A DNA stretch of 64,000 nucleotides. It comes from Candidatus Woesearchaeota archaeon. Lineage in GTDB: Archaea; Nanobdellota; Nanobdellia; Pacearchaeales; GW2011-AR1. The notes beneath the pieces are model-generated. The model was not told where the DNA came from. It saw nothing but the letters and a program-made list of their open reading frames with translations, and searched no databases. Location of the stretch: the NCBI GenBank assembly GCA_964544395.1, contig CAZJAO010000002.1, positions 5,071-69,070 of the forward strand. Direction: 5' to 3'. This document shows positions 1 through 64,000 of the stretch, piece after piece. A program made the translations under genes and the position numbers. Every line of letters begins with the position of its first letter. Position 1 is the first letter of the stretch.

Positions 1-497
1 GCAGTAGAGCTAATCACGTCAAATTTAATCTTTTCTTTTGTGATATTTGCTATCACTTCTCTCCCAATAAAGAAGATGAATGTAAAAAATATGCAGATGA
101 AAAAATTGATGGGCGAATTTTAGAAACTTTTAGAAAATATGAAAATGTTGGGCAAAGACAAAAAAAGGGAATGATAAAAAAAGCTTCACAAGGGAATCTG
201 ATGTCGCGGATACCTTTTGGTTACATCTTAGAAAATAAAAAATTAACCCCTGCAAAAAATTACAAAGAGATAGAAGAACTTTTTGAGCAATTCCTAAATG
301 AAGAGATCAGTCTTGCCCAATTAGCAAAGAAACATAATCTTTCAATAAATGGGCTGAAAAAAATCTTGAGAAATTTTACCTACATTGGGAAAATTAAGTT
401 TAATAATCAAGTCTTTGAAGGAACGCACCAACCAATAATTTCATCAACATTATTCAATCATGTTCAGAATAAATTGGAAAAATTAGGGATAAAATAA
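1..497 (+). CDS. Serine recombinase (large serine recombinase 'recombinase' domain), 5'-partial. The reading frame is open from the window start through the listed 171..497 ORF.
   Basis: Translation contains SRIPFGYILENKK...LSINGLKKILRNFTYIGKIKFN...FEGTHQPIISSTLFNHVQ. This matches the PxGY / RNPxYxG / GxHEPIIxxxLFxxVQ signature of the serine-recombinase recombinase domain. There is no stop codon in the same frame between nt 3 and 170. Confidence 0.5.
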   Translation, partial: SRANHVKFNLFFCDICYHFSPNKEDECKKYADEKIDGRILETFRKYENVGQRQKKGMIKKASQGNLMSRIPFGYILENKKLTPAKNYKEIEELFEQFLNEEISLAQLAKKHNLSINGLKKILRNFTYIGKIKFNNQVFEGTHQPIISSTLFNHVQNKLEKLGIK

Positions 498-499
498 AA

Positions 500-913
500 T
501 TATCTCTTAGATGCCTGTCTCATTGCTCTTGCCCTACTATCTCCGGGCTTACGCGCTTCTTTTCTTCTTACATCTGCAACAAGAAGATTTCTATCATATG
601 CAGATAAAATTTCTGTAAGGTCTTTCGATTTTGCAAATTCAGAAATTGCTCTTGCTAATGCTAATCGTGAAGCTTCAATTTGTCCTCTTTCCCCGCCACC
701 CCTAACAGTTATAGAGACATTAAAATCCGTCTTCCCTAAAATCTCTTTAGCAATTCTTATTGGCTCTTCGATTCTTAATTTGTCAAAAAACTGCAATGTA
801 GTATAATCTCTGTTGTTTATTTTGACATCTCCCTTTCCTTCAGTAAGAGTAGCTCTTGCAACCGCAGATTTTCTTTTTCCGGAAGTAATTATCTTCTTTT
901 CTTTTTCACTCAT
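500..913 (-). CDS. rps9: 30S ribosomal protein S9 (uS9)
   Basis: SGKRKSAVARATL...GGGERGQIEASRLALARA is the classic uS9 motif. Confidence 0.9.
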   Translation of the reverse strand: MSEKEKKIITSGKRKSAVARATLTEGKGDVKINNRDYTTLQFFDKLRIEEPIRIAKEILGKTDFNVSITVRGGGERGQIEASRLALARAISEFAKSKDLTEILSAYDRNLLVADVRRKEARKPGDSRARAMRQASKR

Positions 914-1302
914 CCTATTATTTCTCCAATTTTATGTGAAACTGTTTCTTTTCTCTTCTCCATTTTTTCCATTTTTGAATTTTCAAATTCTTTAGGAATT
1001 CCAACATAGCATCTTATTCTCTTGAAAGCTAATTTTCCTCTCCCCTCTCTATGTTCTGGAAGCATACCTCTTATGGTTCTCTTTACAATTTTGTCGATAT
1101 TTCGTGAATGCTTTGGACCTTTCTGGGTACTACCAACATTTCTTCTTTTTTGTTCAAAATCTTCTTTTATCCCTTGTTTGTTCCCTGTAATCAAAATTTC
1201 TTCACAATTTAATACCCGCATTTCTTCGCCTTTCAACGCTTCCTTAGCTACATAGCTTGCAAGTCTTCCTAATGTTGCGCCTTTTCCATCTATGATTTTC
1301 AT
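910..1302 (-). CDS. rpl13: 50S ribosomal protein L13 (uL13)
   Basis: KIIDGKGATLGRLASYVAK is the uL13 N-terminal signature. There is a 4-nt overlap with rps9. Confidence 0.9.
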   Translation of the reverse strand: MKIIDGKGATLGRLASYVAKEALKGEEMRVLNCEEILITGNKQGIKEDFEQKRRNVGSTQKGPKHSRNIDKIVKRTIRGMLPEHREGRGKLAFKRIRCYVGIPKEFENSKMEKMEKRKETVSHKIGEIIG

Positions 1303-1667
1303 TCTAAGATTCTAACCTCTTTTGCATCCGGATTTTTTTTAATTTCTTCAAATATAGTTGAAACTTTTCCGCCGGATTTCAATATTTTATCTTTTGCATT
1401 TTTTGAAAAACTCAAAGCAATAATCCTGATTTTCTTGTCCAATTCTCCGACAGATAAAACTTTTCCAGGAATTACAATTGTTTCTCCATCTTTGGACTCT
1501 TTGTTAATTATATCTAAATTCTTTTGCAGTTTATTTTTTCTTGGAGAAGATAAGATTTCAGAAACTCTGTACCATCTCTTGTTTTTTCTTGCATCCATTA
1601 TAGTTTCTACTAATTCCGGATTTCCTTTCTTTCTTAATTGCTTATTTATTTTTGTCTTTGATTTCAT
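1299..1667 (-). CDS. rpl18e: 50S ribosomal protein L18e (eL18)
   Basis: Its position upstream of rpl13-rps9 fits the archaeal arrangement. NPELVETI...VIPGKVLSVGEL matches the L18e pattern. Confidence 0.75.
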   Translation of the reverse strand: MKSKTKINKQLRKKGNPELVETIMDARKNKRWYRVSEILSSPRKNKLQKNLDIINKESKDGETIVIPGKVLSVGELDKKIRIIALSFSKNAKDKILKSGGKVSTIFEEIKKNPDAKEVRILE

Positions 1668-1779
1668 TTTAAATTAGCAGAAGTATTATCAACTGCTAAC
1701 GCCGAGTTTGACTCGCAGTAAATATACCTTTAAATCAGGATATTTAAAGGTTTTTATTCTCCCTACAAATTATTAGTCC

Positions 1780-1795
1780 ATTAAATTTATAAATA
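1780..1795 (+). promoter_or_regulatory. Archaeal TATA-box-like element (tttataaata) about 25 nt upstream of the ATG at 1816, implying a leaderless transcript.
   Basis: The AT-rich octamer matches the TTTATAAA consensus. Its spacing to the start codon is typical for leaderless archaeal mRNAs. Confidence 0.35.
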
Positions 1796-1815
1796 ACAAT
1801 AGTTAATTTCTTATC

Positions 1816-2292
1816 ATGGAAAAAAAGGGATTAAAACCATTAGGTATCTCATTAATAGCTCTTCTTGCTATTTCTTTAATTATCGTCGGTATTGTATTAT
1901 TCTCTTCCCATCCTAATTCAACTGGAAATATTATTGCAGGAAGTACAAACTCCGTAGCTTCTGGACAAAATACTTCTAATACAAATCTGGTTAAATTAGC
2001 GGATACTCCTTATGCAAATTCCGCTTATTTAATCTCTTCCAATACTCTAAGCCCAGAGGCGCAACAGGCAATTTCTGGTTTTAATATAAATAAGCAAACA
2101 AATTCCGATGGAACTACAACAATAAATTTAGTTGCGATTAATCCCGAATATCAGAACCAATCTTATACTTTGCAATCGGGTCAGAGTCTTTATTTTATAG
2201 AAACATCTTGGGGAGATGACGGAAATGGTTCAGAAAATTTCTTAGGTGATGATCATGCAGTTGTAGTAGATTCTAATGGGTATATTGTTTAA
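1816..2292 (+). CDS. Secreted or membrane-anchored hypothetical protein with many N-glycosylation sequons.
   Basis: There is an N-terminal TM or signal segment (LGISLIALLAISLIIVGIVLF). The rest is Ser/Thr/Asn-rich with multiple N-x-S/T sites (NST, NTS, NQS, NGS). Confidence 0.45.
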   Translation: MEKKGLKPLGISLIALLAISLIIVGIVLFSSHPNSTGNIIAGSTNSVASGQNTSNTNLVKLADTPYANSAYLISSNTLSPEAQQAISGFNINKQTNSDGTTTINLVAINPEYQNQSYTLQSGQSLYFIETSWGDDGNGSENFLGDDHAVVVDSNGYIV

Positions 2293-2297
2293 TAATT

Positions 2298-3317
2298 TTA
2301 ATCTTTAGAAATAATCTCAACAAAACCTTTTTCTTTGATTACTTTTAGAACATCTTCAATTGCTTTTTTCATATTTGTGCTCTTTAGTATAAAGGCCGAA
2401 GCTTCTTTATGCCCTCCACCTCCAAAAGCAGTTGAATAAATAGTTGTGTCCAGGCCTTTGCTTCTAAATGAGCCTTTTATTTCACCATTGGATTCGGTAA
2501 GAGTAAAAATTAAATTAAGGCCTTTTATGTCCTGCATGCAGCCAATTCCCAACCTTATATCAGAAACATTTAATCCCAATTTTTCATATTCTTTCTTTGT
2601 TGCCCAGCTGTAAGCAACATCCTTTCCATTAATTTCTTTTTTCTCCATATTAGTCAATAAAAGCCCGTAGAGCTTTTTTAGATTCCAAGGGCTATTCATA
2701 ATAGGGTCATATAAATCTTTCTTGTAATTTAGTCCATTTCCCAAAAGAACAACAGCTTTCTTTAATGAGTCTATAGAATTACCATGGATAAAGAACGAAG
2801 TGTCTGTGCAGAGACCAATCATCAACCTTAATGATAATTCCCTGTCAAATTTGAATTTTATTTTATTAAAGAATTCAAATAGAACCGAACAACATGAAGG
2901 CAGGTCTGGATTTACATAATTTAAATTTCCATAATAGGAATTCGTGACGTGATGGTCAATGTTAATTACTTTTTTGGTTTTCAGTTTCTCTTTAAATTCT
3001 TCTGAAAACTCCAAGAAGCCATGATCTAAAAAGATAAGATGATCAAATTCACTTAAATCTAATTTCTCAATATCTACTCCAAATTCCACTTCTTTGCTAA
3101 AACTATAAGACTCCAGATTCTCGCTTAATCGGTCTTTGCTTATCAATCGAACACTAACCCCTGCCCTTTCGAGAACATATTTCATTGCGGTGCAAGAACC
3201 GAAAGAATCTCCGTCAGGACGTCCATGCAGAGTTAATAGAACTTTTTTTGATTTCCTCAATTCTTTCCAAATTTCTTTGAATTTGTTGTTTCTAACATCA
3301 TAAATCTGATTAAACAT
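2298..3317 (-). CDS. DHH-family phosphoesterase (NrnA-like nanoRNase/pAp phosphatase)
   Basis: It has the DHH motif (NIDHHVTNSYYG), an N-terminal HGRPDGDSFGS motif and a C-terminal DHHA1 GGGGH motif. Confidence 0.75.
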   Translation of the reverse strand: MFNQIYDVRNNKFKEIWKELRKSKKVLLTLHGRPDGDSFGSCTAMKYVLERAGVSVRLISKDRLSENLESYSFSKEVEFGVDIEKLDLSEFDHLIFLDHGFLEFSEEFKEKLKTKKVINIDHHVTNSYYGNLNYVNPDLPSCCSVLFEFFNKIKFKFDRELSLRLMIGLCTDTSFFIHGNSIDSLKKAVVLLGNGLNYKKDLYDPIMNSPWNLKKLYGLLLTNMEKKEINGKDVAYSWATKKEYEKLGLNVSDIRLGIGCMQDIKGLNLIFTLTESNGEIKGSFRSKGLDTTIYSTAFGGGGHKEASAFILKSTNMKKAIEDVLKVIKEKGFVEIISKD

Positions 3318-3352
3318 AATTTAGATTTCAATTTATTCTATTTAAAGATTTA

Positions 3353-3436
3353 TGCGGGAGACAGGATTCGGACCTGCGCAGGCACTAAGCCACAAGAGCC
3401 TTAATCTTGCCCGTTTGACCACTCCGGCACCCCCGC
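3353..3436 (-). tRNA. tRNA-Leu (class II, long variable arm). The anticodon loop TTAAGGC reads as AAG in the only 5-bp stem register; TAA is possible if the register is shifted.
   Basis: The reverse complement GCGGGGGTGCCGGAGTGGTCAAACGGGCAAGATTAAGGCTCTTGTGGCTTAGTGCCTGCGCAGGTCCGAATCCTGTCTCCCGCA folds as a cloverleaf. It has a 7-bp acceptor stem, a variable stem-loop and a T-arm GCAGG/TCCGAAT/CCTGT. Confidence 0.7.
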
Positions 3437-3498
3437 ATGTTTTTCTTAAAATATTGGTATATAAAAAGTTTTATAAATGTCTATGGACAGAGAATTTT

Positions 3499-3611
3499 GA
3501 AGACGGCCATAGTAAAAGGGAAATACCTGGTCTCATTCCGAACCCAGAAGTTAAGCCTTTTACGTTGATGGTGCTAGTTTCTAAAAGAAGCTAAGTCATT
3601 AAGCTGTCTTC
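3499..3611 (+). rRNA. rrf: 5S ribosomal RNA (orphan, not linked to 16S/23S in this window)
   Basis: Loop C/helix III signature: CCTGGTCTCATTCCGAACCCAGAAGTTAAGCC. A 9-bp terminal helix forms between GAAGACGGC (5') and GCTGTCTTC (3'). Confidence 0.7.
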
Positions 3612-3613
3612 TA

Positions 3614-3628
3614 TATTTTTATAAAAAG
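3614..3628 (+). promoter_or_regulatory. TATA-box-like element (tttttataaaaa) about 28 nt upstream of the ATG at 3647.
   Basis: AT-rich TATA-like motif at archaeal promoter spacing. Confidence 0.3.
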
Positions 3629-3646
3629 TACTGATCTATCTTTCTC

Positions 3647-3910
3647 ATGAAAAAAGTTTCCAAGAAAGAAGCTCAAAAACAGATTGAAGATTTTTTTCTA
3701 AATATAAAGAGTAAGATCCCTAGTGAAATAAAGAAAATTCAAAATCTTTCTAAGAATAATAATATTAAATTAGGTAATAAAAGAAAATCTTTTTGCAAGA
3801 AATGCCTGAATCCTTACAATAATTCCAAGATAAAAATCAGTAATGGAATAAAATCCGTTGAATGTAAGAACTGTGGCTATAAATCTCGATGGAAAATTAA
3901 GCTTTCTTAA
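3647..3910 (+). CDS. RNase P protein component 4 (Rpp21/Rpr2-like) candidate
   Basis: A basic helical N-terminus is followed by a zinc ribbon: FCKKCLNPY...VECKNCGY. This resembles Rpp21 (CKKCxxxLxPGxN...C.ECG). Confidence 0.5.
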   Translation: MKKVSKKEAQKQIEDFFLNIKSKIPSEIKKIQNLSKNNNIKLGNKRKSFCKKCLNPYNNSKIKISNGIKSVECKNCGYKSRWKIKLS

Positions 3911-4094
3911 ATTTTCCTACAAGTTCAATCAAGTCTGTTTGTCCTAGGAACACAGATCTGCAGCAATATCTTTCAATTCCAAGCTCATCTAGTACTTTGC
4001 CGGATTTTTCTCCGCTTGCTACTCTTCTTTTGTATTCTTCCCATAAATGTCCTACGGGTTTGCCACAAGAAAAGCATCGTACTGGAATTATCAT
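3897..4094 (-). CDS. rpoN: DNA-directed RNA polymerase subunit N (Rpb10 homolog)
   Basis: MIIPVRCFSCGKPVG...YCCRSVFL is a near-canonical RpoN sequence. Confidence 0.85.
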   Translation of the reverse strand: MIIPVRCFSCGKPVGHLWEEYKRRVASGEKSGKVLDELGIERYCCRSVFLGQTDLIELVGKFKKA

Positions 4095-4194
4095 ACAATT
4101 AGTTTTGAAATTTAGTTTTTAAACATTACTATCAAACAAATAACACAAATCTTTAAAAACTAAATTCATTTTCACAAATAATCAAGGTGAAAAA

Positions 4195-4392
4195 ATGAGG
4201 AAATGCGTCTATTGTTTGTCGGAGCTTAAAGATAATCGGTCTATGGAAATCTGTGATAGGTGTGGTGAACAAGTTTGGGGAAAGAAGATGTTTGATGCCA
4301 TAAAGAAGAATACAGATGAAGCGAGGGATAAGGGAAATCTCGAACCCATGAGGCCGGATTTATTGGACGGCACAGGGAAAAAATTCTATTAA
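4195..4392 (+). CDS. Small zinc-ribbon protein (C-x2-C-x12-C-x2-C), function unknown.
   Basis: CVYC...CDRCG. No confident family assignment. Confidence 0.3.
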   Translation: MRKCVYCLSELKDNRSMEICDRCGEQVWGKKMFDAIKKNTDEARDKGNLEPMRPDLLDGTGKKFY

Positions 4393-4448
4393 TTCTTCTG
4401 TTTTCTAGAAATAAATAGCTTTTTAAATAATATATTTGTGGGTAAATT

Positions 4449-4706
4449 ATGAGTAAAAGAAAAAGAATTCATAGTAATGGAAAACCTGGACTTAGCAAGC
4501 TCTTCAGAGAGTTCAATGATGGCGAAACCGTCGCTGTTGTAAAAGAGCCCTCTGTTAGTTCCAGATTCCCTCTTAGATTGCAGGGTTCAACAGGAATTAT
4601 CGCAGAGAAGCGAGGCAATGCGTACAAGGTTAAGATCTATACTCAGAATAAATTAAAAGAATTTTTAATTGAGCCGGTTCACTTAAAGAAAATCAAAGTA
4701 AAATGA
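4449..4706 (+). CDS. rpl21e: 50S ribosomal protein L21e (eL21)
   Basis: KRKRIHSNGKPGLSKLFREF...PLRLQGSTGII..RGNAYKV follows the L21e pattern. Confidence 0.75.
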   Translation: MSKRKRIHSNGKPGLSKLFREFNDGETVAVVKEPSVSSRFPLRLQGSTGIIAEKRGNAYKVKIYTQNKLKEFLIEPVHLKKIKVK

Positions 4707-5008
4707 TAAAAAATAGAACTTCCTTAAGCATGGTAGAAGCAGAAGAATACACAAAAGATAATGAAAATTCTGCGGAATTAAATAAATTCATAAAAAAATT
4801 CTCGAAGATAGATTTGAAGAAAGCAAAGGAATTAAGATTGAAACTTGAAGAATTGAACCTAATGAAGCTTAAATCAGACTACATTTCTAAAATCATTGAT
4901 ATTCTGCCGGAAACAAATGAAGATATAAATAAAATTTTTGCCGATATCAGTTTAGATGAAAATGAATCTCAAAAAATACTCGATACAGTTAAAGAATATA
5001 CCAAATAG
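4703..5008 (+). CDS. rpoF: DNA-directed RNA polymerase subunit F (Rpb4 homolog)
   Basis: It sits in the conserved archaeal rpl21e-rpoF-DUF655 context. KIDLKKAKELRLKLEEL and IIDILPE...KEY align with the RpoF helical domain. Confidence 0.6.
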   Translation: MIKNRTSLSMVEAEEYTKDNENSAELNKFIKKFSKIDLKKAKELRLKLEELNLMKLKSDYISKIIDILPETNEDINKIFADISLDENESQKILDTVKEYTK

Positions 5009-5013
5009 TTACA

Positions 5014-5550
5014 ATGGACAAAGAAGAATATGCAATAGTGCTGGATTATTTGCCGAACGGATATCCTCTAGAAAAGAAAATGATTCCTGTAGTGCAAGCT
5101 ATAGGTGAAAAGAACCTCACCCTTCTTGAACTAGTCCCTAGGAGAGGAGAAAATTTTGAAATTGGTGAAAGAGTTTATATTGGGGAAGGAAAAAGAGACA
5201 AAGTCTATTACATTCTAGGAAGATTATCTTCCGAGAAGGTTTCTGAATCGGCAAAGACACAATTGGAAGAATTTATAAAGAAAATTGTAAAGGAAAGAGA
5301 GAGCGAGTTCGTGACTTTTTTCAATAAATCCGATGCAATAAACAAGAGAGTCCATCAGTTGGAATTTCTGCCGGGTTTAGGAAAGAAACATATGCAGGAT
5401 ATTCTCAAGCAAAGAGAAGAAAAACCTTTTGAGTCTTTTGAAGATATCCGAAAGAGAATTCCTAATCTCCCAGATCCTCAAAAAGCAGTGGAGAGAAGAA
5501 TTTTTAAAGAACTTGTAGATAAGGAAAGATATAACCTTTTTGTGCATTAA
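5014..5550 (+). CDS. DUF655-family protein, a conserved archaeal partner of rpoF with predicted nucleic-acid binding.
   Basis: The N-terminus YAIVLDYLPNGYP is typical of DUF655. It is in the conserved location after rpoF. Confidence 0.55.
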   Translation: MDKEEYAIVLDYLPNGYPLEKKMIPVVQAIGEKNLTLLELVPRRGENFEIGERVYIGEGKRDKVYYILGRLSSEKVSESAKTQLEEFIKKIVKERESEFVTFFNKSDAINKRVHQLEFLPGLGKKHMQDILKQREEKPFESFEDIRKRIPNLPDPQKAVERRIFKELVDKERYNLFVH

Positions 5551-5551
5551 A

Positions 5552-6016
5552 ATGGAAGCAAAAATACAAAACACCGAGAGAATTGTAAGAATTTTATCGA
5601 GAGATATAGAAGGCGGTATGACCGTTTATGCGGGATTAGCTACAATCAAAGGAATATCTTGGAGCTTTTCAAATGCAATCTGCCAGACATTAGGAATTGA
5701 TAAATACAAGAAGATTGGTGCTCTTACTGAAGAGGAAATAAAAAGAATTTCTGAATTCGCCAAAAAACCAATTTTGCCCGCACATTTTATGAATAGAAGG
5801 AGAGACCGAGAAACAGGAGAGAACAGACATCTTACGGGAGTAGATTTGGACTTGGCAAAAGAATTTGATATTAAGAGATTAAAGCAAATCAAGAACTTTA
5901 GAGGAGTAAGGCATGCTCTCGGACTTCCTTTAAGAGGCCAGAGAACAAAGGGAAACTTCAGAAAGAACAGAAATAGGGGAGTTGGAATTAAAAAGAAAAC
6001 ACCAGTTAAAAAATGA
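5552..6016 (+). CDS. rps13: 30S ribosomal protein S13 (uS13)
   Basis: RIVRILSRDIEGG...ALTGIKGIS...GALTEEEI. The start is taken at the internal Met MEAK. Confidence 0.85.
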   Translation: MEAKIQNTERIVRILSRDIEGGMTVYAGLATIKGISWSFSNAICQTLGIDKYKKIGALTEEEIKRISEFAKKPILPAHFMNRRRDRETGENRHLTGVDLDLAKEFDIKRLKQIKNFRGVRHALGLPLRGQRTKGNFRKNRNRGVGIKKKTPVKK

Positions 6017-6504
6017 AAAGAAAACATAAAAGTTATTCACGACCAAAGAAACCTTATGATAAAAAAAGGTTTGAAGAGGAAGCAATAGTTACAGAAAGAT
6101 TTGGATTAAAAAATAAAAGAGAAATCTGGAAAGCTCAGGCCAGAGTTGATGTTATGAGGGAAAAGGCAAAGAATTTGATTTCTGCCCCCGAAGAAGAAAA
6201 AGAAGCTTTCTTCAAGAGAATCAGGAAGATTGGCTTGAATGTTAAGAGCATAGCAGATGTTTTATCCTTGACAAAAGAAGATTATATGCAAAGAAGATTG
6301 CAGACAATTGTCGCAGAAAAGAGACTTGTACCCACGATAAAAGCAGCAAGACAATTCATTGTCCATAAGAAAGTATTAGTTAATGGAGAAGTTGTAAACA
6401 GTCCAGCATATGTTGTTCCTGTTGAATTTGAAAATAATATTTCCTTGAAACAAGCTAATAGGAAAAAAATTGAAATAGTGGAGGAAAAAGCAAATGGAAA
6501 CTGA
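6013..6504 (+). CDS. rps4: 30S ribosomal protein S4 (uS4)
   Basis: SRPKKPYDKKRFEEE...FGLKNKREIWK, plus an S4 RNA-binding domain. Confidence 0.85.
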   Translation: MKRKHKSYSRPKKPYDKKRFEEEAIVTERFGLKNKREIWKAQARVDVMREKAKNLISAPEEEKEAFFKRIRKIGLNVKSIADVLSLTKEDYMQRRLQTIVAEKRLVPTIKAARQFIVHKKVLVNGEVVNSPAYVVPVEFENNISLKQANRKKIEIVEEKANGN

Positions 6505-6943
6505 ACTTATTCAGGAACCAGAACTCCTAGAAGAAGAATCCGAAGAAAAGAAATCTGAAAGAAGAAAAAAAGAAATTGAAGCAATAGTTCACATTTACAC
6601 CTCGTTCAATAATACTATTGTTCATGTTACAGATATGTCTGGAAGAACATTATCTAAAGTTACAGGTGGAATGGTTACAAAGCATTCAAGATTAAAAGCT
6701 AATCCTACAATCGCGATGTTCATTGCAAAAAGAGTTTCTGAAGAAATAATGCCCTTGGGAATAAAATCATTGTATGTAAGAATAAGGGCACAGACAGGAA
6801 ATACAACCCCCGGGCCTGGTGCACATGCAATTATCAAGAGCCTTTCAAGATCGGGATTTAAAATTTTAAACATACTTGATGTTACAAGAATTCCTCGAGG
6901 TGGACCAAAGAAGAAAGGAGGAAGAAGAGGAAGAAGAGTTTAA
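6494..6943 (+). CDS. rps11: 30S ribosomal protein S11 (uS11) with an acidic N-terminal extension.
   Basis: IVHIYTSFNNTIVHVTD..G...TPGPGAHAII is the core. A C-terminal RGGPKKKGGRRGRR tail is present. Confidence 0.85.
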   Translation: METELIQEPELLEEESEEKKSERRKKEIEAIVHIYTSFNNTIVHVTDMSGRTLSKVTGGMVTKHSRLKANPTIAMFIAKRVSEEIMPLGIKSLYVRIRAQTGNTTPGPGAHAIIKSLSRSGFKILNILDVTRIPRGGPKKKGGRRGRRV

Positions 6944-6967
6944 AAGCTCTTTAAATTTTTCATTAAA

Positions 6968-7681
6968 ATGGAAATCATAGAAAGGAAAGAAAATCAGATT
7001 ACATTCAGAGCAGAAATTAGTGACAGTTTAGCAAATGCTATAAGACGTTATCTAAATCAGATCCCTATTCTCGCAGTTGATGAAGTTGAAATTTACAAGA
7101 ATGATTCCCCCTTATATGATGAAACCATTGCTCATAGAATTGGTTTAATTCCTCTAAAAATGGATAAAGCCACTAATGAGAAGACAGAAATGGAATTAAA
7201 ATTAGAAGTAAAGGGAGAGGGGCTTGTTTATTCTGGAGACTTGAAGGGAGCTTTAGGCGTTGTTTATGATAAAATTCCCATAACCTCACTTGGAGAAGAT
7301 GGAGAAATGCAAATTGTTGCTTTTGCTAAAACAGGAAAAGGAAATGAACATTCAAAATTCTCACCGGGATTAATGTTTTACAGGCATGTTGTTGAAATAA
7401 AAATGGATGGAGATTTATATGAAAGAATGAAAGAGCTTCTCCCAAATAATGAAATCAAAAAAGAAGGAAAAAGTATTGTTATTCTCGATGACCAAAAGAA
7501 GGAAGTTTCTGATATCTGCGAGGAAATCTGTAGAGAAGAAGGCAAGAAATTAGAAATGATACCTAAAGATGAACTTATAATTACAATTGAGTCTTTTGGA
7601 CAAATTGAAGTCAATGAAATATTCAAAAGAGCTATATCTGCATTGGAAAAAGATTTGGAATTCGTTTCCAAAAAGATTTAA
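6968..7681 (+). CDS. rpoD: DNA-directed RNA polymerase subunit D (Rpb3 homolog)
   Basis: SLANAIRRYLNQIPILAVDEVEIYKNDSPLYDETIAHRIGLIPL is the RpoD dimerisation-domain signature. Confidence 0.8.
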   Translation: MEIIERKENQITFRAEISDSLANAIRRYLNQIPILAVDEVEIYKNDSPLYDETIAHRIGLIPLKMDKATNEKTEMELKLEVKGEGLVYSGDLKGALGVVYDKIPITSLGEDGEMQIVAFAKTGKGNEHSKFSPGLMFYRHVVEIKMDGDLYERMKELLPNNEIKKEGKSIVILDDQKKEVSDICEEICREEGKKLEMIPKDELIITIESFGQIEVNEIFKRAISALEKDLEFVSKKI

Positions 7682-7733
7682 TTCTATATATTTTTAAAAG
7701 GTTCTTAATCTTAATTATCGTAGATTTATTTGC

Positions 7734-7817
7734 GCAGGGATAGCGAAGTGGTCAAACGCGCGGGACTCAAGATCCCGTCCCTTAGTGGGTTCGGAGGTTC
7801 GAATCCTCTTCCCTGCA
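7734..7817 (+). tRNA. tRNA-Leu (anticodon CAA), class II
   Basis: Acceptor GCAGGGA/TCCCTGC. Anticodon arm CGGGA-CTCAAGA-TCCCG. Variable stem-loop present. T-loop GGAGG-TTCGAAT-CCTCT. Confidence 0.85.
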
Positions 7818-7853
7818 TCATGGCTCTTTAGAGACGTGCGATTGCATTTTTAT

Positions 7854-7928
7854 GCGTCCGTAGCTCAGCCTGGATAGAGCACCTCCGTCCTAAGGAGGGG
7901 GTCGTAGGTTCAAATCCTATCGGGCGCA
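7854..7928 (+). tRNA. tRNA-Arg (anticodon CCT)
   Basis: Acceptor GCGTCCG/CGGGCGC. Anticodon arm CCTCC-GTCCTAA-GGAGG. T-arm GTAGG-TTCAAAT-CCTAT. Confidence 0.8.
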
Positions 7929-7984
7929 TTCCTATTTGGCTGCACAGCAAATCTTTAAAACTCTATTATAATACATATTTTTAA

Positions 7985-8056
7985 GCGTGGGTAGTATAGC
8001 GGTTAGTATATCTGCCTTCCAAGCAGATGGTCCGGGTCCGACTCCCGGCCTACGCA
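7985..8056 (+). tRNA. tRNA-Gly (anticodon TCC)
   Basis: Acceptor GCGTGGG/CCTACGC. Anticodon arm TCTGC-CTTCCAA-GCAGA. T-arm CCGGG-TCCGACT-CCCGG. Confidence 0.75.
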
Positions 8057-8063
8057 TAATACA

Positions 8064-9116
8064 ATGGAAGAAAAGAAAAAATTTATTTCAAGATTTAGGG
8101 AAGCTTACGACAAGCATTACAAACTTCTTATAATACTCACAGCACTGCTCATAATTCTTTCTTTTGCATCAATGGCGATTTTCTATGTGCATAATCATGA
8201 TTTTATTTACAAAGATATTTCTCTATTGGGTGGAACTTCTGTAACGGTTTATGGAACTAATTTTAACATAAATCAAATGAAGCAAGATCTGACAAAATCT
8301 TTGGGGGATATTGATATCAATTCTTTAAAAGATGTTTTTACACAGCAGCAGAAAGCCATTGTCATCCAAACAAGCTTGGATGCAAAAACAGTAAAGCCTA
8401 TTTTGGAAAGTTATCTGGGCTATAGTTTGACTGATCAAAATAGTAGTTTTGAATCTACAAGCTCTTCTCTTGGTAGCGGATTTTATCAACAACTTTTGGT
8501 TGCAGTTTTGATTGCTTTCAGTTTTATGGGTGTTGTTGTGTATTTCCTTTTCGGAAAAGGCAAGTGGATTAAAATGCTTTTAATCCTATTAGCAATTCTC
8601 TCACCATTTCTTTTCTTTGTATTAAGGGCAGTTTCAATTGACTTCGCATTAATTCTTTCTCTGGCTACACTCCTAGTCAGTCTATTTATTTATTGGAAAT
8701 TTAATGTTCCTAGCTTTGCAGTAGTACTATCGGCATTCGCAGATATTTTGATGACCTTAGTCGTTATTGATCTAATGGGTATGAAATTATCTTCTGCAGG
8801 TATAATTGCATTCCTGATGTTAATTGGGTATTCAGTGGATACAGATATTCTCCTTACCAATCGAGTGTTAAAAGCGACAACCGGTTCGGTTAATCATAGA
8901 ATTTTTGGCGCATTCAAAACAGGAATAACAATGACAATTACAGCAATACTTGCAGTTCTTGCTGCTTTGTTTTTGATAAGTTCATTTTCTAACACGATGG
9001 CACAAATCTTCACAATCCTCGCAATCGGATTATGCTTTGATATATACAATACTTGGATTACAAATGCTTGTATAATTAAATGGTATGCCACTAAGAAAAA
9101 TGAAATTAAATCTTAA
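8064..9116 (+). CDS. secF: Protein-export membrane protein SecF
   Basis: A TM segment precedes a periplasmic domain (DISLLGGTSVTV is like the GIDFTGG motif) and a 6-TM C-terminus. It lies immediately upstream of secD, as in archaea. Confidence 0.7.
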   Translation: MEEKKKFISRFREAYDKHYKLLIILTALLIILSFASMAIFYVHNHDFIYKDISLLGGTSVTVYGTNFNINQMKQDLTKSLGDIDINSLKDVFTQQQKAIVIQTSLDAKTVKPILESYLGYSLTDQNSSFESTSSSLGSGFYQQLLVAVLIAFSFMGVVVYFLFGKGKWIKMLLILLAILSPFLFFVLRAVSIDFALILSLATLLVSLFIYWKFNVPSFAVVLSAFADILMTLVVIDLMGMKLSSAGIIAFLMLIGYSVDTDILLTNRVLKATTGSVNHRIFGAFKTGITMTITAILAVLAALFLISSFSNTMAQIFTILAIGLCFDIYNTWITNACIIKWYATKKNEIKS

Positions 9117-10632
9117 ATTAACTTGGAAAATCTGGTTGCTGATTATATCCCTGATTTTAGCGCTTCTTTCTATCTTTGCTACTCCTTATTTATTTCAAAA
9201 TGGAGTTGTTATTTCTGGAATAACTCAAAATTCAACTGCTTCAGTGCAAGGATTCAAAGTGGGAGCAGTAATAAATTCAATTAATGGAAATCCTGTAAAA
9301 AATATAGATGATTATTCTACAATACTTCAAAATGTTTTCATCTCTAACAGCAGCCAAAAAGTTACATTTGGTACAAATCAGGGGCAGGTGATTTATTATT
9401 CAAATCTTCCTCCAGAGATAATTGTCAAGAGCATTTCCCCGACAAATCTTAAAACTGGTTTGGACCTTTCCGGAGGAGCAAGTGCACTAGTTAAGGCAGA
9501 GAATCAATCTTTGACTTCAGATCAGGCAAGTGAGATAGCTCAGATGATAAGTAACCGATTGAATGTTTATGGACTTGAAGACATAAAGGTTTCTCCAATT
9601 TCAGATTTGAGTGGAAATAATTACATCAGCATTCAGATTGCCGGTGCGACTCCTCAAGATTTGGATAATTTAATTTCTCAGCAAGGAAAGTTTGAAGCAA
9701 GAATCGGTGATCAAATAGTTTTCCAGGGAGAAAAGCAGGATATTTCCTCGGTTGCAACTTCAGGACAGCAGTCTGGTTTACAAACCTGCAATCAGCAAAC
9801 AGATGGCTCTTATACTTGCACCTTTAATTTTGCAGTTTATCTAAGTCAGACTGCTGCAACAAGAGCAGCTCAGCTTACGCAGAATCTTACAATTAATCAT
9901 ACCCCCAATGGGGATTATCTTTCCACGCCTCTTGATTTATACCTCGATGGCCAGAAAATAGACAGTCTGCAAATTAGTGCAGACCTCAAAGGAGTTGTTA
10001 CAACTCAAGTTTCGATCCAGGGTTACGGTATTGGAACAACTCAGACCAATGCTGTTGATAATGCCACATCTGAAATGAAAAGACTTCAGACAATACTTCA
10101 GACAGGAAGTTTACCATTCAAATTAGATATCGTTCAAGAAAATACGATCTCTCCACTTTTAGGTCAGAATTTCACAAATACTATTTTAATTGCTGCGGCA
10201 GTTGCAATCCTTGCAGTTTCAATTGTCATATTCATAAGATACAGAAAATTAAAAGAATCTCTAGCGGTGATATTAACAAGCGTTTCTGAAATAATCATTA
10301 TTTTAGGAATTGCAGCATTGATAGGATGGAATCTTGACCTGCCAAGTATTGCGGGAATATTAGCTACAATTGGAACAGGAATTGATAGCCAGATAATTAT
10401 TATTGATGAAGCAAGATCTAAGATCTTAAACATAAAACAAAGATTGAAAAGAGCATTCGCAATTATTCTGGGTTCTTACTTCACTGCATTCGTGTCCCTG
10501 ATTCCATTATACTGGGCTGTAGCAGGATTCTTTAAGGGATTTGCATTCACAACAATTATCGGAATAACTGTTGGAATATTGATAACAAGACCTGCATTCG
10601 TAGATATAATTAATAAGATTGAGAAAGATTAA
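9085..10632 (+). CDS. secD: Protein-export membrane protein SecD
   Basis: It has a large extracytoplasmic domain with GLDLSGGASALV (like GLDLRGG) and a C-terminal 6-TM bundle. Confidence 0.75.
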   Translation: MPLRKMKLNLKLTWKIWLLIISLILALLSIFATPYLFQNGVVISGITQNSTASVQGFKVGAVINSINGNPVKNIDDYSTILQNVFISNSSQKVTFGTNQGQVIYYSNLPPEIIVKSISPTNLKTGLDLSGGASALVKAENQSLTSDQASEIAQMISNRLNVYGLEDIKVSPISDLSGNNYISIQIAGATPQDLDNLISQQGKFEARIGDQIVFQGEKQDISSVATSGQQSGLQTCNQQTDGSYTCTFNFAVYLSQTAATRAAQLTQNLTINHTPNGDYLSTPLDLYLDGQKIDSLQISADLKGVVTTQVSIQGYGIGTTQTNAVDNATSEMKRLQTILQTGSLPFKLDIVQENTISPLLGQNFTNTILIAAAVAILAVSIVIFIRYRKLKESLAVILTSVSEIIIILGIAALIGWNLDLPSIAGILATIGTGIDSQIIIIDEARSKILNIKQRLKRAFAIILGSYFTAFVSLIPLYWAVAGFFKGFAFTTIIGITVGILITRPAFVDIINKIEKD

Positions 10633-10709
10633 GAATTAATTAATGTATATTTTGAAGAAGTGATTTTGAATATCATAATCTTTAAAAGTAAATTACTTTT
10701 TCTCTTAGT

Positions 10710-11702
10710 ATGAATAAAGTCTTGGTGGCTGGGGCTGCGGGATTCATAGGGCATCATCTTGTAAATTATCTTAAAGACCAAGGAAATTGGGTGAGGGGGG
10801 TCGATATAAAACCAATAGAATACCCGACACATGCCGATGATTTCTTACAAAGAGATTTGAGGAGTAGAGATAATTGTCTTGAAGCTTTAACTTTGCCTCA
10901 TGGAGAACCATTTGATGAAGTCTACCAACTTGCAGCGGACATGGGTGGTGCGGAGTACATTTTTAGTGGCAAACATGATCTTGATGTAATGCACAATTCA
11001 GCTCAGATAAATTTAAATTTTGCAGACTTAAATCAACTTTTCAAGAGACTATTTTATTCTTCGTCAGCTTGCATATATCCCCAAGATATACAAAAAGACG
11101 TAGAAAATACGGGCCTAAGAGAGGAATTTGCATATCCTGCAAATCCCGATTCCGAATATGGCTGGGAAAAAATTTTCAGTGAAAGATTATACCTTACTAT
11201 GATGAGAAATAAAGGTGTGCCCGTAAGAATCGCACGATTTCATAATATTTTCGGACCAGAGGGAACTTGGAAAGGGGGGAGAGAAAAAGCCCCGGCAGCT
11301 ATGTGCAGAAAAGTAGCAGAAGTAGAAAATGGGGGAAGAGTGGAAATATGGGGAGATGGAGAACAAACCAGATCTTTCTTATACATTGATGAGTGTGTTG
11401 AAGGAATCTACAAACTAATGCACTCAGATTTTACTGGTCCCGTTAATATCGGCTCTGAAGAAATGATTTCAATAACTAATCTTGTTTACATGGCCGCAGA
11501 TATTGCAGGGAAAAAAGTAGAAATACAGCATGACTTAAATCCAAATGCTCCTCTTGGAGTTAGAGGAAGAAATTCGCAAAACGATTTGATAAAAGAAAAA
11601 TTAAACTGGGCCCCCAGTTTTCCGCTTAGAAAGGGAATGGAAAAAACTTATTCGTGGGTTGAAGAACAAGTGAAAAAAGATATGAATGTTCATAAGGAAT
11701 AA
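10710..11702 (+). CDS. GDP-mannose 3,5-epimerase (GME-type extended SDR)
   Basis: VLVAGAAGFIGHH...YSSSACIYP...FHNIFGPEGTWKGGREKAPAAMCRKV...WGDGEQTRSF...VRGRNSQNDLIKEKLNWAP. The alignment with plant and bacterial GME is near collinear. Confidence 0.8.
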   Translation: MNKVLVAGAAGFIGHHLVNYLKDQGNWVRGVDIKPIEYPTHADDFLQRDLRSRDNCLEALTLPHGEPFDEVYQLAADMGGAEYIFSGKHDLDVMHNSAQINLNFADLNQLFKRLFYSSSACIYPQDIQKDVENTGLREEFAYPANPDSEYGWEKIFSERLYLTMMRNKGVPVRIARFHNIFGPEGTWKGGREKAPAAMCRKVAEVENGGRVEIWGDGEQTRSFLYIDECVEGIYKLMHSDFTGPVNIGSEEMISITNLVYMAADIAGKKVEIQHDLNPNAPLGVRGRNSQNDLIKEKLNWAPSFPLRKGMEKTYSWVEEQVKKDMNVHKE

Positions 11703-11726
11703 AAAGCGAGTTTTACTATTAACTTC

Positions 11727-13109
11727 ATGAAGATTTTCAAAAAAGAGGGAATCGTCTATGATGTTTTTAACAGAATTAGATTAAGAGACTTCTCCGGAAA
11801 CACAGGATTAGCAATTAAGAATAGTAGTTTTCAATTTTTCACTAATGCTGTTTCAAAAGTTGGAACACTTTTGTTCACTGTGATTATTGCAAGGCTATTG
11901 ATGCCAGAATTATTTGGACTTTACAGCTTGGCATTCTCAACAATTCTCCTTTTTGCCACAATATCTGATTTTGGAATTGGAAGCACTTTAGTGAGATTCA
12001 TTTCAAAAGAAATAGAAAGGCGAAATTTGAAGAAAGTTCGGGCTTATTTGTCTTATTTAGGAAAAATAAAATTTTTTATTATCTCTGTTTTAATCGTCGT
12101 TTTAGTTGTATCTGCAAGATTTATTTCTAACACTTTTTATAACAAGCCAATCTTTCTGGCTTTAATCGCGGGAACACTGTATATTTTATTCTATGGATTA
12201 ACCCTTCTACTGCAATCAGTTCTGCAATCCTTTAACAAATTCCGAGCTATCTTTTTTGGGGAAACTATATTCCAATTTTTCAGGATTATTTTAATATCTT
12301 TAGCAGTTTTATTGTCTTTGAAATTTGCACTTTCAAATGAACTCTTACTGTTTTATCTATTTCTAGCTCTTGGAGTTTCGTATCTCCTTGTAGCCCTCTT
12401 TTTAGGATATATACTTATTAGAAAAGTAAAAATCTTTGGGGCTGAAAAATTAGTCCTTTCCGGAAAACAAAAGAAACAGACAAATAAATTCCTGATTGCA
12501 TTATCTGCTTCTACTCTCTCGGGAATCTTATTCAGTTATATCGATAGGATTATGCTTGGGCATTTCGTGGCTGCAGAATTCATCGGTTACTATACTATCG
12601 CTCTCAGCTTTGTCAGTGCTGCGTCCGTATTTGCTGGATTTGGAAGCGCTTTATTGCCAATATTTAGCAGAGTAAATAAAAATAAATTAGAAATCGGATT
12701 TAAAAAATCAATTAAGCTTTCGTTGATTTTCGGGATAGTATCAACAATTTTAATCCTGATTTTAGCCTCTCCAATAATCTCTATTATTTATGGGAGAGAA
12801 TATCTGGCTGCAACAAATCTTCTGAGATTACTATCTCTATCTTTCTTTACCCTTCCTTTAAGCGGCTTGTATACAGTATATTTTATGTCTAGGAATAAGC
12901 CCCAGATTATTGCGAAACTTTCCATAATCTCTACCGTACTCAATATAGTTCTGAATTATCTCCTTATTACAACCTTATTAGGATATAGCAGTTTTGCAGC
13001 TACTTTTGGAGCAGGAATAGCTCTTTTGTTAAGCCAATTTTTCTACATAGCTGCCTTAGAGATTGCAAGAAGAAGAGATTTAAAAAAAGAAAACAAACCA
13101 ATAGAATAG
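11727..13109 (+). CDS. Oligosaccharide flippase (Wzx/MOP superfamily, AglR-like)
   Basis: About 12-14 predicted TM helices across 460 aa. The architecture is typical of polysaccharide-biosynthesis flippases. Confidence 0.6.
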   Translation: MKIFKKEGIVYDVFNRIRLRDFSGNTGLAIKNSSFQFFTNAVSKVGTLLFTVIIARLLMPELFGLYSLAFSTILLFATISDFGIGSTLVRFISKEIERRNLKKVRAYLSYLGKIKFFIISVLIVVLVVSARFISNTFYNKPIFLALIAGTLYILFYGLTLLLQSVLQSFNKFRAIFFGETIFQFFRIILISLAVLLSLKFALSNELLLFYLFLALGVSYLLVALFLGYILIRKVKIFGAEKLVLSGKQKKQTNKFLIALSASTLSGILFSYIDRIMLGHFVAAEFIGYYTIALSFVSAASVFAGFGSALLPIFSRVNKNKLEIGFKKSIKLSLIFGIVSTILILILASPIISIIYGREYLAATNLLRLLSLSFFTLPLSGLYTVYFMSRNKPQIIAKLSIISTVLNIVLNYLLITTLLGYSSFAATFGAGIALLLSQFFYIAALEIARRRDLKKENKPIE

Positions 13110-13164
13110 GGAGTATGTATTGATGCTTCATAATCTTTAAAAATAGAACAAATTTATCACTTTT

Positions 13165-13863
13165 ATGACGGAAAAATATTCTAGCGTTGCAATTATTCCA
13201 TTCAAAGAAAACAGTGAGAGAGTTCCAGGAAAGAACTTTAAAACTTTTGGGGGACAGCCGCTTTATCAGCATATTATTCAGAAAGCTTTGAAGAGCAATT
13301 TGGAAAAAATATTCATATGTACAAACAGCGAATCCGCGAGAGAAGAAGTTAAAAAAATGGGCCCCCGAGTGGAGATTCTTGGATGTCCTGATTGGTACTT
13401 TGGCAAAACTATTACTGGAGATAAGTTACTATCTGTTCCCGCAAAGGCAATTGATGCGGATATTTATGTTCAACTTTTTGCTACAGCCCCTTTCTTAAGA
13501 CCAGAGACAATTAATGATGCCATAAGCACTCTTCAAGAGAGAACAGAGTATGATTCTGTTTTAACTGTAATGAATAAACATGATTGGGCCTGGTATAAGG
13601 GAAATCCTATTACATATTATCCGGGAAATCTTCCTCGTTCTCAGGATGCTTCGCCTCTTGTGGTTGAATCTACGGGATTATATGCTATGACAAAAGAATC
13701 TTTGTTAAATTTGCAAAGAAGAGTCGGAAATCATCCTTATTTTTTGGAAGTGGATGAAATAGAGGGTTGGGATATTGATACTCCATTACAATTTAAATTA
13801 GCTGAACTATTCATTGAAAATATAGGTGAGATGGAAAAACTAACTAACAAAAAATATTTTTAA
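13165..13863 (+). CDS. Acylneuraminate/CMP-sugar cytidylyltransferase family protein (NeuA/KdsB-like)
   Basis: The N-terminus VAIIPFKENSERVPGKNFKTFGGQPL matches the AIIPAR.xS.RxPxKN...G.PL motif of the CMP-sugar synthetase family. Confidence 0.65.
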   Translation: MTEKYSSVAIIPFKENSERVPGKNFKTFGGQPLYQHIIQKALKSNLEKIFICTNSESAREEVKKMGPRVEILGCPDWYFGKTITGDKLLSVPAKAIDADIYVQLFATAPFLRPETINDAISTLQERTEYDSVLTVMNKHDWAWYKGNPITYYPGNLPRSQDASPLVVESTGLYAMTKESLLNLQRRVGNHPYFLEVDEIEGWDIDTPLQFKLAELFIENIGEMEKLTNKKYF

Positions 13864-13872
13864 TTATCAAAA

Positions 13873-14772
13873 TTATTTTTCTTTTTTAATAAAATCCAGA
13901 ACCTGAATGATTCCTCTTCCCAAATCAACGCAAGGATTATTTATCAGTTTTTGAGGAATATCTTCATAATAAGAATAAGGCGTCACTTTGTAATGGGATT
14001 GTCTTTTTGACTTAGAAACTTCTGATAGATATTCAATCTTGATATTTCCCCCCATTATTTCAACTATCATGGAAAATAAATCACAAACTTTGATGGGGTT
14101 GCCACCGGTTATTATAACTGTTTTATTTCGATATTCATCATTTAATATTTTTAGACTCAATTTTGCAGCATCGGATAGATGAATATATTCTCGTGTTTCA
14201 GAACCATCTCCAGGATATTTTATTATTCCTGTTGTAGCAGCTTCTTTTAGATAACGATACATGCTATTCTTTGCGCTATCCCCCTTACCATAAAGAGTTC
14301 CATATTGTAGGATAGTATAATCTAGTCCATATTGGTTCTGAAATTCTTTTACAAGATGTTCTGAAGCTTTTTTTGTAGATGAATAAATTCCTCCAGAGTT
14401 TCCTTGAGCATAAAGACTGCTGGCATAGACGAATCTTTTTATGCCATTATTTTTACAAGCTTCCATAATTATGCTATTGCCAAGAATATTGTATTTAATC
14501 GCCTCAAGTGGTTTTTCTATGCATTCTCCAATGTCTGCCATTGCCGCTAGATTATAGACTATATCTGAATTTTTAACAGCCTCATTAACTTTGGAATCAT
14601 CTAAAATATCTCCAATAATCATGTGGACACTTCCAAGAAATTTGTCATCAACATTTTTCCTATCAAAAACAGATACTTCATACTCCACATTAAGACACTC
14701 TGCAATCAGCGCATTTCCTAAAAAGCCGCTTCCCCCAAAAATTAATATGCGATTTCCAGATTTATTATCCAT
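13873..14772 (-). CDS. NAD-dependent epimerase/dehydratase (extended SDR)
   Basis: ILIFGGSGFLGNAL Rossmann motif and YSSTK catalytic dyad. Confidence 0.7.
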   Translation of the reverse strand: MDNKSGNRILIFGGSGFLGNALIAECLNVEYEVSVFDRKNVDDKFLGSVHMIIGDILDDSKVNEAVKNSDIVYNLAAMADIGECIEKPLEAIKYNILGNSIIMEACKNNGIKRFVYASSLYAQGNSGGIYSSTKKASEHLVKEFQNQYGLDYTILQYGTLYGKGDSAKNSMYRYLKEAATTGIIKYPGDGSETREYIHLSDAAKLSLKILNDEYRNKTVIITGGNPIKVCDLFSMIVEIMGGNIKIEYLSEVSKSKRQSHYKVTPYSYYEDIPQKLINNPCVDLGRGIIQVLDFIKKEK

Positions 14773-14789
14773 AGAATTTTTCTCTTTTA

Positions 14790-15734
14790 TTAGATGACAC
14801 GAGAGTTAAACTCCTGCCCCATGATAAGATTTAAAACTTCTTTTGTAGCTCCTGTTTCCATATCATATCTGCTTTTTACAGTACAACTGCCTATATGAGG
14901 AGTGATATAACAATTTGTCAAATCTTTAAGACCCCCCCGATAAGGTTCTTCAACAAAACTATCCAGTGCTGCAGATGCATTTGGATTTGATAATAGCCAT
15001 TTGTAAAGAGCGGATTCTTCTACAATCCCCCCTCTTGAGAGGTTCATTAATATAGCCTCTTTTTTCATCTTGTCTAGTTCTCTATAAGAAATAAAATCCT
15101 TGTTGGCTTTGTTTAAAGGTATATGCAAGGTCACAATATCGCATTTCTGGAGTATTCCATCAAGAGAAGAAATTTTGCCGGGTTCAACATCCTTTAACTG
15201 ATTGGCATCTATATCATTTATATAAATCTCTCGCGGATTGAATCCTTTTAATTTATTTGCAACTAATTTGCCAATTCGTCCATATCCAACTATTCCTACA
15301 GAACATTCAGTCAAATCTTTTCCAATATATCTGTTCCACTCTCCTGCCCTAACTCCTGCATCAGTATTCTGAATTCTTCTTAGCATATTTATCATCTGAC
15401 CTATTGTTAATTCTGCCACGGCATTAGAAGGCGCATCCGGAGTATATGTTACAGCTATTCCTCTTTTCTTGCATTCATCAAGGTCTACAGAATCTAAGCC
15501 TATTCCAACTCTTGCAATCAATTTCAAACTGGGGCATAAGTCCAAAACTTTTTTATTATAGAGCTCTATTCCTGCTATGATTGCATCTGGATTCTCTTTT
15601 GCTAAAAAGTCCATCATAGCCGTTTCTGTTATTTTTCTTTCAAAAGGATTGTATATAACATTTTGTCCTTCCAACAGTTTTCGAGATTCTTCTCCAAAAG
15701 GGTGTGTTCCAACAATAATCTTCAAATCTTTCAT
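14790..15734 (-). CDS. D-isomer-specific 2-hydroxyacid dehydrogenase (phosphoglycerate/glyoxylate reductase-like)
   Basis: GIVGYGRIGKLVANKL NAD-binding motif. A catalytic-domain Arg/Glu/His arrangement (SRGG...E...HIG) is present. Confidence 0.7.
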   Translation of the reverse strand: MKDLKIIVGTHPFGEESRKLLEGQNVIYNPFERKITETAMMDFLAKENPDAIIAGIELYNKKVLDLCPSLKLIARVGIGLDSVDLDECKKRGIAVTYTPDAPSNAVAELTIGQMINMLRRIQNTDAGVRAGEWNRYIGKDLTECSVGIVGYGRIGKLVANKLKGFNPREIYINDIDANQLKDVEPGKISSLDGILQKCDIVTLHIPLNKANKDFISYRELDKMKKEAILMNLSRGGIVEESALYKWLLSNPNASAALDSFVEEPYRGGLKDLTNCYITPHIGSCTVKSRYDMETGATKEVLNLIMGQEFNSRVI

Positions 15735-15778
15735 ATTTCTTCTTCTGAATTCTATTTTTTAAAGATTGTGTATCCCAA

Positions 15779-17134
15779 TTACATAACTGATTTTTTATAG
15801 AACTCTAAAATCTTCTTATTAATACTTTCGTAATATATTTGAGAGGGGTCTTTCTTTGAATCAAAATACATATTTTCATTCAATTCTTTTTTATAGAATT
15901 TAATCTGATTTTTATAGGAAGATTTATCTTTTAATTTATTAAAAATCCTGTCTAAACTAAGTAAATCTATGAACTTATCGTCGCTTTCCCATAAATCTTT
16001 CAATGCTTTATCTCCAAATCTGAATATTGGGATTGCATAAAGAAGAGCCTCATAAGCGATAGTGGTGTTATGAATAACTACAAAATCACTTTTTTCTAAG
16101 ATCTCTTTAACTTCGACATTTTTACCCAATGGATGAATATTTGTTTCAGAAATCAGATAAGTATAATTATTTATATCATCCATAGGATGAGCCGTTATAT
16201 CCAAAGTTATTTCAGGATGTTCTCTTGCAAATGCATTCAAGGTTTTTACAATCTCTTTGTTGCTTTCTTCATTTCCTTTTACACTTAAAAAAATTGCTGC
16301 CCTTTTGGGATTAAATTCTTCTTTTTCTTTTTTTATGTCTTTAATGGAATATTTTGGATTTCCTGCAATAATCAATCTTTTTTTATCAACATATTTTTCT
16401 TGAATCTCATAAGTGCTCATCCCCCACACGAGATTATAATCCGAGATTATGTTTTCATTGAGTATGCTTATTGGATTAAAGTCGGGATATTCTATAGTAA
16501 AACCATGCTGAAGATTAAATGTTGGTCTTCTCTCTTTCTTATGTATTAGGGTCATTATAGAATCTTCTCCAAATGCCTGCGAACAGAATGCAATATAGGC
16601 TTTAGGAGCATACTCATTATAAATTTCGTAAAACTGTTCTATTTTTCTGAATCTGGAATAAGTTCTGGTTAAAAAAAGAGAATAATATTTGCCAAGAGTA
16701 GCTTTCAGATTTGCTTCTCTGAATTTCTTCCAGATACCAAATAGTAAGGGAAGATTTGGGAAGCTAAAATGTCCTCTAAGAAATAAGTTTTTTAGCTTAT
16801 TTTCATAACAATCAAGCAAAAGAATTTTGTCCTCGGGGAATTTTTCTATGGCCTTTAGAAAGAATTCATGATGATCTTTTCGGGGCATAAAATAAGATGC
16901 CAGAATTCCGCCCGGGATACCCTTTACAGGATAATGTTCTTTGAAGAAGAGATATTTTATCTTTTTTGCAAATCTCTCAAAAAAACCAACATTCTGATTT
17001 TTATAAAAAGTGTAAGTCTCATCAGCCATTATTGGCCAAAGACCGATCCCCCTATGCTCCATCTTTGAAAAGAACTCTTTTAAAGTTTTAATAAATGGAA
17101 TTTTCTCAGACCATAAGTCTTTCTCATTTATCAT
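15779..17134 (-). CDS. Hypothetical protein, possibly a GT-B-like or capsule-biosynthesis-type transferase.
   Basis: 451 aa with no clear motifs. The C-terminal half (VVIHNTTIAYEALLYAIPI) resembles the donor-binding domain of GT-B or Capsule_synth-like proteins. This is a weak call. Confidence 0.25.
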   Translation of the reverse strand: MINEKDLWSEKIPFIKTLKEFFSKMEHRGIGLWPIMADETYTFYKNQNVGFFERFAKKIKYLFFKEHYPVKGIPGGILASYFMPRKDHHEFFLKAIEKFPEDKILLLDCYENKLKNLFLRGHFSFPNLPLLFGIWKKFREANLKATLGKYYSLFLTRTYSRFRKIEQFYEIYNEYAPKAYIAFCSQAFGEDSIMTLIHKKERRPTFNLQHGFTIEYPDFNPISILNENIISDYNLVWGMSTYEIQEKYVDKKRLIIAGNPKYSIKDIKKEKEEFNPKRAAIFLSVKGNEESNKEIVKTLNAFAREHPEITLDITAHPMDDINNYTYLISETNIHPLGKNVEVKEILEKSDFVVIHNTTIAYEALLYAIPIFRFGDKALKDLWESDDKFIDLLSLDRIFNKLKDKSSYKNQIKFYKKELNENMYFDSKKDPSQIYYESINKKILEFYKKSVM

Positions 17135-17729
17135 TTTTAACTACCCACCAGTCCGTTCTTGAGATTGTTGGTATTATTTTGGTTTTATTGGAAAATTCAA
17201 AAAGTGCTCGAAGAATATCTTTGTTGAATTTTTTATTAACTATATCATGTCCGGCCAGAATTCCATTCGGCTTAACCTTTGGAAAATAATTATCAATGTC
17301 CCTTTTTACATATTCATAGTCATGATTCCCATCAATGTAAATAAAATCCGCTTCAGGAATTTCTTTCACTGCATCATCTGAAAATTTTCTGATAAATACT
17401 ACTCTATCTTTATACTTCCCTAATTTCTTCTGCGTATCAAGGTACATTTTAGGTAGCCCCTTCTCGCTTGTTTCGGAATCTCTTTTTTTGTATTCTTCAT
17501 AAGATTGATAGGGGTCTATTACATAGAGTTTCTTGACGTTCAACTCTTTAAACATATTAAGTGCATTCTCGCCTTTGTACGTCCCAATTTCGACAACAGT
17601 GATTGGCTTATTGTTAAAATAATTCTTGGCAAATCTTACTGAATGCCTTGGGAAAGGTCTTACAAAGTTTATATTAAATTTCTTTCCAAGCATTTCATTA
17701 ACTTCGTGAAGTATCTTTAAATTTCTCAT
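17124..17729 (-). CDS. Class I SAM-dependent methyltransferase
   Basis: VVEIGTYKGENAL is SAM motif I. IYIDGNHDYEYV is typical of the Methyltransf_24/O-MT family. Confidence 0.55.
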   Translation of the reverse strand: MRNLKILHEVNEMLGKKFNINFVRPFPRHSVRFAKNYFNNKPITVVEIGTYKGENALNMFKELNVKKLYVIDPYQSYEEYKKRDSETSEKGLPKMYLDTQKKLGKYKDRVVFIRKFSDDAVKEIPEADFIYIDGNHDYEYVKRDIDNYFPKVKPNGILAGHDIVNKKFNKDILRALFEFSNKTKIIPTISRTDWWVVKNDK

Positions 17730-18640
17730 TTTACCCTGCTTTCTACCTCTTGAATAATAGCATCCTGCATTTTTATATTATACAGGGCATCAGGTTCGGA
17801 GACCAATAATTCACCCGCTCCTTTAATCGCAGATATGAATCTCCGAATAGAAACATTTAATGGATCCTCAACACACATGGTTTTTCCATCATATTCTAAT
17901 TTATTTCTGTAAACCCCTCCAACATTTTCTACTTTTCTCTCAAATTCAACTCCGTTTATGTAAAAAGTCATTTGTCTTGGTCTCTCTTCCTTTACTTTCA
18001 TTTTGTAAGACACAGGCACACCCCCATAATCAAAAGCAATTGTTGCAATCTCATTTCCTAGAAGAAAATCCAATCTTTCAATCGGTCTCTGCCCGAGAAG
18101 TTTAATTAGAAAACTGTTCATATGAGGGAGAACATCTGAAGCCATATTTACAAAGCCCTTTTTAGCAGGTTCCATGTAAACTGAGAATTTTTCAATATCG
18201 TTCTTAAGCGGTGCAGGAATTTTCTCTAAAAGAGAAATCCATTGGGTGTTTGTAGACAAAATTTTACCATGGGATTTTGCCAGATTAAACAACTCTTCAA
18301 CAACTCTATGATTATCATATTCGGAATCTAGAACAAGAGGTTTTTCACATAATACATGACTATTATAGCTGAGGCAACGCCTTATCTGTCTAGAATGATA
18401 TTCTGGAGGCGTGCAAATACTAACTACGTCTGGTTTTTCTTTTTCTAATAACTTTTCCAAATCCCAATAGGGCACGGCATCAATTCCGTAAGAAAGTTTT
18501 AGCTTTTCAGCCCTTTCTTTTGCAGTTTTTTCTGAAGATGTTAAAATAGCGACAACATCACATCCCACATTTTTAAATTCCCTTGCATGAAATTCTCCAA
18601 TTTTGCCCGGACCTAAAATCGCTGCTCTTAATTTCTCCAT
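17726..18640 (-). CDS. Gfo/Idh/MocA-family NAD(P)-dependent oxidoreductase
   Basis: AILGPGKIGEFHAREF...PDVVSICTPPEYH is the N-terminal Rossmann motif of the family. Confidence 0.7.
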   Translation of the reverse strand: MEKLRAAILGPGKIGEFHAREFKNVGCDVVAILTSSEKTAKERAEKLKLSYGIDAVPYWDLEKLLEKEKPDVVSICTPPEYHSRQIRRCLSYNSHVLCEKPLVLDSEYDNHRVVEELFNLAKSHGKILSTNTQWISLLEKIPAPLKNDIEKFSVYMEPAKKGFVNMASDVLPHMNSFLIKLLGQRPIERLDFLLGNEIATIAFDYGGVPVSYKMKVKEERPRQMTFYINGVEFERKVENVGGVYRNKLEYDGKTMCVEDPLNVSIRRFISAIKGAGELLVSEPDALYNIKMQDAIIQEVESRVK

Positions 18641-18652
18641 GTTAGAAACAGA

Positions 18653-21370
18653 TTAAATAATTCTTATTTCAGGATAAGAGGTTATGAATCTTACTCCCTT
18701 TTCTCTTAAATTTAAATTGTTTTTTATTATCTCATCAGTATAATTCCAAGCTAAAATATAAACAAAATCTGGAACGTTTGAGGAAAGATATTCTTTACTT
18801 CTTATTGGAATCTTTACGCCCGGAACAAATTTGTCATATTTTAGGGGATTATCCTCAACAATATAATCTATGTAACTATTGTCAATCTGGTAAAAATTTA
18901 ATGAAGTGGTTGCTTTTGCAGGAGCCCCATAACCAACAATTCTCTTGCCGTGGCTTTTTATTTCCCTTAGCAATTCTCTTGTTTTCTCTCGTTTGTCCAT
19001 TATCTTCTGAGCAAAATTTTGATAAGTAGAGAACTTATCCAATCCCAGGTTTCTTTCTTCATTTAAGAATCTTTCAACACTAATGTCTTTGATATGCCTG
19101 CCCCCTGCTTTTTGAACAAATACCCTTATGGAACCACCATGAACATCCAATCTTTCTAATTTGAATATTTCCATGCCATTCCTTTTGAAGAATTCATTCA
19201 ATGAAAGGGCGCTGAAATAAGACAAGTGTTCATGGTAGATATTATCAAAAGTCAGTCCCCTTATTGTATCAAGAACATACTGTGCTTCAATTACAAAAGC
19301 TCCGTCATCTTTGAGAAGCAATTTTACATTCTCAGTAAAATCTTTTATATCCTTGACATGTGCGAATACATTTGCTGCAGTGACTACATCTACTTTTCCC
19401 TTACTCTTTAATATCTCTTCAACTATTTCTTTATTCCAAAAACCAGTCAGGGTAGGAATTCCTGCATCATTCGCAATTTTGCTTACATTTTCCGCAGGCT
19501 CAATTCCAATAACTTTCATTCCCATTTCTTTGAAATATTTTAAGAGAGTTCCATCATTGCTTCCAATATCTGCGATTAAGGAATCACTATTTAATCTCAG
19601 TTCATTTCTCACTTTTTCAGCCATTTCTTTAAAATGGTCTCTTGTTGTTGCGGTTGTTGAAGTTAAAAATAGATAATGCTTGAACATTTTTTCAGGAGGA
19701 ACAACATACGATAATTGGCATAAATGACAATTCTCACAATACATCATTTCTAGAGGAAATAATTCCTCTTTGTTCAGGTCTTCTTTATCTAATAAATTGT
19801 TGGCCAATGGGCTTTTGCCGAGAGATAAAACCGATTTTAGGTTATTGCTACCACAGACTCTGCAATTATTTTGGAGACCAAATCCCTCATTTTTCTTAAC
19901 AGCATTTTTATAAGATTCTATTTTATCTGCCTTAACCAATTCGTAAGGAACAGTGTGTTTTCCATAATTTTCCTTTTTTCTTTCTCCAGTAACTAAATTA
20001 AGCAGAACGGTATCTTCAAGGAAAATTTGAGTATGGGCAAGATTTGGCGGAGTGATTACCAGGTCTCCCCCCCGAACAAGGTGATATTTGATTGGACTTG
20101 CTTCATCTAACAAATCTTTGTAAACGCTTACATAAGAGCCGGAAATTACAAGAACTTTTTGTTCTTGTTCAGGATGATAATGATTTCCCCTTAGTATTCC
20201 ACTTTTTTCACTTACATTATTTGTATCAATTAAACCAATCCAGTTTATAGGTTCAGGAAGGTAATAATTATCTATCACTCCTCTTCCATCCTTAAAAGAA
20301 TCCGCGCCCTTGACAATAATTTCTTCTCTTGAAAGAGGATCTCTTTTCTCATTGCTTTCTTCTAATTTTTTTAGTTCAAATACCGCGCTTCCACCATCCT
20401 CTAAAAATTTCATAGGATGTATTTTTCCTTTCTTTACCAGATTTCTATAAAATTCTATGGACCTCTTAATCCCCTCCTCCAGAGAAACTTTTGGTTTCCA
20501 TCCAAGTGATTGCAACTTTGTAGCATCAATAAATTGTTCTTGAATTTCTTGTAGATATGGGGGTCTGGAAGCAATTTCGATGTATTTATCCGGATTTTTT
20601 CCCATAATAATGCAGATTCTCTTTACCAAATCGCCTATTCTCAAATTTTCTGTTCCACCACAGCAATAAACTTCTCCATTTTTTCCTTTTTCAGAGACAG
20701 TCACGAATGCTTCAGCAACATCATCAATATAAACGAATTCTCTTACATGGTTCTCGGAATCTTTCCAAACTCTTACAGGCATATCTTTTTCTAATCGGAT
20801 TATAGAATTTGGAACTATTCTTGTAGTGTTAAAATCTCCCGGCCCATAAAAATTTGAGCTAGCAATAATCTTAATTGGCAACCCATAATTTCTTGCATAA
20901 GCCAAAGATATAATCTGCTGGCATGCTTTTGAAGAATCATAAACAAAAAGAGGCCTAAGAGGACTTTTCTCTGTATATGGAATTGGAGCTTCTCCAAATG
21001 CCTTATCGCTCGTTGAAACAACAATGCTCTTTATACTGCTTGCTCTTCCTGGATTCCTGCAGGCTTCAAGAACGCTTACAAGTCCCATTATATTTATATC
21101 AAAAGCGGTTGCAGGGTCTTCAGCGCAATATTTTTGTATTGCCCATGAAGCGAGGTGGTAAACCTCTTCTATTCCATATTCAACAATGACTCTTCTTAGC
21201 AAATTAGAATCTCTAACGTCCCCAATTACAGATATATCTGGTCTTTCTTTATCATCTCTGATGTAATTTTCTTCCTTTTCTATTCCGACGACAAAATGGC
21301 CCATCTCTTTCAACTTCTTGACTAGAACTGTTCCAAGGAACCCATCGTGGCCAGTAATAAGCGTGTTCAT
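18653..21370 (-). CDS. Tri-domain fusion of about 905 aa. The N-terminal domain is an NDP-sugar 4,6-dehydratase-like SDR. The middle is an RmlC/WxcM-like cupin (ketoisomerase or epimerase type). The C-terminal half is a zinc-binding C-methyltransferase of the TylCIII-like C3-methyltransferase family.
   Basis: The N-terminus has LITGHDGFLGTVL and YDSSK. The middle domain has GNHYHPEQEQ...LAHTQ (cupin His ligands). The C-terminus has CRVCGS...CENCHLCQ zinc-finger motifs, the SAM motif ADIGSNDG and IYHEHLSYFS from the C-methyltransferase C-terminal domain. Confidence 0.6.
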   Translation of the reverse strand: MNTLITGHDGFLGTVLVKKLKEMGHFVVGIEKEENYIRDDKERPDISVIGDVRDSNLLRRVIVEYGIEEVYHLASWAIQKYCAEDPATAFDINIMGLVSVLEACRNPGRASSIKSIVVSTSDKAFGEAPIPYTEKSPLRPLFVYDSSKACQQIISLAYARNYGLPIKIIASSNFYGPGDFNTTRIVPNSIIRLEKDMPVRVWKDSENHVREFVYIDDVAEAFVTVSEKGKNGEVYCCGGTENLRIGDLVKRICIIMGKNPDKYIEIASRPPYLQEIQEQFIDATKLQSLGWKPKVSLEEGIKRSIEFYRNLVKKGKIHPMKFLEDGGSAVFELKKLEESNEKRDPLSREEIIVKGADSFKDGRGVIDNYYLPEPINWIGLIDTNNVSEKSGILRGNHYHPEQEQKVLVISGSYVSVYKDLLDEASPIKYHLVRGGDLVITPPNLAHTQIFLEDTVLLNLVTGERKKENYGKHTVPYELVKADKIESYKNAVKKNEGFGLQNNCRVCGSNNLKSVLSLGKSPLANNLLDKEDLNKEELFPLEMMYCENCHLCQLSYVVPPEKMFKHYLFLTSTTATTRDHFKEMAEKVRNELRLNSDSLIADIGSNDGTLLKYFKEMGMKVIGIEPAENVSKIANDAGIPTLTGFWNKEIVEEILKSKGKVDVVTAANVFAHVKDIKDFTENVKLLLKDDGAFVIEAQYVLDTIRGLTFDNIYHEHLSYFSALSLNEFFKRNGMEIFKLERLDVHGGSIRVFVQKAGGRHIKDISVERFLNEERNLGLDKFSTYQNFAQKIMDKREKTRELLREIKSHGKRIVGYGAPAKATTSLNFYQIDNSYIDYIVEDNPLKYDKFVPGVKIPIRSKEYLSSNVPDFVYILAWNYTDEIIKNNLNLREKGVRFITSYPEIRII

Positions 21371-21502
21371 TAATCTATAACTATAATATCTCTTTTTAAA
21401 GATTTATGAAACAAAAATTCATATTCCAAATCTTCTTGTTTTGGCTGAATTTACTGATTTGAGCATCATAAAATTTAAAATCTGTCACCATCTTATATCT
21501 AA

Positions 21503-22435
21503 ATGAATAAAACAGATGTGCCTATTCTTATTCTGGCATTCAATAGACCGGATACTACTTTCAAGGTTTTCAATGCTATTAGAGAAATAAAACCCAAAAA
21601 GCTTTTTATTGCTGTTGATGGACCTCGTCCAGGAAATGAAATGGATGAGATAAATGTAAAAAAAGTAAGAGAGATTTTAAGCAATGTGGATTGGCCATGC
21701 AAGGTAAAGAAAATATTCAGGGAAAAAAATCTTGGTTCTTTAAACTCTACTGTAGGTGCTATCACTTGGTTCTTTGAAAATGTTGAATACGGTGCGATAG
21801 TAGAAGACGACTGCCTGCCAAGTTCGGATTTTTTTAAATTTTGCGCAGAGCTTCTTGAAAAATACAAAGATGATGAAAGAATAATGCACATAGGCGGAAA
21901 TAACTTTCAGAGGGGCTGGACTCGTGATAAATACTCTTACTATTTCTCCTATTACCCTTACATGTGGGGTTGGGCTACTTGGGCAAGAGCTTGGAAGAAA
22001 TTTGACCGAACAATGGGAGCTTACCCCGAGTTGAAAAATAAAGGATATTTTAGAGATATCTATCCAAACAAATTAGAAGAAACATATATTAGAAGGCTTA
22101 TTGAAGGCACCTATTCAGGAAAGAATCCTACTGGATGGGATAATAACTGGATATTTACTCTTTTGACAAATAATGGGTTGTCCATAGCTCCAAATAAAAA
22201 CCTTGTAAAAAATATCGGGTTTGTTGAGAATTCTGTTCGTACAAAACCTATAGACTCTTTTTTGTCAATAGACACTCAAGAAATGGAATTTCCTTTGAAA
22301 CATCCGCCATTTATTTTCCGAGACCGTAAAACTGATGAGAGATATATACGATGGATTTATCGGACTAAACTGAGAAAATATTTCTTAATGAAAACGGGAT
22401 TATACAAACTTTTTTCTAAGAACAAAAAAAACTGA
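21503..22435 (+). CDS. GT-A-fold glycosyltransferase (GnT-I/HlpA-like family)
   Basis: PILILAFNRPD...FIAVDGPR...IVEDDC. The EDD motif lies in a GT-A Rossmann context. Confidence 0.4.
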   Translation: MNKTDVPILILAFNRPDTTFKVFNAIREIKPKKLFIAVDGPRPGNEMDEINVKKVREILSNVDWPCKVKKIFREKNLGSLNSTVGAITWFFENVEYGAIVEDDCLPSSDFFKFCAELLEKYKDDERIMHIGGNNFQRGWTRDKYSYYFSYYPYMWGWATWARAWKKFDRTMGAYPELKNKGYFRDIYPNKLEETYIRRLIEGTYSGKNPTGWDNNWIFTLLTNNGLSIAPNKNLVKNIGFVENSVRTKPIDSFLSIDTQEMEFPLKHPPFIFRDRKTDERYIRWIYRTKLRKYFLMKTGLYKLFSKNKKN

Positions 22436-23209
22436 TTGGGGTCTTATCTTGTGCCAAGCTTTGGTTGCATGATACTTTTTGTTCCATGAAAATATCTTGC
22501 TTAAAAGAATATCGAGATAAATAACAAGTTTGGATTTCTTGAATCCATTGTTAATATCCCATATTCTTCTGGTTGTTGGAAATAAAACCCTATCTTCTGA
22601 TAGAATTTCCAATCCATTTTGAAGGATTATTTGTTTGAAAATATTTAATGGAATCCCTCTCTCTCTTAATGTTAAGCCCTTTCTCTCTTTTCTCCAATCC
22701 CCCATGGAAACTATTGGTTCTCTCAAAAGAATAAAGCCCCCTTTTTTTAGGATCCTCGTTAATTCCTGAATTACAAAGCTAATATTAGGTATGTGATGAA
22801 GAACAGCAAAACAGGTGATTAAATCAATGCTTCCCTCGGGCAAATCAATTTTGCCTGAAGCATTAGGTGAAATATATTCTATCTTCTTACCCCCTATTTT
22901 TCCGACTCTTAATTTATGAGATGGCTCTAAAATTATTACTTCCTTGATTCTATCTATTATTGGGAGGAGTTCATCTCCGGAAGCTCCTCCAAAACTAAGA
23001 ACTTTGCTAAATTCTTTTATCCTTTTTATTTTATTATACCCATGAATCTTATTGAGCTCATGAAACTCATAAAAATATGGGGCTTCGGAAATCAGTCCAG
23101 AATATCCTTCTTTTTCATCGTTAAACCATGCTTCAATTTGTTTTCTATTGAAATCATCCCCGTATAGTTTCTTACCTGAAAAATATTCTTCAAAATTTTC
23201 GTCTTTCAT
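22400..23209 (-). CDS. Class I SAM-dependent methyltransferase
   Basis: Methyltransf_11/23-like. GSIDLITCFAVLHHIPN...LKKGGFILLRE. Confidence 0.55.
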   Translation of the reverse strand: MKDENFEEYFSGKKLYGDDFNRKQIEAWFNDEKEGYSGLISEAPYFYEFHELNKIHGYNKIKRIKEFSKVLSFGGASGDELLPIIDRIKEVIILEPSHKLRVGKIGGKKIEYISPNASGKIDLPEGSIDLITCFAVLHHIPNISFVIQELTRILKKGGFILLREPIVSMGDWRKERKGLTLRERGIPLNIFKQIILQNGLEILSEDRVLFPTTRRIWDINNGFKKSKLVIYLDILLSKIFSWNKKYHATKAWHKIRPQSVFFVLRKKFV

Positions 23210-24285
23210 ATCTCTTTGTTAAAAATCTCAATTAATTTTCTTTCTGAAATCTCAAATTGGAAGTTCTTCTTGAAAAATTGCCTAATTTTATTTGAATCTA
23301 TTTTCTTTTTTGCCATGATTTTTAATTTTTCTGCTAGGCTGTTCCAATCTCCCCGTTTTGCCACATAGCCCAAAAAATCTTTCGACACCATCTCTTTTAT
23401 TGCTCCGGTATTATAAGATAAGACGGGAATTCCGAACATAAAAGATTCTAAAATAACTAAAGGAAAAGATTCATTCTCATATTGTGTCGGAAAGATAAGA
23501 GAATTTGCCTCGCTCAATACTTGCTCCTTCTCTTTTCCAAACTTGGGACCAAGATAAGTGCATTCTTTTTCCAAAGCGTATTCTTTTCTTAGCGAAAACC
23601 ATTTCTCTTCGGTTTCTTTATCTGGAAAACTTCCGACAAACAAGCACTTGAACTTAATTTGACTCTTTAATAAATTGCAAATTCTTAATGTATCTAATGC
23701 GCCCTTTGTTTCATACATATTAGACAAAAATAATAAAACTAATTCTTTTTTCTTTTTCCTATTGCTTAGAACCGCTTCAAACTTTTTATCATCTAGTTCG
23801 TCTTTTATCCCGTTTGGAACAAAGTAGACATGATCTTTATCAAAAATGGTTGACACTTCATCATAAAGTAAGGGAGAGAGTATAATCATCTTGCTGTTCC
23901 CAAAAACAAATTTTGCATATCTGGAAAATTTAAGTCCTTTAGTATGTGTTTGAAAGATAACTTTCTTTCCAAATAGTTTGCATTCCAGAACATAAATGCT
24001 GTCTCTTATAAATGCGAAACCTTTAACCGGAATCTCAAAATAAATTAAGTCTGGTTTGAATGAGATTAATTCTTTGAGCAGTTTAAAAAATACTGCAAAA
24101 GCACCCATGAACTTCTTGGCATTAATAGAACCCATCTCATCCAGTTTGTCAAAATAGTTAATTTTTATTTTTTTCAATTCAAAATTTTTATTCATCTCTT
24201 TTCCGTTGAAGTATAATTCATTCATTATGGATGCCCCGTGTGTTGGGGGGGGAAATCGACCTAAAAATAAAATTTTCTTTTTCAT
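23206..24285 (-). CDS. Glycosyltransferase family 4 (GT-B, retaining)
   Basis: The C-terminal E-x7-E motif is ESFPLVILESFMFGIPVL. Confidence 0.7.
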   Translation of the reverse strand: MKKKILFLGRFPPPTHGASIMNELYFNGKEMNKNFELKKIKINYFDKLDEMGSINAKKFMGAFAVFFKLLKELISFKPDLIYFEIPVKGFAFIRDSIYVLECKLFGKKVIFQTHTKGLKFSRYAKFVFGNSKMIILSPLLYDEVSTIFDKDHVYFVPNGIKDELDDKKFEAVLSNRKKKKELVLLFLSNMYETKGALDTLRICNLLKSQIKFKCLFVGSFPDKETEEKWFSLRKEYALEKECTYLGPKFGKEKEQVLSEANSLIFPTQYENESFPLVILESFMFGIPVLSYNTGAIKEMVSKDFLGYVAKRGDWNSLAEKLKIMAKKKIDSNKIRQFFKKNFQFEISERKLIEIFNKEI

Positions 24286-25010
24286 TCTATATATCTCAGG
24301 TATATTATTGCCTTTAAGCTTCTTAGCACTTTAGTCTTTGAATGTTTGAAATCGGTAATTAATCTATAAAACCATTCTAATCCGAGGGTGCTAAATATCT
24401 TTGGGGCCCTCTTCTTTTTTTCCAATAAAAAATCTAATCCTGCTCCAACATTAAAAAATAATTTTGTCTTATCAAATAGTTTATCCGTAAGGAAATTTTG
24501 TTTTGGGCATCCCAGTCCAATCCAGACGTATTCTATTTTTTTGGATTTGATAATCTCTGCAATTTTCTTTATTTCTTCCTCAGAAAATTCCCCTTCTTTT
24601 ATGTATGGCGGATTATAGCAGAATAAATTGCTCCTCTTAAGATAAGGATATTTTTTTAATATTTTTGTCAGGTCTTCTTCTTCCAGCCCAATAAATAACT
24701 GCCTTGAATTAGGAAGAACTTTATTTTCAAAAATCTGTTTTGTAAAATCAGGTCCCGTTAGTCTTTTTATCCTCCTTAAATTTTTGAGGGAAAGAAAAAG
24801 GGATACAACGAATCCGTCTATGAAATTAATAGTGTGGTCCTTGAATGTGTCTTTAAACTTTGTATCTTTAGCAAAGAAGAATAAGTCATGGGAATTGATG
24901 AAATTGAAAATATATTTATTTGGATCTGAAACTTTTTCCTTAAGAAAAGATTTCAAATCTCTAATTTCTGTGAAAGATAATTTCTTTTCCATTATTCTAT
25001 TTTTATCCAC
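24282..25010 (-). CDS. WecB/TagA/CpsF-family glycosyltransferase (GT26)
   Basis: RLTGPDF...QLFIGLEEED...VWIGLGCPKQNFL...NVGAGLDFL matches the GT26 conserved blocks. Confidence 0.7.
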   Translation of the reverse strand: MDKNRIMEKKLSFTEIRDLKSFLKEKVSDPNKYIFNFINSHDLFFFAKDTKFKDTFKDHTINFIDGFVVSLFLSLKNLRRIKRLTGPDFTKQIFENKVLPNSRQLFIGLEEEDLTKILKKYPYLKRSNLFCYNPPYIKEGEFSEEEIKKIAEIIKSKKIEYVWIGLGCPKQNFLTDKLFDKTKLFFNVGAGLDFLLEKKKRAPKIFSTLGLEWFYRLITDFKHSKTKVLRSLKAIIYLRYIE

Positions 25011-25879
25011 CCTTCTGGAAGACGGTCCTCCTCTTTCTCTACATTTGTAAATTGCATAAATTCTTTTGGAGCAATCACTATCTTTTTAGGATTCGGATTC
25101 AAATATCCTGCCCACCAGCTCAGAGCACTGTTCGCCAAAATATTATGTTTGCATAATTTCATGACTTCCAAAACATGATACCCCGTATTGGGACAATCTG
25201 AGTCTTCAATAAAATATAACTCCGCCCCCATATCTTTAAGGTTTTCTTTGCACCACTTAATATCGTCAGAAAAGACATAAAACTTGGCATTTTTTACTCT
25301 TTTATTGATTATCTCTATAGCTTTTTTATAATAACTAAGGTCAAGCACTGTTGCATTCTTCAAAGTCAATAAATCGCCTCTTCGGACGTGAAGGCTAATT
25401 GAATTTTCTTTTGAGATTTTATTCAACAGGGGCATTATGGGGGATCTATACTCTTCTCTTAGAGTGAATTCTCTCTTAATTTGGTCTTTTACATCCATAA
25501 AAAATTTTTCCCTGCCTAGATATCCCCGAAGATAAGAATTGTCTGGAATCTTATAAAAATCATCTAAAGAGCCGTGGCTCGGAAAATAAACGACGTTTCG
25601 GTCAAATAATTTGTATTTTCTTATAATTTTATCAATTGGCCTAAACCCAGTTTTAATTACAAACTTTCTTATCTCTTTTTTAGATGCTTCCTGGGCAGTG
25701 ATATTCAATTTTCCTAATTCAAATTCCCATAATCCGCCATATTTTTCCCATGTAGGCCACGACTTTAAATAAGTAGTATCCAATTTTAACTCGGTATGAT
25801 CATGTTTTGCAAGAGCCAATGCTGCCGCATACACATACATTGAATTTCCAAGCCCTCTTCCGATTTCTGTGATTATCAT
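24992..25879 (-). CDS. Alpha-1,2-fucosyltransferase-family glycosyltransferase (GT11)
   Basis: GRGLGNSMYVYAAAL (GGLGNQMFQYA motif), SLHVRRGDLL (HxRRGDY), YVFSDDIKWCKENL and ILANSALSWWAGYL..PKKIVIAPK are all GT11 signatures. Confidence 0.8.
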   Translation of the reverse strand: MIITEIGRGLGNSMYVYAAALALAKHDHTELKLDTTYLKSWPTWEKYGGLWEFELGKLNITAQEASKKEIRKFVIKTGFRPIDKIIRKYKLFDRNVVYFPSHGSLDDFYKIPDNSYLRGYLGREKFFMDVKDQIKREFTLREEYRSPIMPLLNKISKENSISLHVRRGDLLTLKNATVLDLSYYKKAIEIINKRVKNAKFYVFSDDIKWCKENLKDMGAELYFIEDSDCPNTGYHVLEVMKLCKHNILANSALSWWAGYLNPNPKKIVIAPKEFMQFTNVEKEEDRLPEGWIKIE

Positions 25880-26967
25880 TTTAATGCGCCTTCATAAATC
25901 ATTCTTAATTTATTATTCCTGGATTCTATTGAAAATTTGCCTGTTTTTATTTCATTTAAGCAATTTTTTGACATAGTCTCTCTGAGATTACCCTCTTTTA
26001 TTAGTTTTTCTGTGTTTTCTTCCAATTTATTTATTAAATCAGAATAATCACTTATATTATTCAAATGTGAAACATCGAAATTCTCTGGTTCTTCAATAAC
26101 AAAACCTGTTTTATTATTTGTTATTATCTCTCTTCGAGACAGCCCTCCTACTGTTACAACTGGCAATCCAAAGCTCATGGCTTCTGTTAATCCAAAACCA
26201 AAAGTATCTGTATAAGAGGGATAAACAAAAATATCCGCCTTGGGATAAATTTCTTTAAACAATCTCTCTTGAGAGACAAATCCCAAAAATTCTATTTTGC
26301 TGTTTGCCGAATAATTCTTTTTAATTTCTTCCGAAACATCAGAGACAATTATTCCATAAACATTTTCGTGCTTCTTTGTCAATCTATCAATAACTTCCAA
26401 GGCATGCAATCCTCCCTTAAAGATAAATCTTCTTGAAGAAAATAGGAGGGTTATTCTTTTTGATTCTTTTCTAACAAATTTCCTAATAGGTATTCCTGGA
26501 TAAACAATCTTTATTTTATTGCTAATTTCAGGAAATTCTTTTGAAATACCGTCTGCAGACCATTGAGTCCATGCCAATATCTTTTTGCAATAATCACTTT
26601 CTAAAATCTTTAGAATAGCTTTCTTATTATTAATTCTCCCCGACGCCCAGAATTGATTCACATACTCTACATCACATACCCATGGATTTTTATTAAGGCT
26701 TAAACAATGTGCGCAATGAATAAGGTCATATCCTCTTTGCGTTTTTGTTAAATGTGCATTAGGCAATCCCGGCATTAGCTTTAAGATTTTTTTTATATAA
26801 TGTTTTATTTTCTGTTGTAATCTCAATTTCTTTCCACTTTGGATTAATTCAAAGTCCTCCGCATTTACGTACTGAACGTTATCTGGCGGATTTTGCCTAA
26901 GATATAAATAATAGGGAGAATCAGAAAATTTCCAAGGACTTTGTAGATAAACTTTTATTTTATTCAT
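25876..26967 (-). CDS. Glycosyltransferase family 4 (GT-B)
   Basis: FGFGLTEAMSFGLPVV is an E-x7-E-like motif in a GT-B C-terminal domain. Confidence 0.65.
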   Translation of the reverse strand: MNKIKVYLQSPWKFSDSPYYLYLRQNPPDNVQYVNAEDFELIQSGKKLRLQQKIKHYIKKILKLMPGLPNAHLTKTQRGYDLIHCAHCLSLNKNPWVCDVEYVNQFWASGRINNKKAILKILESDYCKKILAWTQWSADGISKEFPEISNKIKIVYPGIPIRKFVRKESKRITLLFSSRRFIFKGGLHALEVIDRLTKKHENVYGIIVSDVSEEIKKNYSANSKIEFLGFVSQERLFKEIYPKADIFVYPSYTDTFGFGLTEAMSFGLPVVTVGGLSRREIITNNKTGFVIEEPENFDVSHLNNISDYSDLINKLEENTEKLIKEGNLRETMSKNCLNEIKTGKFSIESRNNKLRMIYEGALK

Positions 26968-27003
26968 ATTTAATATAGTCAGAAACTTATTTTAAATGTT
27001 AAT

Positions 27004-28491
27004 TTATTTTTTATTTGCTTCATTAATCTGGTCTATAATCTTTCTCAGTTCCAAATCCCTTCCTTTTTTCTCCTCTTCTGTCACTCCCCATTCGGCAGTT
27101 ATAGAATCTTCCAATGCAACCCATGCATGGGTTTTATTTGCAGGAATTTTTATTGATTCCCCCATGGACAGCACCTTCTCTTCATCACCAAGAAGAAGTT
27201 TTATTCTTCCCTTAACAATAACAAGATATTCATCTCTGGGATGAAGGCATCCGCCTCTGGCATAGCCTGTCTTTGTTTCTAAAAAGGTAAACTCTTTGTT
27301 ATTTTCTAAAAGGTTGCTTATCAAGTAAATGTATCCTCTATTGTCTTCATGTATCTTCTTCATATTCAATCCTGAATTGTAGAACTCCTTAATCTTCTCA
27401 CTGATGTAATTTATCTGTTCTGAAGTGATTGCTGAACCATTTGGAAGCCAGAGTATATTCTTGGATAAAAAGGATGAATTAGGAAAATCTGAATCATTGC
27501 CCTGATTCTTGTAAGGAGGATTAATGTGGACTGCAGGCCAGCATTCTCTCGCGGAAATTTCATTTTTGATTAAAAATTCAACAAGAGCAGTTCGATTATT
27601 TGCGATTATCTCAATCCATAAGGGAATTTCTTCAGAGTTATAAGCTGGAAATTTAACTTCCCTAATGTCCTTTAATGCATTTTGATATAATGCTCTTTGA
27701 TTTGACAGCATCTGTTTTTTACTTTCAATTTTTCTGAACTGTGCAAGAGCTAATGCAGCAGATAGGTCATTGAATTTTAAATTATAACCAACTTTTTCAT
27801 GGATGAATTCTTTATTGCTGAATCTTCCAAAATCTCTCAATCTCCTAAGAGCTTCATAATACTTGTCATCATCTGTAACAATTATGCCCCCCTGGCCGCT
27901 TGTGATTATTTTGTTGGATTGTAATGAAAAGATTCCCATTTTGCCGATTGTTCCTAAATATTTGCCAGATTGGTCTTTAGAGCCCAAAGCACCCGCTGCA
28001 TCTTCAATTACTGTAAGATTATGTTTTGAAGCCAAATTCATGAGCTCATTCATATCTGCAGATCTTCCAAGAATATGGACGGGAATTATTGCAATTGTTT
28101 TTTCATTTATTTTTTCTTCAATTTTACTAATATCAATTGTTGCTCTTTCTTTTTCAACATCTACTAAAACTGGTTTTCCACCAGCCCACTCTACAGAAGT
28201 AGCAGTGGCAATCATTGTCAAATCCGGAACAATGACTTCAAAATCTTCTTTATTTCTTATGATAGCATCAGCTTTAATTGCAAGAAATAATGCCGCAGTC
28301 GCATTTGTTGTTAGAAGGACATGCTTCACCCCAAGATATTTTTTCAATTCCTCTTCAAGCTGTTTTGTTTTTGGTCCTTCATTCACGTAACCTGCATTTA
28401 GTACTTCAGTAACTTCTTTGATTTCTTCGTCTCCAAACTTCGGTTCATTCCAATTAATTCGAACCATATTAAAAGTCATACATAGTATCAT
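27004..28491 (-). CDS. Fusion of a DegT/DnrJ/EryC1/StrS-family PLP-dependent sugar aminotransferase (N-terminal, about 370 aa) with a C-terminal cupin domain.
   Basis: The aminotransferase part has IPVHILG, DAAGALG and FSLQSNKIITSGQGG (Schiff-base Lys region). The C-terminal 120 aa has cupin His/Glu motifs (GGCLHPRDEYLVIVKG...HAWVALE). Confidence 0.65.
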   Translation of the reverse strand: MILCMTFNMVRINWNEPKFGDEEIKEVTEVLNAGYVNEGPKTKQLEEELKKYLGVKHVLLTTNATAALFLAIKADAIIRNKEDFEVIVPDLTMIATATSVEWAGGKPVLVDVEKERATIDISKIEEKINEKTIAIIPVHILGRSADMNELMNLASKHNLTVIEDAAGALGSKDQSGKYLGTIGKMGIFSLQSNKIITSGQGGIIVTDDDKYYEALRRLRDFGRFSNKEFIHEKVGYNLKFNDLSAALALAQFRKIESKKQMLSNQRALYQNALKDIREVKFPAYNSEEIPLWIEIIANNRTALVEFLIKNEISARECWPAVHINPPYKNQGNDSDFPNSSFLSKNILWLPNGSAITSEQINYISEKIKEFYNSGLNMKKIHEDNRGYIYLISNLLENNKEFTFLETKTGYARGGCLHPRDEYLVIVKGRIKLLLGDEEKVLSMGESIKIPANKTHAWVALEDSITAEWGVTEEEKKGRDLELRKIIDQINEANKK

Positions 28492-28855
28492 TTACTTCAG
28501 GAGAAACAAAAGGTTCTTCAGTGCATCCTATCATGGTTGTTCCTTTTTTTACAAATACTTTATGTGCTACCTGTGCTGGAATTAAAATACTACAATTCGC
28601 TTTTAAGGAATAATTATTCTCTTCTTTTGTTTCTATATCGACAAGTTGGATATCTAATTCTCCGTCAATAACGTAAAGCAATTCCTGATATTTATGAAAA
28701 TGTCCTGCTAATTGGGCGTCTTGATGAATCTTGTAAACCTTGGTTTGTTTTGCTGTAAAACCTCCAAAATCACCGTTAAATGCAGTAGAAAGGGTTCTTC
28801 TTGCATCTTCATGGTCAATTCCTCTCTCTTGAAAAATGACTTTGTCTATTGTCAT
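28469..28855 (-). CDS. FdtA/WxcM-like cupin, a candidate NDP-4-keto-6-deoxyhexose 3,4-ketoisomerase.
   Basis: 128 aa with HFHKYQELLYVIDGELDIQLVD...AHKVFV. Size and motifs resemble FdtA/QdtA. Confidence 0.55.
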   Translation of the reverse strand: MTIDKVIFQERGIDHEDARRTLSTAFNGDFGGFTAKQTKVYKIHQDAQLAGHFHKYQELLYVIDGELDIQLVDIETKEENNYSLKANCSILIPAQVAHKVFVKKGTTMIGCTEEPFVSPEVNDTMYDF

Positions 28856-29940
28856 TTTACCAATGCTCTCCCTAATTCTCTTCCTTTTTCAATATAGAAA
28901 TCATCGGGATGTTCTTCATGCATTGGGACAATTCCTTTTTCTTTCATTTTATCTTTTAAATCTGATGCAATCATCATCTTTACTAATTCTTTAAACTTAA
29001 TTTTAGGTTCCCAGCTAAGAATATTCTTTGCCTTTGAAGAATCGCCAAGTAACGCTGGAACTTCTGCCGGTCTTTTGTAATTATCACTTACTTTAACGTA
29101 ATCTTCCCAATTTAATCCAAGCAAGTCAAATGCTTCCTGAACAAATTCTCTTACACTATGTGTCTCTTTTGTTGCTATAACAAAATCATCAGGAACATCA
29201 TGTTGCAAGATCCTCCAGATAGCTTCAACGTATTCTTTTGAAAATCCCCAATCTCTCTTAGCTTCCAAATTTCCCAAAGACAAATCTTTTTCTTCCCCTA
29301 CAATTATTTTTGCAATGCCTAAAGTAACTTTTCTCGTCACAAAATTCAAACCTCTCCTTGGAGACTCGTGGTTGAATAAAATTCCGTTGGATGCGAAAAT
29401 CCCATATGCCTTTCTGTACATTCTTGTTAAATGATACGCAGCCAATTTAGAAATTCCATAAGGGCTTTGGGGAATCATAGGGGTCCATTCATTTTGAGGT
29501 GGTGGAGAAATTCCAAACATTTCACTTGAAGAGGCTTGATAATATTTGCACTTCAAATTCATATCTCTTATTGCCTCTAGAATTCTTAATGGACCCAAAG
29601 CATTGTAATTAAGCGTAGATTCTGGGTTCTCAAAGCTTATTCCTACGTGGCTTTGTGCAGCCATATTGTATATTTCATCAGGATTAATCTTTTCTAAAAC
29701 ATTTCTTATGCTTGAAGAATCTGATAAGTCTCCATAAAGTAAAAAGAATGGAGATTCATCTGTTTTTCCGAATTGTGTATCATATTTGTCTAAGTGGTCA
29801 ATTCTCTTAGTATTTGGAAAACTTGCTCTTCTTATAACTCCTCTCACATAATATCCCTTTTCAAGAAGTAATTCTGCAAGATAGCTTCCATCCTGTCCGC
29901 TTATACCAAAAATTAAAGCAACTTTTCTTCCATTTATCAT
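28852..29940 (-). CDS. gmd: GDP-mannose 4,6-dehydratase
   Basis: ALIFGISGQDGSYLAELLLEKGYYVRGVIRRASFPNTKRIDHL...YQASSSEMFG...ILFNHESPRRG...LGNLEAKRDWG. Collinear with Gmd. Confidence 0.9.
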   Translation of the reverse strand: MINGRKVALIFGISGQDGSYLAELLLEKGYYVRGVIRRASFPNTKRIDHLDKYDTQFGKTDESPFFLLYGDLSDSSSIRNVLEKINPDEIYNMAAQSHVGISFENPESTLNYNALGPLRILEAIRDMNLKCKYYQASSSEMFGISPPPQNEWTPMIPQSPYGISKLAAYHLTRMYRKAYGIFASNGILFNHESPRRGLNFVTRKVTLGIAKIIVGEEKDLSLGNLEAKRDWGFSKEYVEAIWRILQHDVPDDFVIATKETHSVREFVQEAFDLLGLNWEDYVKVSDNYKRPAEVPALLGDSSKAKNILSWEPKIKFKELVKMMIASDLKDKMKEKGIVPMHEEHPDDFYIEKGRELGRALVK

Positions 29941-30006
29941 AAATTGATTGGGTATAATTTGCTTTATAAGTTTTATTAAACTAAGATATAGAATAAAAAA
30001 ATTGAA

Positions 30007-30534
30007 CTATTTTAAGACTTCCAGTTCGTATTCCATTTCTGAAGAAGGCAATATCCATGCAAAAAATCTGCAGTAAAATTCCTGATTAAGATTTATTATT
30101 GGATTAAAAAGCCAGTTTAATCTGCCTGAACGACCTATTCCGAAATTAATTTTTATTTTTCGGGCTTTGAACATATCCTTGTCTGTTCCAACTTCATGAG
30201 AATACGTCCCCTTCTGAAAGTAAGTGAATGTTCTTGGAGAAAAGAATCTTACATGTGTCGGGTCGTTGTATTGCCCCCAGGCAGAATAGAAGGGAGTTTT
30301 TACATGGATAATTGCGCCATTCTTGCATACCCTATGCAAATCATGCATCAAAGGGATAAAATTCTTGATATGTTCCAGAACATGATAAGCCATAACTCCA
30401 TCTATAGAATCGTCCTTAAATGGCAGGGGTGTTTTTTCCAAATCACAAACCTTGTCAGGATTAACTAGGGGAGAAGAGTCTACATTTACATATCCTTCTC
30501 GTTTGTCACGCCCGCAACCAATATTTAATTTCAT
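30007..30534 (-). CDS. Class I SAM-dependent methyltransferase
   Basis: MKLNIGCGRDKREGYVNVDS and VMAYHVLEHI are Methyltransf_11/23 motifs. Confidence 0.55.
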   Translation of the reverse strand: MKLNIGCGRDKREGYVNVDSSPLVNPDKVCDLEKTPLPFKDDSIDGVMAYHVLEHIKNFIPLMHDLHRVCKNGAIIHVKTPFYSAWGQYNDPTHVRFFSPRTFTYFQKGTYSHEVGTDKDMFKARKIKINFGIGRSGRLNWLFNPIINLNQEFYCRFFAWILPSSEMEYELEVLK

Positions 30535-33287
30535 GCTGTTACTGTTAAATTATCAAATGCTCCATAAGTGCCAGATGTCTGGGTAAATTCTGCTTTAGAT
30601 AGAATATTTGAAGGATAGTTTGTTTTCCAGATTTTTATTGGACCATCAAATCCATTGTAATAAATAAAATCTCCCGTGAATCCTTGAGCCTTTAAACCTT
30701 GCAATAAAGAGTCATCTTGTGCATGAGCTAAAGTTATTGTAGGATACTCATTGAACGGATCATTCATTAAATAAAGTTGCGCAAACAAGCTGTTGAAAAC
30801 TTTTGGAGAAAGATATATTGCAGCGCCAAAGTTGTCAATCTGGATGCCTCCTGCAGCAGTCTGCCCGAGACTAGAAAGAACATATGCTGCTCCTGCATTT
30901 CCGCTCCCGAAATCAACTAATTTGTTATTGAAATAAAGATATCTTAAAGGAACACTAATTTGCTGACCATTATAATAAACAACTTCCTGTGGTTGTGAAA
31001 AAGAAATTGCACCCGTTGAATTGGTCTGATTTGAGTTTAAGACAAGTGCGATTACATAAGCCTGTCCCTGGGGGATTAATATCTGCCCTTGTGAAGTATT
31101 GTATATCATATCTTGGTCTATGGGCACAACGTATTGATATACTCTCGTTGTAGTCCCATTGATTGTCTGAGTCTGGCTTGGACTGGATGGAAATACTTGA
31201 ACTGTCGAAGCCCGGTCACTCAAAGTAGCATCGCTCCCAATAAGAGAATAAGCAGAATATTTTCCTAAATCAGTAGGGTCTATCAATAGATAAGAAACAT
31301 TGTTTGATTTCATAAAGCTAAGAGCGAGATTTGGATTGGGTTCTGTTAGAACATATCTACCAATCATATAATCTCTGAATGTTCCTTCAAAATGTCCGCC
31401 ATCAGAGAGAGTCGGTCTTTGACCTAAATATTCAATAGCATACCCATAATCCCACCAATGAACAAATACCGACCCAAGAGGGGTGCTGTTTCTGACCCAA
31501 GCCATTGCATCGTCCCATTGAGATCCGTAACTTCCTATGCCCATGTATTTGGCCTGATATGAAGAAGAACTGTACAAAGTGTAGAAACTTATGGCTGTTG
31601 CTATTATTGCAGCAATTAATAATACCGCCAAAACCATCTTCAATAGATCATCTTTGCTTTTCTTGAAATAACTTGCAAGATTAAATATCAAATAACCAAC
31701 AAAGATGCACATGTATGGACTTACAATTGACATTATGTAAGCAGCAGTATTCGCCGCGATAATCATGACTAATATCGTTGAAAATAAAACTAATAGCTCT
31801 GGCGAAATTTCAATATGGTCTTTGAAATAGAGATAAATGCAATAGCAGAAGAAGATAATCATGCTCCCAAATAAAAATAATTTACTGAGGAAACTTGACC
31901 CGTTTAAAATTGCACTGCTTGCAGAAATTCTGCTTAATAATATTCCCGAGATAAGTAAAATCCAAGAGAGTACAAACCAGACTCTTCTTTTTTTCTCTTT
32001 AATTCCCATTGATAAATTAATACCCAAGGTTATCAAACCGGCAAAAAATAACCAGAAGAAAATTTTATCTGTTTGAGATATCCAATCAGTAGTATACGTT
32101 TGCTGGTTTTCTGCAACAGTGATACTTAGTCTATCTGCACCAAGAGGATGGAAAATTTGTGTAGTAACATTAGAAATAAATGAAAATAGACTTCCCTGTA
32201 ACGTTATTATTATTAGACCCAATAATCCTGCGATTATAATTCCCCAGATTACATGATTCCTCTTCAACTTTTTTAAGGGAGTCTTGTCTGCAAATTTTAT
32301 AATTAAAAAATCTACTATAATAAATAATAGGGTGAAAGATAACAGGAAGCTGGTTGGATTTATGAGGACCCTGTTTAATGCAGAATTTAGTGGAAAACCA
32401 AATACATATGTGCCCAATAAACTAAACAAGACAAAAGCGATGTAGAAAATTAAAAATTTAGGCAAGTCTTTTGCTTCTGTCTCCAGATTCTTAGCTTTCA
32501 AAACCCACACTATGAAAAAGCTTAAGGGAACAATCATAGGAAGAAACTCTGAGATTCCTCCCCAGCTGACAATGTTCAGTGCAGTAAGAGCTCCAATGGC
32601 AATTCCTAGCAAAAGACTGATTAATAATACCTTTTTTGGTTTTTTATGTTCTTCTTTTTTCTTGCTTAACCACTTTAAGGCGCAGGTGTAAGACAGTAGT
32701 ACTGCAAAGAAAATCATAGTTCCAAGAGCATCATGGTCGGAGAATCCCGCCACACTTCGATATAAATAAGTAGGTATTACTGTTAAAAATAACGCCCCGA
32801 TTATAGCCGCCAGCTTAGACTTTGTTAGAATATAAATGAGAAAGTAAAAGATAACTAGCCCTATAGCAAAGCCGATTACAGGATAAATTACATCAACGAA
32901 ATTCAATGTGATACTGCCATTAAATGCATGAACAAATTTGTATAAATCCACTAAAACATAAGGGAGAATCTCTGAAGAAAAAGGAATGTTTCCCGCGCCA
33001 GCTCTAATGGTATCAATTGCAGGAAGGTGACCAGTTTGCAGAATTATTGATGCCTCTCTTAACCAATAAAAGCAATCCAGCTCTAGCTGAGGCACATATT
33101 GCCCGGTAGTATGATCAATAAGTGATGGAAGATTTTGCAGCCTCATAAGAACCGCAACTATGACAATAATCGCTAATAGCACCAAAGAGAGTATGGTCAT
33201 TAACTTTTTTTGTTGGAAAAATTTTGAAACCTTATGAAAACTCTCTTTTGTCTTGTTAAGATTGAGTTTAATTTCTTCTTCTGGCAT
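30531..33287 (-). CDS. aglB: Oligosaccharyltransferase AglB (STT3 family)
   Basis: A roughly 13-TM N-terminal domain precedes a C-terminal soluble domain carrying the diagnostic WWDYGY motif (VHWWDYGYAIEY). 918 aa. Confidence 0.85.
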   Translation of the reverse strand: MPEEEIKLNLNKTKESFHKVSKFFQQKKLMTILSLVLLAIIVIVAVLMRLQNLPSLIDHTTGQYVPQLELDCFYWLREASIILQTGHLPAIDTIRAGAGNIPFSSEILPYVLVDLYKFVHAFNGSITLNFVDVIYPVIGFAIGLVIFYFLIYILTKSKLAAIIGALFLTVIPTYLYRSVAGFSDHDALGTMIFFAVLLSYTCALKWLSKKKEEHKKPKKVLLISLLLGIAIGALTALNIVSWGGISEFLPMIVPLSFFIVWVLKAKNLETEAKDLPKFLIFYIAFVLFSLLGTYVFGFPLNSALNRVLINPTSFLLSFTLLFIIVDFLIIKFADKTPLKKLKRNHVIWGIIIAGLLGLIIITLQGSLFSFISNVTTQIFHPLGADRLSITVAENQQTYTTDWISQTDKIFFWLFFAGLITLGINLSMGIKEKKRRVWFVLSWILLISGILLSRISASSAILNGSSFLSKLFLFGSMIIFFCYCIYLYFKDHIEISPELLVLFSTILVMIIAANTAAYIMSIVSPYMCIFVGYLIFNLASYFKKSKDDLLKMVLAVLLIAAIIATAISFYTLYSSSSYQAKYMGIGSYGSQWDDAMAWVRNSTPLGSVFVHWWDYGYAIEYLGQRPTLSDGGHFEGTFRDYMIGRYVLTEPNPNLALSFMKSNNVSYLLIDPTDLGKYSAYSLIGSDATLSDRASTVQVFPSSPSQTQTINGTTTRVYQYVVPIDQDMIYNTSQGQILIPQGQAYVIALVLNSNQTNSTGAISFSQPQEVVYYNGQQISVPLRYLYFNNKLVDFGSGNAGAAYVLSSLGQTAAGGIQIDNFGAAIYLSPKVFNSLFAQLYLMNDPFNEYPTITLAHAQDDSLLQGLKAQGFTGDFIYYNGFDGPIKIWKTNYPSNILSKAEFTQTSGTYGAFDNLTVTA

Positions 33288-33327
33288 TATGCTATATATT
33301 TAATTCATTTAAAAAGATTATGAAAAC

Positions 33328-34332
33328 TCAAAGATTATTAGTAATAATTAGAGCCAATATGATTATCACTATTTGAAATCCGTTTATTAAATTGACAACA
33401 TCTTTTTCATATACTTTGTGGCTTAGCTTTACTTTCTTTAATATTATTATCGCTAAATGTTCCAGCCCGTAAACTTTATCATAGGCTAAATCAAGGCTTC
33501 CATCTTCATTTGGTTTGCCAAAGCTTTGTTTTTTCAATCTTCCTCTTGATTTTAATACCATTTCAATTATGTAGGGAATGAAGAATAAAACTGCAACTAA
33601 TTCCAAGCCGCCGATAATTGCTACTGCTGCGAACATCAAACCAATAGCATAAGTCATGGTATTGCCTGCAAAAACTCTTGCGGGATATCTGTTAAATATG
33701 TAGAATGCAATTAGAGCAGCCACCATGATTAAAGCAATGAGACTTAGCCAGCTTTCATTATGCATATATGCAACAAATGCAAGCGCAGATAAAATTAAGA
33801 TTCCTTGTCTTGCTTCCAGTCCATTATATCCTGCTAAAAAATTATATGTCGTGGTTGCACCAACAACTCCGATTGGAATTGCTATCAAAGGATATAACAA
33901 TCCAATGTTAATTCCAAATATTGAAGAATTTCCTGCATTGATTACCATTAACGGTACGGCCGAGAATAAAATAAGAATTAGCCTCGAACGAATTGACAAG
34001 CCTCCTCTTTTCCAGCCAAACAAATCATCAATCAATCCAACTCCGGTTACTAAGAATAAAGAGCTTACTATTGCAAAAATCAGTATTAAAGTTCCATCGT
34101 CTGGTGACTTGAAATAAAATGTCCTGATTGCAATATACAAGAAAATACCGACGAGAGTTCCAAGAATTACAATAATTCCGCCTGAACCTGCCACATTTCT
34201 TTCTCTTTTAGGCTTGTTCATATCTTCCCACACCAAATCTATTTGTTTTGCTTTCTTAATCCACATAGGCATTATTAAAAGAGTCACAAAGAAACTGATA
34301 AGAATTGTCCCGAATAATAATGGTTCAACCAT
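33328..34332 (-). CDS. UDP-GlcNAc:dolichyl-phosphate GlcNAc-1-phosphate transferase family (MraY/WecA/AglH-like GPT)
   Basis: It is polytopic, with IDDLFGW (DDxxG), NFLAGYNGLE (NxxDGxDGL-like) and VFAGNTMTYAIG (VFMGDTGS-like). Confidence 0.7.
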   Translation of the reverse strand: MVEPLLFGTILISFFVTLLIMPMWIKKAKQIDLVWEDMNKPKRERNVAGSGGIIVILGTLVGIFLYIAIRTFYFKSPDDGTLILIFAIVSSLFLVTGVGLIDDLFGWKRGGLSIRSRLILILFSAVPLMVINAGNSSIFGINIGLLYPLIAIPIGVVGATTTYNFLAGYNGLEARQGILILSALAFVAYMHNESWLSLIALIMVAALIAFYIFNRYPARVFAGNTMTYAIGLMFAAVAIIGGLELVAVLFFIPYIIEMVLKSRGRLKKQSFGKPNEDGSLDLAYDKVYGLEHLAIIILKKVKLSHKVYEKDVVNLINGFQIVIIILALIITNNL

Positions 34333-34362
34333 TTACTTCAAACTATTTTTTCGCTTTTAAAG

Positions 34363-35223
34363 TTAATGAAACAAGAGCGGAGTCAAATAAACTTCCATCA
34401 GTCCTGCAATAACAAGCAATCCGATAGAAATTGAAATTAAAATCGCGGCATGTTGGGCAACTTTTGCAAACATTCTGTTTTTTATTCCATGTCTTGCGAT
34501 TCCCACACCAAAAATTCCGCCCGCTAATGCTGCTATGAAATAAGCGCTGATTTCGGGAAATCCATGAATCATGTATCTCGCCAAGCCGAGGGGAATATCT
34601 ATTAGATTATACTTTGTGAAAATTCCGATGCTTGCAGAAATGACACTCGCATTCCATGCCAGGATAAATATCGCTCCCGCTCCAAAGACAAGTGAAAATA
34701 ATAAAGTGAATATCATTACAAGCATATTATTTTCAAAGATAGAAAGAAATTGTACTGGGCTTGCCGCACTTGCAGCGCCACTGATTTGGTTGCTTCCCGG
34801 AAGATATTGAGTTATGCAACTATTAATATTATTTGGGCTGTTAATTAAACAATAAGTTCCGACTTGTGCATTAAATAAGGTATTGTCTTGCAAGATAATA
34901 TACCAAAATGAAAAAGCAATTATGAATCCAACGAAAAGCCACATTAATGCATAAATGGCGTCTTTATGAATTTTCCACACACTGACCCCTTCTTCTATTT
35001 CATCATTATTTTCTTCACGCCTTATTATAAAATACATGAATGGAAGAGAAAACATAACGCAAAAGGTTACAACCATGACCCCAGAATATTGAGACAGAAT
35101 TGCATCACTGGAAAAAAACCAATGAACAAGAAGCAAGGAAAGAGATGCATATATTATTCCGACAAAGAGCATCTCCCAAGGTTTTCTCTCCGCTTTTTTT
35201 GGGTTGATTAAAGATTCAAGCAT
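34363..35223 (-). CDS. SpoIIM/DUF95-family integral membrane protein
   Basis: Multi-TM. FENNMLVMIFTLLFSLVFGAGAIFILAWNASVI matches the F.NN...G...NG core block of DUF95. Confidence 0.45.
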   Translation of the reverse strand: MLESLINPKKAERKPWEMLFVGIIYASLSLLLVHWFFSSDAILSQYSGVMVVTFCVMFSLPFMYFIIRREENNDEIEEGVSVWKIHKDAIYALMWLFVGFIIAFSFWYIILQDNTLFNAQVGTYCLINSPNNINSCITQYLPGSNQISGAASAASPVQFLSIFENNMLVMIFTLLFSLVFGAGAIFILAWNASVISASIGIFTKYNLIDIPLGLARYMIHGFPEISAYFIAALAGGIFGVGIARHGIKNRMFAKVAQHAAILISISIGLLVIAGLMEVYLTPLLFH

Positions 35224-35252
35224 TAAGAAAGAAACGTAGAGGAATTTTTAAA

Positions 35253-35651
35253 TTATTCCTCTGATTTTTCTAGTTTTTGATATTCCTGAACAACAACCAT
35301 GAACTCATTATTTGTTGTTTCGATATTTTTTTCCAGCTCAGCCTCAACATCTTTCAATTTCTTTATTTGTTCAACGATTAACTCTTTTGTTTCAGGAACA
35401 TTTTTGCTTACAAAATTATTATCTCCGATATTTACAGTTAAATCTTCAGAAATGATCTTGGCCTTGACATAAATTCCTCTTCCAACCTGCGCGAATATTT
35501 CTTTGTCTTTGGAACCCCTGATTTCATCTAATCCAAGATTCAATGATTCCAATTCAGTTATTCCCCTGTCAACTGCCTGCAATTGCTGCTGAAGTTGCTG
35601 CAATTGCTGTTCAAGCATACTCAATTGAAAAACTATTTCCTGATTTTCCAT
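35253..35651 (-). CDS. pfdA: Prefoldin alpha subunit
   Basis: The N- and C-terminal coiled coils (QQLQQLQQQLQ...; ELEKNIETT) flank a beta-hairpin region, FAQVGRGIYVKAKI...VNIGDNNFV. Confidence 0.6.
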   Translation of the reverse strand: MENQEIVFQLSMLEQQLQQLQQQLQAVDRGITELESLNLGLDEIRGSKDKEIFAQVGRGIYVKAKIISEDLTVNIGDNNFVSKNVPETKELIVEQIKKLKDVEAELEKNIETTNNEFMVVVQEYQKLEKSEE

Positions 35652-35685
35652 ATTTTTAAGAAATTAATTTGCTTTTAAACTTTCC

Positions 35686-36231
35686 CTAAACTACATCAAG
35701 GACTTTTCTTAGAATTGCTGTGAATATCAGTGTAAATATCAGATAAAACCAAAACCAAGGAAGGAAGCCCAAAAATGTGTAAGGATTGACTGTGAAGTAA
35801 TCATTAAACCATCTGAATAGCAAAATAAAAGGAACACCTGTAAATAAGATTGCTCTGGTGCTTAACTTCATTGTTTTTGAAAAAGTCTGCTGAACTGATG
35901 CCATTTGCTTTTTCTGAAGTTCCAGAAATTTTTCAGGATCATTTCTGACTTTTTTCAATTCCTCTTGCATAGTCTTTTGTTCTTTTTTCAATTCTCTAAG
36001 TTGTTTTTGGTCTGTTGCATATTTCTGTGCGATTATTGAGATTAAAGAAATTATGAAAACAACGATAAGCATTCCGACTGTTGTGTTCCAGCCTAAAAGC
36101 CATCCTGCAGTTGGATTAAGTGCCCAATCAATTGATGATTTAAGATATGGAATTTGATTCCAGAAACCCGCAATCAAAATGGACAGAGCCATAATGATAA
36201 AAAGCGGCGCATAACTTCCTTGTTTGCTCAT
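35686..36231 (-). CDS. DUF106-family membrane protein (archaeal Oxa1/YidC/EMC3-like insertase candidate)
   Basis: Two or three TM helices with a coiled-coil loop (KQLRELKKEQKTMQEELKKV...LELQKKQM) and a C-terminal TM. It is adjacent to secY. Confidence 0.5.
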   Translation of the reverse strand: MSKQGSYAPLFIIMALSILIAGFWNQIPYLKSSIDWALNPTAGWLLGWNTTVGMLIVVFIISLISIIAQKYATDQKQLRELKKEQKTMQEELKKVRNDPEKFLELQKKQMASVQQTFSKTMKLSTRAILFTGVPFILLFRWFNDYFTVNPYTFLGFLPWFWFYLIFTLIFTAILRKVLDVV

Positions 36232-36267
36232 GTTATTATCTAAGCAGGTTGGTTTTTAAAAGTTGAC

Positions 36268-37704
36268 TTATCCCTTAACAAATCTTCCTAAGGAAGGATT
36301 AATTATTTCCGGATGCTGTTGTGCAATGCTCTGGTAGAACTGATTTGTAATCATGATTACCAGTAAGATTGATGTTCCTGAAACTAAAGCCCCCATTAAA
36401 TCTGTAACAGAAGCAAGAAGTCCAATTGCTATTCCCCCCATTACCGTCAAAGGCATGACATATCTATCTAAGATTGTTTCTAAGACTCTTTCATCCTGCC
36501 TGAATCCTGCAACCTGCAATCCGGAAGCTGCAATCTTATGTGCCTGTGCCTTTGCATCCATTCCAGAGGTCTTAACCCAGAATACTGCAAATAGCGTTGA
36601 GAAAGCCATGAAGAATATTGCATGGATAATTCCTTGCAATATGTATTGGGGCAAGAAACCTCCTCTAATGAGTAAATCAAGAATATTTGTAGAGCCAATC
36701 CAGAATGCAAATCCTGAAACAGCCTGTCCCTGCACGAAATGTCCCAGGAAGGTAAAATGAGACGCAAATCGGGCAAGTCCCGTACAGGTTCCTCCAGATA
36801 GGCATGCTGTTGCTGCATTTTCAAAGATTCCCCCGAAGAGTTGTACATTCGCAACCAAGGCTGCTGTTAAAATAACTGGAATAACAGAAGCATAGAAGAA
36901 AGCTAATGGCTGCTTGACTGTGTATCCTCTTATTCTTCCAAAGGATAAAGGAATTTCAACTTTCAGACTTTGTGCCCACACAACCAATAAGAATATCCCG
37001 ACCGTTACAGCAATTGCAGCTGCTGCAGAAATTAATTCTACATTCTGTTTTGTGATTAGCGATTGTATCAAAACCAGAATCTTTCCTGAACAAGGAACTG
37101 TAGAGAAATTAAGCAAGCAATTTCTTCCCTGCTGGTCTATGAATTGTAATGAGCTTGTTATTAATCTCCATGAAACTCCTGCTGCAATGAACAAGCTTAT
37201 TCCCTGTCCCAGTCCCCATTTGCCGACTAATTCATCCATGTAATAGATTGCAATTCCACCGAGGATAAGCTGGAATATTACAAGCCAGGCAAACCCTGGA
37301 GCCGCCTGAAGTCCTTGCATTAAAACGTAAACTATTGCTTCAAATATTATGAAGAAGAATGTTAACATTTTTTGAAGTCCCTGGAAAAATCTTCTTCCTT
37401 CAGGATTTGTTGTATCTATATTCAAGATTCCCGAACCTGCAAGCAGTTGCAGGATAACAGAAGCCATGACAATCGGTCCAATACCCAATGAGATTATGCT
37501 TCCGAAATTTGTTCCAAGAATTATAGCAAGATATTGGAATCTTGACAAAGCATTAGCAGACAATCCGAAAAGGGGAATGTTAGTAAGTATAAAGAATGAA
37601 AGAAGAACAATAATAGTCCACTTTGCTTTTTCTCCGAAGCTAAGTTTTTTCTCTTCGGGAGATTTGATTTCAGGAATAAATTTGAGAATCCCTCTAAAAT
37701 CCAT
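36268..37704 (-). CDS. secY: Preprotein translocase subunit SecY (Sec61 alpha)
   Basis: 10 TM helices across 478 aa. It sits in the canonical position after rpl15. The N-terminus FIPEIKSPEEKKLSFGEKAKWT is typical of archaeal SecY. Confidence 0.9.
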   Translation of the reverse strand: MDFRGILKFIPEIKSPEEKKLSFGEKAKWTIIVLLSFFILTNIPLFGLSANALSRFQYLAIILGTNFGSIISLGIGPIVMASVILQLLAGSGILNIDTTNPEGRRFFQGLQKMLTFFFIIFEAIVYVLMQGLQAAPGFAWLVIFQLILGGIAIYYMDELVGKWGLGQGISLFIAAGVSWRLITSSLQFIDQQGRNCLLNFSTVPCSGKILVLIQSLITKQNVELISAAAAIAVTVGIFLLVVWAQSLKVEIPLSFGRIRGYTVKQPLAFFYASVIPVILTAALVANVQLFGGIFENAATACLSGGTCTGLARFASHFTFLGHFVQGQAVSGFAFWIGSTNILDLLIRGGFLPQYILQGIIHAIFFMAFSTLFAVFWVKTSGMDAKAQAHKIAASGLQVAGFRQDERVLETILDRYVMPLTVMGGIAIGLLASVTDLMGALVSGTSILLVIMITNQFYQSIAQQHPEIINPSLGRFVKG

Positions 37705-37705
37705 T

Positions 37706-38182
37706 TTATATCTCTTTATTATCAGCGTTTTCCTTTATAAAAATCTCGCCACCGCTTTTTTTAATTTTCTCTTCTGCAGCTTTTGACGCACTCATTGATT
37801 TTATAAAAAATTTGTTCTTTATATTTCCATCCCCCAAAATTTTGTAAGAGCTTAAATCAAGTTCAATTCCTCTTGCAGTCTTCTTAGCGATTCCTTTGGC
37901 AATAAAGTTATCAAGATTCATTTCAATGTCTCTTAAGTTGATTTTGTTTGCCTTGTCTTTCTTTGTTCCTTTGCTTGTGATTCCTTGTTTTCCAAAATAA
38001 TCATTTCCATAAAGTGCCTGAACTAATGTTTTCTTTTGGTCTCCTCTCTTACCTGTTCCGGCCATTCCTTTTCCTCCTCTATGCCCGCTTTTCTTATGCT
38101 TCTTTCTTGCTCCCCATCCATAAGTTCCGGCTCGCTTTCCTCTGTACTTTCCGGTCTTTCTTTTTCTATGTGTCTTTATCAT
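37706..38182 (-). CDS. rpl15: 50S ribosomal protein L15 (uL15)
   Basis: HRKRKTGKYRGKRAGTYGWGARKKHKKSGHRGGKGMAG. Confidence 0.85.
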   Translation of the reverse strand: MIKTHRKRKTGKYRGKRAGTYGWGARKKHKKSGHRGGKGMAGTGKRGDQKKTLVQALYGNDYFGKQGITSKGTKKDKANKINLRDIEMNLDNFIAKGIAKKTARGIELDLSSYKILGDGNIKNKFFIKSMSASKAAEEKIKKSGGEIFIKENADNKEI

Positions 38183-38598
38183 AACATTCTCTCCAATAAT
38201 TCATTTATTTTTTCTTTGTGATTTCCTAAAACTCCTTCGGGATAATGATATTTGCTCTTGATTCCTCCTCGTGGCGGATGCAATCTAAAGAAAGGCTTCA
38301 AGTTCAGTTCTTCATATTTTTTCCCCTTCTCAATTTCTTTTGCGACTTCTTTAGCATTAATTTTCTTTGTCTTATCTACAAGCTGCCCCCTCTTTTCCAC
38401 AAGTTTCTCAAATTGACCTTCAGTTATTTCTCCAAATGCAATCATGTCTTTGACTTTTTTGACCATACCCAATTGCTCCGCTTTTGGATGAGCAATAACT
38501 ACACATGAATATTTTCTTCTGATTCTTAATCTGTTCAGGGTTTCCTCTACGTCTCTCTTCAAATTAACTTCTCCCCTGATTCTTATAAGGCACATCAT
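38179..38598 (-). CDS. rpl30: 50S ribosomal protein L30 (uL30). The start is taken at the internal Met so that ATGA overlaps the rps5 stop.
   Basis: CLIRIRGEVNLKRDVEETLNRLRIRRKYSCVV. Confidence 0.8.
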   Translation of the reverse strand: MMCLIRIRGEVNLKRDVEETLNRLRIRRKYSCVVIAHPKAEQLGMVKKVKDMIAFGEITEGQFEKLVEKRGQLVDKTKKINAKEVAKEIEKGKKYEELNLKPFFRLHPPRGGIKSKYHYPEGVLGNHKEKINELLERML

Positions 38599-39413
38599 TT
38601 TGCGTTTGTTTTCTCCAATGCATTCATGCATGCTTTAACTAAATTGAATGTTGTTTGCTGTTTGCCAAATGTCTTGCTATAAACATCTTTAATACCCGCA
38701 AGTCTCAAAACCTTTTTTAATTCATCTGCGACTACTAATCCTGTTCCCTGAGGCGCTGGAATCAAGATAACTCTAACACTTCCCGACTTCCCAATAACCT
38801 TCATAGGAATTGAATGTTTTTCAGAACAGGAACAGTCAAAACTTCCGCAAGCTCTTCTGATTTTTATCAAATTAAGTTTGGCTTTTCTTACAGCTTTGTC
38901 TCTTGCAGGCAAAGTTTCTTTGGCTTTTCCGTCGCCAACTCCAATATGCCCATCTTCATCACCGACAATTGCCAATGCAGAGAAATTTGGAACGTTTCCC
39001 TCCTTTGTTTTCTTTTGAGTTTGTCTCCAGGCTCTTCTTTTTCCTCCGCCGAATTTTCCTTTTGATTGTCCTACCGAGCTTAAATCCGATTTCAAATTCA
39101 TCAAGGAATCAACAATTTTATCCTCGAGAATCTTTTGATTGCTGTCAAGAATTTCATCAATATTCTTTATTTTTCCTTCTTTGACTTCTCTCCCTAATTT
39201 TGTTTTTGGAGTCCAAGATAAAAATTCATTTCTTATTGATGTTTCTTTAGGAGCAACATAAGCTTTTCCTTCCAATTCTTTCTCTATTTCTTCTTCCAAT
39301 TCCATTTCTCCCGCATTTATGTCTTTTTCTATTATTTTTTCCGCAGCTTCAGCTACAGGTGAATCATAATCTTCTTTCTTAATTTCTGTTTTTCTACTGA
39401 TTTTTTCTGCCAT
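38595..39413 (-). CDS. rps5: 30S ribosomal protein S5 (uS5) with an acidic N-terminal extension.
   Basis: The dsRBD and S5 C-terminal domain are present: GKFGGGKRRAW...ALAIVGDEDGHIGVGDGKAKE...GSVRVILIPAPQGTGLV. Confidence 0.85.
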   Translation of the reverse strand: MAEKISRKTEIKKEDYDSPVAEAAEKIIEKDINAGEMELEEEIEKELEGKAYVAPKETSIRNEFLSWTPKTKLGREVKEGKIKNIDEILDSNQKILEDKIVDSLMNLKSDLSSVGQSKGKFGGGKRRAWRQTQKKTKEGNVPNFSALAIVGDEDGHIGVGDGKAKETLPARDKAVRKAKLNLIKIRRACGSFDCSCSEKHSIPMKVIGKSGSVRVILIPAPQGTGLVVADELKKVLRLAGIKDVYSKTFGKQQTTFNLVKACMNALEKTNAK

Positions 39414-39907
39414 TAATCTTTTTCAATATTCAATTTAATTTTTTCAAATGAAGATGAAAAATCTTTTTTCATATGTTCTCCCTTGATTCTGTTTGCTTCG
39501 GGAAATATCTTCGCATCATGGCTGAGTTTTAATCCTGCATCGATAAGTCCTTTAAGGAAAGCATAAGGTCTTGTTTTGTGGTCTGAAGAGGTCATTCCAA
39601 TATCGAAGATTGGCTTTTCCTTTTTTTCTTTCAAAATCTTTTTTCCCATAAGGAAACCTGTTAAGTAAGCAGCGGTAATTGATTTCAAGCTCCCCTCCAT
39701 TTCTTTGGGCCATCCATACTTTTCAAGATTTTTTGAAGTCAATCCGATTTCAATAGTATCTTTTGCTTCCTTTGAAGTTACATATTGTGCAATTATGTAC
39801 CTGTTTGTTCTTCTAAAAACAATTCTTGGAATGCCTCCGCTAAGCAACTTTATTCTTTTGCCGTAGTCGGTTTTTCCTTCTCGTCTTCGATTAAATACTT
39901 TTTTCAT
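39413..39907 (-). CDS. rpl18: 50S ribosomal protein L18 (uL18/L5e family)
   Basis: RRREGKTDYGKRIKLLSGGIPRIVFRRTNRYIIAQ. Confidence 0.85.
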   Translation of the reverse strand: MKKVFNRRREGKTDYGKRIKLLSGGIPRIVFRRTNRYIIAQYVTSKEAKDTIEIGLTSKNLEKYGWPKEMEGSLKSITAAYLTGFLMGKKILKEKKEKPIFDIGMTSSDHKTRPYAFLKGLIDAGLKLSHDAKIFPEANRIKGEHMKKDFSSSFEKIKLNIEKD

Positions 39908-40311
39908 TTTTCTAGTGTGTTAACGTATTCTTTTAGATGAGCCTTGCTTCTGAAGAATCTGTTTCTTATTTTCTTCCTGATATCTACTGTTTGCTCCTTC
40001 GTTAAAAGCTTTTTGTTTTTTAAATCCTGAACATCTTTTCTCAGCTTTCTTGTGATTGTGATGTACTCTCTCTTTCTGCTTCTGGCTTTCTTTCTGATAT
40101 TTCCCGGACCCCTTTTTACTTTTCTCTTAGGGGCAGATCTTCTTGCTTTAATGGGCCTGATTATGATTGCGCCGTCTTCTTTCAATGCTCTTATATCCTC
40201 TTTTGTGATAGCTTCTTTGATTTCATCGAGTCTTGGTTCTACGAAGATTATTCTCTTCTTGCCGACTCCGAAAACTCTTGCAGCAATTGCTTTCTTTTTA
40301 TCTAATTTCAT
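39904..40311 (-). CDS. rpl19e: 50S ribosomal protein L19e (eL19)
   Basis: KKAIAARVFGVGKKRIIF...AIIIRPIKARRS. Confidence 0.85.
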   Translation of the reverse strand: MKLDKKKAIAARVFGVGKKRIIFVEPRLDEIKEAITKEDIRALKEDGAIIIRPIKARRSAPKRKVKRGPGNIRKKARSRKREYITITRKLRKDVQDLKNKKLLTKEQTVDIRKKIRNRFFRSKAHLKEYVNTLEK

Positions 40312-40673
40312 TTTGCTTCCTTGAGGAATTTAGTTAAATTGAGATTCTGAATATGAACGTTTTCTGCTTTTGCTTTTTTGGCAATTTCCAATCTTTTCTT
40401 ATTTCCGACTTTTGCTATGATTGCAATTTCTCCTTTCTTGACTTTTGAAAGGTCTTTCAGATTCTTTATCATAACAACATTTTTGTCTTCTATTTTTCCT
40501 CTCAAAACCTTTTCTCCTCTGTAACCAATGCTGACAACAGGACCATATCCTTTTCTTTTCTCTCTCATCTTGTTATCTCTTCCATGAGGTCTTCTCCAAA
40601 CTTGCTTGTTCTTTCTTCTAAGTCCTGTCTTCGAATATCTTTCCCAGCCCCTTCTCAAAAATTTTGCAGTCAT
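40308..40673 (-). CDS. rpl32e: 50S ribosomal protein L32e (eL32)
   Basis: FLRRGWERYSKTGLRRKNKQVWRRPHGRDNKMR. Confidence 0.85.
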   Translation of the reverse strand: MTAKFLRRGWERYSKTGLRRKNKQVWRRPHGRDNKMREKRKGYGPVVSIGYRGEKVLRGKIEDKNVVMIKNLKDLSKVKKGEIAIIAKVGNKKRLEIAKKAKAENVHIQNLNLTKFLKEAK

Positions 40674-41212
40674 ATTTCTTTGCCCGCCTTATTTATTATG
40701 AAAATTCCATCTTGGAAAACTCTCTTATCTCTATTTCTGATTTTTGTTGCTGTTTCTATGTTTGCAGCAGTCTGTCCCGCAATTTCTTTGTTTACAGACT
40801 CTATTGTTATGAATTCTTTGTCTACCTTGACTTCTGCTCCTTCTGGAATCTTTGATTTTCTATTCTGTTTCTCTCCAAGGAAATTTTTGATAATCAATTC
40901 ATTGCCTTTTACTTCGGCAGTGATTGGGAAGTGAGAGAAGCATATTTTCATTTGGTATTCAAATTTCTTTGAAACACCCTTAATCATATTCCTTATATGC
41001 GCAATTCCGGTATTGATTCTTTTCTTTTCTTTTTTAGTTGCTTTCTTGCAGCTTATAGTCAAATGATTGCCTTCTTTGTGAATTTCCAGTTCTTTCAAAT
41101 CAAGTTTTCTTCTGGTTTCTCCCTGAGAACCTCTGATTATTATGATACTTCCTTCTAAGATAAGTTCCGTGTTTTCCGGAATTTCTATTTTTTGTGACAT
41201 TTCTTTCTTCAT
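40670..41212 (-). CDS. rpl6: 50S ribosomal protein L6 (uL6)
   Basis: Two alpha/beta repeat domains. IEIPENTELILEGSIIIIRGSQGE. Confidence 0.85.
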   Translation of the reverse strand: MKKEMSQKIEIPENTELILEGSIIIIRGSQGETRRKLDLKELEIHKEGNHLTISCKKATKKEKKRINTGIAHIRNMIKGVSKKFEYQMKICFSHFPITAEVKGNELIIKNFLGEKQNRKSKIPEGAEVKVDKEFITIESVNKEIAGQTAANIETATKIRNRDKRVFQDGIFIINKAGKEI

Positions 41213-41213
41213 T

Positions 41214-41594
41214 TTAATAAAAGTAGGAGATTAAGATTCCTCCGACTCCCTTCTCCATCGCTTCTTCATGGCTCATCAAGCCCTTGTTAGTTGAGATGAT
41301 TATTGTTCCAATATTTCTTGCGGGCAAATATCTTTTTCTGTATTTTTCAATTTGGTCTTTGTTTACTGTGAATCTTGGCTTGATTGATTTGCATTCGATG
41401 AAATTGCCGAAAACAACTTCAACACTTCTGTTCTTGCTGTCAATTTTGTATCTCTTGATTGCTTCTTTCTCTTTCATGATTTTCAGAATTTCAATTAAGA
41501 GGTTAGAGATTCTATCAATCTTGACGTTATCTCTTCCTGCCTTCTTGGCGTTCCTTATCATGTTCAATGCGTCTGCTACTATATCTTGTGCCAT
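41214..41594 (-). CDS. rps8: 30S ribosomal protein S8 (uS8)
   Basis: DIVADALNMIRNAKKAGRDNV...GTIIISTNKGLMSHEEAMEKGVGGILISYFY. Confidence 0.9.
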   Translation of the reverse strand: MAQDIVADALNMIRNAKKAGRDNVKIDRISNLLIEILKIMKEKEAIKRYKIDSKNRSVEVVFGNFIECKSIKPRFTVNKDQIEKYRKRYLPARNIGTIIISTNKGLMSHEEAMEKGVGGILISYFY

Positions 41595-41596
41595 TT

Positions 41597-41827
41597 TTAT
41601 GAGTATTTTCTGAAGCCAATGTCAACAGCTACTTCTCTGAAGCATTGTCTGCATAAATTTAATCCGTATGAACCTATATGTGCCCCGAATCTCCCGCATC
41701 TTTCACATTTGTTTAATGCGATTCCATTTTTTCTTACTTTAGGCTTGTTGTGCCTTATGAATTTGTCCATTACAACAGGCTTGTCCTTGAGCTGTTTCAA
41801 AACTTTTCTCCAATCACTTGCGGTCAT
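41597..41827 (-). CDS. rps14: 30S ribosomal protein S14 (uS14, zinc-binding type). The true start may be the internal Met about 19 codons in.
   Basis: CERCGRFGAHIGSYGLNLCRQCFRE is the C-x2-C...C-x2-C zinc motif of archaeal S14. Confidence 0.8.
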   Translation of the reverse strand: MTASDWRKVLKQLKDKPVVMDKFIRHNKPKVRKNGIALNKCERCGRFGAHIGSYGLNLCRQCFREVAVDIGFRKYS

Positions 41828-41828
41828 T

Positions 41829-42326
41829 TTATATGAACCTCGTTTGATACTTCTCTTCCATGTATTTAATTATTTCTTCCTTGCTGATTCTTTGTTTTTT
41901 AGGGAGACTCTTATTTCTAATTCTTCTGAGCTGGATTCTTTTTCCCGCTCTTGCGAATGTGAGTGTGACATCAAATCCGGTAATTCCCAATTCTCTTTGA
42001 TATTCAAGTCCTGGAACTTCAATGTATTCTTTGATTCCAAAGGAGAAGGTATTCTCGCTGATTTGTTTTTTTCTTATTTTATTATCAATCGCTACTAGGA
42101 CTCTTCTTAACAATGCGTCAAAATCTCTTCTGATTGTTATGACTGAACCAACATTTAAGTTTGGTCTAACATTCAAGGTTGGAATTCTTTTTCTTGTTTT
42201 CATTTTTGCGGCTTTTCTTCCTGTAAGCAATTCAATCAGTTTTGTGTTCTTCTCTAACTTGTCTTCAGTTCCACCTACACTGATTACGACCTTCTCAATT
42301 TTTATTTCACGCATATTTTGACTCAT
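41829..42326 (-). CDS. rpl5: 50S ribosomal protein L5 (uL5)
   Basis: EIKIEKVVISVGGTEDKLEKNTKLIELLTGRKAAKMKTRKRIPTLNVRPN. Confidence 0.9.
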   Translation of the reverse strand: MSQNMREIKIEKVVISVGGTEDKLEKNTKLIELLTGRKAAKMKTRKRIPTLNVRPNLNVGSVITIRRDFDALLRRVLVAIDNKIRKKQISENTFSFGIKEYIEVPGLEYQRELGITGFDVTLTFARAGKRIQLRRIRNKSLPKKQRISKEEIIKYMEEKYQTRFI

Positions 42327-42988
42327 TCTAGCACCATAATTTGTTTAATTAAAATATTAATCATTTCGCCATTGCTTTCCAATTTTGCCATGCTCTTCTC
42401 TTCATCAATTTCTTTTATAACTCCTTCTTCTCCAGCGTGCTTTCCCGCGAAAACAATCGCTTTTGCATCTTTCTTCATTGGAACACATTTTTCTATTTTC
42501 TTGCTTTTCAAGTTAACAAGAACAGAATCATTTGTTTTGCATTTTAAATCTGAAATAAAATTTCTTCCATCGCTGAGATTAATCTGCGTTTTCTTTCCTT
42601 TCAATGTAGTTTTGTTGATAACTTTGGCAGTCTTGTGTTCTGATTCTTGTTTATTAATTTCTTTCAATTCGAATTTCTTGTTCATTCCCATTAATACCCT
42701 GTAATTTTTTTCGGACAAGTTGCTTCCTTCAGGAGGAACAATTGTTATAACGTCTAATAGAACTGCATTATCTCTGTCATCAAAAACAGCCCTATGATTT
42801 AACAAGATTTGTCTTGAATTTAGCGCCTTCTTGACTTCTCTTCTGTCTTTGGCAAATTTAAGCATGTCTCTTATTGCAATCAAAATTGGAACACCTTGGT
42901 CAATGCTATATTTAGGTCTGACTAAGTAAGTTGTTCCTTTTCTTTCAATAGGCCAGCTTTTTGGACTCTGTTGTCTTTTTAGGTGCAT
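42323..42988 (-). CDS. rps4e: 30S ribosomal protein S4e (eS4)
   Basis: MHLKRQQSPKSWPIERKGTTYLVRP is the eS4 N-terminal signature. S4 and KOW domains are present. Confidence 0.9.
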   Translation of the reverse strand: MHLKRQQSPKSWPIERKGTTYLVRPKYSIDQGVPILIAIRDMLKFAKDRREVKKALNSRQILLNHRAVFDDRDNAVLLDVITIVPPEGSNLSEKNYRVLMGMNKKFELKEINKQESEHKTAKVINKTTLKGKKTQINLSDGRNFISDLKCKTNDSVLVNLKSKKIEKCVPMKKDAKAIVFAGKHAGEEGVIKEIDEEKSMAKLESNGEMINILIKQIMVLE

Positions 42989-42989
42989 T

Positions 42990-43448
42990 TTACTTTTTCT
43001 CCTTAGATTCTGTTTTTACTTGATTTGTTTTTGGAGGTGAGGAACCATCTGTATTGTTCTGCTTTTTAATTCTTCGTTTATCTTCCATATTCAATTCCTG
43101 TATTTGTAAGTTTGAAGGTTCCATCTTGACATCAACTTTTGAGCCATCTTTCTTTTTTATTTGGATTCCATCAATTATGATTTTTGAAGTCTTCAATAAG
43201 ATTTTTGTAACTTTACCCTTCTTTCCTCTAAATTTTCCTCTCATTATCAGGACACTGTCGCCTTTTCTAAGAGTAATATTTCTCATGTTATGCTTCTTTC
43301 TCAAGTCTTCTGAAAGATTTGCGCTTACAAGTTTGTTCTTTATGTGAAGAGGAGCTTTAGCTACATACTTCCTCTGCTTTCGAGGTTGCGAGCTCGCTTT
43401 CCAACTTTTCTTAAATTTTATTTTCATTTTAATATACCGTTGACGCAA
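42990..43448 (-). CDS. rpl24: 50S ribosomal protein L24 (uL24) with a C-terminal extension.
   Basis: KOW motif: LRKGDSVLIMRGKFRGKKGKVTKI. Confidence 0.85.
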   Translation of the reverse strand: MRQRYIKMKIKFKKSWKASSQPRKQRKYVAKAPLHIKNKLVSANLSEDLRKKHNMRNITLRKGDSVLIMRGKFRGKKGKVTKILLKTSKIIIDGIQIKKKDGSKVDVKMEPSNLQIQELNMEDKRRIKKQNNTDGSSPPKTNQVKTESKEKK

Positions 43449-43830
43449 TTTTAGCTACCTGTGGCCATCTTTCCATGATTTCTCTTGCAACAGGCCCCTT
43501 GATTTGCGTTCCTTTAGGATTTCCTTTTTCATCTTTCAAGAGTGCGACTGCATTGTCTTCAAATGCGATTCTCTCCCCATTGAATCTTCTGTACGATTTC
43601 TTTTGTCTTATGACTATTGCATCAAATACTTTTCCTCTCATGTCTGGAAGGCCTTTTCTTACGCTAACTTTTACCCAGTCGCCGATTTTTGCAGCTGTCT
43701 GTCTTCCCTTTGAACCTTTCCATCTCTTGGCAGAAACAATTCTTACAATTCTTGCTCCGCTATTGTCTGCTGCAATTACCATTGAACCTTGGTTCAGGCT
43801 TCTTGTTGCTCTCGCTCCTATTGCTTTCAT
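43429..43830 (-). CDS. rpl14: 50S ribosomal protein L14 (uL14)
   Basis: VIAADNSGARIVRIVSA...AIVIRQKKSYRRFNGERIAFEDNAVAL. Confidence 0.9.
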   Translation of the reverse strand: MKAIGARATRSLNQGSMVIAADNSGARIVRIVSAKRWKGSKGRQTAAKIGDWVKVSVRKGLPDMRGKVFDAIVIRQKKSYRRFNGERIAFEDNAVALLKDEKGNPKGTQIKGPVAREIMERWPQVAKIASTVY

Positions 43831-44186
43831 TGTTTTTGTTCTCCTAACATGATTTTATTTGTAACTACAAAATGTATAATTTTACTTAAGGGTCTGCATT
43901 CTTCAATTCTTACAAAATCTCCTACGTTGACCTGTTTTTCAATACACAGAGGAAGTCTTGCATGAATCTTTGTCTTGAGTTTTGCATACCTCTCATATTT
44001 TCTTACGTAGATTGTTCTTTCAAATTCAATTGCAATTCTTTTATGCGACTTGCTAATCACGACACCATTGAACCCTCTTCCCCGGACGCTTAATTTTCCG
44101 TGGAATGGGCAATTGACATCATGACAGTCAGCTCCGACTATTTCGGGATATTTCATTTTCTTTGTTTCTTTCATTTTTGTTTCCAT
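43827..44186 (-). CDS. rps17: 30S ribosomal protein S17 (uS17)
   Basis: GKLSVRGRGFNGVVISKSHKRIAIEFERTIYVRKYERY...GDFVRIEECRPLSK. Confidence 0.85.
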   Translation of the reverse strand: METKMKETKKMKYPEIVGADCHDVNCPFHGKLSVRGRGFNGVVISKSHKRIAIEFERTIYVRKYERYAKLKTKIHARLPLCIEKQVNVGDFVRIEECRPLSKIIHFVVTNKIMLGEQKQ

Positions 44187-44213
44187 TTCGTTTTGTCGTC
44201 TGTTTTTGTTTGT

Positions 44214-44501
44214 TTACTCTATGTTAAAGCCCATCTTTTCAAGGATAGGTTTTATCCTTCGTAGGTGATCTCCCTGAAGCTCTACGGAATTCCCCTCGAA
44301 AGTTCCGCCGCAGGCAAGTTCGTTCTTCAGGTCTTTTGCAACCTTTCTGACGTCCACGCCTTTGTCGAAACCTGAGACAATCGTAACGGTTTTTCCGTAC
44401 TTCTTCTTGTCTAAGGTCACCCGTATCTTCTGACCGGCCTTAACAATCTGTTCACAAACGCATGCCTCTAAAGGCAATCCGCATTTTGGACATATATTCA
44501 T
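44214..44501 (-). CDS. sui1: Translation initiation factor SUI1 (aSUI1/eIF1 family, with an N-terminal zinc knuckle)
   Basis: ICPKCGLPLEACVCE...IRVTLDKKKYGKTVTIVSGFD...LKNELACGGTFEGNSVELQGDH. Confidence 0.8.
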   Translation of the reverse strand: MNICPKCGLPLEACVCEQIVKAGQKIRVTLDKKKYGKTVTIVSGFDKGVDVRKVAKDLKNELACGGTFEGNSVELQGDHLRRIKPILEKMGFNIE

Positions 44502-44502
44502 T

Positions 44503-44670
44503 TTATTTGTTGAGTGTGAGTATTTGGGCTATTGTTCTTTTAATGTTTTTTATTTTTGAACTTCCGCCCTTGGAAGCATTAACTTTTGACTTTACCAATT
44601 CTAATTTTAATTCTTTGATTTTGTGTTCTCTTTCTTCAGCATTCATATTCTTGAATTCTTTTGATTTCAT
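44503..44670 (-). CDS. rpl29: 50S ribosomal protein L29 (uL29). At 55 aa it is below the ORF-track size cutoff.
   Basis: Hand translation of the minus strand gives MKSKEFKNMNAEEREHKIKELKLELVKSKVNASKGGSSKIKNIKRTIAQILTLNK. Its ATG overlaps the rps3 TGA (ATGA). Its TAA stop lies 1 nt from the SUI1 ATG. Confidence 0.7.
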   Translation of the reverse strand: MKSKEFKNMNAEEREHKIKELKLELVKSKVNASKGGSSKIKNIKRTIAQILTLNK

Positions 44671-45335
44671 TTTTTGCTGTGTTTCTTTGTTTTAATTGGT
44701 TCTTCTTTGAATTGAGCATTAGCCCTTAGCTTTTCAATTAATTCATCATTGACTATGATTTTATCATAAATTTTTGCATCGGGAGCCATGATTCCAACCT
44801 TTACTCCAACTGTTCCCGGTCTTGTTTCTGCTCTTGATTGTGCTCTATCGACTACTTTTGCACTTTCTCCGGTTTTCTTCAAATAACCTTGAGCGAATCT
44901 CCATGACTTTGCTCTTGCGCCAGGAAGCTTTCCACTCAATCTGATTTCAGCACCGAGAGCCTTTGCCTCGATTATTTTTTGCAAAGTTCTGTATGCAATT
45001 ACCTTGAATCTCAAAGGACCAAATCTTTCTAATCCTAATGCAATTTCATCAGCAGTTATTTGAGCATCAAATTCAGGATGCCTGATTTCTTCTATTTCAA
45101 GATGAGGGTTTTCCAATTTGAATTTTGTTTTCAATATTCTTGTCAATTCATCAATTCTTTCTCCGCCTCTGCCGATAACCAAACCGGTTTTATGTGTAGA
45201 GATAATTATCTTTTCTCCGACGGGGGTGTACTCTATTTGAACTCTGCTGACTTTTCCTCTACCAACTGAGCTCTTTACAAATTCCTTGATTGCAAATTCA
45301 TCTTTCTTGAATTTTACTACGTTTTTTTCTTCCAT
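44667..45335 (-). CDS. rps3: 30S ribosomal protein S3 (uS3)
   Basis: KH domain (GLVIGRGGERIDELTRIL) plus the S3 C-terminal domain. Confidence 0.9.
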   Translation of the reverse strand: MEEKNVVKFKKDEFAIKEFVKSSVGRGKVSRVQIEYTPVGEKIIISTHKTGLVIGRGGERIDELTRILKTKFKLENPHLEIEEIRHPEFDAQITADEIALGLERFGPLRFKVIAYRTLQKIIEAKALGAEIRLSGKLPGARAKSWRFAQGYLKKTGESAKVVDRAQSRAETRPGTVGVKVGIMAPDAKIYDKIIVNDELIEKLRANAQFKEEPIKTKKHSKK

Positions 45336-45934
45336 TATTTATTTTTCTCCTGTTTCTTTATTTTATTTTTGGCGACTATTCTTATATGTGTCCTCTTTCT
45401 TCTGACTGCACCAAACTTTCCGAATGGTCTTTCTCCAAGATTTGCAACAGCTTCAACGATGATTGGTTCTTCAATTCCATTCACGTTTGAATTTCCTTTC
45501 AAAGTTTTTAGCAATACGATGAAATGTTCAGCAGCATTTCTTGGATATCTTCCTGACATTATACCTTTTCCTTTTCTATGAGGTATCTCTCCTTTCATTG
45601 GAACAACTTTCTTTTGTACAATGACTAATTCTAAATCGCTGATTGCATCTTCAATGCTTTTATTCTTGATGAACTTGCAAACATAAGAGCTTGTCTTTGT
45701 TGAAAGGTGAGCATTGAATGAGTTCACAACTGCTTCTTTCTTAGGCTTTCTTGTTTCTTTCTTAGCTTCTTTTGCAGTTTCAGGCTTAGCTTTCTCGAGT
45801 TTCTTTTCTATTTGTTCATCTATTTTCTCTTCTTTCTCTGCAATTTTTTCCGGGACTCCGCTCCTCTCTATATCTTCGATTACCTGTTTCTTAGTTTCTT
45901 CTTTTTCTTCGTGTTTATGTTCGTGTTCTGCCAT
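45335..45934 (-). CDS. rpl22: 50S ribosomal protein L22 (uL22) with an N-terminal Lys/Glu-rich extension of about 70 aa.
   Basis: The C-terminal 130 aa carry the uL22 fold motifs (SYVCKFIKNKSIEDAI...GRYPRNAAEHF...RTHIRIV). The N-terminus is KEKE low complexity. Confidence 0.85.
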   Translation of the reverse strand: MAEHEHKHEEKEETKKQVIEDIERSGVPEKIAEKEEKIDEQIEKKLEKAKPETAKEAKKETRKPKKEAVVNSFNAHLSTKTSSYVCKFIKNKSIEDAISDLELVIVQKKVVPMKGEIPHRKGKGIMSGRYPRNAAEHFIVLLKTLKGNSNVNGIEEPIIVEAVANLGERPFGKFGAVRRKRTHIRIVAKNKIKKQEKNK

Positions 45935-45935
45935 G

Positions 45936-46283
45936 TTATATTCCGGCCTCCATTAATGCAGTATTAAAAAAATAATAGTTTTGCTCTGATGGCCAATAAG
46001 ATTTATCTAAAATTTTCTTTCTAATTCTTATATTTCCATCTTCAATTGAAATATCACTCGCATTATTTGCTCTGTTGACTGCCAAATGTCGAATAGATTT
46101 CCTTCCATCTTTTAAATCAACATCTCTGACTGCAAAATCGTAAAAAGATCCAATTGACCCGCAATAAAATGCTTTTAATTGTTCGCCGTTACATTCTATC
46201 TGAACAACATCTCCCCGTAAAAGCAAGGCTAAATCCTCTAACGTTTCTAACTTCTGTATCTTTGGTTGTGTTATTGTTGTCAT
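45936..46283 (-). CDS. Hypothetical protein of 115 aa embedded in the ribosomal operon between rps19 and rpl22.
   Basis: The ORF is intact and in operon polarity. It lies 2 nt after the rps19 stop and 1 nt before the rpl22 ATG. It shows no r-protein-like basic composition and no recognisable family. Confidence 0.45.
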   Translation of the reverse strand: MTTITQPKIQKLETLEDLALLLRGDVVQIECNGEQLKAFYCGSIGSFYDFAVRDVDLKDGRKSIRHLAVNRANNASDISIEDGNIRIRKKILDKSYWPSEQNYYFFNTALMEAGI

Positions 46284-46285
46284 TT

Positions 46286-46705
46286 TTATTTCTTGGATTT
46301 TGATTTACTTCCTTTAGTTGCTCCAACACCTGCACTTCCGTGCTTGACCTTTGTTCTTGTCAATGCAAATTCTCCAAGTCTGTGTCCGAGCATGTTTCCT
46401 GTTATTTCAATCGGCTCAAAGACTTTTCCAGTGTGAATGCTAATTCTCATGCCAACCATTTTTGGGACAATTACTAAATCTCTGCTATGAGTCTTGACCT
46501 GCTTGTTCTTTGAAATTTTCTTTTGCGATCTTGCAATGAACTTTTCTATTTCATTGAACTGTCTTAATGCTGCTCGTCTCTGTCTTGATTTGAGATATTG
46601 GGCAAATTCTCTGACTTCTAATGCTTTCAATTCATCGAGGCTCTTGCCTCTAAACATGAATTCTTTTTTCTTTACTTCAATTATATTCGTTTCTTCTTTT
46701 GCCAT
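46286..46705 (-). CDS. rps19: 30S ribosomal protein S19 (uS19)
   Basis: FMFRGKSLDELKAL...GMRISIHTGKVFEPIEITGNMLGHRLGEFALTR. Confidence 0.9.
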   Translation of the reverse strand: MAKEETNIIEVKKKEFMFRGKSLDELKALEVREFAQYLKSRQRRAALRQFNEIEKFIARSQKKISKNKQVKTHSRDLVIVPKMVGMRISIHTGKVFEPIEITGNMLGHRLGEFALTRTKVKHGSAGVGATKGSKSKSKK

Positions 46706-46707
46706 GG

Positions 46708-47412
46708 TTATTTCTTCCTACCTGTTCTCTTAGGTCTCAAATGTCCAACTCTTCTTCCAGGAGGAGCATTTCTCTTTGCAATCTTGCTCTTTGGATTCTT
46801 TCCTCTACCTGAACCGAAGTAGTGGTCTATTGCGTTGACTTTGATAGCAGATGTTCTCGGCCATATTCTTCCGCCTTTTGACTTCTTAATAAAATGTTGT
46901 TTTCCTGCTTTAATAATCGGCTTGTCTAGTCTTCCTGCGCCTGCAATTATTCCTAATACTGCCCTGCAGTTGGGATCAAATTGTCTTTCTTTCTTGGAAG
47001 GCATTAATACAAATATTTTCTCTCCAATAATCCTGCTGACTGTTCCATAATTTCCTGCAGTCTTGATAAATATTCCACCATCTCCAGGACGAGCCTCAAC
47101 ACAGTACAACTGTGTTTTGACCGGAAGGTCTTTCATTCTTAGAATATCTCCGGGTTTGTTATTTTCCGTTTTACCAAAATGAATTGTCTGACCTTCAATC
47201 ATCCCTTTGAATGCAGGCATAAAGAAAATTCCTTTGTCATATTTTATCTTTGCTAAAGGAGCAGAATGTCCAAGAGAATTAAGCAATTTTAAGACAACAC
47301 CATCACCATCAATCTGATTTGGATATTGGATTTTATATTTGAATGATTGTCTTTTAACTCTATATGAAAGACTTCCATGTCCTCGTGCCTGTGAAATAAT
47401 TCTTTTACCCAT
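46708..47412 (-). CDS. rpl2: 50S ribosomal protein L2 (uL2)
   Basis: GKRIISQARGHGS...GDGG...GRRVGHLRPKRTGRK. Confidence 0.9.
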   Translation of the reverse strand: MGKRIISQARGHGSLSYRVKRQSFKYKIQYPNQIDGDGVVLKLLNSLGHSAPLAKIKYDKGIFFMPAFKGMIEGQTIHFGKTENNKPGDILRMKDLPVKTQLYCVEARPGDGGIFIKTAGNYGTVSRIIGEKIFVLMPSKKERQFDPNCRAVLGIIAGAGRLDKPIIKAGKQHFIKKSKGGRIWPRTSAIKVNAIDHYFGSGRGKNPKSKIAKRNAPPGRRVGHLRPKRTGRKK

Positions 47413-47687
47413 TAGATCAACCCTAGCTTCGTCGCAATGTCAATTGCAGGATGCTTTGAATTTAATTTCACATAAGCGTATTTATTGCTGCTTCTAATCA
47501 TAACTCTAATTTTTTCAACTTTAACATCAAACAAACTTTCAACTTCTTTCTTGATTTGTTCTTTTGTCGCGCCAATTCCCATTTTGAAAGTTAAAACATT
47601 CTGTGCTTCAATCATCATAACAGCTTTCTCAGTAACCAAAGGTTTCATTTGCAATATATCCATTTTGTTTTCAGTTTTATTTTTCAT
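47412..47687 (-). CDS. rpl23: 50S ribosomal protein L23 (uL23)
   Basis: ILQMKPLVTEKAVMMIEAQNVLTFKMGIGATKEQIKKEVESLFDVKVEKI. Confidence 0.85.
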   Translation of the reverse strand: MKNKTENKMDILQMKPLVTEKAVMMIEAQNVLTFKMGIGATKEQIKKEVESLFDVKVEKIRVMIRSSNKYAYVKLNSKHPAIDIATKLGLI

Positions 47688-47730
47688 TATGCAAAACTCC
47701 AGTTTTGTATTTGTGTCGAACTTTGTTCAA

Positions 47731-48528
47731 TCATTTGATTCTCACTTCAAGATCTTTAATTGCTTTTTCAGTATACAATGTTAATCTGCCCAATCCGCCA
47801 TTTGCCAAATCTGCAAGGTCGACGCTGTTAGCCTTTCTTATATCAAAACCGTTCATCTCTAATTTCTCTTCATTGCCGATTACGATAAGTAATCCTGCGC
47901 TTTTCTTGTATTTTCTTCCTCTTGCTTTTCCTTTTCCGCTTCTTACACTTCTTTTCTGCAAGCCGACTTCGAAAAGTTGCTTTCCAAGTATTTTTTTAAG
48001 GCTCGAAATTAATTCTTTTGTTTTGCCGAATTTCAAATCAGAAACTATCAAAGGCAACTGATGCTCAATTTTTTCTTCGCGGAGTGTGCTGTATTTCTTT
48101 TTCAATTCTTCAACACTTGCAGTTGAACTTAATGCAGACAGTAATGCAATCTTCATTTCTTTTTTGTTTATCTTTGGAAGCTCCATCATTGACAAAATAT
48201 GCGGAGGATGCGCTCTCATTCCGCCTCTTGTTCCTGAAACTTCTGCTCCTACCCAATTGAATTGCGTTCCTCTTCTAGACATGATTTTTCTTGGAATTCT
48301 GGAACCACCTCTTCCATAACCGCTTCTCCATACATGTCTTCTATGATTAACTTTTCCTCTTGCTGCATGCTGCTTTCCAGCGACGGGTGAAGGTGAATAC
48401 GGCTGCTTTTTCTTTTTAGCTTCAAGTATCTTGGCAACAAGGTCTTCTCTTATTCTTGCAGAGAAGAAACTAGGCAAGTCAATTTCTTTTATGCTTTTTC
48501 CCTGATTATCTAATAAATGTGTTTTCAT
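47731..48528 (-). CDS. rpl4: 50S ribosomal protein L4 (uL4/L1e)
   Basis: PSPVAGKQHAARGKVNHRRHVWRSGYGRGGSRIPRK. Confidence 0.85.
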   Translation of the reverse strand: MKTHLLDNQGKSIKEIDLPSFFSARIREDLVAKILEAKKKKQPYSPSPVAGKQHAARGKVNHRRHVWRSGYGRGGSRIPRKIMSRRGTQFNWVGAEVSGTRGGMRAHPPHILSMMELPKINKKEMKIALLSALSSTASVEELKKKYSTLREEKIEHQLPLIVSDLKFGKTKELISSLKKILGKQLFEVGLQKRSVRSGKGKARGRKYKKSAGLLIVIGNEEKLEMNGFDIRKANSVDLADLANGGLGRLTLYTEKAIKDLEVRIK

Positions 48529-48830
48529 TGTGTGTAATATCTCCTTTTAACTCTTTCTTTAAGAATATCTGCTGCAACACTCTCAACGGTATGAACCCTG
48601 AATAGTTTCATAATGCCCTCAAAAGTATTAATATGGATTCCTGAACCTGCTTTTTTTTGTCTCTCATACTTATTATTGTATGTATTAGTAAATAGTAGCT
48701 CATCTAATTCATCACTATTCATTGCATCATCATCTGTTTTTGAAGAAGCCATTTTTACATATGCTTTTCTATCTATTACATAAACTCCTTGCCTGTTCAA
48801 CATCATTGGTATAGTGTCTAAATTTTTCAT
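48525..48830 (-). CDS. Hypothetical protein of 101 aa embedded between rpl3 and rpl4.
   Basis: Its ATG overlaps the rpl3 TGA (ATGA at 48827-48830). Its TGA overlaps the rpl4 ATG (ATGA at 48525-48528). No recognisable family. It is not S10-like. Confidence 0.45.
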   Translation of the reverse strand: MKNLDTIPMMLNRQGVYVIDRKAYVKMASSKTDDDAMNSDELDELLFTNTYNNKYERQKKAGSGIHINTFEGIMKLFRVHTVESVAADILKERVKRRYYTQ

Positions 48831-49777
48831 CTTAACTCCAAAAGCTGGAAATCTTTCTTAGCCTGTTTTTTAGTTTCTCTGAAAGAAGGAGTAATTAATA
48901 GCTGTCTTTTTGCTGGTCCTGAAACAGAACCTCTTACAAGAATGTAATCTGTTTTCACGTCGCCGAAATTCTTGATGTTCTTGAAAACCGTTTTTTCTGA
49001 ATTTCCCAAATCAACTATCTTATTGTTATAAACAACTCTTGTGAACATTCCAAGCTGTCCTGCCATTGGTGCTCTGAAAGTAACTCTTGCTGGATGCCAT
49101 GGGCCTAAACTTCCTGGTCTTCTTTGTCCCTTTTCTGATTTGTGTGATTTTAATGTAATTCCAAATCTCTTAACAGGTCCCTGCAATCCTTTTCCTTTTG
49201 TCAATCCTCTTAAATCAATTAATTTTCCTCTCTCGAAAATATCAAGAGCAGAAATTTCTTTGTGAAGATTTGCTTTGATGAAATTAATCTTGTCTTCAAG
49301 ACTTCCAACCAGACTAACTTCACTCAAATCAGGCGTTTTTTTGATTCCTGTAGTTTTAACAACAGAGAAGATGATAACTCTGACATCATCATATTCATTG
49401 GCATGCTCAAGATGTTCATGATTAGTTTCTTTTTTAGGAAGCTTTACTACTTTCTTTAATTCTTTGTCAAGATTCTTTGCAAGAACTTCTTTAGCAACAA
49501 TTCCGTTTTTGTAGAATCTTACTGAGAAAATCTTATTTTTTGGGCATTCAAGGATTGTTAAAGGAACAATTATTTTCTTTCCTTTAGTCATAGAATCAGG
49601 AGTATTATCAAGAACGAATCCAGAAATCATTCCTGCCTTGTAGCATATAAATCCTCTAAGTCCTTTCGTAGAATCTTTTTTTATTGTGCTCCAGTTAACA
49701 CTAGGTAAGAATTTATTGGCTCGCTTTCTGGGCCAAAATTGCAAACTTCCGCTTCTTGGTTTTCTTGCTGTAGGCAT
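48827..49777 (-). CDS. rpl3: 50S ribosomal protein L3 (uL3)
   Basis: RKPRSGSLQFWPRKRA...FICYKAGM...GKGLQGPVKRFG. Confidence 0.9.
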   Translation of the reverse strand: MPTARKPRSGSLQFWPRKRANKFLPSVNWSTIKKDSTKGLRGFICYKAGMISGFVLDNTPDSMTKGKKIIVPLTILECPKNKIFSVRFYKNGIVAKEVLAKNLDKELKKVVKLPKKETNHEHLEHANEYDDVRVIIFSVVKTTGIKKTPDLSEVSLVGSLEDKINFIKANLHKEISALDIFERGKLIDLRGLTKGKGLQGPVKRFGITLKSHKSEKGQRRPGSLGPWHPARVTFRAPMAGQLGMFTRVVYNNKIVDLGNSEKTVFKNIKNFGDVKTDYILVRGSVSGPAKRQLLITPSFRETKKQAKKDFQLLELR

Positions 49778-49877
49778 TTCTCATTATTGTAGCGAAGAAC
49801 ATTTTACTTTACCCTGGAATATATTCTTAGAGAAAAATTGATTTATAAATTGTTCGGTGAAGGAGGAAGAGATTCAA

Positions 49878-50345
49878 TTAAGGCGAAAAAGACTTTAACC
49901 ATTCCAGATATCGGGGAGCCTCCGGGCTGTTTTCAGCCGGAGCCCAGGGTGCAAAATCTTTGTGGGTTAAAGAATCATATTTTCCTTCAATAATTTCATA
50001 GACTACTGCTTCTGGCGATATAACTGCAACACCATGCCAGGTTCTCGGAGGAATTTCGACTATCCTATCTTTTCCGGATTCCTCGAGTAAAACTTTTTGT
50101 TCTATTTCTCCAACGTCATTAAAGGTAAAAATAGCCATTTTCCCGTAGAGAATTGAAAATAATTCAATCTTATCCGGGTTTTCATGTTTATGTGGCTGAA
50201 AATAAGTATCAGACAGGCCAGCATTGATCATTCTTTGAAGAACTTCATCCGGCTGATGGAAACAATAAATTGCCCTTTTTCTGGGCGATGTCCTTGCTTT
50301 TTGTAGTGTTTCCTCTAAAATCTTAGGGGTTAATGTTACTATCAT
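49878..50345 (-). CDS. Cupin-fold metalloprotein (WbuC-like)
   Basis: About 155 aa with a His-rich cupin core (FHQPDE...HKHENPDKIELFSILYGK...WHGV). Confidence 0.35.
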   Translation of the reverse strand: MIVTLTPKILEETLQKARTSPRKRAIYCFHQPDEVLQRMINAGLSDTYFQPHKHENPDKIELFSILYGKMAIFTFNDVGEIEQKVLLEESGKDRIVEIPPRTWHGVAVISPEAVVYEIIEGKYDSLTHKDFAPWAPAENSPEAPRYLEWLKSFSP

Positions 50346-50402
50346 AACCTAACTTTTGTAAATATTCTTATAAATCTTGTGATGTTGTAATCTTTATCTT
50401 TT

Positions 50403-51110
50403 TTAAGCTTCAAAATTAACTTCCTTCTTCATCTTCTCGCCATCAATATTCGCTTCCCGTATAATTTTGCCCTTTCTCTTCGATTCTTCTCGAACCAACA
50501 GGAAATCTTCCGACTTCTTCAAAGATTCTGGAACCTCTATACTTTCTATAACATAAGTGTGTTTTATGTCTGCTTTTTTGAAATCCTCTTTTTCAAATAC
50601 AAACCCCTTTCCAATAGCAGCATCAGTTGTAATGACCTTGCAGAAATTTACCTTTTGTTCTCCATCCTCTTTGTTTTTCGGCTTTCCGGATTTCGGAGCT
50701 TTTGGCTTTATTTTAAGCTCGGTATCATCTGTTTTGAAACTTAATGCAAAGAAGGCTTTTGGGAATTCATTAAGCAATTTCAAAATTTCTTCACCGCTCA
50801 TGTCCTTGTCAATTGAATAGTTCTTTACTCCTTGGAATTGCTTCTTGGTTTTGAAATCCAGCTTTCCGGTTAAATCGCTTGTTGAAATGACTGAACCCGT
50901 TATTTTTGTTTTCTTCTCTCCCAATTTTACCGCATTTTCTCTTACAAGTTCATTTGCAAATTCTGCATCAGTAAAGATAGTGTATTTATTTCTTATTTTT
51001 TTCGCGCTGATTAAAGCCTTGTAGGGGAAGGTTCCTCGGCTGTATTTTTGAAATTGCAGATGAACGAGGGAGTCTGATTTGTTTAAAAAAATCTTTTCTA
51101 TGAAATTCAT
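50403..51110 (-). CDS. Hypothetical protein of 235 aa, Lys-rich, function unknown.
   Basis: Intact ORF with no recognisable family signature. Confidence 0.35.
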   Translation of the reverse strand: MNFIEKIFLNKSDSLVHLQFQKYSRGTFPYKALISAKKIRNKYTIFTDAEFANELVRENAVKLGEKKTKITGSVISTSDLTGKLDFKTKKQFQGVKNYSIDKDMSGEEILKLLNEFPKAFFALSFKTDDTELKIKPKAPKSGKPKNKEDGEQKVNFCKVITTDAAIGKGFVFEKEDFKKADIKHTYVIESIEVPESLKKSEDFLLVREESKRKGKIIREANIDGEKMKKEVNFEA

Positions 51111-51163
51111 ATCACTTATTGTAAAACTTCTCTTTTAAATTTTATCTAAAAACCTTTATAAAT

Positions 51164-52225
51164 TTGCGACTTCTTTTAAGAATACAAAAGATGGAAAAGA
51201 ATTATCTTAATGATATTGTTGTCGCTGCTGTCTTGATATTATTGTCTATTTTGGCATTTCTTTTACTGAAACCGATATTATTTTCAATAATCTTTGGGTT
51301 CATCTTGGTATTTATTTTTGCTCCTTTGTATAATCTTTTGTATAAGAAACTTAAGTCAAAAAATTGGACTGCAATTCTTATTACAATTCTCCTGATTATA
51401 GTTATAGTTGTTCCGTTAATCTTTCTCATTCCATTTATCGTCGGTCAGGCAATAAAGATATTCACTTTCGCTCAGCAGATAGATTTTGTCACAATCTTGG
51501 ATAAGCTATTCCCCTCCTTGGCAAGTTCTGATGCCCTAACAGCACAAATTGATTCCGTGCTTCATTCATTCATAACAAATCTCACCTCGGGAATGGTAAA
51601 TACAGTTTCAAACTTCTTAATAAATATTCCAACAACCTTATTGCAATTGACTGTTGTCTTGTTCACTTTCTTTTTTACAATAAGAGATAAAAGCGAATTT
51701 ATTGAATACCTTAAAACAATTCTTCCTTTCTCAAAAGATGTTCAGGAAAGACTTTTGAAAGCAACAAAGGACGTTACAATTTCTGTGCTCTATGGGCAGA
51801 TTATAATCGGTTTTGTTCAGGGTTTGGTTGCAGGATTAGGATTTTTCTTGTTCGGAGCTCCAAGTGCATTATTATTTATGATTTTAGCAATAGTCGCAGG
51901 AGTTCTGCCGATTGTCGGTCCATCGATAGTCTGGATACCTATGGCGGTTTATCTTCTCGCGACAGGAAATAATGTTGCTAGCCTAGGTGTTGTAATCTTT
52001 GGTATTGCCTCAATAGTTGTTGATAATATACTAAGACCGATAGTAATTTCGAAAAGAGCTAGAATGAACTCGTTGCTTGCTTTGCTTGGAACTATAGGGG
52101 GGCTTGTCTTTTTTGGAATAATTGGATTAGTTCTCGGTCCTTTGATAATTGCTTATTTGATAATCTTCATTGAAATTTATAAAAATAAAAGATTCTCTGG
52201 TACGTTGATAAAACCTGAAGAATAA
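51164..52225 (+). CDS. AI-2E family transporter (PerM/UPF0118)
   Basis: About 8 TM helices across 353 aa. The N-terminal pattern (LLKPILFSIIFGFILVFIFAPLYNLL) is typical of the family. Confidence 0.5.
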   Translation: MRLLLRIQKMEKNYLNDIVVAAVLILLSILAFLLLKPILFSIIFGFILVFIFAPLYNLLYKKLKSKNWTAILITILLIIVIVVPLIFLIPFIVGQAIKIFTFAQQIDFVTILDKLFPSLASSDALTAQIDSVLHSFITNLTSGMVNTVSNFLINIPTTLLQLTVVLFTFFFTIRDKSEFIEYLKTILPFSKDVQERLLKATKDVTISVLYGQIIIGFVQGLVAGLGFFLFGAPSALLFMILAIVAGVLPIVGPSIVWIPMAVYLLATGNNVASLGVVIFGIASIVVDNILRPIVISKRARMNSLLALLGTIGGLVFFGIIGLVLGPLIIAYLIIFIEIYKNKRFSGTLIKPEE

Positions 52226-52263
52226 TTACTTAAATTTTTAAACTTCTAATATCTCGCTTTTTA

Positions 52264-52542
52264 ATGGCAGAAGGCTATAGGAAGGAATTTGTAGAGCATT
52301 TGAAGAGAACACTTTCTAAAGGATATAAAGAAGAATCTCTGAGATGGGCTTTGCTTGGGCAGGGATATTCAGACACGGTTATTGATAGGGCAATGAAACA
52401 AGCAATAAAAGAATTATCCGATGAGGACAAGGCAAAATTTGAAAAAGAAAAGCCAAAAATAACTTACAAAGTCTACGATGAAAATAACAAGCAGGTAAAG
52501 TTCAAAGAGCCTTTCTGGAAGAGAATATTTGGACACAAATAA
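52264..52542 (+). CDS. Hypothetical protein of 92 aa.
   Basis: Intact ORF with a plausible start. No family assignment. Confidence 0.3.
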   Translation: MAEGYRKEFVEHLKRTLSKGYKEESLRWALLGQGYSDTVIDRAMKQAIKELSDEDKAKFEKEKPKITYKVYDENNKQVKFKEPFWKRIFGHK

Positions 52543-52588
52543 TTCCAAAGCTTTTTTAATGCATTCTTATTCTAAAATTTAACAAAAG

Positions 52589-52668
52589 GCCTCCGTCGCA
52601 TAATGGTATTGCACCGGTCTTGAGAACCGGGCTCTTTGAGCCTCCAGGTTCGATTCCTGGCGGGGGCG
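52589..52668 (+). tRNA. tRNA-Ser (anticodon TGA), class II
   Basis: Acceptor GCCTCCG/CGGGGGC. Anticodon arm CCGGT-CTTGAGA-ACCGG. Variable stem-loop GCTC-TTT-GAGC. T-arm CCAGG-TTCGATT-CCTGG. Confidence 0.85.
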
Positions 52669-52779
52669 TTTATATTCTTAATAAAAACACTTATTAAGTT
52701 TTATTTTATATATTATTAAAAGAGATATTAAATTATAAAAAGTCTTGACGATACCTATGGTTAACATCAATGTTGTTAT

Positions 52780-54702
52780 TTAATATTCAAACTCTTTCAA
52801 TACTCTAACATCTGGGCTTAAAAGATAAACATGGTCCTCTTTGAACCTTAATCCCCTATAAACTTTCTGCAGTAAATCTCTTTTTGCCTTGTCTCTGTAA
52901 AATTCCCAATATTGATTTGGATTTGTCTGATTTAATATTTTCCAGAACGGCTCGGAGGGATTAGGATTAGGGTACTTAGTGAATACGATGCTATTGCACT
53001 GCTCTCCGGGGAAATCAACTCCTCTTGCACATTTAGTCGTGAATAAAACATCTATGTCTCCATTCTTGAATTTGTCAATCATTATTCCTCCTTTATCTTC
53101 TTCCTGAATTTCTTTCAAATTTTCTCTGCTTGTCAAGTTTTTGAGATTCAAATCCTCTATTTCGAATTCAGAGGGCAAATCCGTAAATGCGCTGACATGG
53201 ATCAGTGTCGGCTTCTTTGCAATTTCAACGCACTTGTCAAGAGCTTTTAGATAATCTCCTCTGGAGAACTTTCCACTTTTGAAATTATCATATTTGCAAT
53301 CAAATTCCAACCCGGTTCTGAGAATATCTATCTCCCCTGGCTGTTCAGTTTCTGCGTCTATAATTTTAAAATCATCAAGTCCAAATATTTCCCTCATAAT
53401 CTTTTCAGTATGCAATGTCCCAGAAAGCAAAATAAGAATTTTATTTTTGTCAAGCATCTCTTTGAATTTTTTTGAAAGATTTGTGGTGACAATGCTTGCA
53501 ATTAATGTTCCTTCTTTTCTTGAATAAATAACATAAGATTCATCAAGAAAATCCTCAAACATTCTCGCGGTTTCTTCAATTTCAAAAAGATAGCTTTCCT
53601 CATCCAATTCGTTAACCAATGCTTCTGAATCCAAAAATATTCTTATCAAATCATAAATTCCTGTTTTCTTTAGAGGGATAACTGTATCGAGGTTTTCATT
53701 TACTTGCTTATTGACTTTGATATAGCCAATAATATTGCTGATATCTTCAATAACTTCCATTGAGCCTTCGCTTGTTCCCGCGAATTTTACCAATGAACTT
53801 TGCAGTCGTTCAATGTTGATATTCCTCTGATTTGTAAAACTGTCCAAAAATTCATCACATTCGTCAACAATTTCGGCTTCGGTAACCGGCTTTCTTTTCA
53901 GCGCGGTTTCTAATTTGTATTTCAATGAATTAAAGACGATAACATCTGAATCAATGTAAGAATTAAACTGCTCATAAAAACTGCAACCAGGTTTTCTCTG
54001 ATAGATTACAAATTTTGTATTATCCAATCCCATGTAAGTCCTTTTGTTTCTACAATCAAGATTTTTCAAATCATAAATTTCAGGAAGGACCGGTGACCAA
54101 TAAGGACAGACACTGGCGAGTGGCGGTCTTTTTATGTCGCTTATCTGATCTATATTTTTCAGATTGATATTTTTATTTTTCTTTAGATATTCAATTATCT
54201 TGTTCCAGTTCTTTTCTTTAATTTCTATCTTGCATGGAATATCCTGATTATCGGCTGATTTGTCCCGTCTCTTTTTATTTTCAATTTCTTCTCTCTTGAA
54301 TTCAAAAATATCATTAAGTTTGGAATTTATCTCCCGCTTGATTTCTGGTATTGAAAATTCTTTATCTTTAATGAAAGCGCATTCATGATTATTCCTTCCG
54401 GTTATGACACTTATCTTCAATCTTTCTTTATTGTCTTTCAGCAAATATTTCCCATTCTCATAATCTTTCTTGTATTGATTCTGAAGATTTTTTCCCGGAA
54501 CAATAATGGATGTCTTTCCCAAATCTTTTGCTATGTTCAAAGCAATCGCACTTTTTCCTGTTCCGCACATTCCTCTTATGAAAATAACTCTTGTTCCTTG
54601 CTTAATCAAACCGAGAACTTCATTTACGACATCCTCCTGCGTTTTCCCGTTTGAGAATTTCAATGGTTTGAGAAATTCTGAATTATTGTATAGGCTCCAC
54701 AT
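52780..54702 (-). CDS. Rad3/XPD/DinG-family ATP-dependent helicase, divergent.
   Basis: Walker A GMCGTGKS. A Cys-containing insert includes a WCPY-like motif (VCPYW), as in the XPD FeS domain. The C-terminal helicase motif is VLFTTKCARGVDFPGEQCNSIVFTKYPNPNP (the Helicase_C_2 pattern). Confidence 0.45.
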   Translation of the reverse strand: MWSLYNNSEFLKPLKFSNGKTQEDVVNEVLGLIKQGTRVIFIRGMCGTGKSAIALNIAKDLGKTSIIVPGKNLQNQYKKDYENGKYLLKDNKERLKISVITGRNNHECAFIKDKEFSIPEIKREINSKLNDIFEFKREEIENKKRRDKSADNQDIPCKIEIKEKNWNKIIEYLKKNKNINLKNIDQISDIKRPPLASVCPYWSPVLPEIYDLKNLDCRNKRTYMGLDNTKFVIYQRKPGCSFYEQFNSYIDSDVIVFNSLKYKLETALKRKPVTEAEIVDECDEFLDSFTNQRNINIERLQSSLVKFAGTSEGSMEVIEDISNIIGYIKVNKQVNENLDTVIPLKKTGIYDLIRIFLDSEALVNELDEESYLFEIEETARMFEDFLDESYVIYSRKEGTLIASIVTTNLSKKFKEMLDKNKILILLSGTLHTEKIMREIFGLDDFKIIDAETEQPGEIDILRTGLEFDCKYDNFKSGKFSRGDYLKALDKCVEIAKKPTLIHVSAFTDLPSEFEIEDLNLKNLTSRENLKEIQEEDKGGIMIDKFKNGDIDVLFTTKCARGVDFPGEQCNSIVFTKYPNPNPSEPFWKILNQTNPNQYWEFYRDKAKRDLLQKVYRGLRFKEDHVYLLSPDVRVLKEFEY

Positions 54703-54709
54703 TTTTATA

Positions 54710-54782
54710 AGCCTCAGGAGAGAGTCGAACTCCCGACCTATTGATTACGAATCAATTGCTCTGCCAACTGAGCTACTGAGGC
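54710..54782 (-). tRNA. tRNA-Thr (anticodon CGT)
   Basis: Reverse complement: GCCTCAGTAGCTCAGTTGGCAGAGCAATTGATTCGTAATCAATAGGTCGGGAGTTCGACTCTCTCCTGAGGC. The anticodon loop is TTCGTAA. Confidence 0.85.
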
Positions 54783-54818
54783 ATGAAGTAGCGAATTAAT
54801 TGGGTTTTATAAAATTAC

Positions 54819-54965
54819 TTAAGATTTTTTCTTTGCAAACCAGAAGATGCCAAAAATAAGTCCAAGAACAAGGGCATATATCCAGTAATTTGTACCTGAA
54901 GGAGTAAATAAAATTGCCCCGAATGCTGCCAGAGAAATAAATCCAAAAACTTGTGATTTTCTCAT
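54819..54965 (-). CDS. Small hydrophobic protein of 48 aa with 2 TM segments, hypothetical.
   Basis: Minus-strand translation: MRKSQVFGFISLAAFGAILFTPSGTNYWIYALVLGLIFGIFWFAKKKS. It is below the ORF-track cutoff and is a weak call. Confidence 0.25.
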   Translation of the reverse strand: MRKSQVFGFISLAAFGAILFTPSGTNYWIYALVLGLIFGIFWFAKKKS

Positions 54966-55044
54966 AGAATTATAAGAACTATTTCCTATAAAAATTTAGT
55001 TGCAATGAGAGTACAACTAAGTTGAAAGGTCCGTCTAAATAAAT

Positions 55045-55329
55045 TTAACCAAACAATGCAGACAGACCCTCTGCCGCGCTTTCTCTCTTCTCTTCTTTAG
55101 GCTCTTCTTTCTTTTCCTTTGCAACATGTTCTGCTGCTGGGGCGTTTGCAACTAAACTTGCGTTTTTAAGTTCGTGGTCGATATCCACGCCTTTTAAACT
55201 GGCAACGACAGACTTGATTTTTGATTCATCAGCTTCAATACCTGTAGCTGAAATCACTTTCTTCATGTGCTCGTCGTTGATAGGCTTTCCAAGCTTGTGC
55301 AATAAAAGAGCTGCGTATACGTACTCCAT
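55045..55329 (-). CDS. rpl12: 50S ribosomal protein L12 (P1 stalk protein)
   Basis: MEYVYAALLLHKLGKPI...C-terminal EEKRESAAEGLSALFG. Confidence 0.85.
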   Translation of the reverse strand: MEYVYAALLLHKLGKPINDEHMKKVISATGIEADESKIKSVVASLKGVDIDHELKNASLVANAPAAEHVAKEKKEEPKEEKRESAAEGLSALFG

Positions 55330-56129
55330 TATTCTGTTTCTCCGGATTTAATTTCCTGAACATTGATTAATTTCTCAATTGCAGATTCATTAGCTACTGC
55401 TTTTCTGATTAAGAATGAAATTGTATCTTCTGAAGCATATCCGATTGCAACAGCCAAAGCCAATGCTTTTCCGAATCCTTCCTTCAAATCCTTTAATGTG
55501 CCTTCCTTGTCTAATTTGATTTCTAAGTATAACTCTTTGGACTTTATGTCAAATGCCGCAAGAGGAACAAATCCTACCTTGAATGGTTTGATATCCAGCT
55601 TGTTCATGATTTCAACAGCACTCTTTGAAATCTTTTCTCCCATTTTTGCAATTACTTTTGCTTCCTTGATGCTGATTTTACCCTTGTCAATCATGATTGG
55701 GATTCCAAGTGCTCCAAGCTCACTAATTGCGGGTCCTGGAACTAAGTCTGTTGGTCCTGCAGGAACTTCAATATTGTCTGGAGAAATTTGACCCGCTTTA
55801 GCTCGCACTGAACTCTTGCTTTGAATTAACTCTAATGCCAAATCAAATGGGTCTAAATTTGAGAATATAATTGCGACACTGTCATCAACCTTTCCTTTAA
55901 GTTTAGTCATGTTCTCATCTTTTGCAGATTCAAGAACCATTCCAATTAAATTCTTCTTTGGGACTTTGATTACGGCTTTGCCTCTTAACTTTTTGCAAAT
56001 TTCCTGAAATTGTGAAGCGGGAATATTCTTTATTGATGCAATTAGAACAGTCTTGTTTTCTTTCATTAATTTTGTAAGTTCCTTAACAGCAAGGATTTTT
56101 CTCTTTGAGACATGGGTTTTGTGTTTCAT
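55329..56129 (-). CDS. rpl10: 50S ribosomal protein L10 (uL10/P0)
   Basis: KRKILAVKELTKLMKENKTVLIASIKNIPASQFQEI. It sits in the L1-L10-L12 context. Confidence 0.85.
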   Translation of the reverse strand: MKHKTHVSKRKILAVKELTKLMKENKTVLIASIKNIPASQFQEICKKLRGKAVIKVPKKNLIGMVLESAKDENMTKLKGKVDDSVAIIFSNLDPFDLALELIQSKSSVRAKAGQISPDNIEVPAGPTDLVPGPAISELGALGIPIMIDKGKISIKEAKVIAKMGEKISKSAVEIMNKLDIKPFKVGFVPLAAFDIKSKELYLEIKLDKEGTLKDLKEGFGKALALAVAIGYASEDTISFLIRKAVANESAIEKLINVQEIKSGETE

Positions 56130-56758
56130 CTTATTTGTATTTTCTGAGGTTTAGTCATGGTGAATTTTATTTCGATATTTCTGATGTTTTCGCTTCCTCT
56201 TGGCAATACTTTCAATAAAGCATTATAGATAGTCATGATATTTTCAACAAGCTGTTCATCTTTCATATCCTGCTTTCCTATTCCCAATTTTATGCTTGCT
56301 TCTTTTGACCTTATTTTCATGCTGTGATTAATCTTGTCTTTTAATTCGGGAATAGACTTGTCTTCTGCGCTCTGAACAATTCCTAATTGGGGTGAGGGCA
56401 TTTTTCCGGAGGGTCCAAGAACTCTACCGAAAACAGTTGCGACTTTTGGCATTAAAATTGCCTGTGAAATAAAGAAGTCGTAGCTCTTTTCCAACCCTTT
56501 CAAAACTTTTTTGTCAGAATATTTTTTGAAATCAGCTTCTGTAATTGTGTCCAAATCAGCATGTTTTGTAGTTAAGAAAGCGCAGATTTTTTTGTCTCTG
56601 ATTTTATTAGGAATCTGAACAAACATATTGACTGATTCCTTTTTCAGGTCGAATTTTTGCAGATTTATAATTAAATCTACTGTCTGATTGAATTTTCTCG
56701 ATTCTTCTTTTCGAAGTTCAGCTAAAGCTTTTTGCAAATCTTTCTCTATTTCAGCCAT
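56126..56758 (-). CDS. rpl1: 50S ribosomal protein L1 (uL1). The start is taken at the internal MAEIEK.
   Basis: FNQTVDLIINLQKFDLKK...VFGRVLGPSGKMPSP. Confidence 0.85.
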   Translation of the reverse strand: MAEIEKDLQKALAELRKEESRKFNQTVDLIINLQKFDLKKESVNMFVQIPNKIRDKKICAFLTTKHADLDTITEADFKKYSDKKVLKGLEKSYDFFISQAILMPKVATVFGRVLGPSGKMPSPQLGIVQSAEDKSIPELKDKINHSMKIRSKEASIKLGIGKQDMKDEQLVENIMTIYNALLKVLPRGSENIRNIEIKFTMTKPQKIQIR

Positions 56759-56910
56759 GTGTTGTCCTCCTACATAATGCACAGAAAGTCCAGAATATAG
56801 ACCCCTATGATGTAGTCTTAGGTAAAAACCTCAGCTATTTTAGGTTTATAAATTTAATCTTGCATCATAATTACAATAATTCTTATAAAGCATTTTCAAT
56901 TTTTTGAATA

Positions 56911-57267
56911 ATGGAATTAGTTGCATTGTTATCTTCTGGAGAGGGAAGCGGGGGGCAAGTTTCAGGTTTAATTAAACATGGGGAATGGGAAAAGGTTATA
57001 CTTCTTGGAGATGATTCTTCACAATTCAAAATAGAGGATAAAAAAGAGATAGTAGAATTTGTCAAGATTGATTTAAGCAAAAAAATAAAGGATTTGAGGG
57101 ATGAATTTCAGAAAAGACTCAAAGGAAAAATATCAGGAACAGAAGTTGCATTATCCATTGCATCAGGTGATGGAAAGGAACATATGGCCCTTATTTCTGC
57201 ATTGATAAATTTCCCAGTTGGAATAAGATTTGCTGCTCTTACAAAAGAAGGCGTGATTGATTTGTGA
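56911..57267 (+). CDS. Hypothetical protein of 118 aa.
   Basis: Intact ORF (GEGSGGQVSGLIKHGEWEKVILLGDD...) with no confident family. Confidence 0.35.
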   Translation: MELVALLSSGEGSGGQVSGLIKHGEWEKVILLGDDSSQFKIEDKKEIVEFVKIDLSKKIKDLRDEFQKRLKGKISGTEVALSIASGDGKEHMALISALINFPVGIRFAALTKEGVIDL

Positions 57268-57269
57268 TT

Positions 57270-58706
57270 CTATCTAATATACAAAACCCAGAAGAACATT
57301 ACTAAAAATAATAAAAATATGAAAAACCAAGTTGCAATTTTGAAAGCCCATTTTGCAACTTTCTCTTTCTTCGTTATTGCTAGCACGGTAATATAAAAGA
57401 ATCTTCCTCCATCGAATATTCCCATTGGAAGCATATTGATGAGTGCAACACTTATACTGATAATTACCAACCACCACAATAAATCATAAATGAAGATACC
57501 TAAATCACCGATTTGTGATGCATAATAAACGTGATTTCGGTCAAATGAAGACAAGGTGCTATAAAATTGAGCTATAATGCCCTGATCTTGTGCCGGATAA
57601 AATTCAATGCCTAACCAAGAAAAATTAGGATTATCTGGATTTCGTCCTAAAGTAATATTTCGGTCGTAAGGAGCATTATTTTGCCCAAGAACAGTCAAAG
57701 TTATATTGGTTCCAGGAGCATATTTATGCAATTCGCTTGCAAGTTCTACCGTATCGGTCATTTTCTTCCCATTTACATCCAAAATTGTGCTCTCCAAATT
57801 TGCTCTTATTGCAGGAGCATCATAATAAATCACCAATTCGGTAGGAGTCACATTTTGTCGTTCAACAGAACTCTTTGAAGCAACATAATCAATTGAATTT
57901 GCTCTAATCTGATTGAATTGGGTATTATTATTCATCAAGCTGAGAACTACATTATATGTCGCATTATTTATTGGAATTCCATTGACCATATTAATTGAAG
58001 AGACATTTATAATCGTGTAAGGATAGCTGTCAAACACAACTCCTGACGGTGCAAATGCTAAAGAGAAGAAAAGTATCATGACTCCGAAAAATAAAATTGC
58101 AGTCAGAACATTTGCAAAAGTTCCTGCAGAGAGAACTGCAAGCTGATCAAAGTTCTTTTTCTTTGCCATCGCTTTTTCATCTAATTCTACAAATGCTGCA
58201 AGGAATATTGGGAGGAAGAATGGAAAAAATCCAAATCCCGTATTTTTTATTTTGACTTTATTTCTTGCAGCGAATATCCCGTGGGAGAACTCGTGGAAAA
58301 TTGCGATTACTGCTATGATAAGTATCCAATAGGTAAAATAAAAAGGAGGCAGGAAGCTTAATTTGAAAATCTGAGGCAGATAAGGAATTAGTGGAGTTAT
58401 TGGGGGAATTTTTATTTGTTGTACAATTCCTCCCGGATTGAAAGCATATATCCAGACAATCTTTCCAACCATATAAAGAACTCCGGCCATCAAAGCATAA
58501 CCGATTGTTATGGAAACATAGCTTAGAACTTTCAGAGTTTTCTGGTATTTCTTTCCAATTCTATGAATTAAGTTAATTCCCCATTTTGTTCTGTAAAGAA
58601 GTAGAAGTCCTTCTCTCTTTACACCTTTTCTTTTTTGGTAGAGGAAAATTCCTAATACTAAGATAAAGATCCCTAGGAATATCAAATCGTAAACTAAAAA
58701 ACTCAT
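57270..58706 (-). CDS. Site-2 protease (M50 family membrane metalloprotease with a PDZ-like insert)
   Basis: HEFSHG is the HExxH motif in TM context. NMLPMGIFDGGRF is the second zinc-ligand LDG motif. Multi-TM. Confidence 0.75.
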   Translation of the reverse strand: MSFLVYDLIFLGIFILVLGIFLYQKRKGVKREGLLLLYRTKWGINLIHRIGKKYQKTLKVLSYVSITIGYALMAGVLYMVGKIVWIYAFNPGGIVQQIKIPPITPLIPYLPQIFKLSFLPPFYFTYWILIIAVIAIFHEFSHGIFAARNKVKIKNTGFGFFPFFLPIFLAAFVELDEKAMAKKKNFDQLAVLSAGTFANVLTAILFFGVMILFFSLAFAPSGVVFDSYPYTIINVSSINMVNGIPINNATYNVVLSLMNNNTQFNQIRANSIDYVASKSSVERQNVTPTELVIYYDAPAIRANLESTILDVNGKKMTDTVELASELHKYAPGTNITLTVLGQNNAPYDRNITLGRNPDNPNFSWLGIEFYPAQDQGIIAQFYSTLSSFDRNHVYYASQIGDLGIFIYDLLWWLVIISISVALINMLPMGIFDGGRFFYITVLAITKKEKVAKWAFKIATWFFIFLLFLVMFFWVLYIR

Positions 58707-58868
58707 TTATTTTCTTTTGAGAGGTCTGAATGCTCTTTTTTTACACTTCCTGCATTTGACTTCACCCTTCAATATTTTTTGAGGATCTGATCTGATTTTG
58801 CTCTTGCAATTTTTGCATACAAAAACGTTCTTGAATTCTCTGTTCATTGCTTCAGCTATTTTTGCCAT
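58707..58868 (-). CDS. rpl40e: 50S ribosomal protein L40e (eL40). At 53 aa it is below the ORF-track cutoff.
   Basis: Minus-strand translation: MAKIAEAMNREFKNVFVCKNCKSKIRSDPQKILKGEVKCRKCKKRAFRPLKRK. This follows the C-x2-C...C-x2-C pattern of archaeal L40e. Its stop abuts the S2P protease ATG. Confidence 0.65.
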   Translation of the reverse strand: MAKIAEAMNREFKNVFVCKNCKSKIRSDPQKILKGEVKCRKCKKRAFRPLKRK

Positions 58869-58897
58869 GTTATGATTAAAATAGAGGAAAATGATTT

Positions 58898-59548
58898 TTA
58901 AATCTTCCTTGTTGTATTTAAATATTCGGAGACTCTCTTTATTGCCTCGTTCATTCGGGCAGGTTCAGTTGAAGTATATATCTCGAAATCTTTAGGAAGA
59001 GGGAATTTTCTTTGTCTATCAAAAACAAACAGAAGTCTTTGAGGATTTACTCTTCTTAATCCATTTTTTTCAATTTCCCAAAATCCTTCATAAGGTCCAA
59101 AATAACTTTCTCTCACTTCCCAATCCTGCATGCCGGTATATGCTCCTGAAACATTTATCTCTCGGTCTTTTAGATACTGTCTGACTTTTTCTAATGTAAT
59201 CCCTGTAATAAAATCATCCTCCGTTAAGATTACCTTTTTTCCTATTAATTTTTGTAATTGTCCCGCATTCATTTCGGGTTCTTTCATTTCCCTTTCACGA
59301 TGAGAGAAATCAATTTCAGAATAAGAATATCCCATCATCTCGAATATTTTTGCATACGGAACTCCCGCATTTTTTATTGCTGTAACTGCTCCATATCCTT
59401 TTTCTTTTAATTGCAAGGCAGTATCGCAAGATAGGACTATTTCTGAAGTGTTATACCCCCATTTAGGTTTTTCTAAGTTAGATTTGAAATAAAACTCTAA
59501 ATCTTCTTTGCTTAGAACTCTTGACTCTAGCATATTTACCATGCCCAA
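58898..59548 (-). CDS. Phosphoribosyltransferase-fold (type I PRT) domain protein, hypothetical.
   Basis: PRPP-binding-like motif KKVILTEDDFITGITL (four hydrophobic residues, DD, then x-TG-x-T). Confidence 0.35.
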   Translation of the reverse strand: MGMVNMLESRVLSKEDLEFYFKSNLEKPKWGYNTSEIVLSCDTALQLKEKGYGAVTAIKNAGVPYAKIFEMMGYSYSEIDFSHREREMKEPEMNAGQLQKLIGKKVILTEDDFITGITLEKVRQYLKDREINVSGAYTGMQDWEVRESYFGPYEGFWEIEKNGLRRVNPQRLLFVFDRQRKFPLPKDFEIYTSTEPARMNEAIKRVSEYLNTTRKI

Positions 59549-59588
59549 GAAACCGAGAAATGCCTTATAAATCTTAAGTATCTTTATT

Positions 59589-59975
59589 CTACACTTTTCT
59601 CTTGATTATTTTTACTCCTTCAATGTCCCAGTATTCAACATTTGAGTTGATTTCAATCTGTGATCTTATTTCTTCAGGACAATCTAATTCTAATGTCTCG
59701 AAATTTTCCAAATCCATGATGCTTACTTTGTCGCCGATTGACAGAACCTGTCCTTTTCTTTTCTCAACCATTGGAACTTCAAATCTTTCTGTTCCTGGAA
59801 CGACCAGAACTTTTTTCTTTTCAGTAATCATTCCGACAGCTTCAATTCGGCATTTGTGGGCTCCATGTTTTCCTGTCTTGCTCACATCCATGCTTTTGAC
59901 AGTAAATGGTTCTCCATCAAGAATAATATTCGTGCCGATTTTCGCATCCGTCGCGTTTATTATTTTTGCAACCAT
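59589..59975 (-). CDS. eif5a: Translation initiation factor 5A (aIF5A/eIF-5A)
   Basis: The hypusination loop SKTGKHGAHK is present. SH3-like and OB domains are present. Confidence 0.85.
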   Translation of the reverse strand: MVAKIINATDAKIGTNIILDGEPFTVKSMDVSKTGKHGAHKCRIEAVGMITEKKKVLVVPGTERFEVPMVEKRKGQVLSIGDKVSIMDLENFETLELDCPEEIRSQIEINSNVEYWDIEGVKIIKRKV

Positions 59976-60025
59976 GAATTACCAAGAAAAAATACATTTA
60001 TAAACGTTTTCGCTAAATAAATGAA

Positions 60026-60700
60026 ATGCTTCAGAAAAAAGATTTTATTGAAATAGAATTTACAGGACGAGTTAAGAACGGAGAAGTGTTTGATTCAAAC
60101 ATAAAGGAAGATTTGGAAAAGCTTCATTCAGGACACAATCATCCTATTAAAACAGAACCATTCATATTTTCTCTTGGAGAAGGCATGTTTTTGAAAGCGG
60201 TTGAAAACTTTTTAGTCGGAAAGCCTGAAACTCCCGCAACCTATGAAATAGAATTGGCTCCTGAACAGGCATTTGGAAAGAGAAATCCACAATTGATTCA
60301 AAAAATACCATTAAAGATATTCATGGACCAAAGAATAAATCCTGTTCCGGGTTTTGTATTTAACTTTGATGGAAAAATTGGGCGAGTTCTGGCATCTTCT
60401 GGGGGCAGAGTAATAGTCGATTTTAATAATCCTGTTGCAGGAAAAGATGTTGTATACAAAGTTAAGATTATAAAAAAAATTAATGATTTGCATGAAAAGG
60501 CAAAAGCATTGATTAAATTTTTATTCAGAGAAGACCTGAAATTTGAGATAAAAGAAAATAAAATTATCTTGGAAGTAGAAAAACCTGCAGTTGAATTTGT
60601 CAAAATATTCAAGGATAAATTCAAGGAAATGCTCGGCTTGGAGCTTGAAACAAAGGAAATTGAGAAAGAATCCGAAAAGCCAGCCGAAATAGAACAATAA
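60026..60700 (+). CDS. FKBP-type peptidyl-prolyl cis-trans isomerase (archaeal long-type/SlyD-like with an IF insert)
   Basis: IEFTGRVKNGEVFDSN...GEGMFLKAVENFLVGKPE...GRVIVDFNNPVAGKDVVYKVKII. Confidence 0.75.
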   Translation: MLQKKDFIEIEFTGRVKNGEVFDSNIKEDLEKLHSGHNHPIKTEPFIFSLGEGMFLKAVENFLVGKPETPATYEIELAPEQAFGKRNPQLIQKIPLKIFMDQRINPVPGFVFNFDGKIGRVLASSGGRVIVDFNNPVAGKDVVYKVKIIKKINDLHEKAKALIKFLFREDLKFEIKENKIILEVEKPAVEFVKIFKDKFKEMLGLELETKEIEKESEKPAEIEQ

Positions 60701-60731
60701 TTCTTATAAATAGAAAAACCTTCTTTCCTCG

Positions 60732-61814
60732 ATGGACGAAATTTATGAAAATTCTTCTAATGTAAGAGAGATTGATAAGGAACTTGAGGAATTAGTCAAG
60801 GCACAGACAGCCAAGATAAAGATTATAGGTGTGGGTGGTGGAGGAAATAATTCTTTGAATAGAATGAAAGAAATCGGAATAAAAGGAGGAGAATTAATTG
60901 CTGTAAATACAGATGCTCAGGATTTATTATATACTGATGCAGACCAAAAAATCTTAATCGGGAGAGAATTGACACGAGGACTTGGGGCAGGAAGCAATCC
61001 AAGAGTGGGAGAAGAGTCTGCTAAAGAATCCGAGTCTGAAATAAAAAAGAAAATTGCAGGAAGTGATATGGTATTCATCACTTGCGGTTTGGGTGGTGGA
61101 ACGGGGACTGGTGCCGCACCAGTAATTGCTGCTTTAGCAAAAAAACAAGGCGCATTGACAATTGGGGTCGTTACATTGCCATTTACAATTGAAGGTAAGA
61201 AAAGAATTGAAAATGCAATGAATGGCCTTGAAAAAATGCAATCCGTTGTTGATACTCTGATTATTATCCCTAATGATAAATTGCTTGAGCTGGCTCCGGA
61301 CTTGCCCTTGCATACTGCTTTCAAGATTGCAGATGAAATTTTAACAAATGCTGTAAAGGGAGTTACAGAACTTGTTACAACAACAGGACTTGTAAATCTC
61401 GATTTCGCTGATATCAAAGCAGTAATGGTTGATGGCGGAGTTTCATTAATTGGTATGGGAGAATCAGATCAGGCGGGAAAACGATCTATTGAAGCCGTTG
61501 AAAAAGCAATTAACAATCCCTTGCTTGACGTCGACATTTCAGATGCAACAGGCGCTCTTGTAAATATTATCGGGGGACCAAACATGAGCCTTGATGAATG
61601 CAAAGATATTATTGCAACAGTGGGCGCAAAGTTAAGTCCAGAAGCAAAATTAATCTGGGGAGCGCAAATCTCCGATGATATGGACAAATCAATAAGAGTT
61701 TTGTTAATTGTTACAGGTGTAAAAAGTTCTCAGATAACTGGACATACGGGCAATGATGAATCTGCAAGGCACAGAGAAATAGAAGAAGAATTGGGAATTG
61801 AATTCTTGGAATAA
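60732..61814 (+). CDS. ftsZ: Cell division GTPase FtsZ
   Basis: The tubulin signature GGGTGTG and IGVGGGGNNSLNRM are present, with a GTPase plus C-terminal domain. Confidence 0.9.
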   Translation: MDEIYENSSNVREIDKELEELVKAQTAKIKIIGVGGGGNNSLNRMKEIGIKGGELIAVNTDAQDLLYTDADQKILIGRELTRGLGAGSNPRVGEESAKESESEIKKKIAGSDMVFITCGLGGGTGTGAAPVIAALAKKQGALTIGVVTLPFTIEGKKRIENAMNGLEKMQSVVDTLIIIPNDKLLELAPDLPLHTAFKIADEILTNAVKGVTELVTTTGLVNLDFADIKAVMVDGGVSLIGMGESDQAGKRSIEAVEKAINNPLLDVDISDATGALVNIIGGPNMSLDECKDIIATVGAKLSPEAKLIWGAQISDDMDKSIRVLLIVTGVKSSQITGHTGNDESARHREIEEELGIEFLE

Positions 61815-61845
61815 AACTTAAATACCCTTCATAATTAATTTCATT

Positions 61846-62028
61846 ATGGCAATAAAAGATTTACCTCAGAATGCAAAATCATTTTATATAAAATGTGCAC
61901 GTGTCTGGCAGGTTTTGAAAAAGCCCACCCGTGAAGAATTCAAGATAACTGCAAAAATCTCAGCAATAAGCATAATCATACTTGGAGTTGTTGGTTTTAT
62001 TATTTCTCTTATCGTGACTGCGATATAA
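61846..62028 (+). CDS. secE: Preprotein translocase subunit SecE (Sec61 gamma)
   Basis: 60 aa with an amphipathic N-terminus plus a single C-terminal TM. The canonical position is upstream of spt5/nusG. Confidence 0.65.
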   Translation: MAIKDLPQNAKSFYIKCARVWQVLKKPTREEFKITAKISAISIIILGVVGFIISLIVTAI

Positions 62029-62111
62029 AATAAATTATAGGTTTAACGATTGTTAAGCACTACCGACGGGTAATTAGATAGCTTTAATAAGAAAAGGACC
62101 ATTAATTTATT

Positions 62112-63092
62112 ATGAGTTTAGATGGAATATTAAAGGGTGTTGTATCTTTTATCGGAGGAACAGCTTTAGCAATCTCTTTAGTCGGTTGTCCTCAACCAAA
62201 TACAAAACCAGATTATACTGCTGAAAAAACAGCAATAACAAAAGCTGCTGATAGACTATTACAATTACAAAATGCAAATGGTTCTTGGGACTGGAATGTT
62301 ACAGGTGCAAGCGGACCCACTACTAAAACTTATTTGAATATTGCTGGAGTAACTGCAGAAGGATTATTAGATGCTTATAAAACTACAGGAGATTCAAAAT
62401 ATCTTACTGCTGCAAAAAAGGCTGGAGATTTTTTAAAGACTGGATATAGCTCAAATGTAACTGTTTTAGGTAGTGGTAATAATGTTAATGCATTTAATGT
62501 AAAATTCCTTTATGATTTAGGAAGTGTTAGCGGAACAAGTTCTTATACTGCGGAAGCAACTACTTTAATGAATAAGGTTCTTACTGCATATCCTCTTCCT
62601 CAGGATTTAGTTAATGCTGATGCAAATGCAAGAGTAAATCTTATTGAGGGAGTCGGAGAGGGAATAGTTCCATGGGATTTATTTAATTATGTATCAGATG
62701 CTAATTCTGCAGGCAATTCTTCTTGGGCAAATAATTTAGAAGGCTTAGCTCAAACTGAAACAATACCTAGTTCTACTGACCCTACGTACATACTTGGATT
62801 ATCTGCGTTTACTATTGGAGGAAATGCTACTGCTAAAAAATTATTGCAAGACGCTCAAAACTCTGATGGAACCTGGAGTGATGCAAGTGGAACTGTTCAA
62901 GATACAGCATATGCTGTTATGGCTCTTGTAAAAACAGGAGATATGGCTCGGGCAGAATCTGGAGTTAAGGCAGGAGTGAAAACACAATTAGCAAATGGTG
63001 GCTGGTCTGATGCTACAGGCGGTAATAACAACGAATTCTCAGAAGTAGATAGTGAAGTTATTCAAGCAATTTCTTATTATATAAGCCAGTAA
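62112..63092 (+). CDS. Secreted, lipoprotein-like alpha/alpha-toroid (prenyltransferase/terpene-cyclase-like) repeat protein.
   Basis: A signal peptide with a lipobox-like SLVGC is followed by repeated xNGSWDW, DGTWSD and NGGWSD motifs. These are typical of PFTB/SQHop-type toroid repeats. Confidence 0.45.
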   Translation: MSLDGILKGVVSFIGGTALAISLVGCPQPNTKPDYTAEKTAITKAADRLLQLQNANGSWDWNVTGASGPTTKTYLNIAGVTAEGLLDAYKTTGDSKYLTAAKKAGDFLKTGYSSNVTVLGSGNNVNAFNVKFLYDLGSVSGTSSYTAEATTLMNKVLTAYPLPQDLVNADANARVNLIEGVGEGIVPWDLFNYVSDANSAGNSSWANNLEGLAQTETIPSSTDPTYILGLSAFTIGGNATAKKLLQDAQNSDGTWSDASGTVQDTAYAVMALVKTGDMARAESGVKAGVKTQLANGGWSDATGGNNNEFSEVDSEVIQAISYYISQ

Positions 63093-63096
63093 TAAT

Positions 63097-63285
63097 ATGA
63101 AATTCTTTAATCATTCTCTTATGAATGCTGCAACTTTATTTGGAGTAGCTTTAACTCTTATAGCATTAACCTTTGCTCTTTCAGATAAATTAGGATTCTA
63201 TCCAATGATCGTATTTTTCTTTGTTGGATGTCTCTATCTCCTTGCCTCTATTGTGGCCGCTTTCTTTCCTTCATTAAGTGAGTAG
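63097..63285 (+). CDS. Small 2-TM membrane protein, hypothetical.
   Basis: 62 aa and hydrophobic. Confidence 0.25.
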   Translation: MKFFNHSLMNAATLFGVALTLIALTFALSDKLGFYPMIVFFFVGCLYLLASIVAAFFPSLSE

Positions 63286-63375
63286 AATTAATCCCCAAAA
63301 TTTATAAACCCAATTTCTACATAATTATATCTTTCTAAGATGTTATGTCTTAGACGGAGCTAAAAACACAATAAA

Positions 63376-63837
63376 ATGATATTTGTAATAAAAGTAACAA
63401 CAAACAAGGAAGAAAGTGCAGTAGATTTAATCACTGATAGAATTGAAAAGAAGAGTCTAAATGTTTTCTCCGTTCTAAAACCTCATGGATTGAGAGGATA
63501 TATTCTACTTGAAGCTGAAGATAGGGAAAGCGCAGAAGAAGCGGTTTTCAATTTGCCTTATGTAAAAGGAATTATCGGAAAAACTCTTACTTATGAAGAA
63601 ATAAAAAACATGGTTGAAACCTCAACAGCTCCAGTCTCAATCAAGGAAGGAGACATTGTTGAAATTATTTCAGAGCCATTCAAGAAAGAAAAAGCGAAAG
63701 TTTTAAGAGTGGATGAGCAAAAAGGAGATGTTGTAGTAAGCTTGTTAGGAGCTCTTGTTCAGCTTCCCGTAACAATTAAAATTGACAACGTCAGAGCGGT
63801 AAGAAGAGAGGACCAGGAAGACGAGGATAATAACTAA
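63376..63837 (+). CDS. spt5: Transcription elongation factor Spt5 (NusG homolog)
   Basis: An NGN domain (IFVIKVTTNKEESAV...GYILLEAED) is followed by KOW (IKEGDIVEIISEPFKKEKAKVLRVDE). Confidence 0.8.
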   Translation: MIFVIKVTTNKEESAVDLITDRIEKKSLNVFSVLKPHGLRGYILLEAEDRESAEEAVFNLPYVKGIIGKTLTYEEIKNMVETSTAPVSIKEGDIVEIISEPFKKEKAKVLRVDEQKGDVVVSLLGALVQLPVTIKIDNVRAVRREDQEDEDNN

Positions 63838-63838
63838 A

Positions 63839-64000
63839 ATGCAAATTAAATTATTGGTTGAGGCAGGGCAAATGAAGCCAGGTCCGGCACTTAGCCAGAA
63901 GCTTGGTCCAACAGGAATTAATGTGAATCAGGTTATCACAAAAGTTAACGATGCTACAAAGAAATTTGAAGGAATGAAAGTTCCAGTTGAATTGGATATT
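63839..64000 (+). CDS. rpl11: 50S ribosomal protein L11 (uL11), 3'-truncated by the window end.
   Basis: MQIKLLVEAGQMKPGPALSQKLGPTGINVNQVITKVNDATKKFEGMKV is the canonical L11 N-terminal domain. Confidence 0.8.
   Translation, partial: MQIKLLVEAGQMKPGPALSQKLGPTGINVNQVITKVNDATKKFEGMKVPVELDI

What the first reader, a model, noticed from the sequence alone, without database searches (positions are those of the whole stretch)
27004..29940. Gmd, an FdtA-like 3,4-ketoisomerase and an aminotransferase(-cupin): a predicted GDP-linked 3-amino-3,6-dideoxyhexose (mycosamine/perosamine-like) pathway.
Three consecutive, translationally coupled genes encode GDP-mannose 4,6-dehydratase, a small FdtA/WxcM-type cupin and a DegT-family aminotransferase that itself carries an extra C-terminal cupin. 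By analogy with dTDP-Fuc3N (FdtA/FdtB) and GDP-mycosamine or GDP-perosamine biosynthesis, this module should make a GDP-amino-6-deoxyhexose. The aminotransferase-cupin fusion and the presence of two cupins are unusual.
Basis: inference. Interest (0 to 1): 0.6.

Follow-up and report, generated by a model that had tools for sequence, protein, structure and literature searches.

The report
GDP-amino-deoxysugar genes with two cupins
A tiny archaeon's protein-glycosylation locus carries a three-gene line that should turn GDP-mannose into an unusual amino sugar, and its two small cupin proteins are candidates for a sugar-rearranging enzyme never yet identified for GDP-linked sugars.

Summary
Three tightly coupled minus-strand genes encode a GDP-mannose 4,6-dehydratase (Gmd), a 128-aa cupin, and a DegT aminotransferase with a C-terminal cupin.

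- **Small cupin.** Its model matches dTDP-sugar 3,4-ketoisomerases (QdtA, FdtD, FdtA, WlaRA/B) over its full length and keeps their His-x-His motif. It fails the Pfam FdtA threshold.
- **C-terminal cupin.** It is a distant homologue of the small one (hhalign probability 98.6%). An invariant Cys sits where FdtA has its catalytic His49.
- **Which cupin is core.** The C-terminal cupin is the conserved partner. Homologues are fused to the aminotransferase or lie beside it in 35 of 63 metagenomic loci, often in the order Gmd-cupin-aminotransferase. The small cupin is a patchy add-on, missing from a cluster whose aminotransferase domain is 91% identical.
- **Aminotransferase.** Its closest characterised relative is GDP-perosamine synthase. 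C3 versus C4 amination cannot be told from sequence.
- **Context.** This is a DPANN archaeal N-glycosylation locus (AglB, GT4, GT11).

Most likely the cupins rearrange GDP-4-keto-6-deoxymannose before amination. 3,4-ketoisomerisation is favoured, and C3/C5 epimerisation is the main rival. No GDP-linked 3,4-ketoisomerase is described in the literature I could search.

The parts
28852..29940 (-). GDP-mannose 4,6-dehydratase (Gmd), 362 aa
   Evidence: TIGR01472 scores 433.5 bits against a cutoff of 415. Pfam PF16363 gives E 9e-121. It is 93-95% identical to the Gmd of the syntenic loci L021 and L007.
28469..28855 (-). Small stand-alone cupin, 128 aa, with an FdtA/QdtA-like fold. H52-x-H54, Y56, E58, H98 and the N-terminal H15-E-D17-x-R19-R20 motif are conserved. 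It is an accessory, patchily present gene.
   Evidence: - Pfam assigns Cupin_2 only.
- The AF2 model has pLDDT 96.5.
- The top Foldseek PDB hits are QdtA, FdtD, FdtA, WlaRA/B and HCAN_0198, with TM-score 0.75-0.83.
- The family has 76 clusters, named DPANN wherever a source names them. Conservation comes from alignment A4.
- The gene is absent from L021, L007, L004 and L009.
27376..28491 (-). DegT-family sugar-nucleotide aminotransferase domain (residues about 1-372 of the 495-aa fusion). The Schiff-base Lys is K194. The start codon is ambiguous (28491, 28479 or 28467).
   Evidence: - PF01041 gives E 4e-92.
- The best PDB matches are 7b0m, 7b0d and then Caulobacter perosamine synthetase 3bn1/3dr4 at E about 4e-46, with QdtB at 7e-38.
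- K194 aligns with the Lys in NKIITTG of 7b0m.
27004..27375 (-). C-terminal cupin domain of the fusion (residues 374-495; the span includes residue 373 and the stop codon). Family signature: D383-x-R385-G, E400, A-R-G-G-C415-x-H417-xxx-E421, H455, E467-W-G, N490.
   Evidence: - Pfam Cupin_2 covers residues 416-468.
- The family has 189 representative clusters. Conservation comes from alignment A1.
- The AF2 model has pLDDT 96.4.
- hhalign against the small-cupin family gives probability 98.6%.
- A profile of the N-terminal half retrieves no cupin from the PDB other than FdtA-type isomerases, with the Cys aligned to FdtA His49.
- The domain is a separate downstream gene in L005.
30007..30534 (-). 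Small class-I SAM methyltransferase (175 aa) just upstream of Gmd. It recurs in the module.
   Evidence: Pfam Methyltransf_11 gives E 1e-7. Homologues at 70-72% identity hold the same position in L004, L009 and L013. Related small methyltransferases follow the aminotransferase in L073 and L078. It is absent in L007.
30531..33287 (-). Archaeal oligosaccharyltransferase AglB/STT3 (918 aa)
   Evidence: Pfam STT3 and STT3-PglB_core match. TIGR04154 gives E 7e-28. The WWDYGY motif is visible in the translation.
33328..34332 (-). Glycos_transf_4 family polyprenyl-phosphate sugar-1-phosphate transferase (AglH-like initiating enzyme)
   Evidence: PF00953 gives E 2e-26. It is syntenic in L004, L007 and L044.
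25876..26967 (-). GT4 glycosyltransferase immediately downstream of the aminotransferase-cupin gene. It is the most constant neighbour of the module and a candidate transferase for the amino sugar.
   Evidence: PF00534 gives E 2.5e-23. It is adjacent in L003, L004, L007, L009, L021 and many of L022-L059.
24992..25879 (-). GT11 (fucosyltransferase-family) glycosyltransferase
   Evidence: PF01531 gives E 5e-33. It is conserved after GT4 in related loci.
24282..25010 (-). WecG/TagA/CpsF-family glycosyltransferase
   Evidence: PF03808 gives E 7e-28. TIGR00696 scores 72 bits against a cutoff of 69.
23206..24285 (-). Second GT4 glycosyltransferase
   Evidence: PF00534 gives E 1e-24.
22400..23209 (-). 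SAM methyltransferase (269 aa) closing the cluster
   Evidence: Pfam Methyltransf_23 and Methyltransf_11 match. It is syntenic in L004, L007, L009 and L021.

Best explanation
The three genes are the sugar-nucleotide branch of an archaeal (DPANN) N-glycosylation locus.

1. Gmd converts GDP-mannose to GDP-4-keto-6-deoxy-D-mannose. This assignment rests on homology above a curated equivalog threshold.
2. One or both FdtA-like cupins then bind this GDP-keto-sugar. Using the (His/Cys)-x-His pair at the barrel centre, they move the proton alpha to the carbonyl. The most likely reaction is 3,4-ketoisomerisation, giving a GDP-3-keto-6-deoxyhexose. This step is inferred.
3. The PLP aminotransferase, fused to the conserved cupin so that the labile intermediate can be handed over directly, aminates the keto carbon. 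The product is a GDP-amino-dideoxyhexose, either a mycosamine-type 3-amino sugar or its C4 epimer. This step is also inferred.
4. The adjacent GT4 and GT11 transferases add the sugar to a lipid-linked glycan, which AglB transfers to protein. The small methyltransferases may methylate it.

The C-terminal Cys-x-His cupin is the ancestral partner of the aminotransferase. The stand-alone His-x-His cupin is an optional second isomerase or epimerase. It would change the stereochemistry of the product and so diversify the glycan, much as C. jejuni carries both WlaRA and WlaRB.
For: - **Gmd** scores above the equivalog cutoff.
- **Small cupin fold.** The model's best PDB matches are all NDP-sugar 3,4-ketoisomerases over 120-132 columns (E 4e-8 to 7e-7, TM-score 0.75-0.83), followed by RmlC and ChmJ. 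H52 and H54 align with the HAH of the H. canadensis ketoisomerase 7n67.
- **The two cupin families are homologous.** hhalign gives probability 98.6% and E 5.5e-16. C415 aligns with H52, H417 with H54, E421 with E58 and H455 with H98.
- **C-terminal cupin against the PDB.** A profile of its N-terminal half finds, among 177,635 PDB sequences, no cupin other than WlaRB, HCAN_0198 and FdtA. The matches are marginal (E 0.03-0.2). DxRG aligns with D-S-R-G, the Cys with FdtA His49 (the residue changed in the H49N entry 2pae) and the His with His51.
- **Gene neighbourhood.** Of 63 metagenomic loci with a C-terminal-cupin homologue, 11 are fused to the aminotransferase, 6 have the aminotransferase immediately upstream and 18 have it immediately downstream. 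Gmd-cupin-aminotransferase order is typical of the distant group. P0137 is a divergent second example of the fusion (39% cupin identity).
- **Fusion and fission** both occur, in L005 versus L004.
- **Some cupin accompanies every Gmd-aminotransferase variant examined in detail.** These are the C-terminal type, the small type (L003), a WbuC-like type (L010, L011) and a CapF-like type (L011).
- **No RmlC-type catalytic Tyr** is conserved in either family (RmlC mechanism from PMC9095892).
Against: - Neither cupin passes the Pfam FdtA gathering score.
- The C-terminal cupin's own Foldseek hits are generic small cupins plus the CapF C3-epimerase domain, and FdtA is not in the top 50.
- The full-length family profile scores T. 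kodakarensis phosphomannose isomerase (E 2e-5) above FdtA (E 2.5e-3).
- The first catalytic His is Cys in the conserved cupin.
- The aminotransferase's nearest characterised relatives are C4 aminotransferases (Per, and the LegC, PseC and DesI models).
- An orthologous aminotransferase (63% identity) in L010 is followed by a formyltransferase, with no C-terminal-type cupin detected. That arrangement looks like plain N-formylperosamine synthesis.
- Distant small-cupin relatives sit beside NUDIX and HAD genes, with no Gmd detected nearby.
- No activity has been measured.
Confidence: 0.45

Rival explanations
1. The cupins are epimerases rather than ketoisomerases. They would invert C3, or C3 and C5, of GDP-4-keto-6-deoxymannose, as the CapF cupin domain, ChmJ, RmlC or the GDP-specific DdahB/MlghB do. 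The Per-like aminotransferase would then aminate C4. The product would be an epimer of GDP-perosamine, for example a 4-amino-4,6-dideoxy-altro, -talo or L-galacto sugar.
For: - Among sugar-nucleotide enzymes, the C-terminal cupin model matches CapF best (2zkl and 4yrd: TM-score 0.57-0.66, 22-25% identity).
- The CapF-type Pfam model PF14667 hits 33 of 65 family members, against 12 for FdtA.
- The CapF cupin is assigned C3 epimerisation (PMC3699295). Cupin epimerases acting on GDP-keto-sugars exist (PMC7949155).
- The aminotransferase is closest to C4 aminotransferases.
- GT11 or GT10 fucosyltransferase-family genes sit next to the module. This would fit an L-fucose-like product.
- RmlC and ChmJ are also among the small cupin's fold hits.
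Against: - The RmlC-type Tyr acid is not conserved in either family.
- Both proteins have the size of isomerases (120-130 aa), not of RmlC (about 180 aa).
- The small cupin's top 21 fold hits are all isomerases.
- The N-terminal-half profile retrieves only FdtA-type isomerases.
- The most constant neighbouring transferase is a GT4, a family I know to be retaining. That fits a GDP-alpha-D sugar better than an L sugar.
Confidence: 0.25
2. The pathway is ordinary GDP-perosamine synthesis by Gmd plus a Per-type aminotransferase. The cupins would not touch the keto-sugar. They would be metal-dependent sugar-phosphate isomerases (minimal phosphomannose isomerases feeding GDP-mannose supply) or non-catalytic binding or oligomerisation domains.
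For: - Per is the best characterised relative of the aminotransferase.
- L010 has Gmd, the aminotransferase and a formyltransferase, with no C-terminal-type cupin detected.
- Profile searches place the archaeal cupin PMIs 7zvy and 7zvm above FdtA for both families.
- Pfam MannoseP_isomer gives weak hits: E 1.4e-3 for the window domain, and 15 of 65 family members.
- The canonical cupin metal positions are kept: H/H/E/H in the small cupin and C/H/E/H in the C-terminal one.
- Distant small-cupin relatives lie beside HAD hydrolases and NUDIX genes.
- Fusions of a PMI cupin to another GDP-mannose enzyme are known (ManC-PMI; my own knowledge).
Against: - A PMI fused to the aminotransferase, or inserted between Gmd and the aminotransferase, in many separate lineages would be odd.
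- The DxRG hairpin and the R-G-x-(H/C)-x-H motif align with FdtA-type enzymes over the N-terminal half. The PMI matches cover only the generic barrel core.
- No ManB or ManC gene was identified in the parts of the loci examined.
- All PMI scores are below the curated thresholds.
Confidence: 0.2
3. Only the conserved C-terminal cupin works in the pathway. The stand-alone small cupin would be a functionally unrelated passenger gene that happened to insert between Gmd and the aminotransferase.
For: The small cupin is absent from clusters with 78-91% identical aminotransferase domains and otherwise the same gene order (L021, L007). Relatives at 43-53% identity lie outside Gmd clusters.
Against: - The same insertion point between Gmd and the aminotransferase recurs in diverged loci with small-cupin identities of 56-66%. 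These are L003, L013/L014 and L018-L020.
- In L003 the small cupin accompanies an unfused aminotransferase, with no C-terminal-type cupin detected on the 3.6-kb contig.
- It is translationally coupled on both sides.
- All family-invariant residues are intact.
- L015 also has a DegT gene and a Gmm-like NUDIX next to it.
Confidence: 0.1

Closest known systems
dTDP-Fuc3N / dTDP-Qui3N pathways: RmlB, then an FdtA/QdtA/WlaRA/WlaRB 3,4-ketoisomerase, then an FdtB/QdtB/WlaRG aminotransferase
   Same: - The logic is the same: a 4,6-dehydratase, a small cupin and a DegT aminotransferase encoded side by side.
- The small cupin shares the fold and the His-x-His motif.
- The DxRG and R-G-x-H-x-H motifs align.
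- C. jejuni has two isomerases, WlaRA and WlaRB (PDB titles). That they share one aminotransferase is my own recollection.
   Different: - The nucleotide carrier is predicted to be GDP (Gmd), not dTDP.
- Both cupins fall below the Pfam FdtA threshold.
- The conserved cupin has Cys at the catalytic His49 position and is fused to the C-terminus of the aminotransferase.
- The aminotransferase is nearer to Per than to QdtB.
- There is no N-acetyltransferase.
GDP-perosamine pathway (Gmd plus Per/RfbE; Caulobacter Per, PDB 3bn1/3dr4)
   Same: It combines Gmd with a DegT aminotransferase. Per is the closest functionally characterised structure to that aminotransferase.
   Different: Perosamine synthesis needs no cupin. 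Here a cupin is fused to or adjacent to the aminotransferase in most related loci. N-acetyl and N-formyl transferases are absent from the window.
GDP-mycosamine biosynthesis in polyene producers (AmphDIII/NysDIII Gmd plus AmphDII/NysDII aminotransferase)
   Same: The proposed chemistry is the same: GDP-4-keto-6-deoxymannose to a 3-keto sugar to a 3-amino sugar.
   Different: In polyene clusters no isomerase gene has been found, and the step is thought to be spontaneous (PMC8944477). Here candidate isomerase genes are present. The organisms and the glycoconjugates are unrelated.
CapF/WbjC C-terminal cupin domain (Pfam PF14667) in UDP-L-FucNAc synthesis
   Same: A small cupin is fused at the C-terminus of another enzyme of the same sugar-nucleotide pathway and acts on a 4-keto-6-deoxy intermediate. 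It gives the highest sequence identity among sugar-nucleotide structures (22-25%).
   Different: CapF's partner domain is an SDR reductase and the carrier is UDP. The reaction assigned to it is C3 epimerisation (PMC3699295). The window's domains score below the PF14667 cutoff.
RmlC-type and GDP-specific DdahB/MlghB C3/C5 epimerases
   Same: They have the cupin fold with a domain-swapped N-terminal hairpin, and the catalytic base sits at the same strand position. DdahB and MlghB show that cupins can act on GDP-4-keto sugars (PMC7949155).
   Different: Those enzymes are about 180 aa and use a His/Tyr pair (PMC9095892). Neither family here conserves that Tyr.

Membership tests
GDP-mannose 4,6-dehydratase (TIGR01472 equivalog) | Score above the curated equivalog cutoff over the full length | tested here: met
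   The score is 433.5 bits against a cutoff of 415, covering residues 6-329.
DegT/DnrJ/EryC1/StrS sugar aminotransferases (PF01041) | Pfam gathering score, and the Schiff-base Lys rather than the His of ColD-type dehydratases | tested here: met
   The score is 309.7 bits against a cutoff of 19.8. K194 in SNKIITSGQGG aligns with the Lys of 7b0m.
GDP-perosamine synthase (Per/RfbE) | Amination at C4 of GDP-4-keto-6-deoxy-D-mannose | not testable with these tools
   Per is the best characterised PDB relative (161 bits), with the C3 enzyme QdtB at 134 bits. Regiochemistry cannot be read from these scores.
FdtA/QdtA 3,4-ketoisomerases (PF05523) | Pfam gathering score (23 bits) | tested here: not met
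   The small cupin scores 14.2 bits at E 0.04. The window's C-terminal cupin has no hit at E 1 or better, and 12 of 65 family members hit weakly.
FdtA/QdtA 3,4-ketoisomerases (PF05523) | Fold: a small RmlC-like cupin of about 135 aa with an N-terminal hairpin | tested here: met
   The small cupin meets this: QdtA, FdtD, FdtA and WlaRA/B are the top Foldseek hits at TM-score 0.75-0.83. For the C-terminal cupin the test is inconclusive, because Foldseek returns generic cupins.
FdtA/QdtA 3,4-ketoisomerases (PF05523) | Catalytic His-x-His (FdtA His49 and His51) | tested here: inconclusive
   The small cupin has both: H52 is at least 90% conserved and H54 is invariant. The C-terminal cupin has an invariant Cys at the His49 position and keeps the second His.
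FdtA/QdtA 3,4-ketoisomerases (PF05523) | dTDP-linked substrate made by RmlB | tested here: not met
   The upstream dehydratase is Gmd (GDP-mannose specific by equivalog model) in the window. In related loci the neighbouring dehydratase is a Gmd homologue by tblastn.
RmlC-type 3,5-epimerases (PF00908) | A His base plus a conserved Tyr acid, about 180 aa | tested here: not met
   Neither alignment has a conserved Tyr in the C-terminal half. The proteins are 128 and about 122 aa. The mechanism is taken from PMC9095892.
CapF C-terminal cupin (PF14667) | Pfam gathering score (28.7 bits) | tested here: not met
   The small cupin scores 17.1 bits. The window's C-terminal cupin has no hit. 33 of 65 family members hit, with a best E of 2e-6. 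L011's 147-aa cupin passes at 37.3 bits.
Cupin-type phosphomannose isomerase (PF01050, TkPMI 7zvy) | Curated score, and activity on mannose-6-P | tested here: not met
   PF01050 scores 19.2 bits against a cutoff of 23.6. The profile hits to 7zvy and 7zvm (E 2e-5 to 1e-3) cover the barrel core only. Activity is not testable here.
Archaeal AglB oligosaccharyltransferase (context) | STT3 domains and the WWDYG motif | tested here: met
   PF02516 and PF21436 both score above their cutoffs. WWDYGY appears in the translation. TIGR04154 scores 97 bits, below its subfamily cutoff of 450.

The most novel reading that the evidence does not exclude
The C-terminal Cys-x-His cupin family, and possibly the stand-alone His-x-His family, would be the first enzymatic GDP-4-keto-6-deoxy-D-mannose 3,4-ketoisomerases. 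They would define a widespread, uncharacterised Gmd-cupin-aminotransferase(-methyltransferase) route to GDP-3-amino-3,6-dideoxyhexoses. These are mycosamine-type sugars, used here in DPANN archaeal N-glycans and also present on some contigs catalogued as viral. A thiolate would replace the canonical histidine base.
Probability: 0.35. Interest if true: 0.7.

Novelty: new variant of a known kind. Interest (0 to 1): 0.55.

Why it matters
The dTDP-linked route of dehydratase, 3,4-ketoisomerase and aminotransferase is well characterised. For GDP-linked sugars no 3,4-ketoisomerase has been identified, and the corresponding step in GDP-mycosamine biosynthesis (amphotericin, nystatin) is assumed to be spontaneous (PMC8944477).

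This locus and its relatives supply concrete, clonable candidates: two related cupin families, one of them physically fused to the aminotransferase. If they are active, three things follow.
- They would close that gap.
- They would give a tool for enzymatic synthesis of GDP-amino-deoxysugars for glyco-engineering of polyenes.
- They would say something about the otherwise unknown N-glycan chemistry of DPANN archaea. The presence or absence of the second cupin among near-identical clusters hints at rapid glycan diversification.

If the cupins turn out to be epimerases, the product would still be a new GDP-amino sugar.

Tried and rejected

- The search for related loci with the family alignments A1 and A3 failed for lack of a conserved stretch. 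The single genome-contig scan with the whole fusion gave only 5 loci.
- Single-sequence PDB searches with either cupin gave nothing significant.
- BLASTP between the two cupins found nothing. Only profile-profile comparison showed the homology.
- Literature searches for cupin with GDP-perosamine, for the PDB code 7B0M, and for WlaRA/WlaRB returned nothing useful. The function of the two top PDB aminotransferase hits (7b0m, 7b0d) therefore remains unknown to me.

**Readings considered and rejected**
- ColD-type 3-dehydratase: the catalytic Lys is present.
- Fusion as an assembly or frameshift artefact: many independent clusters and loci carry it.
- RmlC-type 3,5-epimerase membership: no conserved Tyr and the wrong size.
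- An N-acyltransferase nearby: none was found among the ORFs scanned between 8 and 37.7 kb.
- A bona fide GDP-fucose synthase in the window that would explain GT11: the only Fcl-like SDR scores 89 bits against a cutoff of 500.

Full report
**1. What is in the window**

Coordinates 27004-29940 hold three consecutive minus-strand ORFs.

- The first (28852-29940, 362 aa) is a GDP-mannose 4,6-dehydratase. It scores 433.5 bits on the NCBIfam equivalog TIGR01472 (cutoff 415) and E 9e-121 on Pfam GDP_Man_Dehyd.
- The second (28469-28855, 128 aa) matches only the generic Cupin_2 model above threshold.
- The third (27004-28491, 495 aa) has a DegT/DnrJ/EryC1 aminotransferase domain at residues 20-367 (E 4e-92) and a Cupin_2 domain at residues 416-468.

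The Gmd stop and the cupin start overlap as ATGA. The cupin's TAA is followed after one base by an ATG that opens MVRINWNEP, the position where homologues start. Two further in-frame ATGs lie upstream, at 28479 and 28491.

**2. Genomic setting**

The genes sit in an archaeal N-glycosylation locus.

- Upstream on the same strand are a 175-aa SAM methyltransferase, a 918-aa AglB/STT3 oligosaccharyltransferase with a WWDYGY motif, and a Glycos_transf_4 initiating transferase. Beyond those are SpoIIM-like, prefoldin, EMC3-like and SecY genes.
- Downstream are GT4, GT11, a WecG/TagA-family transferase, a second GT4 and a 269-aa methyltransferase.
- G+C is about 34%.
- Where a source names them, the closest homologues come from Nanoarchaeota, Pacearchaeota and Woesearchaeota assemblies. 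The organism is therefore a DPANN archaeon.
- None of the ORFs scanned between 8 and 37.7 kb matches an N-acetyl- or N-formyl-transferase family.

**3. The aminotransferase**

- Its Schiff-base lysine is present: K194 in SNKIITSGQGG aligns with the Lys of 7b0m. It is therefore an aminotransferase, not a ColD-type dehydratase.
- The best PDB matches are two uncharacterised archaeal-type entries (7b0m, 7b0d). Next comes Caulobacter GDP-perosamine synthase (3bn1/3dr4, E about 4e-46).
- The C3 aminotransferase QdtB scores about 27 bits lower than Per.
- The best NCBIfam models are all C4 aminotransferases (LegC, PseC, DesI, WecE, ArnB), and all score far below their cutoffs.
- This favours a Per-like enzyme but cannot fix regiochemistry. 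From my own knowledge, the mycosamine and perosamine synthases of polyene clusters are themselves close homologues.

**4. The small cupin**

- Sequence methods are uninformative: Pfam FdtA gives E 0.04, WbuC 5e-5 (below cutoff), and PDB phmmer nothing significant.
- A profile search enlarged the family to 76 clusters, named DPANN wherever a source names them.
- An AlphaFold model built on 56 of them is confident (pLDDT 96.5).
- Its Foldseek matches in the PDB are striking. The top 21 are all NDP-sugar 3,4-ketoisomerases (QdtA, the FdtD isomerase domain, FdtA), and WlaRA/B and HCAN_0198 follow further down the list. They align over 120-132 columns with TM-score 0.75-0.83. ChmJ and RmlC epimerases come next.
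- H52 and H54 align with the HAH of HCAN_0198.
- H54, Y56, H15, D17, R19 and R20 are invariant across the family. H52, E58 and H98 are at least 90% conserved.

**5. The C-terminal cupin**

- Searching the isolated domain against 1.84 billion representatives found 189 clusters. Most are stand-alone proteins of 115-130 aa.
- The family signature is D-x-R-G, E, A-R-G-G-C-x-H-xxx-E, H, E-W-G and N. In the fusion's numbering these are D383, R385, E400, C415, H417, E421, H455, E467 and N490.
- This is the classical cupin motif 1 with the first His replaced by an invariant Cys.
- The model is confident (pLDDT 96.4). Foldseek, however, returns generic small cupins (KdgF, TM1459, T. kodakarensis PMI). 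The CapF cupin domain is the best sugar-nucleotide match (TM-score 0.57-0.66, 22-25% identity), and FdtA is not in the top 50.
- The full-length family profile hits generic cupins best. It then scores TkPMI at 2e-5, FdtA over its full length at 2.5e-3 and CapF at 0.018.
- Pfam's CapF-type model PF14667 hits 33 of 65 members, and FdtA hits 12 of 65.

Two further tests clarified the relationship.

- Profile-profile comparison shows that the two cupin families of this window are homologous. hhalign gives probability 98.6% and E 5.5e-16, aligning hEDxRG with HEDxRR, C415 with H52, H417 with H54, E421 with E58 and H455 with H98.
- A profile of only the N-terminal half of the C-terminal-cupin family retrieves no cupin from the whole PDB other than WlaRB, HCAN_0198 and FdtA. 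The four other listed matches are non-cupin proteins at E 0.68 or worse. The isomerase matches are marginal (E 0.03-0.2) but consistent. DxRG aligns with FdtA D-S-R-G, the Cys with the residue mutated in the H49N entry 2pae, and the His with His51.

Both cupins are therefore FdtA-like relatives. One has the canonical His-x-His and the other a Cys-x-His variant. Neither conserves the Tyr acid of RmlC-type epimerases (mechanism from PMC9095892).

**6. Comparative genomics: which cupin is core**

The fusion itself is recurrent. About 30 of the 120 best-scoring protein clusters carry DegT plus Cupin_2 in one chain.

- **Fused, without the small cupin.** The syntenic loci L004, L007/L008 and L009 have AglB, Gmd, the aminotransferase-cupin fusion, GT4 and GT11 in order, with a WecG-family gene added in L007/L008 and L009. 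L021 shows the part of this order from Gmd onward on a shorter contig.
- **Unfused.** In L005/L006 the aminotransferase is unfused, and the cupin is the next, overlapping gene, followed by a GT10.
- **Metagenome scan.** A scan with the C-terminal-cupin alignment gave 63 loci. In 11 the cupin is fused to the aminotransferase. In 6 it is the next gene. In 18, all at lower identity (32-46%), the order is cupin then aminotransferase, often with Gmd immediately upstream. Twelve contigs are too short to tell.
- **Distant Gmd-cupin-aminotransferase modules.** L073 and L078 were read in detail. Each adds a small methyltransferase after the aminotransferase. L078's aminotransferase is again closest to Per, at 253 bits against 227 for QdtB.
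- **A divergent second fusion.** P0137 (39% cupin identity) also joins a DegT domain to this cupin.
- **The small cupin is patchy.**
  - It lies between Gmd and the aminotransferase in the window, L003, L013/L014 and L018-L020.
  - It is missing from L021, where Gmd is 93%, the aminotransferase domain 91% and GT11 93% identical to the window.
  - It is also missing from L007, where the aminotransferase is 78% identical.
- **Small cupin without the C-terminal type.** In L003 the small cupin accompanies an unfused aminotransferase, with no C-terminal-type cupin detected on the 3.6-kb contig.
- **Other cupin types.**
  - L010 has Gmd, the aminotransferase, a formyltransferase and a WbuC-like cupin.
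  - L011 has CapF-type and WbuC-like cupins.
- **NUDIX neighbours.** A NUDIX gene neighbours C-terminal-cupin homologues in at least 14 loci. For the two scanned (L018, L044), the best NCBIfam hit is GDP-mannose mannosyl hydrolase, below its cutoff.

**7. Mechanism**

*Supported by threshold-passing homology.* Gmd makes GDP-4-keto-6-deoxy-D-mannose, and a PLP aminotransferase and an AglB-centred glycosylation machinery are encoded alongside.

*Inferred.* The cupins act on the keto-sugar before transamination. The grounds are their homology to enzymes that all abstract a proton alpha to the 4-keto group, their gene position between or next to the dehydratase and the aminotransferase, and the repeated fusion.

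| Reading | Confidence | Main grounds |
|---|---|---|
| 3,4-ketoisomerisation | 0.45 | Fold ranking, size, the (H/C)-x-H motif, no RmlC Tyr, and FdtA-only hits for the N-terminal half |
| C3 or C3/C5 epimerisation | 0.25 | CapF similarity, the C4-type relatives of the aminotransferase, and the GT10/GT11 neighbours |
| Cupins not acting on the keto-sugar (PMI-type supply enzymes, or non-catalytic) | 0.2 | Profile hits to archaeal cupin PMIs, Per as the closest aminotransferase relative, and the L010 arrangement |

- The Cys for His49 substitution is compatible with base catalysis by a thiolate. That is my inference and is untested.
- With two related cupins and one aminotransferase, the window resembles C. 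jejuni. There the PDB titles name WlaRA and WlaRB as ketoisomerases of different stereochemical outcome. That they feed one aminotransferase is my own recollection.
- The presence or absence polymorphism of the small cupin among near-identical clusters suggests a switch in glycan stereochemistry.

**8. Novelty**

- A 2022 review states that no 3,4-ketoisomerase acting on GDP-4-keto-6-deoxymannose has been identified. It adds that the step in GDP-mycosamine synthesis is believed to be spontaneous (PMC8944477).
- Later papers that mention GDP-mycosamine or GDP-3-keto-6-deoxymannose are all about polyenes, and their titles and abstracts report no such enzyme.
- Cupin epimerases for GDP-keto-heptoses are known (PMC7949155).
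- This module is therefore a new variant of a known kind. It is a GDP-linked counterpart of the dTDP 3-amino-sugar logic, with a Cys-variant cupin fused to the aminotransferase, in DPANN archaea and other uncultured lineages.
- Function is unproven.

**9. Limits**

- The regiochemistry of the aminotransferase and the reaction of either cupin cannot be decided in silico.
- Several E-values linking the cupins to FdtA are marginal. They gain weight only from their consistency with the fold match and the gene context.

Noticed in passing
window 18653-21370 (-): A single 905-aa ORF joins three parts. Residues 1-310 are an SDR NDP-sugar 4,6-dehydratase. Residues 353-426 are a central stretch with weak RmlC and CapF-cupin similarity. 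Residues 503-900 are a zinc-finger C-methyltransferase (Methyltransf_13/23/14). It looks like a one-polypeptide route to a C-methyl branched deoxysugar.
   Followed up: partly
window 10710-18640: A second sugar-nucleotide gene set lies here. It contains:
- a distant Fcl-like SDR (89 bits against a cutoff of 500);
- a Wzx-type flippase;
- a PseF/KdsB-like cytidylyltransferase;
- another SDR;
- a 2-hydroxyacid dehydrogenase;
- a 451-aa ORF with no family;
- a Methyltransf_24 protein;
- a GFO/IDH/MocA oxidoreductase.
   Followed up: partly
L018 1907-2458; L027, L036, L040, L048/L049; L042-L046, L052, L055/L056; L013 4066-4593: A NUDIX gene sits beside the C-terminal-cupin homologue in at least 14 loci, either co-directional after the fusion or convergent with a stand-alone cupin. 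For the two scanned (L018, L044), the best NCBIfam hit is GDP-mannose mannosyl hydrolase, below its cutoff. The window itself has none in the cluster.
   Followed up: partly
L004 5812-7008; L005 5668-7020; L013 4686-6017: The Gmd proteins of related loci carry 40-90-aa charged C-terminal tails, giving lengths of 398-450 aa. The window's 362-aa Gmd lacks this tail. Its function is unknown.
   Followed up: no
L073, L078, L076/L086, L064/L087; proteins P0167, P0190, P0246: Gmd-cupin-aminotransferase modules at 32-46% cupin identity occur partly on contigs catalogued as viral in IMG/VR. L073 and L078 add a methyltransferase. Some cupin genes are called as fusions with HNH endonucleases. This hints at carriage by phages or giant viruses.
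   Followed up: partly
L010 5947-9331: A relative (aminotransferase 63% identical) has Gmd, an unfused aminotransferase and a Formyl_trans_N protein, with a convergent WbuC-like 140-aa cupin. This is a probable N-formyl-amino-sugar variant of the module.
   Followed up: partly
L044 5995-10022: A stand-alone C-terminal-type cupin sits in the AglH-adjacent slot. It lies next to a colitose/fucose-like set: Gmd, a 390-aa RfbH/ColD-like protein, a Gmm-like NUDIX and an Fcl-like SDR (359 bits). The cupin family is therefore not strictly tied to an aminotransferase.
   Followed up: partly
L001 6491-9635; L015 5436-6996; L016 6001-7530: More distant small-cupin relatives (43-53% identity) lie next to NUDIX genes, with no Gmd detected or called nearby. 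In L001 and L015 they also lie next to HAD-hydrolase genes. The family may have a housekeeping role in sugar-phosphate or nucleotide-sugar metabolism.
   Followed up: no
window 21503-22435 (+): A 310-aa ORF lies on the opposite strand at the end of the glycosylation cluster. It has no Pfam or NCBIfam match. A similar unannotated 313-aa gene occupies the same place in L021.
   Followed up: no
window 27004-28491 (-), start region 28467-28491: There are three possible start codons for the aminotransferase-cupin gene. The database protein P0001 (491 aa) uses the second. Homologue alignments favour the third (MVRINWNEP), which lies 1 nt after the small-cupin stop.
   Followed up: yes

Follow-up and report, generated by a model that had tools for sequence, protein, structure and literature searches.

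The order of the ribosomal protein genes L3-L4-L23-L2-S19-L22-S3 is a textbook case of frozen synteny, and serves as a phylogenomic anchor. In the 64,000-nucleotide stretch of Candidatus Woesearchaeota DNA analysed here (the window), an ORF denominated X1 is wedged between L3 and L4 (Table 1). The ATGA overlaps on both sides of X1, reported in a preliminary description of the locus, are borne out by the sequence. The L3/X1 junction reads ...TTAAGATGAAAAAT..., with the TGA stop of L3 overlapping the X1 ATG, and the X1/L4 junction reads ...ACACAATGAAAACA..., with the TGA stop of X1 overlapping the L4 ATG. X1 thus has the arrangement typical of translationally coupled genes (same strand, -4 or -1 overlap of upstream stop and downstream start).

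Table 1. Features of the X1 locus and of the second insert; positions are those of the window.
Feature	Position	Strand	Basis or remark
X1 coding sequence, 101 aa, ATG start	48525..48830	minus	ORF listing; new small-protein family without known domain
Ribosomal protein L3 gene, putative upstream partner in the coupling chain	48827..49777	minus	PF00297, E 2.5e-52
Ribosomal protein L4 gene, putative downstream partner in the coupling chain	47731..48528	minus	PF00573, E 8e-17
ATGA overlap, L3 stop TGA and X1 start ATG	48827..48830	minus (plus-strand TCAT)	sequence
ATGA overlap, X1 stop TGA and L4 start ATG	48525..48528	minus (plus-strand TCAT)	sequence
GGAG Shine-Dalgarno-like motif in L3 3' end, 5 nt upstream of X1 ATG	48836..48839	minus	
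GGAG motif in last X1 codons (AAA AGG AGA = K-R-R), 12 nt upstream of L4 ATG	48541..48544	minus	
X1 residues 7-27, IPMMLNRQGVYVIDRKAYVKM, conserved block near the N-terminus; beta-hairpin then short helix (low-confidence prediction)	48750..48812	minus	
X1 acidic in-frame insertion, main part, residues 28-51	48678..48749	minus	alignments
X1 residues 64-96, GIHINTFEGIMKLFRVHTVESVAADILKERVKR, conserved block near the C-terminus; two helices (low-confidence prediction)	48543..48641	minus	
X2, second insert, between S19 and L22, unrelated to X1	45936..46283	minus	ORF listing

Open frames of 100 codons with the composition of X1 occur at a frequency of 8e-5 (200,000 shuffles). The identical protein is encoded by at least 23 independently assembled contigs (ENA, JGI, Logan), always in the context L3-X1-L4, and zero mismatches were found across 5.1 kb in the 6 contigs compared; an assembly error at the junctions is therefore excluded. 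The preliminary description, which took X1 for a real co-directional gene, had held that misassembly or a lack of conservation in relatives would speak against it. Homologs were found at the same position in related lineages, and the gene is supported on both counts as well as by the low chance of such an open frame.

The family is small. A phmmer search of 1.84 billion protein representatives gave 4 true matches, X1 itself among them, an indexed search of 5.8 billion gave 2, and a scan of metagenome contigs gave 1 locus; all searches and context look-ups taken together returned five homologs only, 66-89 aa long. X1 is carried by six closely related Woese/Pacearchaeal (DPANN) lineages (the window lineage, L007, L088, L089, L092 and L094), is absent from 80 GTDB species relatives as well as from the nested lineage L082, and is found in the L3-L4 slot only. 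With homologs confined to so narrow a clade, it is an orphan gene. Where the junctions of the homologs are visible, overlaps of -4 are present at both ends in L007, L088 and L094, and at the L4 end in L089; the L092 homolog begins 1 nt past the stop codon of L3 and shares 4 nt with L4.

No family in Pfam or NCBIfam matched X1 at E up to 1-10 and none in PHROGs, in agreement with the preliminary claim that it belongs to no recognised family. Nothing was retrieved from Rfam at E up to 1, and nothing from PDB sequences below E 0.1. The best PDB profile match was 4f6a (E 0.11), on a par with the unrelated 3a27 (E 0.21). The former, deposited only as 'BH1408 protein', is probably a GNAT acetyltransferase, to judge by the motifs aligned; X1 was rejected as a GNAT fragment, the acetyl-CoA-binding Q/R-x-x-G-x-G/A position reading YEPRGFHF and X1 being shorter than half a GNAT domain. 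The matches to 4f6a and MJ1557, two unrelated proteins at E 0.1-0.2 only, were taken as due to chance. The X1 RNA folds no better than its shuffled versions (z = -0.18) and has no terminator-like site on the coding strand; these folding energies and the lack of Rfam matches led to rejecting it as an RNA element and, given its 66-101 codons (regulatory leader peptides usually have fewer than 30), also as a leader peptide or mRNA leader. Assignment to a known ribosomal protein family is at odds with the absence of curated-model matches, the weak selection and the narrow distribution. X1 is not part of a split or extended L3 or L4 either, as tblastn matches in insert-free relatives span about the full length of the window L3 and L4.

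The label of "novel cargo" given to X1 in the preliminary description is fair; mobile-element, defence and viral signatures were looked for, and none was found. PADLOC returned no defence or toxin-antitoxin match, and the neighbours are always L3 and L4, which leaves no partner ORF for a toxin-antitoxin, defence or anti-defence gene. A mobile element or free-standing homing endonuclease is not supported, no Pfam or PHROGs domain having been found and the sole repeat being the 7-nt ATGAAAA that the starts of X1 and L4 have in common. No relative occurs among the IMG/VR viral contigs, and a viral origin was discarded.

As to a precursor, such as a de novo origin would require, the junction contains no spare nucleotides in insert-free relatives, and neither a donor nor a paralog of X1 was found within the window. 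Duplication of the L4 5' end was considered and is disfavoured: a profile comparison gave 1% probability, there is no donor in the window, and the beginning of the gene is unusually similar to that of L4 in L092 only (p ~0.013, before correction for five tests). Sliding-window identities between lineages are uneven and delimit no clear recombination tract; the 3' end of L2 has a high-identity tract, but this recurs in all comparisons, and hence does not provide clear evidence of recombination. A candidate for a wider kinship is fam8, whose members fill the L3-L4 slot in L013, L021 and L028, and with which only the N-terminal M..n..G.YVID aligns over 22-25 columns. The hhalign probability was 32% when four X1 sequences were used and 13% when six were, and hmmsearch gave an E of 0.14 for L013.

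X1 exemplifies a pattern that extends across the clade: most junctions from L3 to L24 are occupied in 12-33% of Woese/Pacearchaeal DPANN species. Contiguity of L3 and L4, which the preliminary description held to be nearly universal, fails in this clade, where 27 of the 82 related loci have an insert at this junction. Nor is X1 unique, as had been implied: about one third of the species fill the same junction with small ORFs of many unrelated families, and double overlaps are the norm. In 26 of the 27 occupied junctions a single co-directional ORF fills at least 70% of the junction; among L3-L4 slot ORFs of relatives the -4 overlap is found with L3 in 20/30 and with L4 in 19/30, the junction distance being -4 in about two thirds of cases. 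L4-L23, L23-L2, L2-S19, L22-S3, S17-L14 and L14-L24 are occupied to a similar extent, and no insert was found at L29-SUI1 and SUI1-S17 among the related loci surveyed. Slot ORFs are small and co-directional, belong to dozens of unrelated families and turn over rapidly. They cluster into 15 small families and 79 singletons, and all-against-all hhalign of the L3-L4 slot families, which could have revealed one ancient fast-evolving slot gene, gave at most 37% probability. Published descriptions of ribosomal-operon inserts of this kind were not found in full-text literature searches.

The same window hosts X2, whose family members occupy three different slots in other species. X1 and X2 are independent insertions, as had been proposed, since their sequences are unrelated and their distributions differ. 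The shared function that consistent co-occurrence would have suggested is not supported: the window species and L007 carry both, L092 and L094 carry X1 without X2, and L082 has neither. An X2-like 'superfamily' seen by eye (N-terminal eDL..l..GD.V, C-terminal Y...L..aG) did not hold, as the iterative HMM search halted at six members.

The reading favoured here, with a probability of about 0.6, is that X1 is a genuine, presumably translated, lineage-restricted orphan gene lodged inside a translational coupling chain leading from L3 to L4. Ribosomes ending L3 would reinitiate on X1, and those ending X1 would reinitiate on L4. Among overlapping gene pairs of Haloferax volcanii and E. coli, 13 of the 14 tested are strictly coupled (Huber et al. 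2019, PMC6728339), and coupling by termination-reinitiation is abolished at a spacing of about 20 nt (Huber et al. 2023, PMC10666635). X1 shares with the coupled pairs described in these studies the canonical ATGA (-4) at both ends and an intragenic GGAG before each restart. By analogy, termination-reinitiation would most likely be the mechanism linking L3 and L4 through X1. In the published pairs both genes are well established and often encode partners in a single complex, whereas X1 is a fast-evolving orphan set inside a coupled pair.

Two ribosome-binding motifs fit the scheme. The GGAG in the L3 3' end, which precedes X1 in the window, precedes L4 in insert-free relatives (alignment with L082, L008 and L009), and the GGAG in the tail of X1 is a putative new ribosome-binding site for L4, brought by the insert. 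Synonymous divergence is low in the last five X1 codons (pS 0.32). Because coupling fails at a gap of about 20 nt, DNA inserted between L3 and L4 would survive only as a gap-filling ORF overlapping both ends. Once in place it would be locked in, as nonsense, frameshift or imprecise deletion in X1 would starve L4 of ribosomes. Such a lock-in, combined with modest selection for the encoded protein, would account for the persistence of X1, its variable length and its conserved ends. The lock-in is escapable, X1 having been lost cleanly from L082.

How much the product matters is a separate issue. The dN/dS of X1 ranges from 0.24 to 0.67; it is significantly lower than 1 for 11 of the 15 pairs, and is about ten times that of all neighbouring genes (0.02-0.08 for L3 and L4, 0.02-0.05 for non-ribosomal neighbours). 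These values denote weak purifying selection, with an estimated dN/dS of about 0.3-0.5. All indels are in-frame, and the frame is open in six lineages with near-saturated synonymous sites. Block-wise values range from 0.18 to 0.87, no block being strongly constrained, and 12 residues (NTFEGIMKLFRV) of the best-conserved C-terminal region are missing in three homologs; the product may therefore matter little. The acidic insertion is found in the window lineage only, adds about 29 residues in total, and is absent in 5/5 homologs. The product is predicted to consist of a beta-hairpin followed by helices, the last one basic, a description drawn from secondary-structure tendencies only, the two AlphaFold2 models (four-sequence alignments) being unreliable (pLDDT 50 with the window protein, 47 with the compact homolog P0003). 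The odds that X1 is an accessory protein unconnected with translation fall somewhat short of even; an action on the ribosome, or on L3 and L4, may be entertained only tentatively, and a product devoid of any function of its own is unlikely.

The alternative that fares best takes the last step to its end. X1 would be nothing else than a relay ORF, derived from DNA that landed between L3 and L4, of which only a variant that could be translated through was viable; selection would act on the open frame, on the two overlaps and on the ribosome-binding site of L4, and not on amino acids. The near-zero spacing needed for coupling (PMC10666635) fits this reading, as do the nonsynonymous rate, about ten times that of any neighbour, a length that varies between 66 and 101 aa owing to recurrent in-frame indels, the conservation of the terminal codons at the nucleotide level, the lack of a confident AlphaFold fold, and the filling of the same slot by unrelated ORFs in other species. 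Against it, most pairs have a dN/dS significantly lower than 1, and motifs such as GxYVxD, of which the GVYVID block is an instance, and HT..SV..IL.ER.K persist through synonymous change. A mere spacer should moreover shrink in small genomes, assumed to favour deletion, yet X1 stays at 66 aa or more at dS ~1, and gained 29 codons in the window lineage. On this balance a functionless peptide is a rather unlikely reading.

X1 might alternatively be an accessory factor that is linked to the ribosome and as abundant as ribosomal proteins, for instance a ribosomal protein particular to this lineage, or a helper in the escort or assembly of L3 or L4. Unidentified ORFs of archaeal ribosomal operons have in the past proved to be ribosomal proteins or RNase P subunits. 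Small proteins restricted to single lineages are also known from ribosome proteomics and cryo-EM, such as the archaeal L45a-L47a and the mycobacterial bS22 and bL37. Like X1 these are small, taxonomically restricted and devoid of wider homologs; they are, in contrast, strongly basic and physically located in ribosomes, whereas X1 is fast-evolving and only mildly basic to neutral (pI 6.7-9.8). The predicted C-terminal helix is basic and the pI reaches 9.2-9.8 in three of the four homologs analysed, but this is under the ribosomal-protein norm of about 10, and the fourth has 6.7. The place of X1 between L3 and L4, with 4-nt overlaps of the type enriched among subunits of heteromeric complexes (PMC10666635), would suit a partner of these proteins, as would the absence of homologs of the slot-ORF families outside the operon block (about 0.5 Mb of flanking sequence). 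Position in a slot is nonetheless weak evidence of function, because dozens of unrelated families occupy slots. Since X1 also matches no ribosomal protein family in Pfam or NCBIfam, evolves about ten times faster than ribosomal proteins, and was lost in L082 without visible compensation, a role of this kind is quite improbable.

A selfish or conflict cassette (antitoxin-like, anti-defence or involved in host interaction), spread by homologous recombination through the conserved flanking ribosomal genes, would explain the fast evolution and patchy presence of X1, the occurrence of fam3/X2, fam5 and fam6 in different slots across species, the two C-terminal allele types of X1 discordant with the flanking-gene tree, and the IS240 transposase adjoining the operon in L094. 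Phage 'morons' and hyperplastic regions also consist of small variable ORFs set between conserved genes, and morons usually bring their own promoter and terminator. These regions and bacterial core-flanked hotspots resemble the slots in hosting many unrelated small ORFs of fast turnover at fixed junctions. Chromosomal hotspots, however, lie between operons and feature mobile-element genes, whereas slot ORFs lie inside the most conserved operon of a cellular genome, within the putative coupling chain, and have no signals of their own. X1 in particular is confined to one slot of one clade, has no match in PADLOC, PHROGs or viral contigs, lacks a partner gene, a nuclease or integrase motif and terminal repeats beyond the 7-nt ATGAAAA, and shows no clear recombination tract; the cassette is therefore very improbable. 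Chance, misassembly and misannotation, for which only the small size of X1 and its lack of annotation speak, are refuted as explanations by the low probability of the open frame, the independent contigs, the syntenic homologs with in-frame indels in 5 other lineages and the dN/dS below 1.

X1 differs from the passengers already known in archaeal ribosomal operons (aIF1/SUI1, RNase P protein subunits, SecY, adenylate kinase, Cmk). Like X1 these are co-directional, tightly packed and co-translated, but they are archaea-wide and strongly constrained, whereas X1 is limited to six close lineages, evolves at a dN/dS about ten times that of its neighbours and has no relatives elsewhere among 1.8 billion representatives. 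In the window SUI1 is found between L29 and S17. In 21 relatives the L4-L23 slot is occupied by a DEDD exonuclease, which looks like another of these conserved passengers.

Taken alone, X1 has modest stakes, as a new and narrowly distributed small-protein family. The broader picture is that, in one large archaeal clade, most junctions of a frozen synteny are repeatedly filled by small, unrelated, fast-evolving ORFs, each fitted into the putative coupling chain. For annotators and binning pipelines, these small genes are real. They offer a natural system for learning how new genes arise or land, and are then fixed under a mechanical constraint, the continuity of translation, and they provide, in organisms whose genomes are very small, candidates for ribosome-associated proteins peculiar to one lineage. 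It is conceivable, though unlikely at present, that the operon junctions act as a launch pad for new genes. Small ORFs that were inserted or arose there would automatically be expressed at ribosomal-protein levels, their translation being needed for the coupling of downstream ribosomal genes, and some of them, among these X1, would have come to serve as lineage-specific modulators of the ribosome or of how L3 and L4 assemble. If so, the most conserved operon in biology would be a site of rapid protein innovation, and a source of new clade-specific ribosome-associated proteins.

The archaeal ribosomal protein operon of the window (G+C 34.6%) is arranged on the minus strand as L3, X1, L4, L23, L2, S19, X2, L22, S3, L29, SUI1, S17, L14, L24. 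X1 is an ORF between L3 and L4; X2, unrelated to it in sequence, separates S19 and L22. Direct reading of the sequence bore out the X1 coordinates and the two ATGA overlaps of the preliminary description. A GGAG motif precedes each restart, one in the L3 3' end, the other in the final X1 codons. The start of L23 is ambiguous, gene callers giving 78 or 91 aa on identical DNA, and the gap after L4 is 43 or 82 nt accordingly; L4-L23 is the sole junction in that part of the operon lacking tight coupling.

Coordinates of the features in the window and in related loci (L plus three digits)
Feature	Position	Strand	Description
X1	48525-48830	minus	ORF, 101 aa
ATGA overlap, L3 stop with X1 ATG	48827-48830	minus	sequence
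ATGA overlap, X1 TGA with L4 ATG	48525-48528	minus	sequence
X2	45936-46283	minus	X2 family (six members)
X2 homolog	L045:2767-3102		X2 family
X2 homolog	L051:9690-10013		X2 family
X2 homolog	L067:8696-8944		X2 family
X2 homolog	L031:8885-9292		X2 family
X2 homolog	L039:5107-5430		X2 family
L22	45335-45934	minus	lysine/glutamate-rich N-terminal extension, ~66 residues
L23	47412-47687	minus	start 47687; L4 end 47731
DUF6016/cupin-like gene	49878-50345	minus	between 235-aa gene and L3
235-aa gene	50403-51110	minus	no Pfam match
DEDD exonuclease (example)	L013:5888-6508		L4-L23 slot
141-aa family	L026:6939-7364		L3-L4 slot
141-aa family	L061:6951-7376		L3-L4 slot
Insert in L094	L094:2933-5537		three unknown ORFs and IS240-family DDE transposase, between 235-aa gene and L3
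Split L3	L094:5689-6643		overlapping ORFs of 160 and 167 aa

X1 matches no entry in Pfam, NCBIfam, PHROGs or PADLOC. Exhaustive phmmer comparison with 1.84 billion representative proteins retrieved three true relatives (70, 87 and 89 aa), all in the L3-L4 slot with 4-nt overlaps; an indexed search of 5.8 billion clusters recovered one of them. Two further homologs, in L092 (66 aa) and L094 (81 aa), emerged from context look-ups via close L2 homologs. Scans with the family alignment hit just one already known locus among metagenome contigs and none among viral contigs, and X1 was undetectable in all 80 GTDB relatives. Conservation is confirmed at L3-L4 of L007, L088, L089, L092 and L094, and the family is thus real, syntenic and very narrow in distribution.

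In neighbour-joining trees of flanking ribosomal proteins the window groups with L094, L095, L088, L089 and L007; L082 is sister to this group, and L092 and L093 fall outside all. L082 has no insert at L3-L4 (the junction reads AGA TAA A ATG), and the more distant L092 carries X1. This is most simply explained if X1 was gained before L092 split off and was then lost once, cleanly, in L082; alternatively, the distribution may result from transfer by recombination. At least one lineage can do without X1.

The preliminary description took the X1 insertion as an exception to near-universal L3-L4 contiguity. This does not hold for the clade: the L3-L4 junction is occupied, that is, has a gap of at least 150 nt, in 27 of 82 related loci, and 26 of the 27 gaps are filled to at least 70% by one co-directional ORF. 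The 80 species-level relatives retrieved via L3 carry the labels Woesearchaeota, Pacearchaeota or Nanoarchaeota (DPANN), bar a few apparently mislabelled bins. Occupancy is 23/81 at L4-L23, 14/76 at L23-L2, 11/75 at L2-S19, 8/69 at L22-S3, 11/57 at S17-L14, 8/49 at L14-L24, 2/62 at S3-L29, and nil at L29-SUI1 (0/60) and SUI1-S17 (0/62). S19-L22 was left out of the scoring because the variable N-terminal extension of L22 confounds the measure; L22 is 172-199 aa long among close relatives, and the extension makes S19-L22 gaps look larger than they are in surveys based on similarity.

The inserted ORFs (slot ORFs) form 15 small families, with 79 ORFs left as singletons; their median pI is 6.7, and the slot used by some families differs between species. 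One is a DEDD 3'-5' exonuclease (199-242 aa; PF00929 RNase_T, E 1e-10), a conserved non-ribosomal operon passenger found at L4-L23 in 21/81 related species and missing from the window; it may act in the maturation of rRNA or tRNA. The other eight representatives scanned had no significant Pfam match. The 141-aa L3-L4 family, 73% identical between two species and likewise devoid of Pfam matches, has a Rossmann-like pattern that recalls nucleoside 2-deoxyribosyltransferase-like proteins, and seems enzyme-sized, unlike other slot ORFs. Homologs of slot ORFs were not found outside the operon block within the flanking sequence of the examined loci. Profile-profile comparison did not unite the L3-L4 families; these may still have a common origin, because X1 evolves too fast for orthologs in other genera to be recognisable.

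Upstream of L3, the 235-aa gene lies on the same strand in 64/70 relatives with enough upstream sequence, is very strongly constrained (dN/dS 0.02-0.03), and appears to head the operon. The stretch between it and L3 is variable, being empty in L007 and L088. The split L3 of L094 is probably a sequencing frameshift of a long-read assembly and no real pseudogene.

ATGA-overlapping gene pairs are strictly coupled by termination-reinitiation (13/14 pairs, Haloferax volcanii and E. coli; PMC6728339), and a spacing of about 20 nt abolishes coupling (PMC10666635). Most insert-free relatives join L3 and L4 by a -4 overlap or 1-2 nt. From these premises, an insert would be tolerated only as an ORF taking ribosomes at the L3 stop and handing them to the L4 start. 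X1 and nearly all slot ORFs have the anatomy expected of such a relay; -4 overlaps make up about two thirds of insert junctions in the L3-L4 slot, the same as for direct L3-L4 junctions. Once in place, a slot ORF would be protected from nonsense, frameshift and imprecise deletion, as these would reduce L4 synthesis.

Overall, X1 is best viewed as an accessory orphan gene that is real, coupled and under weak selection (probability about 0.6). That it is a pure spacer with a functionless product is unlikely. X1 proteins are 40-76% identical over alignable parts, versus 80-98% for flanking proteins; they measure 66 to 101 aa, every length change being in-frame. About 29 extra residues occur in the window lineage alone, and a segment of 12 residues is present in three homologs and missing in three. 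By the Nei-Gojobori method, dN/dS of X1 spans 0.24-0.67 and falls significantly below 1 for 11 of the 15 pairs, which are not independent, compared with 0.02-0.08 for L3 and L4 and 0.02-0.05 for two non-ribosomal neighbours; blockwise dN/dS revealed no strongly constrained block. Ratios below 1, with motifs retained while their codons changed synonymously, point to some further selection on the putative peptide. Synonymous change is reduced in the last five codons, consistent with nucleotide-level constraint by the L4 ribosome-binding site and start codon. X1 matches no Rfam family, its RNA shows no excess of structure, and terminator-like sites are missing from the interior of its coding strand.

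Somewhat less likely still is a ribosome-linked factor, as its location might suggest. The four homologs analysed have pI 6.7-9.8, versus about 10 for ribosomal proteins here.

A PDB profile search with X1 gave only matches at E 0.1-0.2 to two unrelated proteins. Two AlphaFold2 runs on the family (pLDDT 50 and 47) gave unreliable models sharing only a secondary-structure pattern, in which a predicted beta-hairpin around GxYVxD at the N-terminus is followed by a helix, and a variable linker leads on to two helices at the C-terminus.

A selfish or conflict cassette is improbable for X1, which keeps to one slot; the X2 family occurs at L2-S19, S19-L22 and L22-S3, implying movement between operon slots. 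The window species and L007, where the X2 homolog begins directly after S19, carry both inserts, and L082 carries neither. L094, whose ribosomal proteins are 92-98% identical to those of the window, and L092 have X1 without X2; L095 likewise lacks X2, and both L094 and L095 are nearer to the window than L007. X1 and X2 are thus independent, as initially proposed: two accessory genes and no linked pair; a shared function, suggested should they co-occur, finds no support.

That X1 is an artefact can be dismissed: an open frame of its length has a chance of 8e-5 in shuffled sequences of its composition, the exact protein is found, always as L3-X1-L4, on at least 23 contigs of independent ENA, JGI and Logan assemblies, and 6/6 contigs compared are identical to the window across 5.1 kb, which excludes assembly error at the junctions.

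It is established that archaeal ribosomal operons carry conserved non-ribosomal passengers, and termination-reinitiation coupling is equally so; known too are hotspots of accessory genes that lie between core genes, and, in phages, small variable ORFs separating conserved genes. A full-text literature search found no account of a cellular ribosomal protein operon with junctions routinely filled by fast-turnover orphan ORFs. X1 constitutes a new family of small proteins. It also exemplifies a clade-wide pattern that is apparently undescribed and that changes its interpretation most; the main weight of the finding lies in this pattern, exposed by X1, and less in X1 itself.
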